From Eutreptiella sp. 'Long Island Sound 2002' (taxonomy: Eukaryota; Protista; Euglenida): a stretch of 64,000 bases of DNA. The notes beneath the pieces were generated by a model. It ran no database searches. It saw only the letters and a list, made by a program, of their open reading frames with translations, and had not been told where the DNA came from. This document shows positions 1 to 64,000 of this stretch, one piece after another. The stretch's first letter is position 1. Each line of letters opens with the position of its first letter. The position numbers and the translations under genes were made by a program. The stretch covers positions 23,560,001 to 23,624,000 of the forward strand of contig OZ038379.1 of the NCBI GenBank assembly GCA_964036045.1, read 5' to 3'.

Positions 1-152
1 TCACCCATCGTAAACCCCTCAGGACCGCCAAGGCGACGGACCCCAAGGAGCTTTTGATGGTGCTCGCACCAAGCGTGGGCAGCAGCAAGGGCCATTATCA
101 AAGAAGATGAAGGCTTTGAGAGCTAAAGCGAAAAGGGGAAACATAAAATGAA

Positions 153-294
153 GCGCGATAACCCACACGATAACTAGGTTATCGCGCGATAACCCCCGCG
201 ATAACCCCCGCGATAACTAGGTTATCGCGCGATAACCCACGCGATAACTAGTGCTCTAACCCCGTTCTAACCCCGCGATAACTAGTTAGAGCAC
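153..294. repeat. CGCGATAAC / GTTAGAGC palindromic array (subterminal array of the upstream A copy)
   Basis: Directly visible repeated CGCGATAAC(CCC/TAG) units, including the hairpin CGCGATAAC-TAG-GTTATCGCG. Confidence 0.9.
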
Positions 295-434
295 ACAAAG
301 ATCAAATCGCAAAAAGTGCAAAACGGGCAATATCGAGCAAACGAAACATGGAAGGCACATTGTTGCATCATAGTGCACCCATGTAACATGTGAAATTCCG
401 GGTTCCAACCATATTAACAACACCCAAAATTGGG

Positions 435-470
435 GGGGTTCCGCACCACGCCCTAGAACGCTGCATCCCA
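435..470. repeat. 36-bp right TIR of the upstream A copy
   Basis: GGGGTTCCGCACCACGCCCTAGAACGCTGCATCCCA, identical to 9296-9331 and the reverse complement of 2617-2652. Confidence 0.92.
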
Positions 471-732
471 TACCCCTGTTCCAGCAGTAATACAAAAAGG
501 AAAATGCAGTAACAAAAAAATCGAAAGCACCAAAAAAAACGGACGAAAAGGAACAAATCAATGCATTCCAAATTGGAGGCACATTTGAAGTGCGTAGTCA
601 TAGCACGCTACTTCCAATTATATATCGCGATTTCAAGGGTTCCGGCGCTTGAAAACAGCATAGCGCGCGCGATAGTGGTCATTGCGCGCACTAGATAACA
701 TGTAGCGCGCGCTAAAAAACAAATAGCGCGCG

Positions 733-2568
733 CTACCACAGTTCCTCATCCGCAAAATATGCCCGAACCTCGTCAGCCAATTTTTGTGCATTGCACAGGT
801 TGCTTCTGGAGTTCCCATTCCACCTTGGTACTTCAAAGTACAGGAACAGACGCTCATTAACCTGCCTGAGCATCTTAATGCGGCGCGACACCAGGGTTCC
901 TGCCCCCCCACCTCTATCACAAAAGGAGGACCAAATGTCCTTCAGCACCCTGTTGCTCCCTTCCAAAAGATCCCCCGAAAACATTCCTAGGCCATAGGGC
1001 CTTATGGCCTGAATAGTGACTGTTGCATCGTGCAACATCCAGTTAATATAAGGTGATCTTATTGCTGGACAAACCCACCTCTGGAAAGCCTGGGCAACCT
1101 CTGGAGCCTGCAATGCACCCTCTTCAAACATTGTGCCATACATGTCCCCCAGTAGTATGTACATGGCAACCACTGCTGTGTGCATTCTCATGTCACCCCC
1201 AAGGAGGGGGGCCAGGTCCTCCCAAACCTTTAGAAGGCACCAAGTCTCTTCCCCATCTGGCTCTGCCGTCCCCTGTAGTGCTATGTGACAACCAGACCTG
1301 TGAAGAATAGCCTGAACAGAGACCCTAGTACTGGGACACACAGACTTGGCCAATCTGCGTACCAAGGCAGTGAGTGACCTGCCTCCCTACAAAAATCAGA
1401 AGGTGCAGAACACATGGTATAAGGTGACGCCGCCTCAGAGGCACCTTCAACAACCTGCTCTGGACAACACCAAATATATCCATGGGCCTGCACTTGGCCC
1501 CAGGTGCAATAAGCCCTAGCAACTGCTCATCTCGCTCGGTGGTTCTATCCACATCCTGTTGCAACCACGTTGCACTGGACTTGCACCACGTCATGTAAGT
1601 GAACAGACTACGTGCCATCCAATGTGTAGTGACACCCGACAACCGACGCAGCCAAGGGCTATCCCCACCGCAGAAAATCCTACAGCGTCTGGATGCACCC
1701 CGGATGGGAACCACACCACTGTCAAGGGCACTCTGCAGAAAAGCAAGATTGTTAGCCCAGACCTGGGACAACACAAAGGTGGACTTCTCACCACAAAGGG
1801 CGACGTTAACAGTCCAGTGGTAGGACAACGTCCTTGCCAAGTGACCATGGTTGGCAAAGGAAATGGACATCTGGCACCACGATTCCCCCCCACAAGGCAA
1901 CCCATCCCCCCTCACAATGATCCACGGCTCTCCTTGGCACTCCCTGGGGTATTGGAGGTTAGAAACAATGGAATCAAAGGAAAATATACAGTCAAAAAAG
2001 TGCTGCAGGGGCCACTGCGAAAAGACTGTGACCCCATCTGTGTGCACGGCAACCTGTAAATGCTGCCTACTTGCAAGCTGGTTCCATTCTGTGGCGAAAC
2101 TAGCATAGGAGGGGAGAGAAAAAAGGTGTGTGGGGACCTTACTTCTCGTCCAAGTAATCAAATCTTTGTACCTGAGGAAAATAGCGCGCGCAACATGGGG
2201 ACGTAGCGCGCGCAGAAGTCAACGAAGCGCGTGCTATGAGCGGAAGTGCGCGCCATGTCACATGCAAAGCGCGCGCAATAATACCTTCTTCTTGGAATCT
2301 TCAGGAGCAGGACCAAGTCCACCACCGACAGGGGTGTGACGGCGTTGGCAGCCTCGGTCCTGCGACGCTTCTTCTCTGCTTCAGACACGGGGACCCTTTT
2401 TTCCAACCTGGCCCACAAAGACCGTTGGACGGCAGACCCTGAGCAAAAAAACTCAACTAGGTCCGCCAAAAGGTCCTCGTTCTTCCACAGGGACCACCCA
2501 TAGTGGGGGCCCAAAATGTTTGCAATCTTCCCTGACATTGACAGCGTCACATGCGGTGCCGGAAGCAT
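733..2568 (-). pseudogene. Element B RAG1/Transib-like DDE transposase, 3' exons (2568-2285 and 2171-733), one frameshift near 1365
   Basis: A GT-AG intron at 2284-2172 (AG|GTATTA ... TTTTCCTCAG|G) joins the 136-aa and 278-aa ORFs in frame. Motifs: IIVRGDG (first D), FCGGDSP (second D), IPCVLHL, WMLHD...FSGDLLEGSNRVLK (E). One extra base near 1365 separates the 278-aa and 210-aa frames. Confidence 0.7.
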
Positions 2569-2616
2569 CTGAAACTTTAGAAAAACAGGCGTTTTTGCCC
2601 TGCTTATTAGGACATG

Positions 2617-2652
2617 TGGGATGCAGCGTTCTAGGGCGTGGTGCGGAACCCC
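2617..2652. repeat. Left TIR of element A
   Basis: TGGGATGCAGCGTTCTAGGGCGTGGTGCGGAACCCC, the exact reverse complement of 9296-9331. Confidence 0.92.
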
Positions 2653-2808
2653 TAGTTAGAACGCAATTTTCGGAACACCCACCTACCCTTAATTTTGGGG
2701 CAAACCACCTAAAAAAATGGATTCAGCACCCTCAAAAACCCCCCATCCCCTTTCTTTCCCCACATAACCCTCATTGTAGGGGTGGTTTTTGGGGGGGGGG
2801 GTCAAAGA

Positions 2809-2929
2809 GTTAGAGCACAGTTAGAACAGAGTTAGAACGCAGTTAGAGCACCCTGCTCTAACTAGTTATCGCGCTAGTTATCGCGCGATAACTCAGTTAT
2901 CGCGCAGTTATCGCGGGTAGTTATCGCGC
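2809..2929. repeat. Left subterminal GTTATCGCG / GTTAGAGC array
   Basis: Same motif as the other arrays but predominantly in the opposite orientation; about 160 bp inside the left TIR. Confidence 0.88.
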
Positions 2930-2998
2930 ACCCCTCCTCCATCCCTCACTAGGACAAACAACAGAAAACACTTGGCACAAAGCATGTATGGTCTTTTT

Positions 2999-4657
2999 TC
3001 ATACAAAGTCATCAATGTCTGAGGCCTTGGCTGCCTCCAGCCCCAAAAGCCCTTGCTCCAGGGCGTTCATGGACATGCAATGGTGCATGTGGCGGAGGGA
3101 CATACTTGGCCTCACCAAGGACCAACCCTTAAAACAATTTTTGAGCCTCCTCTTGTAAGGCCCATGCCGATACTCCGTTGGGATGGAGGAAAACTGAAAA
3201 ATGTTCCTCCATTTCTCGGCAAAAAAGGTGGAATGTGCCAAGCACCAATGGATCCACCTGGTGGGGGACCAACCTGAGTCTCCCCACGCTTTTGAAAATT
3301 TTGTGGTCAACGCACGGTGGCGTTCCACTTGGGTTAGAGTGTACAACTCCCTCACCCTCCAAAGCTCATACAAACCCTCAATGCATTTCACCATGACATG
3401 CACAACAACCCATAACATAGGTCCCCCAGGGGTCCTCACTGTGGGGACATGCTCTTTGAGGCATTCCACAAATTGCCTTTGGAAGGGGGGGGAGGTTAGG
3501 AAAACTTTGGTGCTGGTTAGATCGAAATCTTTTTCTGTGGCCCTCGAGGCCGAAGGGAGGCGTTCCCTAAGAGGGATGCCTGCGGTCTCATCCTTGAGGG
3601 CTTGTTTGAAGGCCTGCAAAGCTGCAAGAGCTTGGGCCTTACCAGGGGTACCAGGGGGGAGGGCCTGAAGGGTGGTCTCAATGCGCTTTGCAATGCCGTT
3701 TAGGATGCGGCATGCTGCATGTTGGTAGTCCCCCGGCCGCCTATCAGGGGTCACACTTCTCAAGAATGACCCCCATCTTGAGGTGGACGCCACCCCCCTT
3801 TGCTCAACAATCCCATTGGGGTCTTTGCACAACCAACACTTAGACCCAGCCCCCCCCATTGCTTGCATCCCCTTCCCATCCCCTGTCAAAATGACAGTGC
3901 AAGTCAAAAATTGGTTTTGAAAGAGGACAACGTCCTCTTCCACATCCCTCACCTCTTGGTTGAGGTTGGCGGAGATGTCCAGGCTTCTCAAAAAAGCCTG
4001 TTCATCCCCGCCATCCATGCAAAACCATGAGGCCCATAGCTTCACCTTCGAAGCATATTTTGCCCCCCCCCATACATTAACCCATACATCCGCACGGGTA
4101 GAGGATGCCTTCCACAAGGAAGTCGCATCAACTGAAATAACAATAATGGCAACGCCACTAGGGGGGGGTTTCCCAATAACTCGGGCCATAGATATTGCAT
4201 TTTGCACAATTGATTGCAAAGGCACATGGGCAGCTGCCCTATTGCGGCCTGTGGTAGACTTTACAATGGTGGTTTGGGGAAAGTAGGGCATGATCCGTTG
4301 CCGAACAGTCCTTAGGTCCCGTTGTGTGCAACGGCGGGGCATTCGCAAGAGGGCCCGTTGGGAGAGATGCATGCTGCATGCCATGCGTAGCATGCTCAGG
4401 GCCTCATGCTCCTGAGCTGTTAATGCAAGATGGCCGCCAAGTGGGCCAGACAGGGCAGTGCACGCCCCACCACTTAAACAAACTTCGCCTTTGGTGTTGG
4501 TGCCACACACGACGTCTGGGTCACCCAATAGAACTCGCACCAGCCGCTGAACCGCCTTCAAACGCCGCCGCCGGGCCTTGGGGCACTGCAGATCGGTGTA
4601 CCGCCGCAGGTTGGCTGTGTTGAGAGCCCGCAGGGCCTCATTGACAGCATTGTCCAT
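2999..4657 (-). CDS. RAG1/Transib-like DDE transposase of element A (552 aa from the ATG at 4657)
   Basis: IIVISVDA (D), ILTGDGK (D), CWLC, DYQH, IHWCLAH (H-x4-H, like RAG1 FHKTLAH) and SSIPTE with E 20 residues after the second H, the RAG1 H942-E962 spacing. The ORF is uninterrupted and has a pyrimidine-rich CAG acceptor at 4673 upstream of the ATG. Confidence 0.82.
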   Translation of the reverse strand: MDNAVNEALRALNTANLRRYTDLQCPKARRRRLKAVQRLVRVLLGDPDVVCGTNTKGEVCLSGGACTALSGPLGGHLALTAQEHEALSMLRMACSMHLSQRALLRMPRRCTQRDLRTVRQRIMPYFPQTTIVKSTTGRNRAAAHVPLQSIVQNAISMARVIGKPPPSGVAIIVISVDATSLWKASSTRADVWVNVWGGAKYASKVKLWASWFCMDGGDEQAFLRSLDISANLNQEVRDVEEDVVLFQNQFLTCTVILTGDGKGMQAMGGAGSKCWLCKDPNGIVEQRGVASTSRWGSFLRSVTPDRRPGDYQHAACRILNGIAKRIETTLQALPPGTPGKAQALAALQAFKQALKDETAGIPLRERLPSASRATEKDFDLTSTKVFLTSPPFQRQFVECLKEHVPTVRTPGGPMLWVVVHVMVKCIEGLYELWRVRELYTLTQVERHRALTTKFSKAWGDSGWSPTRWIHWCLAHSTFFAEKWRNIFQFSSIPTEYRHGPYKRRLKNCFKGWSLVRPSMSLRHMHHCMSMNALEQGLLGLEAAKASDIDDFV

Positions 4658-4721
4658 GAAGAATAAGAGGACCTGGGCGCAAAATGAGGGAGGGTTTTGA
4701 AGCAAGGGCCCAAAAAACACA

Positions 4722-4883
4722 CGCGATAACCCACGCGATAACCCCCGCGATAACTAGGTTATCGCGCGATAACCCCCGCGATAACCCCCCGCGATAACTA
4801 GTTAGAGCGCGATAACCCCCCGCGATAACTAGTTAGAGCACCCAGTTATCGCGCGATAACCCCCGCGATAACTAGTTAGAGCA
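4722..4883. repeat. Internal CGCGATAAC array, inside a candidate intron (4901-4673) upstream of the transposase
   Basis: Repeats are visible; on the minus strand they are bracketed by CAG|GTAGTG (4901) and a T-rich tract ending ...CCCAG| (4673). Confidence 0.8.
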
Positions 4884-5115
4884 GGGGTTAGTGCGCACTA
4901 CCTGGTGGTGTTAGAGCAAGCGTTGGGCACCCTAAAACCTTCACAAACGTTGATTTTGCACCCAAGAAACCTTGGAGATGTCAACAATGTGCAGGCACGG
5001 GGTACATGGCGCCACAATCACAAATTCAAATCAGTCAAATGGACATGTTCCGGGCTAGTTGCCCCTCCTCAGAGTCCACAGAGTACAGTAATAGAAATAG
5101 TGAACAATAATCGAA

Positions 5116-5760
5116 TCACAAATAACACTGGCTGGAGGGGTTAGAGGAAGCATTGGGCACCCTAAAACCCATGGACAGCAGCTGCTGCCGCCACACAGGC
5201 GTGCAGTGCAGAACCCCCCCCGCACTATAAAAAATCACGCTCCATCGCTCGCCCTCCCATGGCAATGGAGCGTGTAGTGCCCTGGTGTTGAACAACACCG
5301 GGGCTTGGGGGGTGGCGGTGCATGCCCAACCCTCCACCGCCCTACCCTTGCACACACGGGTGTGCCGCTTTTTTTCCCTCAAGGAGGGATTCAGCAGGCC
5401 ACCACTCTCCACCCAAAACTCACCCCCCGTGAAAGACCCCACACACACAATAAGCGCCATGGGCGCCCCATCCCGCAAATGGGAGTGGAGGCCCATGGTG
5501 TCCGTCCCTTGGGGGCGAACAATTTGGATGCTACACCATGTGAACCATGGTGGAGCATTGGAGGTGCAATACCCATTGAGGTCGGCTACCAAGGGGGTGA
5601 GGGCAGGCCTGAGGGTAGCAGCGGCCATGTGGGTCGCCCTAAAATTAGAGGGGTTGGGGTTTCCACTTCCCACGAGGCCAAAGTGGCACATGTCCACTTG
5701 GGCCCCATATCGCTCCTCCCCACGAAAAATGCCCTTGGGCAACCCCTTGAGCAAATCCAC
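5116..5760 (-). CDS. TET/JBP-like 2OG-Fe(II) dioxygenase domain, in frame behind the TGA at 5764-5766
   Basis: FTWCSIQIV...GLHSH...LIVCVGSFTGGEFWVE...VLFNTRALHAPLPWEGERWSVIFYS fits the TET/JBP double-stranded beta-helix pattern (distal H, then R-x-S-hh-F-Y as in TET RISLVFY). The usual HxD appears as HSH. The ORF begins at GTG rather than ATG. Confidence 0.65.
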   Translation of the reverse strand: MDLLKGLPKGIFRGEERYGAQVDMCHFGLVGSGNPNPSNFRATHMAAATLRPALTPLVADLNGYCTSNAPPWFTWCSIQIVRPQGTDTMGLHSHLRDGAPMALIVCVGSFTGGEFWVESGGLLNPSLREKKRHTRVCKGRAVEGWACTATPQAPVLFNTRALHAPLPWEGERWSVIFYSAGGVLHCTPVWRQQLLSMGFRVPNASSNPSSQCYL

Positions 5761-5763
5761 TAG

Positions 5764-6979
5764 TCATTGGCTCCCACTCCTACTCCCGCTACCCTGACTC
5801 TGCAACCCTTGCGGCGCCAGCCCCTGCTGGGCCTGCTGCGCCCCGAAGGAGGCACAGAGGGTGGAGGTGAGGCTGCGCACCTGCGCCTCAGCCACCCCCA
5901 AGCGCTGCTGGAGGTCATCCCCCCTCCTCCGCTGCCCCTCCACCTCCACCCTAAGCTGGGCCACCTCCACCTCCGCCTTCCGCCTCCCCTCCTGGGCCTC
6001 CCTCAGGGCCTCCCTCATCGCCTCCACCTCCTCCCCCCTCTTGGCGGCCAGGTTGAGGGCCTGGTCCAGGGCACGCTGGGTGTTGCCCTGGGCCTTTTCG
6101 GCCTTTGCCAAGGCCGACTTGTGGTCGGCCGACCGACCCTTGGCCAGTGCGGCCTCGACTCCCGTGGCGGCCGCCTGCTCCACCAAAACCTGGCAAGCGT
6201 CCGTCACGTGGGTGGCCACACTGGCCCCCAAGGCCTCCACGTCCAGGGCCTCATGGGGGGGCTGGGCTGCCGCCACCTTTGCCACCTTCGATGGCTTGGG
6301 GTCCCCAGGGAGGGCTTGGGGGCGGGGGTTTGGCCCTTACCCCTAAGGGGGGGGGGGGCATCCGGCTCAACCACCACCACGTCTGGTCCCCGCTTCGTCT
6401 GGCCTTTTCCTGGCCTTCCCCCCTTGGGTGCATACTGCCGAACCCAATCGGCAGTGGCGTCCACCACAGAAGGGGGGGGGTCATACCCACCAACCTGGTG
6501 GATGCCCCCCCCCCTGTGCAGCTTCAGCCACACTTCCCTCCCCGTAAACTCCCCCTCCCACAAAAAACACACCCTCAAAAGGAAATAAGATTTCCTTTGG
6601 GGGGGGTCGCTCATCCCAAACAAACACAAAAAAGCCGCAACCGTTTCCCCCTCTGCGGCTTGCGGCCACTTGGCCGTTTCCCCCCCAACCCACACATAGG
6701 AGGGGAGGGTGAGGTTGGTCTTCCTCTCCACCCCCCCTCCTTCTCGGTGATGGTGACCTGCCGGTACCATCCCGTCCCCCCCATCCTGCAGGCCTCATCC
6801 CCAGGCTCCCCAAACCGCCATGACGCCCCCTCCGGCAGCCTCTTCTCCCCCTCCAGCTCCAACCGGGCCGCCACCGGCTTGGCGGGCCGTGCCCCCGCTG
6901 CTGCTGCCGCTCCGCCTGCTGCGTCGGCTGCCTGGGCGTCGTCCTTGACGAAGATGCGGGGCAGCTGCAAGATGGTAGC
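5764..6979 (-). CDS. Exon 2 of the element A cargo gene (Ala/Gly-rich linker, unknown globular segment, coiled coil); two frameshifts in homopolymer runs
   Basis: The long poly-T acceptor ...TTTTTTTCAG|GCT ACC ATC at 6980 opens the 119-aa frame. Frame switches at the C7 run (~6731-6737) and the G12 run (~6347-6358) link the 119-, 188- and 173-aa ORFs. The 173-aa part is heptad/coiled-coil-like. Confidence 0.6.
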
Positions 6980-7012
6980 CTGAAAAAAACAAAAGAAACA
7001 AAAAAAAAAAAC

Positions 7013-7199
7013 ACGCGATAACCCGCGCGATAACCCCCGCGATAACTAGGTTATCGCGCGATAACCCCCGCGATAACCCCCCGCGATAACCCCGCGATAA
7101 CTAGTTAGAGCGCGATAACCTAGCGCGATAACTAGTTAGAGCACCTAGTTAGAACGCGATAACCTAGCGCGATAACTAGTTAGAGCAAGGGTTAGAGCA
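7013..7199. repeat. Internal CGCGATAAC array within the phase-0 intron 7223-6980
   Basis: The array lies between the donor CAG|GTGTGA (7223) and the acceptor at 6980. Confidence 0.85.
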
Positions 7200-7223
7200 G
7201 GGTGTTGTGGGAAGTTTTCACAC

Positions 7224-8944
7224 CTGGTGACATGGACACATGCCTTGGCCCTCCTTCTTGGCGTCGTCCAGCACCAGGCCCAGCCTCCGCAGCCACACGA
7301 AGTCCGTGACGGCCGCATACCATCTTTGTGGGCGGTGCACAAAATGAGCCGATTGCATCCGTAGCAATTGGCTACCACCTTCCCCCTACACCTAACCGCC
7401 CCATCACACTGGACTGTCCTGGCCACCCGGCCACCAGGTGCCCCCAGCTGGGGCCTGTTAATGGACTGGGTCACGTGCAGGTTGGGGAATCGAAGATTCC
7501 CCCCCACGGTAAGCTCAATGGCAAAAAATGCCATGAGGCGGGGGTGGGACACCCCTGTGGGGGAGGCCTTGGGAATCCCCGACCCCCGGTGTACATCAAG
7601 GGCATTAAAAAAAAAGGCAGTGCCCCTCTTGAATGGCACAGCCCTCTCCACCCAAGGGTCAGGGAACCCCGAACTGCTGGAGGGCACAAAAAGAAAATGT
7701 GACCCATCCTCCTCCTCATGATTATGGGTTAGCATAATAAGGCAATTGACAATCAATGTGCCTTCAGGAATGGTGTAGGGGGGGGCGTCGCGATGGAGGT
7801 GCTGGGGGGTGTGGTCATAGCTCGAAATTTCGGCCATGTCAAGGATGGTGCAGCTCCATCCAACCCCCCCCACCACAGTCTTCTTCGCCGTCTCAAGCAC
7901 ACGATCTGCCACCCTTTTGAGGACTGGCAGATCATGGAGCTTGTGGGGGTTGTGCCTGTGGTGGTTGGCACCCCCATAGTTGCCATACAATGTACGGCGG
8001 GTCCCAGAATCTTGGGGCCTGCCGACAATGGGGGGGTTCTCATTGAAAATGGGTGCCTTCTCTGAGAGAGGCACCCTATCCAAATCATCCAAAAGACTTT
8101 GGAGCTGCACATCACTCAAAAAATCGTGCTCCAGGAGGTGGTTGACCACCAGCTTCCCCCCCACCGTGAGCACAAGGTCATTGGGGTCCCTATTAAAGGC
8201 CCCCAAGGGCTCGGCGGCAACCACCTCCTCCGCCTCCCCAATAAGGGGGGGTGTTGCCCCAAATGGAAAAAGAATCACCCCCTGCCCCGAAATAATGTTG
8301 GGTGTGGTGACCCCATACCACTCACGCTCCCACTCCCTTGTGGGGCAAAGGGAGTGCATGGGGAGCTTGTTTTCGGGGTCGTCAGTGCAGACCCGGCGGG
8401 TGTTGTGGGTGAGGGGTTTAAATTGGGGGAACCAACCATCCGACTGCCCCTTCCCCTTACCCGGTCGGATCCTTACCTTCTGGACACTAATCATGAGGGG
8501 GTTGTGGGGCTTCTCCTTCCTCCCCCCAGCCCCCACCCCCCCCGCATCCTCCTCCTCCTCCTCCACTTCCTCCACTTCCTCCTCCTCCTGACCCACATAG
8601 AGGGTCGTCTTCGTCCCCGCACCCTTCTCGGCATGGGCGGTGACGGACTCCACCACCGCGTCCACATCGTCCGGATGAAGCTGGATCAAAAATCCAGCAA
8701 CCCCTGGATTTACCTCTAGCAACTCGAAGATGTAGTTGCTGAGAACCAGGGGGTCCTTGTCGTCCGCCATGAAGGGGGACTTATGGACAAGGAGTCCAAA
8801 GTCCACACCATGTTCAAAGCGGGTCGCCACAGGGCGCCTCACATTGGCATCACCCATCGTAAACCCCTCAGGACCGCCAAGGCGACGGACCCCAAGGAGC
8901 TTTTGATGGTGCTCGCACCAAGCGTGGGCAGCAGCAAGGGCCAT
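7224..8944 (-). CDS. Exon 1 of the element A cargo gene: PhyH-like 2OG-Fe(II) dioxygenase plus Cys/His finger; 1-nt frameshift near 7320
   Basis: QHLHRD (HxD), FFFNALDVHRGSG (distal H) and PRLMAFF (R). C-terminal C-x5-C-x7-C-x2-C-x5-C-x2-H, continuing after one extra G as YAAVTDFVWLRRLGLVLDDAKKEGQGMCPCHQ up to the GT donor. The ATG at 8944 follows a pyrimidine tract and TAG acceptor at 8972. Confidence 0.72.
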
Positions 8945-9001
8945 TATCAAAGAATATGAAAGCTTTGAGAGCTAAAGCGAAAAGGGGAAACATAAAATGA
9001 A

Positions 9002-9153
9002 GCGCGATAACCCACGCGATAACCCACGCGATAACTAGGTTATCGCGCGATAACCCCCGCGATAACCCCCGCGATAACTAGGTTATCGCGCGATAACCCA
9101 CGCGATAACTAGTGCTCTAACCCCGTTCTAACCCCGCGATAACTAGTTAGAGC
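9002..9153. repeat. Right subterminal CGCGATAAC array of element A
   Basis: Visible repeats about 145 bp inside the right TIR, directly upstream (minus strand) of the acceptor for the cargo gene. Confidence 0.88.
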
Positions 9154-9295
9154 ACACAAAGATCAAATCGCAAAAAGTGCAAAACGGGCAATATCGAGCA
9201 AACGAAACATGGAAGACACATTGTTGCATCATAGTGCACCCATGTAACATGTGAAATTCCGGGTTCCAACCATATTAACAACACCCAAAATTGGG

Positions 9296-9331
9296 GGGGT
9301 TCCGCACCACGCCCTAGAACGCTGCATCCCA
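9296..9331. repeat. Right TIR of element A
   Basis: Exact reverse complement of 2617-2652. Confidence 0.92.
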
Positions 9332-9423
9332 TGGGGTTACAAACCCAAGACCCCGAGCCATAGCGCGCGCTATGCTGCGCGCTATAGTTTTGTAGTGCGC
9401 ACTGAGCCATCGCGCGGCAATAC

Positions 9424-9675
9424 CCTGTAGCGCGCACGCAGGGAGCGGGTCATTTTCGCCTCAAAATGGACCACCACATTGCACCACGGCTCGTGAGATG
9501 CTTCATTGGGTACCCATTTGCAATCATTTGATACCCCATCACCATGGAAGAAGAAGCACCCTAACTGCTTTTTCATGGTATTCCCAACACCAAGAAAGAG
9601 TGGGAACATGCACACATGGCAGAAGATAATGACAACATGAATCGTACGCCACGGGTGTTGACATGACCAATGCAT
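9424..9675 (-). CDS. Upstream exon of the element B transposase gene
   Basis: The 97-aa frame has a phase-0 donor AGG|GTATTG at 9423, resembling the donor at 2284. It joins in frame to the acceptor TTTCAG|ATG at 2569 if element A is treated as intronic. AGCGCGCGC repeats at 9361-9440 match those at 661-730 and 2181-2280. Confidence 0.55.
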
Positions 9676-9925
9676 GCTCTTTTTGTTTTGGGGTTAGCTT
9701 TTCTAGCCTGCCTTTGATCCTCGGAGCTATTGGCCCGTAGCGAGGAAATTGTTCCCACAATTTTGCATCTTTTGAATTCCTTTGCTTGACGTGTCGTGAT
9801 GACCAATTTAAAACCTGCAAATTCAAAGCAGAGTATTTTGCATGATGATGCAAAGCATGTGGGTGTTGTGATGATCTTGCAAAGCATGTCGGTGTTGTGC
9901 CACAAACTTTGTTGAACACAAGTCC

Positions 9926-10978
9926 AAGCACAACCTGCCCGGAACGAAAAGTGAAAGCAGCCCAAAACCATGAACGCAAGCTTCATTGATTAAAAGGGGA
10001 ACCTAATTCATTACCTTAATGGACAGCCCACATCGCCAAGTATCTGTCGTTAGCATTTGTGATGACAATGTGCATGTGGTGAGCAAAAATATTTTGCAAG
10101 ACGTGTGGGCCTTAACTGCTTCAAAGTCTGTACTTGCACACATGTGAGCCATTATTGATGGAACCTGATGACATGTGGCCTCAGCTTGGGTTTTGTGTGT
10201 TGGAGGGCAGGATTGTTCCTTGTTCAACCTGCAACTGGCCCTAAGGTCATCGAATTTTCTTTGGTTGTCTTCAGCTGGTGTCGACATAACAACACACCCT
10301 TTATAACACCATTGTGCACATGCAGGTGCATCAAGGCTGGAGGGCACATGCGCTAGGAACGCACTTCTTGGAAAGTTGGCATCTTAACTTTTGCCCCTCC
10401 GTGGCGATAAATCTAAATACATGAATGTGACCGTCATGGTAATGAAATGTCATTCATAAAGAAAATCCTTGGCATCTGTGGCACATTTCGAGTTTTTCAT
10501 TAATTCCACCAAACACCAGGAAAAATCTCCCCAGAATCTGGTTCAAAAGGCGGAGCACAATAAAAATCGATTAAAACTGTGGACCCAGCCAGTACCATGG
10601 GGTTAAATAGCGCCATTTGGCCCATTTCCAGGTTCCCCACCACCGGAAATCCTCCGACGGCCACAACCAAAAGCGGTGCGGGCCTGTAGCACCTCTACTT
10701 GGGCGGTCATGGCGCCAGTGAAAGACATGAAACGACCACTTCCAATAATGACGGCTCACATGTGTGCAAACAAAGACTTTGAAGCCGTTAAGGCCCACAC
10801 ATCTTGCAAAATATTTTTGCTCACCGCATGCAAATCGTCATCACAAATGCTAACAACAGATATTTGGCGATGTGAACTGTCCATTTAGGCAATGAATTGG
10901 CTTCCCCTTTTAACCAATGAAGTTTGCGTTGGTGGTGTTGCGCTCCTTTCACTTTTCGTTCGGGGCATCGTTGTGCTT
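9926..10978. mobile_element. Fold-back/MITE-like unit with ~230-bp imperfect inverted arms (9926-10156 / 10744-10978); copy at +9130
   Basis: The arms align on opposite strands (e.g. translations AHMCASTDFEAVKAHTSCKIFLLT vs AHMCANKDFEAVKAHTSCKIFLLT). No convincing internal ORF. Confidence 0.65.
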
Positions 10979-13437
10979 TGATTTGGGTTAGGTCGAACGT
11001 ATTTAGAAGTTAAGGAACCTTTTTAAGGAAACTAGGCTAGTTTTGATCCTGAAATCTTTAGAAATTCAAGGAGACTAGCGAACCCGCTGAAAGTCATGTG
11101 GGCGACGGATTTGCCGGATGGGCAATTTTTTGGACTTTTGTTTGGCCGATTCCTCCGCATTCTTTGCGAGTTACAGGCTGAGACTCTGTAGAATATCAAT
11201 TGAACATGAAAACCAACTATTGATCGTTCAGGTTTGCAGTCAAGATCGATTTTGGATTTGACAATCGATGAAAAAAATTCGCACCTGAAAAGAAACTGCG
11301 TATATAGACCGTTAGAATTTATTATAAATAACGATTTTACAGAGCTTCGGCTTCCGAATCCCGAAGAATCTGGAGAAATCCGTGAAACAAAAGTCCAACG
11401 CGGCCACGCCGGCGACAGCGCCGCTAAGGAATTCGGCAGGCTGTTGATCAAAAGCCGAAGGATTTGACATGCGGGGTCTACTAGCCTGGGTGTTGTGTCA
11501 TTGTTATGGGTCATTTTGCACCGCTTATGCACAATAATGCGCCTTACGCGTAGAATCATTTCGCGATTGCCCCATGGACACCCGCGCTTACAAGTATTGT
11601 CCAAGCACAATTGGAATCACCCAAAGGTCCTTTCCAACCCTTGCCGAACAGCACGCTTCATCGTTGGGCCAAAACATGCCGTCTTTTGCCGCTTCCAAAG
11701 GTACGTTGACACATGGATGTGCCAGTGGGAATGGTGTGGTTGGCATGTTGGATTTAGGTACAAAGCTTTGCGAATTCGAATGATTCGAGTCGTGTCACTT
11801 TGGTGAGCTTTGTGTTTGCCTCGCTTTACCGTGCAATCGTATCATCAATTTCTTTGTCGTGTGTGACGAGCATTCGCACTCACGGAATTGCCACTCGAGT
11901 GGTGATGGACACGTGTTAAGCCCACAATGTATAAATTACGCACGCTTTTTGAATGAACGTGGTAATGACTAAGCCACTTTAGGTTGAAATCACAATCGCG
12001 GTCACCATGACGCGCGCTCGAAGAATGATGAAGTTGACCCGACATACGGGTTTCGTTGCATTTGTTCTTTGCTTACACTAACCACAAAAGTTTGTGAAGA
12101 TGAGGTTTAGTTATTTTCCTTTGCGGTTGTGAAACGGAAATCCAATTTATCCATGTGTCGGATCGTCTTTTGGAAGTGATTTTTGTAGAAATGTATTATT
12201 GATCATATTGCGTATTTCACAAAGTCCCATTCACGGACACCACTTTCTTCAAAATCTACTTGCCTGCCATCGACCGGCTACATTCCAACTTATTGTCAAT
12301 GCTTGTGGCCCTTTGACTTACGCCAAAACTTTCAACGGTTGTGGCAACAGTCTTTCAGGCAATAGAGGGTCGTGCTAGATCAACACGCGAGGCACAAGTG
12401 CTTTGCGAAAAAGAGGATGCTACACGTTGCAATCCCTGGGTGTGCTACCTTGCAAATAAATTTTTCCGTCGTCCAATATCGGTCCACCACGATTCACGAC
12501 TCGAAGAACCGTTATTGACCCTATTCTGCATCCAATTCGTATTCACCATAATCTTCTACACCTCCCACAATTGCGACAACGCGTTTGACACATTGCATTT
12601 GGCCGACTCAATTCCCGAGAGTTTTCATCGCGAGAATTGATGGGACGTTGGGTAGAGGTATTAAATTTCGCAAATCGCGATGAAATGTGTTGAAATTCGA
12701 ATCCATGCGAGGCCAAGGTGCTTCGGCGTCTTCTTCACCAACGGGCACGACAACAAATACATCATCGACGTGCTTCGGCGATTAGAATTCCATCCAGTCT
12801 TTGGTTGTCTTGCCAAATAAGTCGCAATCTTAGAAGCATTGTGGAAGGATCACCAAACCTAGGCATAACGCGCGACGGTACGATGAGCGGTGCATTGGTC
12901 GACGAATTGTAGACGACGGGTATGCTCCACAAATTTCATGCTTTGTGGAGATGGTGTGGTGTAGTCTCCCACCATTGATGTTTTCGTATGCCGGAGTGCC
13001 TTCGTGAATTCGGTGTTTGACCTTACCGCACAAAGACGACAAGAGGACCATTTCCATTCTTTCCATGCGGAGCAAAGCACTCATCTGGAGAAACTCGTAG
13101 TTTTTGAGGCAATTTCCACTCCAAGGAGCACTATCTTCGACGCAAGCATCAAAGTCGACCTACCTAAAGTAAAAGCGAAAAGGGGCGCCGCACAAGGCCT
13201 CGACAATCGTAGCGTTTCACCATCGCATAAACTTCACAAAAAAGCTGAAATGCATGTGAGAGTCACTACACACGAAATTGGTGAGACAACGACCGGTGCC
13301 GCACACCCAACCCTTGCCATTTTGTTTTCGAGCGGTCTCCACAACCGACACTAAACCACTCATCGTGCCGTATTCCGTGAATTGTTGGTCGACATGGAGC
13401 CCAAAGATGGTGCACACCTCCCGTTGTGCAGTGATGT

Positions 13438-14745
13438 TTGGAATTCTTTTTTGCGTTGCTATGTGACCCTATCCCGACTTGTAGAGCTTTTGTTTTTCTT
13501 TCTTCCATGCTTGCATCGGGGCCATTGTGGCTCACTTGCGTCCAACTCTTCCTTCACATTTGGGCCTATTTTGTCATACGACGCTACCCTCCATTGCTAT
13601 TGCAAGAACAGAAACCAAAGTCCGAGTTGGGCGACGTTGCAAAGCTTCACTCGGCACATATTTATTCCCCTTGGACGGCTACCATTTTGATACTCATCCC
13701 CAATACCTTGCTTTGCCTAGCAACCCTCGTTGGTTGTGTCGACACGGGGCAAACAGTATTTTGGCATTGGGCCCTCTCCGGATTGATCTTCATTACGTGG
13801 CCACTAAAGTGGGCCACCCTCATTTGGCATTGGCCCCAGCATATCTATGTGGGATCGGCTCATGCCAACATGGGTTCGCCAAAGGATGCATTGGAATTCT
13901 CTCCTCGGATGTACGTGTGGCACATTTGGGGTCATCCGTCGTACTCTCAAGACATTGAGGATGCTCGGCCGAAGGCTGCACGCTACTTGCTCCATTCTGT
14001 GTTACCCAGATTGCTCACATCAAGCCTTGTGATAGTGTACTTGAACTCGTTTGATGGCCGGTTGGTGAACTTGATTGAAGAGCGTTGGGTAGTGGTGTAC
14101 CGCTCGGCATGGGGACAAATCAGCGTGAACCCCTTCCTGCACTGGGCGTGTCTATGCTATGCGGTTGTGTTCTTCTTAACTTGTGGTGCTTTTGCTGACC
14201 TACTCAACTGCCAAACAACTCTGATGACTGGGCTGCCTTCAAGCACCCACCACAACGACGACAACCTGCCCTTACTCTTTGGCGGGTTGGGCCCTTTGTT
14301 GGCCACAAGTCCCAGGGACCTTTGGGGTCGCCGGTGGAACCGTGAGGTCTACAAGCCATTCCGCCAGCTACTCTTTCCCCGGTGCATCCGGTGGCTGCCC
14401 AATGCACTGCCTTTTCACATGAAAGCAGCGGTCGCGTCGCTGTTCGTGTTCACAATCTCGGGGGCACTGCACGAAGTGTTTATATGGAATGTGCTAAAGT
14501 GCCCCCACCAAGATGAGCCCAGCACACGGCTGCTCGAGGCGACGCCTACAGGCGAAACGTTTGCCTTCTTCGTGCTGCATGGAACCGCATGTGTCGTCCA
14601 AACTCTGGTGCAAAGGTGGTGGCCTCGCCTTGGCGCTGGGATGGGATCTGTGGCGCTTGACCGTGGGTGCGTCTACTTGTTTTTATGGTGCTGTCAGAAT
14701 CAGTGCTCTCAAGCCCAGTGCTGTGGGAATTGGCATGCACATTAA
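13438..14745 (+). CDS. MBOAT-family (MBOAT_2, wax-synthase-like) membrane O-acyltransferase
   Basis: Multiple hydrophobic helices; SPRDLWGRRWN, FVFTISGALHE (catalytic H) and FAFFVLHG are typical of plant-type wax synthase MBOATs. The exact start and C-terminus are uncertain. Confidence 0.8.
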   Translation: MEFFFALLCDPIPTCRAFVFLSSMLASGPLWLTCVQLFLHIWAYFVIRRYPPLLLQEQKPKSELGDVAKLHSAHIYSPWTATILILIPNTLLCLATLVGCVDTGQTVFWHWALSGLIFITWPLKWATLIWHWPQHIYVGSAHANMGSPKDALEFSPRMYVWHIWGHPSYSQDIEDARPKAARYLLHSVLPRLLTSSLVIVYLNSFDGRLVNLIEERWVVVYRSAWGQISVNPFLHWACLCYAVVFFLTCGAFADLLNCQTTLMTGLPSSTHHNDDNLPLLFGGLGPLLATSPRDLWGRRWNREVYKPFRQLLFPRCIRWLPNALPFHMKAAVASLFVFTISGALHEVFIWNVLKCPHQDEPSTRLLEATPTGETFAFFVLHGTACVVQTLVQRWWPRLGAGMGSVALDRGCVYLFLWCCQNQCSQAQCCGNWHAH

Positions 14746-14779
14746 TGATGCCACCACCGGAGCCGCATTCTCATATTTG

Positions 14780-15180
14780 CATCACACCACATTGCATCGC
14801 ATGGCATCGCATCGCATCACATCACATCACATCACATCACATCGCCATATGCTGACAACAGCATCAACAAATTGCAAACTTGGTGCATTGCCATTTGGTA
14901 CTGTGTCAACCGGTGGTGTGAGCAGTGGTCAGTGGGTAGTGGTGTTGCGGACATTGGAGCTCTCATTTGGTGCTGTCAGCATTTAGTGGTGTGATGTGTT
15001 GCAATGTAAGGATTAGTGCTGTAGGAACCACTGTGGAGAATGCTGTGAAAAGCATTGGTGTGATGATTATTGCCAAATGCTCTGATTGGTGATGTGATTG
15101 GATGTGATGTAACGCGATGCGATGCGATGCGATGTGATGTGGTGTGACATGATATGATGTGATGCAACGTGATGTGAAGA
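14780..15180. repeat. Inverted pair of (CATCA/CATCG)n and (GATGT/GATGC)n microsatellite tracts
   Basis: Tracts at ~14780-14848 and ~15090-15180 are reverse-complementary in motif; duplicated at +9130. Confidence 0.7.
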
Positions 15181-16212
15181 TTGGTTTCGTAAGTGCTGCG
15201 ACAGTGAGTTCTTTGGCGTACCCTGGAAGGTGTAAGAACACGTTCCAAAGAGAAAACAGGTGTGGAGCGGTGCATTCAAGATTGGTGCGGTGAAAGTGTG
15301 ATGCCCCAGAATGACAGGTATTCTTCAGCTCTATTTACACTCATTTCATAAACGCTCGTCTGCATGGTTTATTACAGAACCCATTTGCCCTGGTTACATT
15401 TTAGCCTGAATGCCCAATGTCTTTCTTGGTGTCTCAGGACTGCCTATACTTCCACGCCCTCAGCTCTCTGTGCGGGAGCTGGATAACCTGGATATTGCAC
15501 AAAAAGTTGCATTTCTGCAGAATCTTATTTTGTACATACAAAAGCCCAATAAATAATGATATCTGAATTTGTTAATTTCTTGTTTCGTTCGTTTAGCTTA
15601 ACAAGTTGCAATGACTTTTTGGGCAGTAGCCCAATCATTTTCTACCTTCCAATTTATGTCGGTGGTTCCTTCCATAATTGCCCAGCTGCCTCATCATTGT
15701 CCGGGGCAGTACTGGGAGATGCACCTCGAATCGCACAGATCCAACGCACTTTCTTTTGTGCGTGAACGTGGGGCTACGAGTGTAGCAATGCTTACTCGTT
15801 GCTGTCTGTTTGGCTGCGCAACATTGAGCAGACTGCAGATGTCATTGTAGCATTGCTAGGCATGCAAGCAGGCATGCTGCATAGATTGCCTGGGGTTTGT
15901 GCGTGGGGGCAGGCCAGGGTGGTGCTAGGGGGGTTCAGATCTTGCATATTCCTTTGGCTACTAGCACAACGGTCTTGTCCGGTCTGGATTTTTGTGCAAA
16001 TTGTGACTTTTGTGTGAAAAGTTGGGTCAGGGGTATTTGCATGTGGCGGATCTTGTGGTTTTGGTGTTTTTTGATGATTCGACGAAGGATTAGAGTTTTG
16101 CATGTAGACCAGTTTGGCAGATCACAAGACCGGTCTAGACCGGTCTTTGTACCAACTCAAACGAACTCAAACGAAAAAGGGATACAAGGATTACAAGGTT
16201 TTTACTTCTTCT

Positions 16213-18461
16213 GCGATAACCCCGCGATAACTAGTTAGAGCGCGATAACCTAGCGCGATAACTAGTTAGAGCACCTAGTTAGAACGCGATAACCTAGCGC
16301 GATAACTAGTTAGAGCAAGGGTTAGAGCAGGGTGTTGTGGGAAGTTTTCACACCTGGTGACATGGACACATGCCTTGGCCCTCCTTCTTGGCGTCGTCCA
16401 GCACCAGGCCCAGCCTCCGCAGCCACACGAAGTCCGTGACGGCCGCATACCATCTTTGTGGGCGGTGCACAAAATGAGCCGATTGCATCCGTAGCAATTG
16501 GCTACCACCTTCCCCCTACACCTAACCGCCCCATCACACTGGACTGTCCTGGCCACCCGGCCACCAGGTGCCCCCAGCTGGGGCCTGTTAATGGACTGGG
16601 TCACGTGCAGGTTGGGGAATCGAAGATTCCCCCCCACGGTAAGCTCAATGGCAAAAAATGCCATGAGGCGGGGGTGGGACACCCCTGTGGGGGAGGCCTT
16701 GGGAATCCCCGACCCCCGGTGTACATCAAGGGCATTAAAAAAAAAGGCAGTGCCCCTCTTGAATGGCACAGCCCTCTCCACCCAAGGGTCAGGGAACCCC
16801 GAACTGCTGGAGGGCACAAAAAGAAAATGTGACCCATCCTCCTCCTCATGATTATGGGTTAGCATAATAAGGCAATTGACAATCAATGTGCCTTCAGGAA
16901 TGGTGTAGGGGGGGGCGTCGCGATGGAGGTGCTGGGGGGTGTGGTCATAGCTCGAAATTTCGGCCATGTCAAGGATGGTGCAGCTCCATCCAACCCCCCC
17001 CACCACAGTCTTCTTCGCCGTCTCAAGCACACGATCTGCCACCCTTTTGAGGACTGGCAGATCATGGAGCTTGTGGGGGTTGTGCCTGTGGTGGTTGGCA
17101 CCCCCATAGTTGCCATACAATGTACGGCGGGTCCCAGAATCTTGGGGCCTGCCGACAATGGGGGGGTTCTCATTGAAAATGGGTGCCTTCTCTGAGAGAG
17201 GCACCCTATCCAAATCATCCAAAAGACTTTGGAGCTGCACATCACTCAAAAAATCGTGCTCCAGGAGGTGGTTGACCACCAGCTTCCCCCCCACCGTGAG
17301 CACAAGGTCATTGGGGTCCCTATTAAAGGCCCCCAAGGGCTCGGCGGCAACCACCTCCTCCGCCTCCCCAATAAGGGGGGGTGTTGCCCCAAATGGAAAA
17401 AGAATCACCCCCTGCCCCGAAATAATGTTGGGTGTGGTGACCCCATACCACTCACGCTCCCACTCCCTTGTGGGGCAAAGGGAGTGCATGGGGAGCTTGT
17501 TTTCGGGGTCGTCAGTGCAGACCCGGCGGGTGTTGTGGGTGAGGGGTTTAAATTGGGGGAACCAACCATCCGACTGCCCCTTCCCCTTACCCGGTCGGAT
17601 CCTTACCTTCTGGACACTAATCATGAGGGGGTTGTGGGGCTTCTCCTTCCTCCCCCCAGCCCCCACCCCCCCCGCATCCTCCTCCTCCTCCTCCACTTCC
17701 TCCACTTCCTCCTCCTCCTGACCCACATAGAGGGTCGTCTTCGTCCCCGCACCCTTCTCGGCATGGGCGGTGACGGACTCCACCACCGCGTCCACATCGT
17801 CCGGATGAAGCTGGATCAAAAATCCAGCAACCCCTGGATTTACCTCTAGCAACTCGAAGATGTAGTTGCTGAGAACCAGGGGGTCCTTGTCGTCCGCCAT
17901 GAAGGGGGACTTATGGACAAGGAGTCCAAAGTCCACACCATGTTCAAAGCGGGTCGCCACAGGGCGCCTCACATTGGCATCACCCATCGTAAACCCCTCA
18001 GGACCGCCAAGGCGACGGACCCCAAGGAGCTTTTGATGGTGCTCGCACCAAGCGTGGGCAGCAGCAAGGGCCATTATCAAAGAATATGAAAGCTTTGAGA
18101 GCTAAAGCGAAAAGGGGAAACATAAAATGAAGCGCGATAACCCACGCGATAACCCACGCGATAACTAGGTTATCGCGCGATAACCCCCGCGATAACCCCC
18201 GCGATAACTAGGTTATCGCGCGATAACCCACGCGATAACTAGTGCTCTAACCCCGTTCTAACCCCGCGATAACTAGTTAGAGCACACAAAGATCAAATCG
18301 CAAAAAGTGCAAAACGGGCAATATCGAGCAAACGAAACATGGAAGACACATTGTTGCATCATAGTGCACCCATGTAACATGTGAAATTCCGGGTTCCAAC
18401 CATATTAACAACACCCAAAATTGGGGGGGTTCCGCACCACGCCCTAGAACGCTGCATCCCA
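16213..18461 (-). mobile_element. Left-truncated duplicate of element A (array, cargo exon 1 at 16354-18074, right TIR 18426-18461)
   Basis: Matches 7083-9331; no left TIR or transposase adjacent. Confidence 0.9.
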
Positions 18462-21400
18462 TGGGGTTACAAACCCAAGACCCCGAGCCATAGCGCGCGC
18501 TATGCTGCGCGCTATAGTTTTGTAGTGCGCACTGAGCCATCGCGCGGCAATACCCTGTAGCGCGCACGCAGGGAGCGGGTCATTTTCGCCTCAAAATGGA
18601 CCACCACATTGCACCACGGCTCGTGAGATGCTTCATTGGGTACCCATTTGCAATCATTTGATACCCCATCACCATGGAAGAAGAAGCACCCTAACTGCTT
18701 TTTCATGGTATTCCCAACACCAAGAAAGAGTGGGAACATGCACACATGGCAGAAGATAATGACAACATGAATCGTACGCCACGGGTGTTGACATGACCAA
18801 TGCATGCTCTTTTTGTTTTGGGGTTAGCTTTTCTAGCCTGCCTTTGATCCTCGGAGCTATTGGCCCGTAGCGAGGAAATTGTTCCCACAATTTTGCATCT
18901 TTTGAATTCCTTTGCTTGACGTGTCGTGATGACCAATTTAAAACCTGCAAATTCAAAGCAGAGTATTTTGCATGATGATGCAAAGCATGTGGGTGTTGTG
19001 ATGATCTTGCAAAGCATGTCGGTGTTGTGCCACAAACTTTGTTGAACACAAGTCCAAGCACAACCTGCCCGGAACGAAAAGTGAAAGCAGCCCAAAACCA
19101 TGAACGCAAGCTTCATTGATTAAAAGGGGAACCTAATTCATTACCTTAATGGACAGCCCACATCGCCAAGTATCTGTCGTTAGCATTTGTGATGACAATG
19201 TGCATGTGGTGAGCAAAAATATTTTGCAAGACGTGTGGGCCTTAACTGCTTCAAAGTCTGTACTTGCACACATGTGAGCCATTATTGATGGAACCTGATG
19301 ACATGTGGCCTCAGCTTGGGTTTTGTGTGTTGGAGGGCAGGATTGTTCCTTGTTCAACCTGCAACTGGCCCTAAGGTCATCGAATTTTCTTTGGTTGTCT
19401 TCAGCTGGTGTCGACATAACAACACACCCTTTATAACACCATTGTGCACATGCAGGTGCATCAAGGCTGGAGGGCACATGCGCTAGGAACGCACTTCTTG
19501 GAAAGTTGGCATCTTAACTTTTGCCCCTCCGTGGCGATAAATCTAAATACATGAATGTGACCGTCATGGTAATGAAATGTCATTCATAAAGAAAATCCTT
19601 GGCATCTGTGGCACATTTCGAGTTTTTCATTAATTCCACCAAACACCAGGAAAAATCTCCCCAGAATCTGGTTCAAAAGGCGGAGCACAATAAAAATCGA
19701 TTAAAACTGTGGACCCAGCCAGTACCATGGGGTTAAATAGCGCCATTTGGCCCATTTCCAGGTTCCCCACCACCGGAAATCCTCCGACGGCCACAACCAA
19801 AAGCGGTGCGGGCCTGTAGCACCTCTACTTGGGCGGTCATGGCGCCAGTGAAAGACATGAAACGACCACTTCCAATAATGACGGCTCACATGTGTGCAAA
19901 CAAAGACTTTGAAGCCGTTAAGGCCCACACATCTTGCAAAATATTTTTGCTCACCGCATGCAAATCGTCATCACAAATGCTAACAACAGATATTTGGCGA
20001 TGTGAACTGTCCATTTAGGCAATGAATTGGCTTCCCCTTTTAACCAATGAAGTTTGCGTTGGTGGTGTTGCGCTCCTTTCACTTTTCGTTCGGGGCATCG
20101 TTGTGCTTTGATTTGGGTTAGGTCGAACGTATTTAGAAGTTAAGGAACCTTTTTAAGGAAACTAGGCTAGTTTTGATCCTGAAATCTTTAGAAATTCAAG
20201 GAGACTAGCGAACCCGCTGAAAGTCATGTGGGCGACGGATTTGCCGGATGGGCAATTTTTTGGACTTTTGTTTGGCCGATTCCTCCGCATTCTTTGCGAG
20301 TTACAGGCTGAGACTCTGTAGAATATCAATTGAACATGAAAACCAACTATTGATCGTTCAGGTTTGCAGTCAAGATCGATTTTGGATTTGACAATCGATG
20401 AAAAAAATTCGCACCTGAAAAGAAACTGCGTATATAGACCGTTAGAATTTATTATAAATAACGATTTTACAGAGCTTCGGCTTCCGAATCCCGAAGAATC
20501 TGGAGAAATCCGTGAAACAAAAGTCCAACGCGGCCACGCCGGCGACAGCGCCGCTAAGGAATTCGGCAGGCTGTTGATCAAAAGCCGAAGGATTTGACAT
20601 GCGGGGTCTACTAGCCTGGGTGTTGTGTCATTGTTATGGGTCATTTTGCACCGCTTATGCACAATAATGCGCCTTACGCGTAGAATCATTTCGCGATTGC
20701 CCCATGGACACCCGCGCTTACAAGTATTGTCCAAGCACAATTGGAATCACCCAAAGGTCCTTTCCAACCCTTGCCGAACAGCACGCTTCATCGTTGGGCC
20801 AAAACATGCCGTCTTTTGCCGCTTCCAAAGGTACGTTGACACATGGATGTGCCAGTGGGAATGGTGTGGTTGGCATGTTGGATTTAGGTACAAAGCTTTG
20901 CGAATTCGAATGATTCGAGTCGTGTCACTTTGGTGAGCTTTGTGTTTGCCTCGCTTTACCGTGCAATCGTATCATCAATTTCTTTGTCGTGTGTGACGAG
21001 CATTCGCACTCACGGAATTGCCACTCGAGTGGTGATGGACACGTGTTAAGCCCACAATGTATAAATTACGCACGCTTTTTGAATGAACGTGGTAATGACT
21101 AAGCCACTTTAGGTTGAAATCACAATCGCGGTCACCATGACGCGCGCTCGAAGAATGATGAAGTTGACCCGACATACGGGTTTCGTTGCATTTGTTCTTT
21201 GCTTACACTAACCACAAAAGTTTGTGAAGATGAGGTTTAGTTATTTTCCTTTGCGGTTGTGAAACGGAAATCCAATTTATCCATGTGTCGGATCGTCTTT
21301 TGGAAGTGATTTTTGTAGAAATGTATTATTGATCATATTGCGTATTTCACAAAGTCCCATTCACGGACACCACTTTCTTCAAAATCTACTTGCCTGCCAT

Positions 21401-22567
21401 CGACCGGCTACATTCCAACTTATTGTCAATGCTTGTGGCCCTTTGACTTACGCCAAAACTTTCAACGGTTGTGGCAACAGTCTTTCAGGCAATAGAGGGT
21501 CGTGCTAGATCAACACGCGAGGCACAAGTGCTTTGCGAAAAAGAGGATGCTACACGTTGCAATCCCTGGGTGTGCTACCTTGCAAATAAATTTTTCCGTC
21601 GTCCAATATCGGTCCACCACGATTCACGACTCGAAGAACCGTTATTGACCCTATTCTGCATCCAATTCGTATTCACCATAATCTTCTACACCTCCCACAA
21701 TTGCGACAACGCGTTTGACACATTGCATTTGGCCGACTCAATTCCCGAGAGTTTTCATCGCGAGAATTGATGGGACGTTGGGTAGAGGTATTAAATTTCG
21801 CAAATCGCGATGAAATGTGTTGAAATTCGAATCCATGCGAGGCCAAGGTGCTTCGGCGTCTTCTTCACCAACGGGCACGACAACAAATACATCATCGACG
21901 TGCTTCGGCGATTAGAATTCCATCCAGTCTTTGGTTGTCTTGCCAAATAAGTCGCAATCTTAGAAGCATTGTGGAAGGATCACCAAACCTAGGCATAACG
22001 CGCGACGGTACGATGAGCGGTGCATTGGTCGACGAATTGTAGACGACGGGTATGCTCCACAAATTTCATGCTTTGTGGAGATGGTGTGGTGTAGTCTCCC
22101 ACCATTGATGTTTTCGTATGCCGGAGTGCCTTCGTGAATTCGGTGTTTGACCTTACCGCACAAAGACGACAAGAGGACCATTTCCATTCTTTCCATGCGG
22201 AGCAAAGCACTCATCTGGAGAAACTCGTAGTTTTTGAGGCAATTTCCACTCCAAGGAGCACTATCTTCGACGCAAGCATCAAAGTCGACCTACCTAAAGT
22301 AAAAGCGAAAAGGGGCGCCGCACAAGGCCTCGACAATCGTAGCGTTTCACCATCGCATAAACTTCACAAAAAAGCTGAAATGCATGTGAGAGTCACTACA
22401 CACGAAATTGGTGAGACAACGACCGGTGCCGCACACCCAACCCTTGCCATTTTGTTTTCGAGCGGTCTCCACAACCGACACTAAACCACTCATCGTGCCG
22501 TATTCCGTGAATTGTTGGTCGACATGGAGCCCAAAGATGGTGCACACCTCCCGTTGTGCAGTGATGT

Positions 22568-23875
22568 TTGGAATTCTTTTTTGCGTTGCTATGTGACCCT
22601 ATCCCGACTTGTAGAGCTTTTGTTTTTCTTTCTTCCATGCTTGCATCGGGGCCATTGTGGCTCACTTGCGTCCAACTCTTCCTTCACATTTGGGCCTATT
22701 TTGTCATACGACGCTACCCTCCATTGCTATTGCAAGAACAGAAACCAAAGTCCGAGTTGGGCGACGTTGCAAAGCTTCACTCGGCACATATTTATTCCCC
22801 TTGGACGGCTACCATTTTGATACTCATCCCCAATACCTTGCTTTGCCTAGCAACCCTCGTTGGTTGTGTCGACACGGGGCAAACAGTATTTTGGCATTGG
22901 GCCCTCTCCGGATTGATCTTCATTACGTGGCCACTAAAGTGGGCCACCCTCATTTGGCATTGGCCCCAGCATATCTATGTGGGATCGGCTCATGCCAACA
23001 TGGGTTCGCCAAAGGATGCATTGGAATTCTCTCCTCGGATGTACGTGTGGCACATTTGGGGTCATCCGTCGTACTCTCAAGACATTGAGGATGCTCGGCC
23101 GAAGGCTGCACGCTACTTGCTCCATTCTGTGTTACCCAGATTGCTCACATCAAGCCTTGTGATAGTGTACTTGAACTCGTTTGATGGCCGGTTGGTGAAC
23201 TTGATTGAAGAGCGTTGGGTAGTGGTGTACCGCTCGGCATGGGGACAAATCAGCGTGAACCCCTTCCTGCACTGGGCGTGTCTATGCTATGCGGTTGTGT
23301 TCTTCTTAACTTGTGGTGCTTTTGCTGACCTACTCAACTGCCAAACAACTCTGATGACTGGGCTGCCTTCAAGCACCCACCACAACGACGACAACCTGCC
23401 CTTACTCTTTGGCGGGTTGGGCCCTTTGTTGGCCACAAGTCCCAGGGACCTTTGGGGTCGCCGGTGGAACCGTGAGGTCTACAAGCCATTCCGCCAGCTA
23501 CTCTTTCCCCGGTGCATCCGGTGGCTGCCCAATGCACTGCCTTTTCACATGAAAGCAGCGGTCGCGTCGCTGTTCGTGTTCACAATCTCGGGGGCACTGC
23601 ACGAAGTGTTTATATGGAATGTGCTAAAGTGCCCCCACCAAGATGAGCCCAGCACACGGCTGCTCGAGGCGACGCCTACAGGCGAAACGTTTGCCTTCTT
23701 CGTGCTGCATGGAACCGCATGTGTCGTCCAAACTCTGGTGCAAAGGTGGTGGCCTCGCCTTGGCGCTGGGATGGGATCTGTGGCGCTTGACCGTGGGTGC
23801 GTCTACTTGTTTTTATGGTGCTGTCAGAATCAGTGCTCTCAAGCCCAGTGCTGTGGGAATTGGCATGCACATTAA
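22568..23875 (+). CDS. MBOAT wax-synthase-like acyltransferase, duplicate copy
   Basis: Translation identical to 13438-14745. Confidence 0.8.
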   Translation: MEFFFALLCDPIPTCRAFVFLSSMLASGPLWLTCVQLFLHIWAYFVIRRYPPLLLQEQKPKSELGDVAKLHSAHIYSPWTATILILIPNTLLCLATLVGCVDTGQTVFWHWALSGLIFITWPLKWATLIWHWPQHIYVGSAHANMGSPKDALEFSPRMYVWHIWGHPSYSQDIEDARPKAARYLLHSVLPRLLTSSLVIVYLNSFDGRLVNLIEERWVVVYRSAWGQISVNPFLHWACLCYAVVFFLTCGAFADLLNCQTTLMTGLPSSTHHNDDNLPLLFGGLGPLLATSPRDLWGRRWNREVYKPFRQLLFPRCIRWLPNALPFHMKAAVASLFVFTISGALHEVFIWNVLKCPHQDEPSTRLLEATPTGETFAFFVLHGTACVVQTLVQRWWPRLGAGMGSVALDRGCVYLFLWCCQNQCSQAQCCGNWHAH

Positions 23876-25237
23876 TGATGCCACCACCGGAGCCGCATTC
23901 TCATATTTGCATCACACCACATTGCATCGCATGGCATCGCATCGCATCACATCACATCACATCACATCACATCGCCATATGCTGACAACAGCATCAACAA
24001 ATTGCAAACTTGGTGCATTGCCATTTGGTACTGTGTCAACCGGTGGTGTGAGCAGTGGTCAGTGGGTAGTGGTGTTGCGGACATTGGAGCTCTCATTTGG
24101 TGCTGTCAGCATTTAGTGGTGTGATGTGTTGCAATGTAAGGATTAGTGCTGTAGGAACCACTGTGGAGAATGCTGTGAAAAGCATTGGTGTGATGATTAT
24201 TGCCAAATGCTCTGATTGGTGATGTGATTGGATGTGATGTAACGCGATGCGATGCGATGCGATGTGATGTGGTGTGACATGATATGATGTGATGCAACGT
24301 GATGTGAAGATTGGTTTCGTAAGTGCTGCGACAGTGAGTTCTTTGGCGTACCCTGGAAGGTGTAAGAACACGTTCCAAAGAGAAAACAGGTGTGGAGCGG
24401 TGCATTCAAGATTGGTGCGGTGAAAGTGTGATGCCCCAGAATGACAGGTATTCTTCAGCTCTATTTACACTCATTTCATAAACGCTCGTCTGCATGGTTT
24501 ATTACAGAACCCATTTGCCCTGGTTACATTTTAGCCTGAATGCCCAATGTCTTTCTTGGTGTCTCAGGACTGCCTATACTTCCACGCCCTCAGCTCTCTG
24601 TGCGGGAGCTGGATAACCTGGATATTGCACAAAAAGTTGCATTTCTGCAGAATCTTATTTTGTACATACAAAAGCCCAATAAATAATGATATCTGAATTT
24701 GTTAATTTCTTGTTTCGTTCGTTTAGCTTAACAAGTTGCAATGACTTTTTGGGCAGTAGCCCAATCATTTTCTACCTTCCAATTTATGTCGGTGGTTCCT
24801 TCCATAATTGCCCAGCTGCCTCATCATTGTCCGGGGCAGTACTGGGAGATGCACCTCGAATCGCACAGATCCAACGCACTTTCTTTTGTGCGTGAACGTG
24901 GGGCTACGAGTGTAGCAATGCTTACTCGTTGCTGTCTGTTTGGCTGCGCAACATTGAGCAGACTGCAGATGTCATTGTAGCATTGCTAGGCATGCAAGCA
25001 GGCATGCTGCATAGATTGCCTGGGGTTTGTGCGTGGGGGCAGGCCAGGGTGGTGCTAGGGGGGTTCAGATCTTGCATATTCCTTTGGCTACTAGCACAAC
25101 GGTCTTGTCCGGTCTGGATTTTTGTGCAAATTGTGACTTTTGTGTGAAAAGTTGGGTCAGGGGTATTTGCATGTGGCGGATCTTGTGGTTTTGGTGTTTT
25201 TTGATGATTCGACGAAGGATTAGAGTTTTGCATGTAG

Positions 25238-25760
25238 ACCAGTTTGGCAGATCACAAGACCGGTCTAGACCGGTCTTTGTACCAACTCAAACGAACTCAA
25301 ACGAAAAAGGGATACAAGGATTACAAGGTTTTTACTTCTTCTGCGCCAACTGCATAAAACGAGACGAACTGATCGAACCGACCGGACCGAACCGTTCATT
25401 TCACTTCGTGTAAAGACCAGACCGGACCGGTCCGGACCGGTCTTTGAACAAACTGCATAAAACGCGCTAAACTGGGCGGTCCGACCGGTTCGACCTGTTT
25501 ATACGTGTTTTTGATGTGAACTGTATAAACTGCATAAACTGCTCGAAATGATCGGACCGGCCCGTTTAGATCGTTTTACGCGGTTTGTTTAAGGACCGGT
25601 CTGGACCGGTCTTCTGGTAAACTAAAACGAACCGCATAAACTGCATAAACTGTTCGGTCTGCATAAACTGCATAAACTGCGTAAACCGGCGTAAAGTACA
25701 AGTTTTGCTAGAATAAACTGCGCGAAACGGGAAGACCGGGCAGACCGGAAGACCGGACTT
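25238..25760. repeat. Interleaved AACTGCATAA and (G)ACCGG(A/T)C short-repeat array
   Basis: Many AACTGCATAAA units and ACCGGACCGG/GACCGGTC palindromic units are visible. Confidence 0.8.
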
Positions 25761-26959
25761 TATGAAATGCGTACCTGTAGCCAAAGGAATATACACGTAA
25801 CTTAGGAGGCTTATGTGGACATGGGGCTACAAGGCTTTCAAGCAAGATTATGTGGCTGGGGAGGGGGTAATACTGCAGCAACATCTGAGGCCGGGGCATG
25901 TGCCTAGCTCACGCATGGTCCCAGGTATGCATGGCGTATGCCGCCTCTAGTGGTGCAGGTGGTGGACAAGGGGCAGACACTGGTGGCAATATTGTGGTAG
26001 CCTGCTGGCTGTGGGTGTGGCAGCTGTCAAAGGTGCATGTGAACTGATATGGGCGGCACAATATGGGGGCAGTGGATCACGTGCTCTAGTGTTGTTTCCG
26101 CGTTGCGTTGTTGCCGCAATACCAACAAAATATCCAGGAAAGAAGCCTGTGAGCGCAGATGGTGCAATAAGTGCTTTCAGTGGGTCCCTTCTGCACTTAA
26201 CCTCGACCCCATCACTAGGATATGGATACGGAGGGGGCGGTGCAGCAGGCGATTGCCTGTGACAGGGTGCAAGAAGCACGATGAGCACAATCGGTGATAG
26301 AGACCACCGACCCATAGGACCAGCTCCTGGCCAACAGGGAGAGACCCAGGGAATGGGGGATTGTGTCAAGCCCCACTTCCCCTGCCCTTATATGACGTGG
26401 TCAATAGCTTGTGTTTGCTCCTGTTTGCTCAAATCCTGCAGTTGGTGCGTGGTTTTCCCCAGAGGGCTGAGAAAAAACCAGACAAGAGGGCAGACTGGTG
26501 GAATAGTATTTGCATCTGCAGGGCCAAGTCAGTGATGGGGCAGGGCAACAGACAACAGTGGGGCGGGGGGTTAGTGATACCGAAGTGACACCAAAGGAGT
26601 CTGTGACACTGCTGTCCACATACCTGCATAGTTGATGTTGTGGGGGTGTTGTATGGTTTGTATAGTCAAGAACATTGCTAATTTCCCGAAAAAGCCCCCA
26701 ATTTCTCCTTGCAAAATGTGCACTGTGCCCGCGCTGTGCATGCCGGGCCCGCGCTGTGCATGCTGTGCCCGCGCTGTGCACAAACACCCCCCATGAAGTG
26801 GGGTCAAAAACCCAAAACGTTGGTCTGCCCAAAATGGTAGTTCTGGACATTGGACCCAAAATACAGTCCCCAATTTAATGCTAAGTTAGGGTGCAAAAGA
26901 AAGAAAATAACTGCATAGTGCGTGGAAAGTTTCCTTGTGGTTGCTTTACGAACATGTTG

Positions 26960-27300
26960 CACAACATTTCTGGGCATTTTCCATGTCGAGGAAAAGTAGG
27001 TGTGGTTTGGGAGGGAACATTAGTGTGAGAAGCGTGCTCTGGGCATCTTTTTAGGCCTATTCACCCCAAAGCCGTGGTATCCCAGCGCTATCCAAGAATT
27101 CCCTGCCTGAGGGGCCACAATAAAGCAACAGTTATTTGGCCATGTGAATCCTCCTCAAAGTCCTCCGCACTTTTGCAAGCTTGATGTAGCATGGATTATC
27201 TAGCCCTTTCAGTCCTCCGTGTTGTGTGGACATGAGGTTGTGGAGTCACTTTGTGCCTATATCTAGGGTGAGATTGTGAAAGAATTCCACCAGGCGATGC
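26960..27300 (-). pseudogene. Decayed non-LTR retrotransposon reverse-transcriptase fragment
   Basis: My minus-strand translation gives NPCYIKLAKVRRTLRR...DAQSTLLTL...PHLLFLDMENA with stops, resembling LINE RT subdomains 2-3 (YKilaK..RL, lflD.enA). Confidence 0.35.
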
Positions 27301-28789
27301 ACATGTTATTGCACTTACACAATTTTGCATTTGGGATGTATGTGGCTCCTCCTTGCCATGGGAACATGTTCCCCATCATGTGTGGACCGTTGTTAATGCA
27401 ACCAATAGAGCTGCTACCCAAGATGATATGGGTATAAGGGTAATGTGTGTGCTTTGTGTTATCAAAAAGCACGCGGCCACACTTTGTGGTGAATGTATAG
27501 GACATTATTGTGCCGAATGCATTCATCTACGGACAAAACTGTTTATGCAGAACAATAAATATCTTATTTGTTGTGCAATTTGAATTATTAGATTTGGTGT
27601 TGTATTGTGTGCCCTACAAGGATGTTTGTGAGATTGACTTGGTTCGGAGGGTGGCAGTTTTATGGTGTGCTTTGGGGCTTCTCTCAAAGAGGGTGAGCTT
27701 GGGAGTAAATTGTGAGACATAGAAAAGTTATACACACGTAGGGGCTTCTAACAACCATTATTATACTCTCCTGTTTGTTTCCCCTCTTATCAACACTCAG
27801 CTCCTCCCTTGGTGAGCGTGCTACACCCGGAGGGGGGTCGCCTCATGTGGTTGGGGCTCCGGGGTTGAAGTGCCTCAGATATGTCCGTTCGGTGAGGCAG
27901 AAGGGTCGATAATGTCCCTTAGATTCACTTGTGCTGATGTTTGGGTTAAAATGAGAACAACAAAGTTCTTGGAGGGAAAAGAGCATTAGGTCTTGCGGGT
28001 GCAACAACACCATGATGGCATTTGAGTCCCTTGCGGTTCTTCTTCTTTTTTTTTTTTGGCGAAACGTAAACACTCCGCCAACCATACACAACGGGGATAT
28101 GGTGTGGTAAATACCATCTCACATGGCATCGTTTAAAGTTTCGTTGTCGTGGCCCATTTCCATGCTCATGATGCAAAGCAAATGAATGTGGCTCAACATT
28201 GCAAAATGATAGTGTTTCAAAAGCAATTAGGCGCGGTTGAGGCGGAATGCATCAACTCAAAGCGAAAGAATGTTGCCCAGTCTGGCTGGACCTGTTGACT
28301 CAATGCACTGAAAGCACACCTTAACGGTTTGAATGCATTGCATAAACGTGCATGACAACGCCACTGCCTCAACTCCTTGCCTTGGCACCCTGCCCTGAGG
28401 ATCTCACGGGAGGATGCCGGTAGGCGGTCTCTTGCTCGGTCGTATGATTGCATGCTGCACAAGTATAAGCGGAATAAGCAAGATTATGCCCCCCTCAGTT
28501 GAAATGCCCCCGGGGGACTCGGAAGAGGAAACGAGAACACGGCCCCAAACAGTTGGGTAACGTACATGTGGGTAATCGCAATCCAACGGCAACGACACCG
28601 CCATTTTGTTGCCAAACGCCACTACTTGATGTGGGCCATAGCAAACGTGTGGTGAGGATTCTTGGATTGAAGCATGGCCGTTCCTCTTGCACCGTTCTCT
28701 TGATGTTTACCTATGTTGGCTTGTAAATATTTGGTGAATTACCTTTTGGGTGAGCTAGTGGAACCGGCGTTCAGTCATAAGGATTACTA

Positions 28790-29892
28790 AGTACCCGTTC
28801 CAAGGCGTTCTTGAGAGCAAGAGTCCGACCACATGCTGAGCACCTTGTAAAGATCCTCACATGCTGGGCGTGGATTCTCTGTTAAAATGAAACGCACAGC
28901 CCGTTTGAACAATGTGACACGAGGTATGAGGTGATTAAGCTGCAAGGCTTTGTTACAATATGCTTTTGCTTGGGTGAAGTGGTGGTCAAACATGTAATGG
29001 GAGGCAAGAAAATCATAAAGTTCAAGGTCGCTTGGATACCATTTCACAGCCTCTTTCAGCATGTCTTTGGCCCTAAGGGTATCCCCTTGGATGAAATACG
29101 CAACCATGTGAAGCTTGCGTAGGTTGCTAGTACGTTGCGTGGGAAACGGAAGTTGGAAATTAAATGCCTTGTGATGCACTCCGAGGCCTCTTGCCATGGG
29201 GTGTTTAGGGGACAAGTTTTTTTTTTAGGGAAAAAAACCTGGTTTTGGCCTAGTAGCACTTTGTCTCCAACCGCCGTTGGTTACTCTCCAACCACCATCG
29301 GTTGCCCTCCAACCGCCGTCGGTTACCTTCCAACCGCCATTGGCTACCCTCCAACCGCTGCCAGTTGCACTCCAACCCCCGTCGGTTACCCTCCAACCCC
29401 CGTCGGTTACCTCCCAACCGCCGTCGGTTACCCTCCAACCGCCGTCGCTTACCCTCCAACGGCCATCGGTTGCACTCCAACCTCCGTCGGTTATCCCTTA
29501 AGTGTCATCGGTTGGAGCTGTGCAGGTTTTGCTGGCTACCGGACACACGTGCTTTTTTTTTTTTGAATTAAAAAACCCCTTGCCACTTAGGCATTGTCAA
29601 AGCTTGTTGCTTTGCTGGTGTTCATCGGCTGCATGCCTCCCGCCACGAGCCATTTTGCAATCTTCCGATTGCGGTTCGCCTGCAAGCGCACCATAAGACT
29701 CCAATGCCCGCACACAACACCACACACCCCAAAGTGTTCCCAAGGTGTGAGGGAGAAAACAACACCGAGCACGTCACCCGGAAGTCGTCGAATGCTAGTC
29801 ACTGCTCGTCGCTCTCCAGGCCCCAAAACTCCTTGGCCTAGCATTGATGTCGCCAAACCATACGATGAACCCGATGGCATTGGGGTCTGCAT
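28790..29892 (-). pseudogene. F-box plus TPR protein pseudogene interrupted by a satellite-bearing repeat
   Basis: IRRLPGDVLGVVFSLTPWEHFGVCGVVCGHW is an F-box pattern. AYFIQGDTLRAKDMLKEAVKWYPSD and HHFTQAKAYCNKALQLN are TPR-like. Stops and frameshifts are present. Confidence 0.6.
29267..29512. repeat. 21-bp minisatellite CCAACCGCCGTCGGTTACCCT within an A/T-run-bounded insertion
   Basis: About 11-12 degenerate units, each with an AACCG-N4-CGGTT hairpin. Confidence 0.9.
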
Positions 29893-32800
29893 GCCCTCAT
29901 GGAAGATGCTGATGGTGGAAATCGGGCCCGGGAATCCTGGATAAGTGTATTCAAGTTGGGGGACACGGAATTCCCGGGGAACTAGAGGTTCATAAAAAGG
30001 ACGGACTGTGCAGTGCCGGGCCCAACGTATGCACGTTGGGAGACCAAGGACTTCCGGGAATTGCGGGATGTAGATATGAGGAAAACGTGCTTTGGATTAC
30101 CACAGGTGGCAGGCGTGAGGGTAGCCCCGTGGTGGTGGATACTCGCATGGATACCAGGTGTCGCCAGTGGTGTACAGGGGCGGCAACAACAACGTGAACT
30201 ACATGTTGCATTGCTGCTGCATGTGTGCGACACCGATGTGGGGATGCGGATTGTCGAGTCAACGAGCTATCCTGGGGATGACTGGCAGTGGTATCCGGGG
30301 CCCGCGCTCCACGGACAGCAGGCCTGGGGGAGCTGGGGGACAAAGCGAGGGCAGGACAGGGGACAAGAGAGGAGGGAGGGACGAGGCGAGGAGAAGAGAT
30401 GAAAAGTGTTGCATGCCCTTTCGTTTCCCCGCAGACAAACAGGGTCCGTTGTTTTTCATGTGAGGGTTGACCCCCTGGTGTGGCATTGTGTCTCACTTGA
30501 TGTACCTGACCGGGCCCTGAACAGGCACCTGTTGTTCCTTTCACCATCCCTTCAACCCTGAATTCGGCCAAATTCGCCGAAATCTTCTGATTGTTGGGGT
30601 TCTAGATTATTTGTGCATTCATCTTCTTCTGGCATGCTTTGTTTGTGCATTGAAAACCAATTTTCTTATCAGGACGGGTGACAAAAGGTGCAAAAAAAAA
30701 TTCATACGTGGAAGCGAACCACCGCCATCTACGTTCTAAAGTAGGGCATATACCACCTGACCATGGACCATGGACCACCACCTGACACTGACATACTATT
30801 GCTTAGGGACCATGTACAGACCGAGGGATGGATAGTTTTTTGGAAATTCACGGACGTTTTGCGATTCAACATGATTCTAACTACACAAACCAAAAGGAAG
30901 TTGTGTTTGGGGCCCAGGACCAAGATCTTGGGGGTGCAAAGATACCGCGGAAATGGTAACTTACTCACAGATCCAAAATGCCGTTGTGGCGAAACAGTCT
31001 CTCAGGAGTGTGCACGGAAAACAATAATGAAATACACTTAACAAAGTGGGTTCCATGGCACCCATACCACCTTTTTCTCGCCGGCAGTAGAGCGTGGGGT
31101 GAGTCAACCAGCCTCTCTAATTGTGTCAAAGGTGTGTTCACATGGGGGTTTAAGGTGGGGGTATTCTCCATACCGGCCAAACTTTGAATTTTTGGCAAAA
31201 TATTTAATTCACAGCCTGGATTTTGGTGATTTCAATGTGTCCGCAAAAAAAAAATTAACGCAAAAAAATCAAATAATTATGGCATTCGGGAGCACATTCT
31301 TGAAGAAATGTGCGCAGATTTAAACGAAATTACTGGGATACATAAACCACTGTGGAGTGTAGTGTCTTGTGTCAGGGAGGGCAGATTGGTACAGTGGTAT
31401 GTGCGCAGCCTTGAGAAATAAGGTTCCTGGATTCCATCCCAGTTGGACCCAAACTGCTGCCGCTTTTTTTGGCCATCAGTCCTGTTGTCAAACTGCTGGC
31501 AAAAAGACGCAAAAAGAAAAATTTGGCCAAATAAATCGCAGAAATTCAATTAAATATAGCCTTTGCTAGGGTTAAATTGGGTGCCGCAAAATGCCTATTT
31601 ACCAAAAAAATCGCACAAAAAAATATCCTTTCAGTCTTTTTGGACAAAAACAATTTTTTTGCTATATATTAATTCCGATCCCCAAACGCAAAAATTCAAG
31701 TTCTACAAAAGTTCGCGGTTTGCCCGGTATGGTTACCTACAGGCACATGGGTACATGTATTACAAAACGGTGTTGCACACCTGTTGTAAGCCCATTAAAG
31801 ACTGGAACCTTGCGCTCTGGGGGGGGGGGGGGGTGAAAAAGCGGCTACCCGTTCGGAGTAGCTCTATCTTTCCATCCCTCTAGCTTGTGGTACATTGTAC
31901 ACCGGTTTGTTACCATGGGGGACAAAACAGTGATGCCCGTTTTCCACTTTGTGGCCCGGCAGGCCTTTTTGCCGTTGCGATGTGCCTTTTTTACCGCTGG
32001 CCTTAGAACTGTTCCACTATGACACATCGTAGTCAATACATGAGCTAGGCCCGTAAACTATGGGCCTACCCCTAGTGTACCCCGTATTAATTGGGTGAGT
32101 GCCAGGACCCACCGCACGTGACCCTTGGCTCGCTACCACCACACTAGAAAAAACATCACTTGAAACTTCGGACTGGGCAGCCAATGCCCGTGGCAGAGCA
32201 GATCTGCACACCACTGTCAGCCGACTTGTGGGATAACTTGTCCCCACAGGCGTCCTCGATGGACGTGCATAACCCGCACGAAGCCTGTGGCTGTAGTTAC
32301 AACGGCTGTACTGATGCTAGGCGACCTGCCTATGAGTGCCCCTTCTTTGTTCATAGTGAGACTTTGAACTTCGAACTTATGTGGCGCCGGAAGTATAAAA
32401 AAAAAAGTATTAATTGGGTGGGTGGCCCCTTTAGTCGAGAACCATTTGGTAGTACGGTATGGATCCGATGTGTCCAGCATGACGTCTGCTGTTGTGAACA
32501 GTGATAGCTCAGATGGTGTTCATAGTGTGATGGTAATCGCATAGAGGGCGCATAGAGGGCGCATAGAGGGCGCATAGACTAGGCCCCATGGTTTTACTGC
32601 TAGCTAGAAAAACTCCATGGCTGTGCTCATCGGCGCCCATGGTAATTCACTGTATGCATACACGGTGTCATTGTAATTTACTGTTATGTCTGTTGAGTTT
32701 TATTTCTGTTTTACTGCCAACAGTAGAAGGAACTTGGGGCTGCGGTGATTAGCAATGGCGTGCGTTGCGGTGTGCCATGTAACATCCCTGAATCACCCAC

Positions 32801-33436
32801 TTTGGCATCACAATGGAAGTACAACCACTTGCACCGAAAACGTCACTGGCCCAGGTTCTATTGTTAGCAGTCCAAGAACACGGAAGCCCATGTCCACAAA
32901 ACTATACTATGCGGTGGTGGTGCAGATTCGTGTTTGTGTAAACCGCATTGTCAATTACGTACCAGCCAAATACATCACACATGGTTCGCGAAACAAGGCG
33001 TATGCACCTTGACATTTCATTTGCTGCAATGGACCTCCCTAGCTGCATTGTGCCTGTGCACCCGTCCAAATGAGACCTAAACCTGCAAGCCCCACCCCAG
33101 CACGGCAAATGCAAGGTGAACGCGTGATGCAATGTGAAGAAACGCAGTCTGTACAGTGCCAAAACTGCCCATAATATAGGCCATTTGGGTCTGTTTTTTC
33201 CGATTTCTTGCACAACTATTCTCGGTACCATTCATTGCGAAAGAATGATTTCTGATGATGGCACTGCTCCGGGGGGGTGCGCATGATAGTGGGCGATAGG
33301 CAGAAGCGCCCCCCCCCCCCCCCCCCGTCAGAGGCTACCCCCGGTCCAACTGGTCCGTTGCCGGATCCTGTGGGGGACCTTTATGACGACGGTGTTCTAC
33401 TGTGGGCAGTAAACCCCCCCCGAGGATACTGGGCAA

Positions 33437-34869
33437 GGGGAAAATTGGCTTGCGCGGGGGGGGGGGGGGTCACGGGAGCCCCCCGAAGGAGGGGGGGGGG
33501 TCTAGCAATGGGGCTCCCGTGACAGAAACCATGGTAAAGTCCCAATTTTTTCCCCATTTTTGCCATTTTTTCACTGAATTCCGGAACTAACTCCCGCCGG
33601 TCCCTACGGGGTATAAAAGGGGCACGGGCAGGGCCTAGGGGGCAGATCCCTAGTGCGCTCAACCGTGATGTTAGGGTTTTGATGTTTCACAGGTGTGACA
33701 CCCTTGTGGCAGATCCGAAGGGGAGGGGGAAAAAGAAAAAACTGAGGACTGGGGGTGCCCAGGGCTCCTCCTCAGGAGTCGCAATGCCCGACCCCCTTAT
33801 AAAGTGGGCTAAGCGAATTACACACTCAGACCCCCCCCTATTCCCCTGGGGGCTAAAAAGGTTGACGCGACCTCTCCTTTCCTTACTCCCACCCACAAGG
33901 AAAGGGGGAAAAAAAAAGTATCTTTTTTCACGCACCAGATCTGGGTTTTCTGCATTTTACCAGTGAAGATGTCAAGCATCATACCCCTTCCATTCAAGTG
34001 TTTTCCTGTTCCTCGCAACGCTTATGAAGAGTTTTGGAACTCAGAACATGGACCTGTGTTTGAAATGTTTTCCACCACCCCTTTGAACGGGAGAAATCAG
34101 ATTGTTCAGGACAGGTGGAAACTCACTCAGAGAGTTGCCAAACATCTCGTTGATAACAGATATACTTCACCACAGCTTTTGGACAGTTTGAAAACAGAAG
34201 TTATGCATGCCCAAAAAAAAGCAGACTGTCCGCGTGCTATGAAGCAGTTGGTACCGGTAGATCACTTGTCGCGCGACTGCCCCCTTGTGAAAGCCAAGCG
34301 TGCACGTGTGCGATCCCTCCCAGCCCCCATGTGTGATGTGCATTGGAGTACGCAGTGTGACATTTTGCTGCAGCAAATTGTTGAAAAACAAGCAACCTTT
34401 TCTTCCGACGGTCCCGAGGAAACCCACAGCTTCGGAATTGGCTGATCCCAACTATGCTCCTTCATCACATCCTACCACTTCAGCCCCTTCCACATGCTCC
34501 GCGTCCAGCTCTGCATCTGAATCGGACTCCAACACTAGCTCTTGACTCAAGCAATGACACCTCAAGTTCTGATTCCGATTCCTCTGATGTGTCGTCTTTG
34601 ACTTCCGCCTCTCAGTCGTCTGTGGCAGCAGGAGGCCAAGGTGGGGCGCTACATCTCCTCAATTTTTTTTTGCTATGGGATGTAGCCGGAATTGACCGGA
34701 CATAAATACCACCACTGCTGCCCCCCCCCCTCCCCTCAATGGAAGTTCAACTTTATTTGCCACCATCTATGACCTTTTTGAAGGCCCCGTCACGGGAGCC
34801 AAGGAGGGGGGGGGGGTCCGGGAAAGGGGCTCCAACGACCCCCCCCCCCCGCGCAAGCCAATTTTCCCC
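33437..34869. mobile_element. ~1.4-kb TIR element carrying an orphan ORF
   Basis: GGGGAAAATTGGCTTGCGC(G)n at 33437 is inverted as (C)nGCGCAAGCCAATTTTCCCC ending at 34869. An internal GTCACGGGAGCC motif recurs near both ends. Confidence 0.65.
33963..34445 (+). CDS. Hypothetical 160-aa protein inside the TIR element
   Basis: Non-repetitive ORF with a partial zinc-knuckle-like HLSRDCP; TATAAAAG at ~33613 lies upstream. Confidence 0.35.
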   Translation: MKMSSIIPLPFKCFPVPRNAYEEFWNSEHGPVFEMFSTTPLNGRNQIVQDRWKLTQRVAKHLVDNRYTSPQLLDSLKTEVMHAQKKADCPRAMKQLVPVDHLSRDCPLVKAKRARVRSLPAPMCDVHWSTQCDILLQQIVEKQATFSSDGPEETHSFGIG

Positions 34870-37238
34870 CACCCCTGGTTGCTACCTGTGACTACGATGG
34901 GGTTGTGCCCTAGGTGTGGGGCGAACTGTTGTTGTACTCCCGTGCATGATGAGTTTTGTATTTGGATTCACATTCACACCTGTGTTCTGCTGTTGGCAGT
35001 AAAAGAGCGTGTGTGTATCCATACGACATGTGTCACCCTGTTTGCAACATCCTTGCACACACAGTGTCCACCATGATCCACACCTGCCAGGCTCATTCGT
35101 GACAGTGGGCACTTGTTGTGCTGGTCACTTTTGCTGCTAGCAGTAGTACTTTTCTTCTTGTTTCCTTCAGCATATGGGGTGCACTTATGAGTATTGCATC
35201 GATCTCACTATAGAGCAATCCTGCACACCTTTGGGAATGCATTGTACGTTTCTATCGGTTTTGGCTTTGATACATTCATTTTTTCAATCAAGTCAAAACC
35301 TCCATAGGTTTGTGTTGAACAGACTGTAGGTCACAGCTTTCTCTTGCGCAGGTTCTACTGCTGACGGGAAAAAAACATTGCAGTATGTTAACACAATAGT
35401 ATAAACCTTGTAGCAACCTCTCTATTCTTGAATGGTGGGCTTGAAAAGGCTGTGGCAGCCTACGCCACTGCATAACGTGTGCAGTAGCTACGAATTGCCC
35501 CCCCCCCCCCCCCCGCCCACGGCGTCCAAAGCCAAAGCACAGTCAGCAACCACCAGGTGTGGTACAGAACTGGTCTGCGCTGCAGTGCAGCAAGAAAAAC
35601 ACTGAACAATGTGGTTATGACACGGGGGCGTATGCGAGCCCAGTTTCCGTTGCCTCATGGCCCACGGCGTCCCCTGCATGGAGACATGCCTCGCATGCAT
35701 GAAGCTGTAAGTTACCCAATTCATACCGTACATACTCACTGGGCCTGAATGACCACACACAACAGAGGCCAGATGGCCTGAAGTCTGGTTTGGTGTCAGC
35801 AAAAAAAATAAACCTTGCAGCGTTGTTCTGTTTTTGGCGGGATACACGGTTTTTGCCCGCGAGTCTTCCACTGTTTCTGTATATGTCAACGTGCTGGGTT
35901 GTGTGCCTCTGCCTTGGAACAACGCCTCTTTAGCCTTCCATTTCATTCCACACTCCCGTCTTCCACCATCTACAGACGTGTTTTTCAGCCGGCAGTAAAA
36001 CGAGTACACGGGGGGGGGGGGCGGTTTTAGAAGGGATGCTATGAAGCATAAAATCCAATTTTGGGTCCGTACACATTCCTGAGATTTTGTTACAAAAAAG
36101 GGGGTGTTCGTGGGTGCCCCCAAACCACCCTTTAGTAAGTTACCTGAAAAAGGGTAATTTTGCACCCCCAAGAAAGATCTGCTAGTGGGAGGTCAGTGTG
36201 ATGAAATGTTCTGCCGAATTGTTGGGATGTGTTGGCCGAAAAGGGGAGGGGGGCGCCGAAATGAGTGGGGGGGGGGTTGTCCCTTGTAGGGTCAGGGCTC
36301 TCCAATGCCTCGCAATCTCCTGCATATCATTTCTTCATCATAAGTGGTGTGCAATATTTCTAAGATGCCGGCTGAGCACCACCACTGTGCACTGACGTCG
36401 GTACATCTGCGCTCGTGGACAGGGCTGCCCGGTCCCCGTTTTGTTTCGTGTATGTTGTGTGGGAGGGGCTGAACCACACAACCTTGTAAAACTGCTAAGG
36501 GCCATGCTTCGGCACTAGGTTGATACAACCATGGTTTTGGACCATGGGCATGCTTCCAAGTGTCTAGTGGAAAGGGGAATTCGGATTGGCAAGCCAAGGT
36601 GGATGGCCCAAGGTATGAAACCAGTACCACTTGTCTCAAGTGCGAAGTTAGTCACGTTTTGATAGGGCAAAGGTTCATCCTATGCTCTCAACATTCAGGG
36701 CCTCAACGTGCGCTGCGCACCGTGTGCAAAAAGTAGACTATTTTGCGCTAGTTGTCCCTGATTTTGTTGAAATGACTCAAGCATTGTTGTTGTTTGGCCA
36801 AAGGGGCCATGTGGGGTAGTGCATCGCGCATCATTGTAGCATCATTTACCCCCCTTTGCTTAGACATACCTTACAAAACCAGCACCTTCAGCTCAGCATA
36901 TGGTGATACGCTTTCAGGGGGCTGCCGCAGGAAATCATGCATCCCTCCTCATTTCTCAGCCCCACTTTCTCATTCTCCATGGATCTCAGTATTGAGGATA
37001 GGGTGTTCTACACCTGCTCCAGTGGCGTGCGAGTTCTTGCTATGTTAGTTGGGACTATAGGAGACCTTGGAATGCTCTACGTGCAACCTAAATTAATGTG
37101 CACATTGCTTGCCAGAGCATATTTGTGATATTGGTGTCCCTGAGTAGCCACTTATTTATTTCAATATGTCACATGGCTGTCTCATGTGGCAAGTGTGTAA
37201 TGTGTTATGACCACCGAGAATATCCATTTGGGACCCAG

Positions 37239-37658
37239 GGGCGTCCTTAAGGAACGAGATTTTTTTTTTTTTTTGCTAAGGACAGCCCTTAAGGACAGCC
37301 CCAAGGGACCACCAACCGCCAACCGCCAACTCCCATCAACTGCCAACCGCCACCAACCGCCAACCACCAACCGCCACCAACCGCCAGCCACCAACTGCCG
37401 CCAACCGCCAGCGGCGACCAACCGCCAACTGTCAACCACTGCCAACTGCCTCCAACCACCAACCGCCAGCCACCAACCGCCGCCAACCACCACCAACCGC
37501 CACCAACCGCCAGTTGCCAACTGCCAACCGCCAACTGCCGCCAACCGCCAACCGCCAACTGCCACAACCATGGTTGAGCACATGGAGTGCCCGCGGGCTC
37601 TTTTGAAATTACCTGGTTCTGGACGGGATTTTTTTTTTTTTGCGTTAAGGACAGCCCT
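37239..37658. repeat. Interspersed repeat with (CAACCGC)n core bounded by GAT(T)nGC..TAAGGACAGCCC direct repeats
   Basis: Heptamer satellite at ~37310-37560; terminal motif at ~37257-37289 and ~37626-37658. Confidence 0.8.
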
Positions 37659-38243
37659 GTTGGGACCACAATGCTGTTTTTGCCATGTGCACGTGTGCTT
37701 CCCCAGAGGTGGGTGGATTTCAGGGTGGTCAGGGAAAGTTGAACTACCATCTGGCGCTGTGTGCCTGCTGTGCAGAAATGCCCCCTCAGTATGACAGCAG
37801 GACCTTGCAGTTGCTGCAGTCCCAAGGAAGTGAAGTCCTCCTGGTAATATTTGTCCAATGCTGACAGGCCGACACTGATTCTCGCAATCCTCAACAACAA
37901 CCAAAATGCTGTCCAGGTAAAACCTAGCGTGAGTGATCATTAACAGGGAGCGCCTGACCAGCCGACCAACAGACAGGCCACCCATCCAGGGACGGACAGA
38001 TAGACAGACAGGGAGAGACCAACCCACCACCAGACAGACAGGCAGACGGGCAGACAGATAGGCAGGCAGACACAGACAGACAGATGCAATGTGGTCCGAG
38101 GGGTGCTCCATGCATGCTTTTATATGTCACCTCAGGGATACCCATCTGATTGGACTCAAGTATAATCAAGAGTCAGAGCTCCCCGCAGATGTGATAGCTC
38201 CCAGTGGATTCTCACAGTCTACACTGCCATAGCCTTTTGTAGC

Positions 38244-39083
38244 GTGTCCGTCATGGCAAGCAGATCTGCCGCTGCTCAAGCCCCAGATCCTGACGACCCG
38301 CTGTCGCAAGTTGCAGCTGCATTGAGCGCTGTCGCCGCCGCACAGTCTGCCCTGTTGGACGGAGAAAGGGTCCTACACACCGCCACATGCTGCACGGCCT
38401 TTGGACTTGGTGCTTTGGTTTTGCAGGTGCAGGATGTTGTGGCCAAGTCCAGGGAAACAAACGTTGTCGTTGGCGCTGCTCGGGGCCACGGCGCTGCAAG
38501 CGCATGGTTGTGGGAGCAACCCTCGCAAGTCTCCAGGGCAGAGCGAGGGGCGAGAGACCAGGACTGGATCAGAGATGAATGCTTTTGAAGCGATCGTTTT
38601 GCGTGTGTGGTGACGGATTTTGGACAAGAGAGACGTGCTTCCAACACCAATCTTTTAGAGTCTGTTCCTCTGTATCGCACATTGCTGCTTACCTCTGTGC
38701 TCAGCCGCTGTTGGGCTGGCAGTTACCAAGTGACTGCTGCCTCTGGAGAAGATGCAGTTCTCTCTTCTCACACTGCCCACTAACCTGCAGATGCTTGATG
38801 GTGTGTGGCAATGGGACCTCTGTCCAACACTCGGTACCTACAGTTCGCCCTGCCTGTTCCAAATCTGAAAGAGATCACGCTTGTTCAAATGGGCAGCAGC
38901 ATTACCAGCAGCATCTGCACACAACCATTCGGACACCCGCCCCGCCCCCACACGCGCTTGCAGGGCGCGGTAGGGCCACATGATCTGTGCATAGCACATG
39001 TCTTGTGTCGTGCAGAGAGAGCGAGGAAAGGCTCTCAGTGGGAGAGGCGAGATCCCATTGCTGCAGTCCAAACAGAGCCGTAG
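38244..39083 (+). pseudogene. Possible BTB/POZ-domain pseudogene
   Basis: After the stop at 38588 the frame continues SDRFACVVTDFGQERRASNTNLLESVPLYRTLL, resembling a BTB N-terminus (SD.....dg.ef.ah..vL...sp.f..ll). Several in-frame stops. Confidence 0.3.
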
Positions 39084-41188
39084 AGAGGTGATGTTTGATA
39101 ATGAATGCTATGTGGTTGTTTCATAATCATGGGCGTCACACACACGGGTGTGTGATGCACAGGGGAAACCAACAGCCTCTATCCCGCTTAAGGACTAGTG
39201 AACCAATCCGTAGTCAGATGCAGACTTTTGTGTCATTCTTACTGCAGGACAATACCACTCCATATTTATTAACACAGATTCAAAATGGCAGAATGACGCA
39301 AAGAACAATATAAACCTTGCAGTTTGGACCCTGCCAGTTGCTCTTGTGTTGCTTTGGAATGCTGCAGTGCTGTGCAACGGTGTTGGGGTGGCGCGCAGGG
39401 GGGTCTGGAGAAATTGTGAGTTGGCAAAATCCGGCACGTAACAACACATCCAATTCACTCATGTCCAATTTTGCAAATGTCCTTTGACGAAAAGGCGGCA
39501 GACTGAAAAATAATAGGCGTCCAGAGTATTGCGAGAAAGTCGCTCATGTGACGCCCAAACTCAAAGCCCCTGGCGGACATGATCTGCACAGGTTCAGTAG
39601 GTGCATATGGCGACCAGGCAGAGGGGATGGTGCTCGATTCATGATGCTGTCGTGTGAGCCATGTTCTGAGCCATCTGAGAGCTGACCAGTGGAACATACT
39701 GGTACTCCTCCTCCTATTTGTCTGTGCTTCCCAATGCCTTCATTGAGCCATGCTCCTGTGATGCATTGGTTCTCCTCCTCCCAGATGCTTTTGCCCCTTA
39801 GCCATTCATTAGCATCGTTGTCAATAGGAAGAACCCCCCTTGGTCCAACTGCACTCCCGCTCCTCCTTTTCTCCCTCCTGATCCAGGTCAGACATATTTT
39901 GGACACTTAGTTTTGACTTTGTTTGTTGCCACTGGAATTCTCTATGCTGCAGGCCACACCGCATGGGCAGAACCCCGCCAAAAGCCCGCTCTCTCTGACA
40001 AGCGTAGGAGCACGGAGGGGATGGGACTCGAAGGAGCCAGGATGCCAAGATGAAGTGGATAAAGTATTGCATCGCCGTTGCCCTTTGCAAAGTAAAGGTC
40101 AGCACCGGTGTTCCTGGGTTGTAGCCAACCCCTAGCCCCCAAACATGCTCAAGAACAGAGGAAGGGGGGGGGGGGGGCACTCCTCATTGGAAACGGCCTT
40201 TGCAGCGTTGGGCAGCAGCCACAAGAGAAACACAGCCACATAGATGAGCCGTGGTGTCCCATGATATGTCATCAATGTCAATCACACCCTGAAGAGCAAT
40301 CTATGATGAGCCTGAGGAAGACACTGATGCATCCGTAAGACACAGTTTGTTGTCTGGAATGATTTCCTCCTCAGCAGAGCTACTATCCTGATTAAATTGC
40401 TTTCTCTGAGCAAGTCCCTGATTCTTGTGAGAACATGAAATTGGTCCAGTTTCCTCAGTAGCCCTGGAATATCATACCAAGCAACTACAACCTACAGCAA
40501 CCACCCCACATGGCACATATGCACCCATGTTGCAAACCTGGACGAAGTGCAGGTGCTTGCCTGGTACGCAGGGCGGGTCCGTCCATTGCTGAGTGCCTGT
40601 TGGGGCCATACCGCCTCGTCATCCACCCAGTGATATGCGATGGCCTCACTGTGCCATGCACGGCCATTCACTTGCGAAGTTGCACGGACAATGGGTGCCT
40701 CAGCCTGGGGCTTCTTCAGCCCAGTCTGTACAATACGCGCTACCATGTTCCTGCCCCCCCACCCCCCCCACCCCACCTTCCTCTCCGAAACTCCAACTCT
40801 GCAACACTCCAATTCATATGATTTGGAGTGAAGCACATTTTGCTTTGTGTTCCACTGACTTCCAAACCAACGACTGGAATTGTCTGTCGGTGCAGACATT
40901 CAGTCTATCATACCGACCGTGATTGTGGCAAATTCGAACAACTGCCCACCGAACCCCCCCCCCCCTTTGCAATTACCAGCTTATCCAACCAACCCATTGC
41001 TAGACGCAGGCTTGTCCAAAGACCGACCGCTGGGCAAACGGCACTTGCTTTACTCCTTAATGGTGTCTCACAACGGGGGGGGGGTCGACCAGAGATCAGG
41101 TTGGAAAAAGCAACGTTCACGACCCCCGTATCTGAGCCCACCAGATATTTCTGATTGACGTCTGCAGAGATGTGACCTTACTGTCCAT

Positions 41189-44100
41189 ATGCCTGCGACC
41201 TCGACCGGGGCCCCGGTGCAGAGCGACACTGGTGCCGTGGCTCTGAGAGACTACCAGCGAGACATTGTGGCACGTTTGGTCCGCGAGGCCCCGCCCTTTG
41301 TGGTCCAAATGGCTTGTGGGGCGGGCAAGACGGAGGTGTTCCTGGCGTATATCCTCCGACGCATCCAGGCCGATCCCTCGCTCAAAGTTCTGGTGCTGGT
41401 GCCGAGCAAGGCGCTGTGCGAACAGACGTGTGCGCAGGCGCGGACCCGGCAGCCGGGCCTGCGCGTGGACTACGTGCATGGCGAGCACGCAGGCGACGCC
41501 CAGGCTCAGGTGGTGATCATGACGTACTGTGCCTCGTACCTCCCGGATGACCGGCGGCTGATCATCTACGACGAGGCTCATCACCTCTCGCCGAACAGCA
41601 AGACGAACAAAGAGTGGTGGCAAACGTATTGCAAGCCCAAGGAGACCGACAAGGTCTGCTTCACTGCGACACCCAACGCCTGCATGCAGCCCCCGGGGCA
41701 GAGGTGCGGCCGGATTCTGCAGTACGACACGCCGGAGGGCCTCTTGCTCCCGTTCACGATCGACCGGGGGATCGCCACCGTCGCAGGCACGGGCCACGTC
41801 CTGCAGGACTACAGAGTTGTGGTTGCGTCCTCCGGACATCTGACGTTTGGGGACTTCATCGGCCAGCAGGAGGTGGAGCTACTGCGCGTGTTTGTGCAGA
41901 GGGGGAAGAAGAGCATCATGGTCCGAACGTTCAAGTGTGAGTTGGCGGATGACATTGCAAAGCAACCGTTGATCCAGAAACTTTTCCAGGTGCAGCTGTT
42001 TGCAACACGTTGCACAATGCAGCGGGGGTTGGCTGCATAATGCTTTCGTGGGCCTTGACACAACCTACCCGTCTTTCTACATAGCACGTGTTTGCTTATT
42101 GTTGTGTGTTTAGCGTTGTGCCATGTTCTGCAGTGTGGGACGTCCTGGCAAGCCTCACACTGGAGGCAGTGAAGGAGGGCGCTATCGGAGTCTGCCCACC
42201 TTGTCAGGAAGGCGAAATGGCCAGGATAGGAAGGCTCTGAATGGGAGATGTAGGTGATTGTAGTTGGGTGTTCTTTGTTTTTGACGGTGATTTGAGGCTC
42301 CTTGTGCGGTGCAGGCCCTTTTGCACAGAGGGTTCTGGCATGTGCGCCAGGTCAGATGACCCCTGTAAAAAAATGTGGACTGCGTCTGTCTCACTTCACA
42401 CATACTGTCATGGAGGTCACTGTGGTCCATTGGGGTGCACTTGGCGCGGCGCTGTTGGGGCAACCGATGCAGGGCTCTGTGCTTTGTGTCTGTTGCATAT
42501 GATGCCCCTTTGTGTGTTGTTGCGGGGCGAAATAATGTGGCCCTTTCGCGGTCATTTACCTCAAGGAGTACGTGCAGCGCAAGTACCGCGCTGTTGGTGC
42601 TTAAGCGGATTTCGGGGGTGTGCTGGTGAGAATTGTATTCCATGTTGGATTGGGGTGGTATGCAGTTGCAGAGAGTGGATGACAGGATAGAGAATGTGCA
42701 TTGCATTCATTATTACATGCTGATTTTTGCAAGGTCCACCCCTTTGGTCAGCGAGTGTGCCTTTGTGTAAATCAAGTGAATAACGTGCAGTTCCCCTAAA
42801 TTGAAAAAAAAATTATCTAAAAAATAGCCCCCAACGCAAATCAAAGGAGAGATTCGCATTGGGAGTAGGTGCACACACTAAGCAGTCTGTGGTGGAGCAA
42901 TGGTAGCTGGCACTGTGAGGCCATATAACGCTCGTAGGATTTTGTGTAACATTTGAATGCATTGTTTCCCTACTCACTGGTCAATGATGAAGAATCGTTC
43001 CTCCATTGCATCTTGCCAAGGGATTAGCAGCCCTCCTCCAAACCACAGTGGAAGTAGAAGGATGAGATTCCCTGCCATGCTTTGCACATTGATCTGGGGC
43101 TGGATAGTCTCTTCTTTGTACAGAGCGGTGGTGTCTACAGATCAACACGCAAACCCCATCTGCTACTTTTTGTCTGCGAAAAGTACTCAAAATGGATACA
43201 CAATGCTGATTCAGTTGCTGTTGTAGGTTTTTGTGCCTTTCAGTAAATGATGTGCAGTCGTGGGGGGGATTGATATCGTCCGCTTGTTCTCCCACGCATT
43301 TTCCTGCCATGCCTTCAAGGGTCTGCAATGATAAAGGATAAATGACGAGCGGTAGTGCGTCCTCGCAAAGGTCTATTTTGCGCAGCAATCCGCTTCTGTT
43401 TTCAGGGTCGGATATGGGTAGTGCATCACCGGAAAACAGACAATCCCGCTGCATTGGCGGCATTCAGTGCTGCCGAGTGTCCGAAACTTCTGGCAGTTGT
43501 GCACATGGGGACCGAGGGGATTGACGTGCCGTGCCTGGACACTGTCATCAACTTCAACAACTCCCTTTGCTCTGATGAGGCCCTCCCTGCGCAGTTGCTG
43601 GGACGCATGCTGTGGGGTGCCTCCCAAAGAGGGGACTTCGTACTGCTGTCCAGCACGTCATCTAAAAGCGATATGTACCATGTGAATGGGGCCATAACAA
43701 ATCTGAAGCAGTACGACCGGCGGCTGCAGGGCAAGGGATATGCGGGGGCGGTGTTGCCTTACGACTTTTTTGATACCCTCGGGCTGAATGGAACGATTGG
43801 CCCTCGTGATTTGGAAGTGATCAAGGGCCAACTATGGGCGATGGTTGACCAGGAGCGTCCACCGCAACCAGAAACAGTGTCAGCACCAGCACCCGCACCA
43901 CCGGTTGTACCCCAAGGCGGCAGTAGCAATAACAGTAGCACTCCTTGTGATGATATCGGTGGTGGTGCCAATGGTGCCTTTCCTAGCAGCAGCGTAGTGC
44001 AGCCCAAGCCCGAAGTTGCTGACTCCCCCAATCGTCCCGCACCACCTGATAGCATGGTTGTGTGCATTGATGTGGAAGCAGATGAGGATGGCGTGGATCA

Positions 44101-44614
44101 AGACTGCCCGCCATCAGCGGCTCCACCAGCAGGACGAGTATCACCATCATCACCACCAGCAGAAGCAGAAGCAGAAGCGCCAGGATGCACCCCCACTGCC
44201 ACCAGCACCTCGAGCAGATCTCCACCACAAGTACAACTACCATCACCAGCACCACTAACAGCACCAGCGCCATCAAGAACACAAGAATCTGCATCAGCAC
44301 AGGAACCATTGCCACCACCAACACCAGAACCACCAAAATCAATATCCCAATCAGAGCCAGTGTTGGCAGGCAGCCGCAGTTTGAGCACCAGTTGTCGTGG
44401 CGCTGGTGGTTGTGCTGGCTGCAGAACGGGTAGTACTGCCTGCATTTGTGCGTATGGGTTTATTGACTTGGGACCAGATGGCTCCCAGAAGCGCGGGCCA
44501 GCAGACGATGCCTCCGAGAGTTCCTCGAAGAGGCACTGCCCGGCACCAACGAATGTCGGTCCCAGGAAGACAGTGAGTGGTGTGGGGTCACAGGGGGACG
44601 TGGCAGGTACGTGA
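41189..44614 (+). CDS. Superfamily 2 helicase, ResIII/UvsW-like, spliced (exons 41189-41989 and 43406-~44614), Pro-rich tail
   Basis: LRDYQ (Q motif), MACGAGKT (I), VLVPSKALCEQ (Ia), IIYDEAHH (II), FTATP (III), EGIDVPCLD (V) and AQLLGR (VI). A phase-0 intron CAG|GTGCAG (41990) to TTTTCAG|GGT (43405) joins the halves in frame. Additional exons cannot be excluded. Confidence 0.8.
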
Positions 44615-44849
44615 GTTATGAGGCCAAAGACAGAAGGCGCGGAGCACCGACTTTGATGGGCCTTTTGGGGCGGCCTGAGGGGGTCAGGGTAGGCAGAATG
44701 GAGCTGTAGTACCCCGATGCCTGGATGCCCACCACCCTCCATGCCAAGGCCGGATGTGGATTGCGACTGCATGACGGTCAAGTGCCTTCCAGCAAATCAA
44801 TCAATCAGTGGCGGGTGGCTCTGTTAAGTGGTATTCAGCTGCTGGAGGC

Positions 44850-45130
44850 TGTACGGTCTCTTCATACGGTCACTGCATACGATCACTCTATATCATCACT
44901 CTATGCGGTCATTATATTCGGTCACGCCATTAGACTACGGTCACCGTATACTGTATACTATCACTTTATACGGTCGTTATGTTCGGTCACGCCATTAGAC
45001 TACGGTCACTCCATACGGTCACTCTATACGGGCACTCTAAACGGTCACTGGATTCGCTCACATTCCTGTACAGTCACTCTTTTCGGTCACTCTATACGGT
45101 CACTCAATACGGTCACTATATTCGGCTCTG
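44850..45130. repeat. ~13-bp minisatellite (ATACGGTCACTCT consensus)
   Basis: About 20 degenerate units visible. Confidence 0.85.
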
Positions 45131-48100
45131 TCCACACTGTCTTTCTGGCTGCCTCATGCAATCTGATGAGCTGAGCTGATCATGGCATTTGTATTACTGC
45201 CAAGTACATGCCAAGTTCTTTGTGCTTATGCAAGTATTCCCGCCTCCTATACCCATGTGATATGCTGGGATGCAGAGCATAGTTTCCATGCAAAAAGCAT
45301 AGGACAAAGAAGTTCGAAACCCTGACTGTTGTAGGAAATCACAGAAAATCACAGAAAATCGCCCCACCCCGCCAGCAACGCAGTGCATTTTGTGACGTCT
45401 GCACCACTCTTTCTTGCACGCATGACATATCATTGGATGAATGTCTTTCTGGATGTTTGAGACGTACTTTTTGGTGTTAGGCACACAGCATGTCCTTATC
45501 TGATGTTGGTGTTTGCCACCACTGAATTCATGCTAATCAACGTGGCACCAGCAGAACACTCGGCAATGCACGTAGCCCGTCGAAGATGTTGATTAGACCT
45601 CTCAATTTGTGCAATGAAAGTGCACTTTGGGTCCCTGGACCGGGGGGGGGGATTGGAAGTTTATGCTCCATGTTTCTCAGACATGCTTCACTCTGCACTG
45701 ACCTGTCTCGGCTTGGGCTCTCACGACGGACGAGGCTGGATGGGCTCTCCACGTCAACCTCGAGACTGGGTACACCGGGGGTACCCTCCTTGGCACCCAG
45801 TTGAGCCTGACCTTACGAGTAAGAAAGTCCAGTTGGATGCTCACCTTGAGCTTGCATGGCCACGTTGGCTGTGGATAACAGACCCCAGCCAGATCATGAG
45901 TTCACATTCAATGTCTTTACTGGTGCGTCGTATCATTTTGTGCATTGTATTGTGCAGTTGGCTGGTTTGCCACCCCTATTTTGAGGTAAGGGGCAGTTCA
46001 CAAAAAGATATGCAAGAAACCACACTTTCTGGCAGGGGTGGTCGTTTCACATGGGTGCTCCCCCTGACACGGGACTTACACAATGCTTGCCTCTGACCTG
46101 ATTTGGGAGCAACAAGCGATGAGCACTGTGCACAGCCCAAGGAACTGGAGAACTAGCACCGATTCAATTCTTTGAACTGCAGTGAACGAAAGCTGTGACA
46201 GGTTTACTGCACTCAAACACCCTTACCTTATGGTGTCGACACGGACTGCCCCAAAGGTATTGATAAAACAGGTGGCTGGGCCAATGGTACAGTAGCGGTG
46301 CAAATTGCAATTGTGTACATCCATGGAAACTGCTTTGCAAGAGGGGAAGGTTTTTAATCCCAATGGATTCCTTTTCAAGGACAGGGTTGAGGTTGGGGTG
46401 GGATAGGCTGTGTGGACAGACATAGGGGGTGCTTTTTGGGTACATCTAGGGACCACAGCCTCGAGTAGCAGTCATTTAGGGGCCGGTGAAAAAATGAGCT
46501 TGCTGTGCCTATTTGTTGCAGGTATGCAGTCTGTAGTCTGTAGTCCATTGCCAGCATCCCCTAGATCAACCCGATCTGCCGATGAAGCCAAAGATGACAC
46601 AAACCACAACCTACAATTGCACCCTATGAATGGAAGAAGCCTCCAAGAAATGTCAGCAACCATCCACAAGCCTCCAAGAATCAACAACCATCCAGTTCTC
46701 CCCTCGCTAAGAGAGAGGGGTGTCCAAGGAAGAGCCAAGGAAGGAAAGAGCCGGAATGAACATGGTGCCTTTGATACCCTTTTAAAGGAAGAATTTTATG
46801 GGAGGGGGCATGCTAGATAGTGTCAGTCATCTTCATCCCACCAGATTACAATTGGGGGGGTCTTCTTCTAGAGGTGGTGCAGTGCAAGGGTGAATTAGAC
46901 GGTAGCCGGGCCACTAACCAAATGGGCAAAAAATGTGTCATGCAACTATTTTTCGAAAACATCTGTTTTTGGGCAGCCACCATTGTTTATCGGTGTTTGT
47001 TGGTGTTTATTGGTGTTTATTGACATGTATGCATTGTTTGATGATGGTTTTGGGCCTCTTTGTATGCAATTTTTGTGCTTTTTGTCATTTTGTTCACATT
47101 CTGGACACTCTTTCCCTTGCTCATTCTGAACATGGGGTGTGCTTTATTGATGCGCCCACTTGCCCCAATCAAACCTGAGGGTGTGGCTTGGATGCACTTC
47201 CATAATGTCGTTGACACCGTCCACTACTTGTATTCAGAGGAAAGAGGGTCTCTGCGGCACAACAAGCACACACAGGCTGCAAGGAATGTATAGTCAGCGT
47301 CCAAGAATTAGCAACAAACATCCAAGAATTAACAACAGTCACTAATTGCCTCCTGTGCATCATCACCCGTGTGATTTGACCAACAATCCTCACGGGCCAA
47401 GATGCAAGGGGCAGTCATTGGTAACGCCATCGCTAAAACTGGGGACAAACAATACATAGACAACATTATGAGCATTGGTCAAGAGCCATGCGACGAGTGT
47501 GTTGACATGGATCTGTGGTCCTAAGGTGCAACACAATCTCAAGTCCAAAAATGTCACCGCACTAGAGAGCTCTCTGTTGTACGCATATGAACTCCGGGTC
47601 TTTGCCACGTGCCCAGCATTGCGGGGATCCACTGTATCACATGCTGGAGTCGCCCATGCTCCCAAGAACTGTCTTGAGTACTCTATGAACTTCTGGAGTC
47701 AGTCCAAAAAAAAAAATCTCGAGTCCAAAACTATCACTTTCCAATGGATCCCCAACCACAAAAAAGAATCCATGGCTGCCATGGCGCAAAAGCACGAGGA
47801 GATGGTCAACCTCCTTGCCAAAATGGTGACTAACCTCCAGGTGCTGGACTACGACCAAGAGGGCCCTCTGGATATCGCCATGTGTCGGGGGTTGATGCCT
47901 ACAATGGCAAAGAAATGGATGTTATAGCGGCAACACACAAGGCAATTCGAGGGCGCACACGGGTCTTTGTTACTCCCGATGCATGGTACTCACCACATGA
48001 CATGGGTATAGTTGCTATGGGTCATGTATGATGGGATGGCACCGGGCCACCGTGGAAATACGATCGGCCTCGGTGCCATTGTTCCGCTTACACTACGGTA

Positions 48101-51100
48101 CTATTGTGGTGACCCCCGATGGGCGATATATGTTGGGGGTACCTTAGGACCCCCCCAACCACCCCTGTCAGCCTGTCAGATGTCCCTGTTACCCTGTTGG
48201 GGGCCCCTGTCACGGCTGGCCAAAAGGGGGGGGGGGGTTGGAAAATGGACGCCCGTGATCCCCAAGTGGGCGCAAGCCAATTTCCTTTGCTGTGCCGGCA
48301 CCAGATGCTGGAACCATTGTACCACCCATTTGAGGGCCGCAACAGAGGTATGTTGTTGCTAGAGGAGGTTGTTGCGTAGCCCCATGTTGGTGCTGAGGGC
48401 GGCTTGTAACATGATGCCCCGGTAGTGCTGAAACCAGGGCTGGGCGAAGTACCGCAATGCCTAATGGGGAGTGGGGCAGCCTAGGGAGTGGTGACGGCGG
48501 CCATTCAAGTAACACACTGTTCATACCTTCGTGCCATACCCTATTGGTTGTAGCACGGTGTACTATGCATGCGCACTGAGCCTCCTAGGTCGCATGATGC
48601 AACACCCATACGCCATTTGGTGCGTGGGGTGTACCGCACCTGTTGGTGTAGGGCGGTGTTAGTAGGATGGAGCTTGATGGTGTGGAGTGGCAGCTTGGTA
48701 TACCACGCTGGTTCGCCTGCGGAGTTGACACTGGGTGCCAGCGGGTCGTGGGGCATGGTCAGCTATCTTGCTGGCCCCAAGTAGGACATGGTATTGGTGC
48801 CAAACCACGCGTTCCCATAGCATAGCGCCGTAGCCCGGTGGCAGCCGGTCCTAGAAGGATTGTGCAATGCGGACACATGACGCATGGTAGAGGTCATTAT
48901 CGGTGGCCCTCGTCCACCAGTTCGACGCATAATCGCTCCACTCCTCCCACATGGACACCCACAGGTTGCGTAGAGCAGCTCAAAATGATCCCCACGATGC
49001 GCTGATCATTTTGAGGTACGCATCATAGGGGAAATCCTTTTTGCAAAAAGTTCTTCGAGGCCGCCTCGCGGCACAGGTTGTGAGTCATCAGGAGAGATTT
49101 TAGACTAGCCTCTTTGGACTGGCCTGTCACGCCCCCCCCCTCGTTCGGGGGGCTTGAGCGACCACACCCATAGACTGCACATGAGGTAATAGTGTTCCGC
49201 CAGGTACGCCTTGCACGCCCATCCAAGGCTCCAGAAATAAAACAAAAAAAAAGCACTCAACTCAGCAGTGGCATATGCACACTAGAGATGGACTCCCCAA
49301 TGGATGCCCAAAAAAACAAAAGGGTAGCCCTAAGGCCACTTTCACAGGAAAAGAAACAATAGTCGTGCAATACAAAGTTTTTTGTTTTTTTCTGCACTTT
49401 TCCTACAAAAAAAAGCAGAAAAATTAACACCCAAATAAGCCATCTGTTGGCTACGAGCCGAAACCCTTCTGGCCAGCGTTTATTTCACCCCTGTGCCAGT
49501 GACATTACGCCAGGGTGTTTATAGGCTCCGCAGCGGGATCGGGTTGGGGGTTGGGGATTGGGGGTTGGGCACATGTGGCCTGCACTATCCTCAATCTTTT
49601 CTTGCAACATATGCTCAGAGGCTCTTTGTTTTGAGCAATGGGTCTTGCGATGCCCGGATGATGATGGCCCCCGGATCAACACGGAAACGCAAACATGGCC
49701 CTGATGAAGGTGGTGCTGCTGATGCAGGAGCGGAGGGATTCGGCAGTAGACCTGACGAAGCTGAAATGCCGCCGCGGAAAGTGCAGAAGCAGAACATGCT
49801 AGGTGATGCTCTGGAAGAGGACACAAATGCTCTTGAGGAGGGCACAGATGCGATGGAAGAAGATGCAGCTGTCAAGCAGTGCAACAGTGTCTCGGCTGGA
49901 GGTGTGGGTTGTGCGACTGCCCTGCCTTTGCTTCCGCGTCCCCCCTTCGCCCCTGCTCGTTGGTCCAGGGTATTCTTCCCACCTTCACCCTTCGGCAACA
50001 GAGCGGCATGTGCGTTCTTTCTTTTGAGTTTGCTCGTTTGAAATTTTGGAGGTCGTTCCGCTCTGGGGAGTTTCGCTGCATTAAGCCCAGCTTTTCCAAC
50101 AAAAAAAATTTCCAACAAAGAATTTTCCAACAAAAATTTTTCCCATCTTTTGTTGGGGAAAAATTTCAGTGAGAATTTCTGTCGGAAAAACAAAAAAGTG
50201 TCGTGTTGGGCCACGCATTCTGTAGAACACATAACAGGGTGCCACTGCGATGTGCTGTGTGCGTATTGTGCAGACGCCGCGTAGATCCTCCGCATCCGTC
50301 ACCTGCCCCCGCTGCACAGCTTCCGGCGTGGACAAGGCAATGGGAGAGATGGAGGCAAGACCAGCAGTTGACGGCATTTGTGGCCCCATGACTCATGCGG
50401 CCCCCAACCGTCCTGTCCCCCAGAGACTCCCTCAGATGCCTGCGCTACCCCAGACTGTCCCGCACAACCACAGTCTGCACCGCAACTCCTCCACAGAGAG
50501 CAGTCACCCAAGCGGGCCTGGACATCCGCGGTATGGCCCGGTCTCTGTACCTGGAGGTGCGAGTCAGCCGAGCAAAGCCCTTGAAGCCACCCTGAGCCAA
50601 CAACGGTTGGAGGGTGCTAGGTCGTTAACAGCGATTAGGGAGTAAATGACGGTTTGGTGCATATTCGCGCACGTCTTGTATCCCCCCTTCGAACGCCTGT
50701 CCCCACCGACCCACTCACCCTTGATTGTCTACTGGAATCAGTCTTGTCTGGCTGTACTGCCTGACTCACGTAATACCTTATGCACGAAATTGAGCAAAGG
50801 TACTGACGAGTTCAGTTTTTCAGTGAGCTGAAGGGTATCAATGGTGGATGAAGGGTGGCTGAGAGCAGTTGGCAGAGTGACTGACGGCAGTCCGAAGGGC
50901 CCTCATGCGTTGTTCATAGGCTATTCTGCAGTCATTCTTGTTGCTTTCCAGTGCGCGACGATGTGTATTTGGATGTGGATGCCCATGGGAATGTGTATGT
51001 GCATGTGTGTATGGTGGAGCTGGTTGTGGATATGTATGTTTAATGTGTATATGGATGTGGATCTAGGTGTTGACGTGGATGCGGATGTGGATGTGGATGT

Positions 51101-52579
51101 GGGTGTTCAGAAATTTATTTTTGTGCTTTGCCTGCACGTTGCCGGTTGATTGCCTGCATCGCCTGCATTGCCTTCATGTGATTTTTGATCATTTTTGCCC
51201 AAAACTCGGCCGCCACGTGCTGCTCACGCTGTTGTCTGGAGGTTCTAGGGATGTTTCTCATACATATGGTGGAGCTGGTGCCCAACAGCAAGGAAATGGC
51301 ACACGAAAATTTCGGAACAGTTCTGCAACAGCGTGCAGTCAAAGCTGATAAATGAAGAAGTAATTGCACCACAATCACACAAAAAGAGCGTGGGCCTTCA
51401 AAAAACATGCAGACATACAGCCCCAAGCAGCTTCAGAACGTTGCAAGTTGCATGTTCGGAGCGTAAAAAGCGTCCCAACAAAGGCCACACGTGACCGGGC
51501 AACATGTGACAGGGCACATGTGACGACACACGTACACCGACAGCAAACACATAGCTGACAAATTACGTCAGGCCAATGCAGACAAAGTTGACATGCAAAG
51601 GCTAGGCGCCTTTGTGAAAAGTGACAGTTGAGATACATTTCTGGTGTAGTGGAATGTATTCGTGTGAGCACGCTGACAAACGCGCGCGCGCGCTCACACG
51701 CAAGGTCGTCAAGGAGCTGGCAACATGACACTTTTTGCGTTTTGGTATTGGAACATTGCGATTCGCTAAAGAATCAAGTGGGATTTGGGATTTGCGACCC
51801 ATGTCCCATGCAGTTTTCTACACGCACCCCTTGTTGTGTGTTTCAGTGGCAGCCAAAGCTCTCATCCTGGTGTATCGCGTGACAGCAGCGCCGACGCGGT
51901 CCTTCCTACGACTGCTGTACCTCAGATTTGCAGAGGTATTTGCCACCAGGGTTGTTTGCCGCTGCACTCTGCTTCTTCCTTGCCCCCCCCCCCCCACCCC
52001 CCCGCTGCTGTCGCCGAAGTGGAACGGTCTACCCAAGTTATTTTCAATCCTCAGTCGAGCGGCCCTTGGGCCCCCAGCCCTGTTTCATTTTCTGCCGGTT
52101 GTCGAATGCGTCTTCCCACCACCTGACGGTAAGCCCTGAATGCGCATTGAAGAGCCCGCCCAATCTCTTTGAGAGAGCATCACTGAGGACTTGTACGGAA
52201 TTGCGGAATGAGTGCTTTATGACATGTAAAGCAAACTTGACCCTGGATTTTGGTTTGTCGTTCTCTCTCTCAGCCTCTTAAGAATGCGCCCTGGATTGCA
52301 CTCTCTATTCTTTATTGTGGACCGCGTGCTCACGAGTCGCCTTTGAGTCGTAAGTGAATTTACACCGGCGCTGCGGTCACCCCCTGTGCACCTGTCCGCC
52401 CCCTGAACACAAAAAAAATCGACACGGTGACGTGCCCTGTTGCCTTTGTGTGGGACGGGGCCACGTGCCTCTTCATCGTGCACTAGCATCTGTAGCGAAT
52501 TACGGAGAACACAGAGTACAAGTTTCGGTTATGTTTGCCCCCCGAATCCCTTTGCTCCCCCATTGCGGGTCCCCACCTT

Positions 52580-52790
52580 CTTCGAGCCACCTGGAGCCAC
52601 ATTCAGTGAACTTACGGTTCTCTTGATAGGCCACTTCTGGGATCGTTATGTTGGCAGCAAGTGGATATGGATATTCGGTTTGACTTGTGTTATGGCAACT
52701 CTTGCCATGGCCGTATGGCTGCGGACGCCCATCGATCAGGACATCCAGCGTACCTGTGGACAAGATGAGCATCAGCTGCAGCAGGTGCCT
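52580..52790 (+). CDS. Possible exon of an MFS-type transporter
   Basis: LLIGHFWDRYVGSKWIWIFGLTCV resembles MFS motif A between hydrophobic helices, and is followed by a CAG|GTGCC donor-like site. Other exons were not identified. Confidence 0.25.
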
Positions 52791-55296
52791 GTCTCCGGGT
52801 TCGCACATTCCACAATTGCGTTTTGATTTCTCGTCCCTCCCCCCCTCTTTCAAGGGCCTCAAACCCCTCGCCCAACACAAACTGGTGCCCCACAGATGGG
52901 CACACCTGCTCCACTTTTATGTTTATCCTCCTCCCCAAGGCAAACGATTCCCCCCCCAGCCCAAAGGACAACCTCTTCAGAAGGCTGTTGCTGGACAGTG
53001 CACTGGACCGGCACCAGGGCGTCCCTGGGCCGAGGCACACGGGCAGCCCAAAGACCCGACCGGGGCTGGGGCGTGGAGACAGGCCCCCGGGCGTGTCGGC
53101 CGCGCCCACCACCGATTCCGGTGCGCCCGGGCCCTTTCTGGCGCGGCATACAAACCGCTATGCTCCTCCTGTGGCACTTTGCGCTACGCAGGAGGCCGGG
53201 GTGGCGATGCCAATGTCTTTGTTTCCGGGGGCTGGGGTGGGGTGTGGGGGGTTATACAGAGGGAGCATGAATCGATGTAATCGATGCTCGAACTGCCCTG
53301 TCCAACGGATTTGCAGCGAACCATTTGCTCATGCCCAAGCTCTGCTGCCGAGCATCTCTGCCAGTCCGGTTGGTGCAGAGGTCTGCACCCCCTGTCTGAA
53401 TCCCCGGACTGAAGGCTGTGGTGCTGCCCGATGGTGTTGTCGGGGGAGGGGGGGGGGCGTAATACCGACACAAGGACCAACGAGGGCCGTGGCGGCGTTG
53501 CTGTTACTTTTGTTTCCGGGGGGGAGGGTTGTTCCTGCATGGTGCTGCCCTGTGCATGGTCGTGGCAATGCCCCGTTGTCGTTACCCACCCCCACCCGAG
53601 TGTACTCTTCGGGGACTTTGTTCCAATTTCCCTCTTCAGCGGTGTCGAAAAGGGTGGGGCAGCGACGCCCGATGCAGACCCTGTGCGACGCGCACAGGGC
53701 CCCCGCGTGCAAGTCGTGCCGGGGGCACAGGGGTGTGCGGCACTGCTGCTCCCGGCACCATGAGGGACACCCTCGGCTGGCGCCAGCGGCGGGGGGTGCG
53801 CAACAGCTCACGCTGTTTGGGATGGGAGGCGTGAGCGCCCCCCCCCCCCCCAGGGGGGGGGGCGGCGATGAGGGGGTGGGCTCGCAGAGGCCGGGCGCAG
53901 ATTCGGCGTCCACAGGGCGCTGAGGGGGCCTGAGCCGGGGCCACGGGCGGGCGGAGGGGGAAGATACCTGACCGCTGCCGGGCGCCAGTCCTTCCGTCGC
54001 GCTGCAACACCACGGGGAGGACGGGAGGGGGGGGGGGAAGGCTACGCCAGCTCCTGACCCGTAACCCACTCCCCTAACCCCTTGCACAGCATTCAGGACT
54101 TTAATCGGCCTTTGCCCTCATCGGCGGTGGAGAGCACCCTCCAACAACAAATTCGTGGTCTGGGAGTGAGTGAATTTGAAGCATGCCAGCGCGAGCAGCA
54201 GAGTGGATGCTATGGGAGCAGAAAGCTGCAATGGCAAGCAGTGGGACAGACATTCCATTCTCACCCACAAAATGTCACCCCCCCCTCCCAACACACACAC
54301 ACACACACACACAGTACCTGCACACACACAGTCCCCCCCAGTACCTGTCCCACAGGGACCGGAGGAGGCCGTAGCCGAGGACGTCGCCCGCCCGCTTTTT
54401 CTGACGAGACATGGGAGAGCAAACACACTGGATACATAGCCAGCCAACCACAGAGGTTCTGATTCCGCAGAAGGGGGGGGTCCAACGTTCCACAGAGGCC
54501 TCAGCAGACCTGAGCCAAATGGGGCGTCCTGCCCATCGCTGCACAAGGATCCACCTCTCAAAGTACAGATCACACACACACACACACACACACCTCCGCC
54601 CCCCCCCCCCACACACAGCCCCCTGCAAAACCACAACTCGGTTTGCTAAACCAAAAGTATTTAGCCCAGGTGGTTCACATCCCCAACATGCATTGCAAGA
54701 AGCTGCTCATCTGTGCTGGAGCAGTGAATACGGCACACACCTGCTTTTGGCGTTTGGGACAGGCCTGGGCGAAGGGCTGAGGTCATCATGAGGGGGCAAT
54801 CGACGTCTGTTTGTGGCACCTTTTGCTACCTCTCTACGGTGGATCCTCGCCCTTTGAGGACTGCCACTGCTGTCGCCCGTGCGCTGGGCAGACATGCCCT
54901 CAAGGGCCTGGCCGCTTCCATAGGCCCCGTTCTGGGACCCCCTGCCCTCCCCCACAATGGGTCTCCATACCCAACAATTGATTTTCAGGCACAAGCATGA
55001 GCCTGGCTTCTAATCGTCTGTTTTTCAGTTGTTGTTTCCCGAAGTTGCCTTTGCGTTGCTGTCGCTCTCGCATGGGGTTGCTCTCCTGGTTCCATTGCTG
55101 TTTGCGTGCGTCAGGTTTCACTGGGTCGATTGGCTGAAGAGGATGTGGCTGAGACCGCTGGTGACTACGATGAAGAGGAGAGCAACTTGGCATGACCTCC
55201 AGCCCATGTCATGTGTTCTACCCTTGGCAGAATAGATAAGCGATTCTAGTGTCCTTGAGAGATGCAATGCCCCCCCGCCCCAGCCCTTGGCGGCCC

Positions 55297-56856
55297 GAAA
55301 ATTGCTTTGCGGGGGGGGGGGGGGGATGGCATGGGCGCCCGGCGAAGGAGGGGGTTTGGTTTGGTTTGGGTCAAGGCCTGTGCCGGACGCCCTGGCCCAT
55401 GGTCAGCACTCGCCTTTGTGCCGACACGACTGGGCTAGGCGAATCGCGGTTGTCCGGTCCCAAGGCCTGCCGGACTGTTGACCGCCCCCGTACCCCGTGG
55501 TGGCACACACGGGAGGGAGATGCCGCCGTGCCTGTGTGTGTGGCGCGCGCGGGGCAGGAGGGCGGGGCGTGCATGCTGGTGGCGCTCGCAGGGCATGACG
55601 GGTCACACGGCTGCGCCGCGCCTGGCCCTGCCCGCTGGCGCCGGTGCCGCTCCAGTGTTTCTGGTTTCCCCCGCTGCGGCTTGGTCCGTCCGTGTCGCCG
55701 CTTGTAGTGGCGTCCCGGCTGTTCGTGTGGTCGTCGGGTGTGAACCAGGGTCCGCCACCACCGGGCCCTGGCTGCTTGTGGTGGAGGCGCGTCGGGGGGG
55801 GGGGGGGGGGCCTGGGTGGCGGTGCTACTGCCCGCGTAAACGGGGGGGCCCAGAGGGCACACCACCCGAGTGACCGCTCCGTTTGGAAGGGGGAGGGGGG
55901 GGCAGGGGTCGGCAGGTGGCTGTCTGGCCTCCAGGGGTCGCCCACAACTGAACTGGAGTGCACGGGGCTGTGCTGGCCTAGGCGTCTGTGATGAAGTTGG
56001 AGGGGCACGCGCACACCTGGAGGTTCCCTAGGCAGGCCGCTCAAGGGATACCCACAGCAGTCAATCTGCGAGCCCTTCACAGCCTCCACTTTTTAGGCCC
56101 TGAGGGCGCCGACTCCGTGCACCTCTCCCGTCGGGGGGCAGGCTGGGGGGGGGGGGGGGTAGTGGTGGTTGGGTCTACCTGCTCACTTGTTTGGGAGAGG
56201 AGGACCACCTGCTGGGTTACCATGCGGGTCCCAGATCCCAACATACCCATCGTTCGGCGTCCGCTCCCTGTCCGTGAGGGGAGGGACCTTGATCACCATG
56301 TGACGGCCTGCAGTGAGGGTGCGGGGGTGCGAGGGCATGCTGGGGGGGGGGGGCTGTGCTGGGCCTGCTTTCGGCTCCATTTCTGTTGGGGGGGGGGGGG
56401 GGGGGGGGGCAGCAAAAGGCCTGCTCCCCTGTTTCCTGGTCCCCAAGGGGGACCAGCCCACGGCCTGCACCCTCGCTTTGTGGTGGCTGAAATTTGGGCC
56501 GACAAAGGGCGAAGGAGGGGGGGGGGGGGTTCCAGAAATGGCCTTCTGTGCCGGGCCCTTTGTTTTGTGTAAGGACAGATGTTGCCACGAAAGGCGCCGG
56601 AACACAAATTTTGGCCCGGAAAAATTTTTTTCACGAAAAATTTTCCCCCACATATGTGTAGTCAAAATGATCAGCGCGACGTGGGGATCATTTTGAGCCA
56701 TGTATGTTGGGGTCGGACCCCCCCCCCCCCCGGCACGGCAGGTAGGGCAGCGCCAGCCCAAACCCCCCTCCCGGCACGGCGACCAAGGAGGGGGAGGGGG
56801 GGGTTGGGCAAATGGGCTTCCGTGCCATCCCCCCCCCCCCCAGCAAAGCAATTTTC
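55297..56856. mobile_element. Candidate non-autonomous TIR element (or two adjacent MITEs)
   Basis: GAAAATTGCTTTGC(G)nATGGCA at 55297-55331 is inverted at 56823-56856. The interior is G/C-run rich without a convincing ORF. Confidence 0.5.
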
Positions 56857-57599
56857 TTCCCACCCTTTACTCAGCTTTTATGGTGACCTCACCATTCCTT
56901 TGCAAAACTTGAACAATTGTGCACTTCTGGAGGTACCGACCGGCATATTTACTATGCCATTGATCCCCATTCAAGGCAAAACACTGAGTACTGTCTCTGT
57001 GGTGGTTGTGATGGTAGTCATAGGGATGCAGCAAACGTCCTGAAGACACCAGTCAACATAGAAATGCTGGAAATGAGATATGCACATCGTTTGGCAGTGA
57101 GACCCGGAACTGCTTTGAAATTTGCTTCAATGGCGATTTATGTAACCTGCTTTTTCACCTCCGATTTCCACTTCCTGCCAATTCCCGACGTCTGCGGATT
57201 TTGCCCAAGCATGGCGACGACGGATCGTCACTGTGCGTGTCGTGGTTGCGTGCTTTCGGCATGCCTCCTCCCTGGTCCTGACAGTGCCTTTGAATGCTAT
57301 CAGGACTAAGAGCATAGGACTCACACTGACAACAACGCTGACAATCACAAGGGCAGTGACACAGCATTTTCCCTTTCGGTTTCACTCAGGCTTCAGTCTC
57401 AGTTTCACATGGAGTTCCAGTTTTAGTTTGGACGTCATTTTCGCCCGCAGTCACAGTTTCAGTTCAAGTTACAGCTTCAGTTTCAGGGTCAGTCCTAGCC
57501 CACGCTTCATGATGTTGATGCTCCACTTCCTTCGGGTTGCTATGTTTCAGGAGGATCTGCCGCTGCAGCATATCAAGAGCCATGCCGCAAGCGCTTTGG

Positions 57600-58450
57600 T
57601 TGTACCAGATCCAAGAGATGACAGTGCAGACGACCGCTTGTTGAAGCCGGTGAAGAGATTCTTCAATGCTCGAGTCGCAATGGACCAAATAGGTGTCTCT
57701 CATGGGTAAGGTGTCTGTGTGCTACTACAATGTTGTTGTGGATCAAGCAATATTCAATCTTGGCGAGGGGGTGGGAAATTGAAGAACGTAATTTTCGCAT
57801 TTTCCCACAATTTCTGAGCAATTGCTTTTTGCTTGTCCACCTTGTGTGCTTGATTACACAGCCAATTTCTGGTGGTGATGCAGAGCGCTTTTTCTCACAG
57901 TGTAGCACAAATTGGATGACAATGTCCACCTGCCTTTGGTTCATGATCCATGGTGATATTGAAGGTCGCCTTCTGGGAATGCCGTGCACGCAGTGCGAAG
58001 TTTTGGATGTCGGCAAATACTCGGACCCTACTTTTGGCCCCTTTTGACAAGTTTTTGGTTCCATACTGGGGTTTTTTTAGCTTCCTATGCATTTGGGATG
58101 TGGCACATTTGAATTGTCACCTTTTGTTGCCCATTTTCAACCATTTTTACCCATTTTCCATCCCCCATATTGAACTCTCCCCACTGTGGGGACCCCGAGA
58201 AGGCAGGGGTGATGTAGCCATACATAGCCCGCGGACCTTGAGGAGTTTGTGGTACGGCCTTCATCCCCACCACATCACTGTCCTCGCTCGCCATCAACAA
58301 GTGTGTCGCGTCCACACTCAGAATCACCACCGCCCTCCCCTTCACCCTATTCGCGGTCCCCATCACCCAAGAGACCACAGACAACGCGTTCCCCGCGCTC
58401 CGAGTCAAGGGACACCTCATCGCCGCCTCCAAGAGCGAAGCCACGGGCAC
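57600..58450 (-). pseudogene. Degenerate transposase homologous to the element A transposase
   Basis: Collinear motifs across frames: PLTRSAGNALS / VILSVDATHL / MGDGK / ADIQN / IH..VVAH / SIAT / RALKNLFTGF, versus element A PLQSIVQNAIS / VISVDATSL / TGDGK / GDYQH / IHWCLAH / SIPT / RRLKNCFKGW. Confidence 0.75.
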
Positions 58451-61400
58451 CGAAACACTCGAAGCAAGCGGACTTTACAAGGCTGAGTGGTTTGTTCATA
58501 GGGACAGTGGAGTACCAAGTTGAAGGCAGTTTCGTTGTTCTCATGTGGGCTTTGCTGCTTCGCTGTGCAACCAGTCAGGTGACAGGTATTCTTGGGTGAG
58601 TATCCCGGCCTCTGCGTGGGCAGTATGCATGCAGTGCACCCATTTTGATACCCCTGGGCCATGTTTGAAGAGACGCAGAAACATTCTGAGCCACCTGTGC
58701 AGAAGTGTTGCTCTTTGAGGCTTTGGGAGGTTTGGTTATGGCACCGCAATCTTCCGCAATTTTTCGCAATATGCCCCCCCTCCCCCCCCGATCCTGTCAA
58801 CCAATTCCTGAGTTCTATGTGCCAAGAACTGGCTGACAGGCCTCGACCAGCCGAGGCCAGCTTCCTTCAATCACTGTGAATGGATCATGTGATGGCACCA
58901 TGTTCAAGTCAGGTCAGATATGTCCGGCTGCCGGAGTGTGGACGGAGCCTTTGGACTCCTGGGCTTTGTTCACACAGCCGTCCACCAAGAGCTTCAGGAC
59001 CGCGTCGAGTGTCCGAACGAGACCTCCACACCCGCTCCATGTCTTCCTGTGTTCCGTTGCGTGTTGCAGGGGCGGAAGGTGGTGTTGTAAAGGGTCATCC
59101 CGCATGGTAGGCCAAGACTAGGGCACCAACCATCGTCGTTGAGCGGGCAGCTACAGGCAGCACATGATGCACTTGCCTGCACTATTCAAACGCCGTATGC
59201 AAATCATTCAGAGGCACATGATCGTGGCACTTTGGACATGTGTGCGCATGTGTATGGCCCCGCTGACACGCAGCTGCGAGTCTGATATGGTCTGGTTGGG
59301 TGTCATGTCTGGCGGCGAGGTGGCGGTCCGCAGTATCGCTGGTGTCCCCCAATGCAGGTGAAGTCTTGGACGGAGTCATGCCTGATATCCCACGCAGCGA
59401 AAGGGACTCCATTATCGCTTCGGTCGTGGGTTCCCCGCAGTTCAACGCCAAGGGCCAAAGCATCAACTTCGACGCGCGCTCCAGCGCCTGCTTGGTGAAG
59501 TGTGCATCTTCCAACATCCTGGAAATTTGCCCGGTGAGGGGGGCGGTGGCACGGAGGCCCGGTGAAGGGGGCGGGTTGGGTTGGGGACATGGTCCAAATT
59601 GGGCCACGACGGAAAGTTTTTGGAAAAGGTTTTTCTGCGCCAAGCGCGCAACGGGGGATTGGGGCAGTCGGGATATGTACCTCCGTGCCCCCCCCCCCCC
59701 CCTCTCCCCCCAGCTCCTCACGGAGCAATTTTCTTCCCGCTCGGATTGCCTGTCGTGTGGGAGGTCGCTGTGGTTGCTCGTTGCTGAAAGTGCGACAAAT
59801 GTATCTGATCCCGATGCTTCTGCGTTTGTGGACTGGTCGGGGGCTGGGGAGTGCTCTTCGTGGGTGGGTACCGACACTTTCAGCTCGTGCCCCCCCCCCC
59901 CCCCCCTACCGCAAGCCTGTCCAGCCGCCTGTGGACCTCAACCCCCCATACAGTGACATGCAGGCTAGAGGTTTTGGCCGACAAAACACGGCCAGAAGAG
60001 GGTAACTAGGCAAACATCAGTGCAACCTGTACATACGCTGAAGTGCTCGTGGAACCATCGTATCAATGGAACTGCCGAACATTGCTGCATATGCATACCA
60101 GGACGTGCATGTGTGGAGCGCTTTGTTGACCTGCTTGCGCCCCCCCCCCCCTCACCCGCACTCTCTATTCACGTACCCCACTGTACTGCCCCGCGTGTAT
60201 ACCCTCCCCCGTGTGCCCCCGAGGCCTGTACTGCATAGGCACCCTTTACAGACCCAAGGCTGGACCCTCCCTGCGCACTGTATTGGTATTGGTCCACGGT
60301 GGCTGGCCTTAATCCCCGTCGGTATTGCTGGCCAAGACATATACCGTGCAGGTATAAACCTGGCGATCCTTGCAACGCTGGCGAGCGGAGTCGTCCAGGC
60401 AAGACGGCCAATTTATGCAAGAAAAAAGAAAAACGTGAGATACCCCCCCCTCTTTTTGGGTATACTTCATGAAATGTGCGATTATTGTGCAGATTCCGAA
60501 GGTACACAGCCCTCGTTTCCCAGCCCCGGACCACAGTGCCAAGCCACCCTCACCTTTCCTCAAAAGGCACAGTACAGTGCCTGAAAATGCTGCGCACGCA
60601 ACACTTGGTGGTCCGGAGTCCCCTGCCCCCGTGTTACATTTCCCACATCGGTGGTGGTTAGCACCCACCAGACTTGGTCTTGGGAAGGACGTCTTGTGAG
60701 GCATGCCCGGAGAGAAGGAGTGATCAGGTGGGTCGCAAACCCGGAGTGTAGATGCGGTGTAGGAGTGCAACCCGCACTGCGTGTGCACTGCGGGCACATT
60801 CTGTGACGGTAGGAAGTGGAGGAATTAGGCAGTGTCGCGACGTTCATGGCGATTTTCTTGTGGAAATTTTTGCGATTTCCGAAGCATTTTCCAACATTCT
60901 TCGATTCATCACAACCCCCCGATTGTCTCAGGCATCGTCTGCCCGCAGAATATGGTGTGACCAGGTGCTGTTGTGCGGACACTTTCTGTGAGGACGACGA
61001 GGGTGTCCTGCAGGGTCTTGTTCGATCATGGTCCTGAAGTCATGCGCTGGCTGTGAACCGCATGCCGGGCCACGGCCCTCCGCAGGAATAAAAAAACAGT
61101 GCAGCAGAAGCTGCTTGCAGACAGTCTCCGGATCCCCAGGCAAAGAGCCGAATCAAAACTTTCACGAGCGTTCAAACATATCGTTCGGTTGCCGGGGATT
61201 GTCACAATGGCTCCGCGAGTGCGCTGGTTGGTACGGGTGTCCGCACTGGTGTGGTTTTCAGCAGGAAATTGCCTGTGTTGTTCCTCCACTGCCCCCATGC
61301 CCATGGCACTTGTGGCCGACAGTCCCCCCGCCAACGTCCTCCAATGCCTTTCGTAACCGCTGCCAACACGCCACTCTGGGACCGAGCTCCTGTGGCCTTT

Positions 61401-63024
61401 TGGTTGGCATCTCATGTGCTCTCCTGGACACCAGGTATTTCATCAGTTCACTGCGCCACAAGGATCGGACCATCTCTGTCTCTGTCATGTACGGCGGTGT
61501 GAATTTCCAAGTATCCCAAGTAGTCGCCTACGAAGAACGGACCCTTATCAGGTGTGCATGGTATCCAGCGGGTTGCGCCCAGGAGCCCCTGTGGCACAAG
61601 GTCAACCGGCAGCCATTGAGGCGGAAGGTGAGTCTGGTATTCACGACTTCGCACATAGCAATCGCTTCGAGTTGCGACACAAAGGCCAGCAAATCGTTCT
61701 CTTTGGCTGAAGTTACTAGATCACAGAAGGACGCCATGTACTCAGGCAGAGCACATTGGGTCAGGCTTCCTTGAATACTGAAAGCGGGCCATCTTCGCTG
61801 CATTCACAACATTGCTTGCAAGATCAAAGGGACTTCTTCAGCCCTTGTGAGGATGTCAATGTGAGTAGAAAAGCAGAGATGAGTCAGGGAGACCCAGCAT
61901 TACAGAACCCACAACAACCACTCGCGCAAACATGTAGCTCCCCCCTCACCCGGGAAAAATTTGTGTAGAGCATGCCGGAGCCGGCATCGGCATGGGAGGG
62001 AAGGGGCAAAGGCAGCATTTGTGAGCAGTGGGACAACTGGCCCACTCTCACGCAGTAAAAATGATTTTTCGCCGGCTGTTAGGCAGCCCAGTGGGCTGCC
62101 CACCTATGGCAGTTTTTTGAATCCGCCCTCTTCACCCCCAACCCAATGGGTGGGCAACCAACCCACCTATCCATGAGTGGAGGATTCCCTCCTCAAAAGG
62201 TGAAGACGTACGTACAGTTGGAAGTACCAACCGGCATACTCATTCAGCCTTCATGCCCCCCCCCCCCCCCGTCGATGTTCAGTGAAGTGGTAGTTTAGCT
62301 GGTACATCTGTGTTCCATTTTCCCTGAAACGCGTCACCAGCCCCAAAATCCTGCACTGGATAGTGCATTGCACTCCCTGATGATATCTCAATTTGAAGCA
62401 CATTTTGGGTGCCCACTCTGCGCCTACTCCGCGGCCCTTGTGCGTCCCACGTGTCCTCTGTACGCCCTCTCCGCCTGCACCATGTGCCCTGAATGCGCGC
62501 CCCGCCACTGCAGGCACCAACCGTACGATTGCAATTGTCACGTGACAGTCATGCAGCAACGGTCATGTGACATCTGCCTGCACAAGGAGCAGAAGGAGGT
62601 ATGATGTCTGACGCTGCATGAGGGTAAAAGGATCCAGGAATTGTGGGATGACGAGTTAAAGGGATGGTGGGGTCAGGAATTGAAGAGCCCACACAGTACG
62701 CCAATACAAGAAAGGCAGAAACAAATGTCAGAGAGGGGCAGACTGGAATGGCACGTACTCTGGATGGTCTGCTCACGACCAGCTGCTGAAGTAACACAAT
62801 GGTTTTAAGCACCAGACCGTAACATAGGACAGCAAACACACAACTGAAATACCGCTTTGGAGGGTGTCTCTGATGCTTGAGCACCGCAGGATATTAAACA
62901 TAAGTACTACTCACGGTCGCAACGAAGCTATTGCTCAGTGATGTTCAGCGGGGGGGATGTAGCTTTTTTTAGGATCTAATCAAAGAATGTCGGGTTCTTG
63001 AATTCTCCACTAAAAAAGTATCAA

Positions 63025-63097
63025 GCCGCTCCAGCTCAGTAGGCAGAGCACAAGGCCCCAAACCTTGTGGTCGCGAGCTCGAGCCCCGTGGGCGGTA
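63025..63097 (+). tRNA. tRNA-like sequence (pseudo-tRNA or SINE head); Lys-like body, nominal anticodon CCA
   Basis: Cloverleaf by eye: GCCGCTC/GGGCGGT acceptor, GCTC/GAGC D-stem, CAAGG/CCTTG anticodon stem with loop CCCCAAA, TGGTC variable loop. The T-loop is CTCGAGC (T54 lost), position 33 is C, and the T-stem has a mismatch. Confidence 0.6.
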
Positions 63098-64000
63098 GCA
63101 TGTGAATGTTGCCAAGGATGGGAATGCGTGTTGGTGACAGCAGCAGTTGGGAAACCGATCCTGGGAGATTTGTTGTTTGGGCGTGGTTCATTTTCTTGAC
63201 CTTTTAGCTCAGATCAAGTGTTGTATCAGCTTATCAGCTGATTTTCTCATGTACCCGACACTGCCAGATCAGGGTCATGGGGTTACCCCTCGGCATGCTG
63301 AGTCTCATGACAGGAAGCGCCCTGCTACTGCACTACCAGCACGTATGCTTCACCCTCCGGGATCCTTTCGATGAAACTCCATTTCCAGTGCCACCAGCAC
63401 AAAACGCTTGCACGGTTGCCTGTGGGACATGTGCAGAGTGATGCAGAGATAGAGGACTTCAGCATACTATGATTTATGGACTGGATTGGTATTTCTTGGT
63501 TTTCCTTTCCCATTGCATCCGTGTCTCCTTGGACGATGACCACTCGCACTGGTGTCCGGGGGCAGTGATAAGCAATGGGCCTGACTCAAGACCGACAGTG
63601 CTTGGCATGGGTGACCAGGGATTGTGGGGAAAGAAATCTCCGAACTGGTGTGTGGTGGGTGGGCTGACCCTCAGGCACCAAAATCATCGCCTCTCCGTAC
63701 CAGGGGGTCCAGTGTGCATTGGCCTGGTCACTTCCCAGCTGCTGAGTCGAATCCATTGGAACCCTGTGGCCCACTGTACCTCATGGCCCAACGCTTGCCC
63801 TGCGTTCAGGAAAGAATTCCAGTGTTCAGACCCACGTACGTCAGCCAAGAACATTTCAAAGCCGTGTTCGATCGTGCAGTTCGAGCTGTGGCCCAAGAAG
63901 TGGCGTTGCTGCCCTCTAGAGCTGCTGGCAACATGATCGGGGACGTGTGACATGGGCTTACGCTACACGGCTGCGCCTATCTGGTCTGGTGCAGCCACAG

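Follow-up and report, generated by a model that had tools for sequence, protein, structure and literature searches.

The window, a 64,000-nucleotide stretch of the Eutreptiella contig OZ038379.1, contains at positions 2617-9331 a TIR-bounded transposon copy of 6.7 kb (Table 1). The two TIRs pair perfectly over 36 bp, as had been claimed, whereas no match was expected by chance, and the termini read TGGGATG. All genes lie on one strand: an intact transposase gene and, upstream of it, an accessory gene that is broken in four places in this copy. The accessory protein comprises an N-terminal domain, a dioxygenase domain with a zinc finger, a coiled coil and a Cys/His-rich C-terminal domain.

Table 1. 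Positions of the element's features and of related copies in the window.
Feature	Position	Strand	Remarks
Second copy, truncated: 5′ end (TIR, array, start of ORF D)	1..470	-	97% identical to the window copy
Left TSD, 2 bp	2615..2616		TG on + strand, CA on gene strand; identical dinucleotide at 9332-9333
Left TIR, 36 bp	2617..2652	+	at the element's 3′ end as the genes read; 100% complementary to 9296-9331
Subterminal array, inverted orientation	2806..2929		GTTAGAGC/GTTAGAAC motifs, then six GTTATCGCG
Transposase, 552 aa, DDE enzyme	3002..4657 (stop 2999-3001)	-	intact; predicted RAG1/Transib-type fold
Internal CGCGATAAC array	4712..4894		directly upstream of transposase gene; flanked by CAG|GTAGTG (donor-like) and CCCAG|G (acceptor-like)
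ORF B, 214 aa, Cys/His-rich C-terminal domain of accessory protein	5119..5760 (stop 5116-5118)	-	
In-frame TGA between coiled coil and ORF B	5764..5766	-	Arg (CGA) in more divergent copies
Coiled-coil segment	5767..6285	-	weak coiled-coil-type matches only (ATG16, SMC, DndD)
Exon 2, N-terminal part	6286..6979	-	broken here; frame continuous in L010, L009 and L001
Putative intron, 244 nt	6980..7223	-	donor CAG|GTGTGA; acceptor a long poly-T tract, then CAG|GCT
ORF D: N-terminal domain, PhyH-like 2OG-Fe(II) dioxygenase, Cys-rich zinc finger	7224..8944	-	
5′ subterminal CGCGATAAC array	8993..9165		upstream of ORF D
Right TIR, 36 bp	9296..9331	-	perfect pair with left TIR
Right TSD, 2 bp	9332..9333		TG on + strand
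Duplicate of 7083-9331	16213..18461	-	within a 9.13-kb perfect tandem duplication; no separate transposition event

The family-specific 9-mer CGCGATAAC occurred at 66 sites in the window, against 0.13 expected. Its arrays adjoin both ends of the element and also lie upstream of each gene. Judging from the splice-like sequences on its flanks, the array directly upstream of the transposase gene may be an intron. In six lineages, such arrays, each lineage having its own 7-12-mer, flank the transposase gene on either side.

The motifs attributed to the transposase (D/D/CxxC/H-x4-H/E) were all located in the 552-aa frame, at D177, D260, C274xxC277, H470x4H475 and E495. Its homologues amounted to 538 cluster representatives, among which full-length relatives were 30-38% identical. 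The AlphaFold model (pLDDT 89.5, pTM 0.82) placed the DDE triad on an RNase H fold, with D177 on strand 1, D260 after strand 4, and E495 on a helix. In the Foldseek search of the PDB, ranks 1-49 were all RAG1, BbRAGL or HzTransib (E 1e-11 to 6e-6, TM ≤ 0.57), and the next match was Hermes (E 3e-3, TM 0.24). The structural alignments extended over ~ 580-660 columns, that is, beyond the RNase H fold and across nearly the entire RAG1 core. The CxxC follows the second Asp, the Hx4H stands ahead of the Glu, and a motif of the E-x-R-N-x-x-F-K type follows it. H475 and E495 are 20 residues apart, a spacing equal to that of H942 and E962 in RAG1. The model thus supports a transposase fold of the RAG1/Transib type, although neither direct sequence similarity nor sequence profiles (Pfam RAG1, PDB sequences) revealed the relationship.

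The RAG1/Transib likeness put forward in the original prediction therefore holds for the predicted fold. The motif set, on the other hand, is not specific to RAG1, because all of the CMCT (CACTA-Mirage-Chapaev-Transib) clade shares C(2)C and H(3-4)H (Kojima 2025, PMC12730594). Moreover, no CACTA/CMC transposase structure was present among the PDB matches, and in consequence Foldseek cannot rank Transib/RAG1 as nearer than other CMCT members. The element is also not Transib-like in its 2-bp TSD (5 bp in Transib and RAG), in its termini, which lack the CAC heptamer, and in its 9-mer arrays, which take the place of one heptamer-spacer-nonamer unit. It further differs in having a dioxygenase accessory gene, with a RAG2-like partner absent. 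A placement among the CACTA/Mirage-type CMC transposons might suit the element better than one beside Transib/RAG1, the RAG1 match reflecting only which clade members were encountered as solved structures; we give this classification somewhat less than an even chance. Short TSDs are a CMC trait (2 bp in Mirage and in some CACTA), and so are subterminal short-repeat arrays in both orientations and the C(2)C/H(3-4)H set shared by CACTA/En-Spm, Mirage and Chapaev. As in En/Spm, there is a second large protein, the genes share a strand and are probably spliced alternatively, and splice-like signals flank the arrays. However, the termini are not CACTA, none of the 33 transposase homologues matched a transposase family of Pfam (CACTA and Plavaka among them, provided that the library contains these models), TNPA is unlike the accessory protein with its 2OG dioxygenase, zinc finger and coiled coil, and the structural match covers more of RAG1 than the common RNase H fold. 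We read the transposase family as an undescribed CMCT lineage.

The open frame with the PhyH-like domain and the Cys-rich finger spans 7145-8950; its canonical form has 680 aa. Pfam PhyH matched the window copy with E 0.013 and the L003 homologue with E 3.4e-6, above the curated cut-off, and the dioxygenase matched 2OG-FeII_Oxy_3 as well as PhyH in Pfam. In the alignment with PDB 4nao (E 0.039), the HRD and HRGS segments coincided. The HxD...H triad (H386-R-D388...H454 in ORF numbering) was invariant across homologues at 27% identity. These sequence comparisons confirm the assignment of ORF D as a predicted PhyH-type 2OG-Fe(II) dioxygenase, and the Cys/His finger and coiled coil that had been placed upstream of the transposase on the same strand were likewise found.

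The accessory gene had been described as spliced, and one intron is plausible from its sequence. The junction 7223/6979 is the sole supposed splice join that resembles a real intron; it connects the dioxygenase ORF with exon 2 in phase 0, and the putative intron contains an entire internal array (7004-7198). The remaining joins proved to be mutations relative to other copies, namely a 409-bp deletion near 7320 that shifts the frame with respect to the canonical form, a -1 frameshift within a run of G near 6738, eight inserted bp at 6302-6309, and the CGA-to-TGA stop at 5764-5766. P0018 and P0014 read through the last site with R, whereas the subfamily with the TGA before ORF B has been amplified to hundreds of copies.

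This amplification of a subfamily bearing a stop codon would fit a view of the dioxygenase and coiled-coil genes as captured host sequence, a passenger that plays no part in the life cycle of the element. Capture of host fragments by DNA transposons does occur, and deletion derivatives of the L010 type, which miss parts of the cargo, keep intact ends. In several related lineages (L007 and L012 among them), moreover, the DNA examined showed no dioxygenase gene next to that of the transposase, so the gene is not required by every member of the group. Nevertheless, we regard mere passage as rather unlikely. A PhyH-like gene that shares this N-terminal domain and zinc finger adjoins the transposase in L003, which comes from a different metagenome, and in L008; the transposases of these lineages are 35-37% identical and the PhyH-like genes have diverged to about 25-30% identity, which points to an old association rather than a one-off passenger. 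The invariance of the catalytic triad also argues against a passenger, as do the dN/dS values of ORF D and ORF B, which were similar to that of the transposase (0.2-0.56 over all four ORFs). The five further TIR-bounded copies found at other loci of the same assembly share the gene content of the window copy, cargo included.

ORF B is a real coding sequence, because its dN/dS was 0.2-0.4 (0.39, 0.31 and 0.20). It had been proposed as a second, TET/JBP-type dioxygenase, with which the element would oxidise 5mC or thymine and so mark or demethylate its own DNA. Read by eye, ORF B offers pieces resembling a double-stranded beta-helix (DSBH): LH(S/A)HLRDGAP has a hydrophobic strand after it, and LHAPLPWEGERWSVIFY fits an H...RxS pattern. 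Purifying selection on ORF B, a moderate CpG depletion of the host genome (observed/expected 0.62-0.66) that is consistent with 5mC, and the TET/JBP genes of fungal CMCT-clade transposons (PMC12730594) would agree with the proposal. In contrast, none of 20 ORF B members matched Pfam Tet_JBP (PF12851) or any 2OG family at E ≤ 10, the ORF B profile found nothing in the PDB, and NCBIfam and PHROG gave no match either. A search of 5.8 billion proteins returned no homologues beyond the element family, and hhalign detected no similarity between ORF B and the element's own DSBH domain. The HxD motif is absent; the motif present is H-x-x-D, in which Asp is replaced by Asn in the divergent lineage P0041. 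The AlphaFold model of ORF B (pLDDT 33.5) was unusable. The TET/JBP assignment of 5116-5760 is therefore unsupported, the profile searches that had been proposed as its check speak against it, and we consider a pair of dioxygenases quite improbable. In consequence, the idea of a mobile DNA-modification system falls back on the PhyH-like enzyme.

In terms of known systems, Iyer et al. (2014) reportedly described fungal transposons carrying TET/JBP. RAG1-like (ESTA) and other CMCT-clade transposons with TET/JBP genes have been described in fungi (Kojima 2025, PMC12730594), and the earlier view that the architecture matches no described element was to this extent overstated. Like the fungal KDZ, Plavaka, ESTA and TET+ EnSpm elements, the present one is a DNA transposon with a high copy number and with a 2OG-Fe(II) dioxygenase gene as a stable component, and in some of the fungal cases (ESTA) the transposase is likewise a RAG1-like CMCT enzyme. 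The present element differs in that its confirmed dioxygenase is PhyH-like and not TET/JBP and forms one protein with a zinc finger, coiled coil and orphan domain. Its TSD is any dinucleotide and not TA, and a fungal host is not indicated here.

In the life cycle that we envisage, the transposase would bind the TIRs and the 9-mer arrays, cut DNA by a hairpin mechanism of the RAG/Transib/hAT type, and integrate the element with a 2-bp stagger. As in En/Spm, a single 5′ promoter may serve the three coding blocks, with alternative splicing around the introns that contain arrays. The dioxygenase protein could act on chromatin or DNA at the element and either aid transposition or counter host silencing. 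The substrates of PhyH-type enzymes are usually small molecules, so this role is speculation.

The assembly (GCA_964036045.1) contains hundreds of copies of the element. At 90% identity, the largest cluster of ORF B had 235 sequences and the largest two of ORF D had 491 and 220. Aligned blocks of the five compared copies were 93-99% identical to the window copy, and no copy at hand had all its genes intact. The TSDs at other copies were CA, AG, TA and GA, and a GG duplication was deduced from a paralogous empty site; 2-bp TSDs were thus found at five elements, with a sixth backed by the empty site. The sequence at the start of the window is, as predicted, the end of another copy, whose remainder lies beyond the window and was read in L004. 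These data support the claim of a mobile TIR element with recent activity. We conclude that the element is probably a high-copy, recently active cut-and-paste DNA transposon with a predicted transposase fold of the RAG1/Transib type and a long-standing PhyH-like dioxygenase gene. An assembly artefact in place of a mobile element is scarcely credible: a possibly mis-assembled tandem duplication begins within the element and there is a one-base discrepancy between the window and the ENA record, but independent copies lie on six contigs with different flanks, internal deletions and TSDs, and a paralogous empty site exists. The duplication itself measures 9.13 kb and is 100% identical (7083-16212 = 16213-25342). 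A third TIR, at 18426-18461, falls inside it and was rejected as an independent insertion.

Between the terminal inverted repeats (TIRs) of the element, the long ORFs were all on the minus strand. Its termini were 5'-TGGGATGCAG, so that the ends read TGGGATG...CATCCCA, and a related element of the L008 lineage had the termini TGGGGTGTCG. The window is part of contig ctg8407_33x_l of ENA assembly ERZ25074135, and TIR-bounded copies with an identical gene order were taken from other contigs of that assembly (L001, L005, L009 and L010). These were 93–99% identical to the window copy in aligned blocks, with internal deletions private to each. At 90% identity, the largest ORF B cluster contained 235 sequences and the two largest ORF D clusters 491 and 220; clusters of this size mean that the family comprises hundreds of copies.

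Features of the window element, its further copies and related lineages. TSD, target-site duplication, given on the gene strand; lesions are relative to other copies
Feature	Position (nt)	Strand	Remarks
Left TIR	2617-2652		36 bp, perfect inverted repeat of right TIR, 0 expected by chance
CGCGATAAC array	2851-2929		Inverted orientation, adjoins left TIR
ORF A (transposase)	3002-4657	minus	552 aa from first ATG
CGCGATAAC array	4712-4894		Upstream of ORF A
ORF B	5116-5760	minus	214 aa
Lesion	5764-5766		TGA; CGA in older copies
ORF C (coiled coil)	5764-6285	minus	Same frame as ORF B, single TGA between
Lesion	6302-6309		8-bp insertion
Lesion	near 6738		One base lost from G run
CGCGATAAC array	7004-7198		Between ORF D and next coding block
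ORF D (PhyH-like)	7145-8950	minus	
Lesion	near 7320		409-bp deletion
CGCGATAAC array	8993-9165		Upstream of ORF D, adjoins right TIR
Right TIR	9296-9331		36 bp
Window copy			TSD CA/CA; array motif CGCGATAAC
Copy L001			7342 bp
Copy L005			6433 bp, plus start of second copy; TSD CA/CA
Copy L009			6659 bp; TSD AG/AG
Copy L010			5002 bp; TSD TA/TA
Related lineage L002			Array motif CAGGAAC
Related lineage L003			Array motif GCAGTAAC
Related lineage L007			Array motif TTGTTGCA, within 682-bp TIRs
Related lineage L008			Array motifs CGCGATAA and GTGCACTAAGG; TSD GA/GA
Related lineage L012			Array motif TTCGCTGGAAC

L001 appeared to be an exception in its TSD; a paralogous empty site (L001:18470-18560) revealed that GG had been duplicated, one junction carrying two additional bases. 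As the flanks of five elements and this empty-site comparison agree, the element makes 2-bp TSDs, and the same five copies and one empty site rule out 5-bp or other lengths. By the empty-site comparison, the extra AC in L001 (5801-5802) sits between the GG TSD and the left TIR, possibly left by imprecise processing of the ends. The sequence at 1-470, described in the original prediction as a second copy, is the terminal part of another copy that is truncated. In agreement with that prediction, the TIRs, TSDs and further copies identify the window element as a genuine transposon that was active recently. We also observed a deletion derivative (L010:9528-14529) with intact TIRs and a TA TSD, in which the coiled coil was fused in frame to transposase residues 312-552, giving a chimeric ORF of 619 aa.

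ORF A had no match in Pfam, NCBIfam, PHROG or the PDB sequences (phmmer included). A profile of 33 ORF A sequences found nothing among the PDB sequences, and neither phmmer nor the profile reached the RAG1 or Transib chains. The 33 homologues matched no transposase family at E ≤ 1 in the Pfam copy used, which may lack the CACTA and Plavaka models. An exhaustive HMMER search returned 538 cluster representatives related to ORF A, the full-length ones at 30–38% identity. Their sources were without exception metagenomes, Logan assemblies and ENA assemblies lacking annotation. A few relatives bore a name, which was only "hypothetical protein", and one related protein recurred with identical sequence across many aquatic metagenomes. 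The 33-sequence alignment contained the conserved blocks DATPLW..SATRCDV, W..DG.DD, TGDGKGM, CW.C and R.GAFL..IP..RR.GD..H, together with WVHW...HS, followed after 20 residues by FSSIPTE.RN..FK.

Only structural comparison, and no sequence search, gave matches for ORF A. The AlphaFold model computed from the 33-sequence alignment had a pLDDT of 89.5 and a pTM of 0.82. In a Foldseek comparison with the PDB, ranks 1–49 were all RAG1, amphioxus BbRAGL or HzTransib (E 1.1e-11 to 5.9e-6, TM ≤ 0.57, about 580–660 aligned columns); the next match was the hAT transposase Hermes (E 2.8e-3, TM 0.24). The BFVD library of viral structures gave no meaningful match. The candidate catalytic and zinc-binding residues were D177, D260, C274xxC277, H470x4H475 and E495, with both the CxxC and the HxxxxH pairs placed between D260 and E495. 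The spacing from His to Glu was 20 residues, which we take to be that of H942 and E962 in RAG1. Since the 49 top Foldseek ranks and the residue motifs fit, the proposed RAG1/Transib-like transposase is supported at the level of the predicted structure, as a RAG1-core fold with a DDE triad on an RNase H fold and ZnC2 (CxxC) and ZnH2 (HxnH) modules.

The predicted fold, DDE triad and CxxC/HxnH modules are thus alike in the window element and in Transib/RAG1, but the transposase lacked sequence-profile similarity to them (Pfam, phmmer, PDB profile), the TSD was 2 bp and not 5 bp, and the termini, 5'-TGGGATGCAG, did not resemble the RSS heptamer (5'-CAC...) found at Transib/RAG1 ends. The CACTA/Mirage/Chapaev (CMC) family, as defined in PMC12730594, includes the CxxC/HxnH motif, which ORF A contains. 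The 2-bp TSD fits the 2–4 bp of CMC elements. That family also has subterminal short-repeat arrays and a second protein made through alternative splicing; the arrays are clearly present in the window element, and its putative splice signals may permit such a protein. However, its TGGGATG...CATCCCA ends differ from 5'-CACTA or CAC...GTG, and none of the 33 ORF A homologues matched a curated CMC transposase family in Pfam (E ≤ 1). In the 2-bp TSD, TGGGATG termini, subterminal arrays and large second protein, the element recalls CACTA/Mirage and not Transib. The PDB structure matches of the ORF A model included no CACTA/CMC transposase, so Foldseek cannot assign its branch. Our literature search found no prior description of PhyH-carrying or algal RAG1-like transposons. 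We conclude that the window element is an undescribed lineage within the CACTA-Mirage-Chapaev-Transib (CMCT) clade. RAG1-fold transposases attract attention through their kinship with the V(D)J recombinase. A large unannotated lineage with this fold in unicellular eukaryotes, built differently at its ends and making 2-bp TSDs, extends the range over which the fold is known, and it could help to root the CACTA-Transib-RAG1 clade.

The window copy of ORF D gave weak Pfam matches to PhyH (E 0.013) and 2OG-FeII_Oxy_3, the PhyH (PF05721) score of 16.2 bits being under the curated cut-off of 22 bits. Its homologue in the related lineage L003 (tblastn E 1.4e-23) scored over that cut-off (27.9 bits, E 3.4e-6), and adjoins a transposase that shares 36.7% identity with ORF A. 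Searched against the PDB, the ORF D family profile matched 4nao, a PhyH-type oxygenase, at E 0.039, and the alignment paired the HRD and HRGS motifs. The HxD...H triad (H386, D388 and H454) was invariant between the window family and L003, which are 27% identical, and a Cys-rich finger lay downstream of the catalytic domain in both lineages. To the eye, the 2OG-binding Arg seems aligned (HPRLM vs IRGML), in a column that is not invariant. Judged by its profile matches and metal-binding motif, ORF D qualifies as a predicted PhyH-type 2OG-Fe(II) dioxygenase.

In a third lineage, L008, a D-like gene was fused by deletion to a truncated transposase within an element that had its own TIRs and its own 2-bp TSD. 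In L007, L012 and others, the transposase alone was visible in the DNA examined. As D-like genes accompany transposases in L003 and L008, the PhyH-like dioxygenase is an old, recurrent, yet not universal partner of the transposase; the notion of a one-off passenger is contradicted by this linkage. The window and the ENA record of its contig (L004) differ by one base at about 8540-8600, where ORF D has a GAG-rich stretch coding for poly-Glu; ORF D is whole in the window and split into two gene calls in the ENA record.

The canonical ORF D (680 aa, sequence P0257) stops at CAG|GTGTGA, followed by the array, a long poly-T tract and CAG|GCT, after which the next ORF continues in the same phase. 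In the window, the putative intron would span 244 nt (7223 to 6980, minus strand) and enclose the whole 7004-7198 array. In other copies, as seen in L010, a single unbroken ORF occupied the region between ORF D and ORF B. With intron signals and a matching phase joining ORF D to the next ORF, a single accessory protein comprising the dioxygenase, zinc finger, linker, coiled coil and ORF B is plausible. The original prediction of a spliced gene encoding one protein is therefore plausible for this putative intron, whereas its other joins are not introns. The accessory gene of the window copy is defective owing to a deletion, a lost base, an insertion and a TGA (table), unlike its transposase, which is intact. 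Each of the arrays upstream of ORF D and of ORF A likewise lies between a donor-like and an acceptor-like sequence, which suggests that En/Spm-like alternative splicing from one promoter may operate.

ORF B is a real coding sequence, with dN/dS values against other copies of 0.39, 0.31 and 0.20, similar to those of the transposase. The claim that it is TET/JBP-like found no support. Twenty members matched no Pfam family at E ≤ 10, Tet_JBP (PF12851) included; the profile retrieved nothing relevant from the PDB sequences, and no TET, JBP or NgTet structure. NCBIfam and PHROG gave no match, hhalign detected no similarity to ORF D, and single-sequence and profile searches of 5.8 billion proteins returned no homologue beyond the element family. 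The alignment is shallow because homologues are absent outside the family, and the AlphaFold model from the cleaned 20-sequence alignment was unusable (pLDDT 33.5). The candidate iron motif reads H-S-H-L-R-D, that is, H-x-x-D and not HxD, and its Asp is replaced by Asn in the divergent lineage P0041; the distal His163 is conserved. Profile searches thus failed to place 5116-5760 among TET/JBP dioxygenases, an outcome that the original prediction had itself named as refuting it, and with ORF D alone placed as a dioxygenase, the presence of two such enzymes is also unsupported. ORF B may be a diverged oxygenase fold, since the stretch LHAPLPWEGERWSVIFY recalls the H...RxS end of double-stranded beta-helix enzymes; a zinc-binding domain would fit equally, given that a number of Cys and His residues are conserved. 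The ORF B copy that diverges most, L006, was dropped as evidence on architecture, on which it is uninformative because it is an old fragment without transposase or arrays.

The 9-mer CGCGATAAC occurred 66 times in the window, compared with 0.13 expected, and was clustered in four arrays. Such arrays characterise the group as a whole: in each of six lineages, the transposase gene was flanked on either side by arrays of a short motif (7–12 nt) peculiar to that lineage (table). The simplest explanation is that the arrays are family-specific binding sites of the transposase or the accessory protein, and as such they would offer a natural system for the co-evolution of transposases and their binding sites. 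The L008 motif TTGTCGCG differs from the L007 motif TTGTTGCA by CpG transitions, which hints that the binding sites drift by deamination, with the transposase following.

In fungi, TET/JBP dioxygenases are carried by transposons of several superfamilies, the RAG1-like ESTA elements among them (PMC12730594). We propose by analogy that the PhyH-like protein could act on chromatin or DNA and thereby aid the element. Its retention with the transposase over deep divergence suggests that transposons have repeatedly taken to carrying oxidative enzymes, not in fungi alone, and it is a candidate, open to testing, for an enzyme of a new DNA or chromatin modification. Only tentatively, and with the odds against it, can all this be combined into an undescribed lineage of RAG1-fold transposons, ranking as a superfamily and common among microbial eukaryotes of aquatic habitats (538 cluster representatives, all unannotated), that would have co-evolved with its own PhyH-type dioxygenase/zinc-finger protein modifying DNA or chromatin at the element, the 9-mer arrays being binding sites that set the pairing of transposase and element. 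If true, it would be a second, independent case of a transposon-borne oxidative epigenetic enzyme beside the fungal TET/JBP transposons. If the dioxygenase is dispensable or acts only on a small molecule, this would be an ordinary new transposon family.

That the host is a eukaryote is shown most clearly by a U2 spliceosomal snRNA gene at 63188-63358 (62.5 bits, over the Rfam cut-off); the dinoflagellate spliced leader had no matches. Across the window and the element copies, the observed/expected ratio was 0.62–0.66 for CpG and about 1.0 for GpC. Among copies, CpG sites showed twice the frequency of C-to-T changes, and at 5764-5766 CGA has become TGA. All of this would fit some cytosine methylation, at CpG, in the host.

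The segment 7083-16212 recurs head to tail at 16213-25342 with 100% identity over a 9133-bp alignment and a 3-bp GCG microhomology at the junction. One breakpoint falls inside the internal CGCGATAAC array of the element. The repeat brings second copies of ORF D and the right TIR, as well as of an adjacent gene with an MBOAT_2 domain (13438-14745 and 22568-23875). This 9.13-kb tandem duplication is either very recent or a mis-assembly. The TIR at 18426-18461 belongs to it and was rejected as a third insertion. Just outside the element lies a pair of inverted repeats (9915-10163 and 10740-10989; 228–250 nt, 87–88% complementary, 576 nt apart), which may be a foldback or MITE-like element; the same pair recurs at 19045-19293 and 19870-20119. 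Related copies adjoin an LTR retrotransposon pol gene with RVT_1, RNase H and rve domains (L008:1357-5055) and a hAT dimerisation domain (L011:3279-4010), and the host genomes are transposon-rich. Elsewhere in the window, a split DEAD/ResIII helicase gene (41189-44614), with the N-terminal domains in ORF 41189-42040 and Helicase_C in ORF 43355-44614, is a normal gene of the host, interrupted by one or more long introns.
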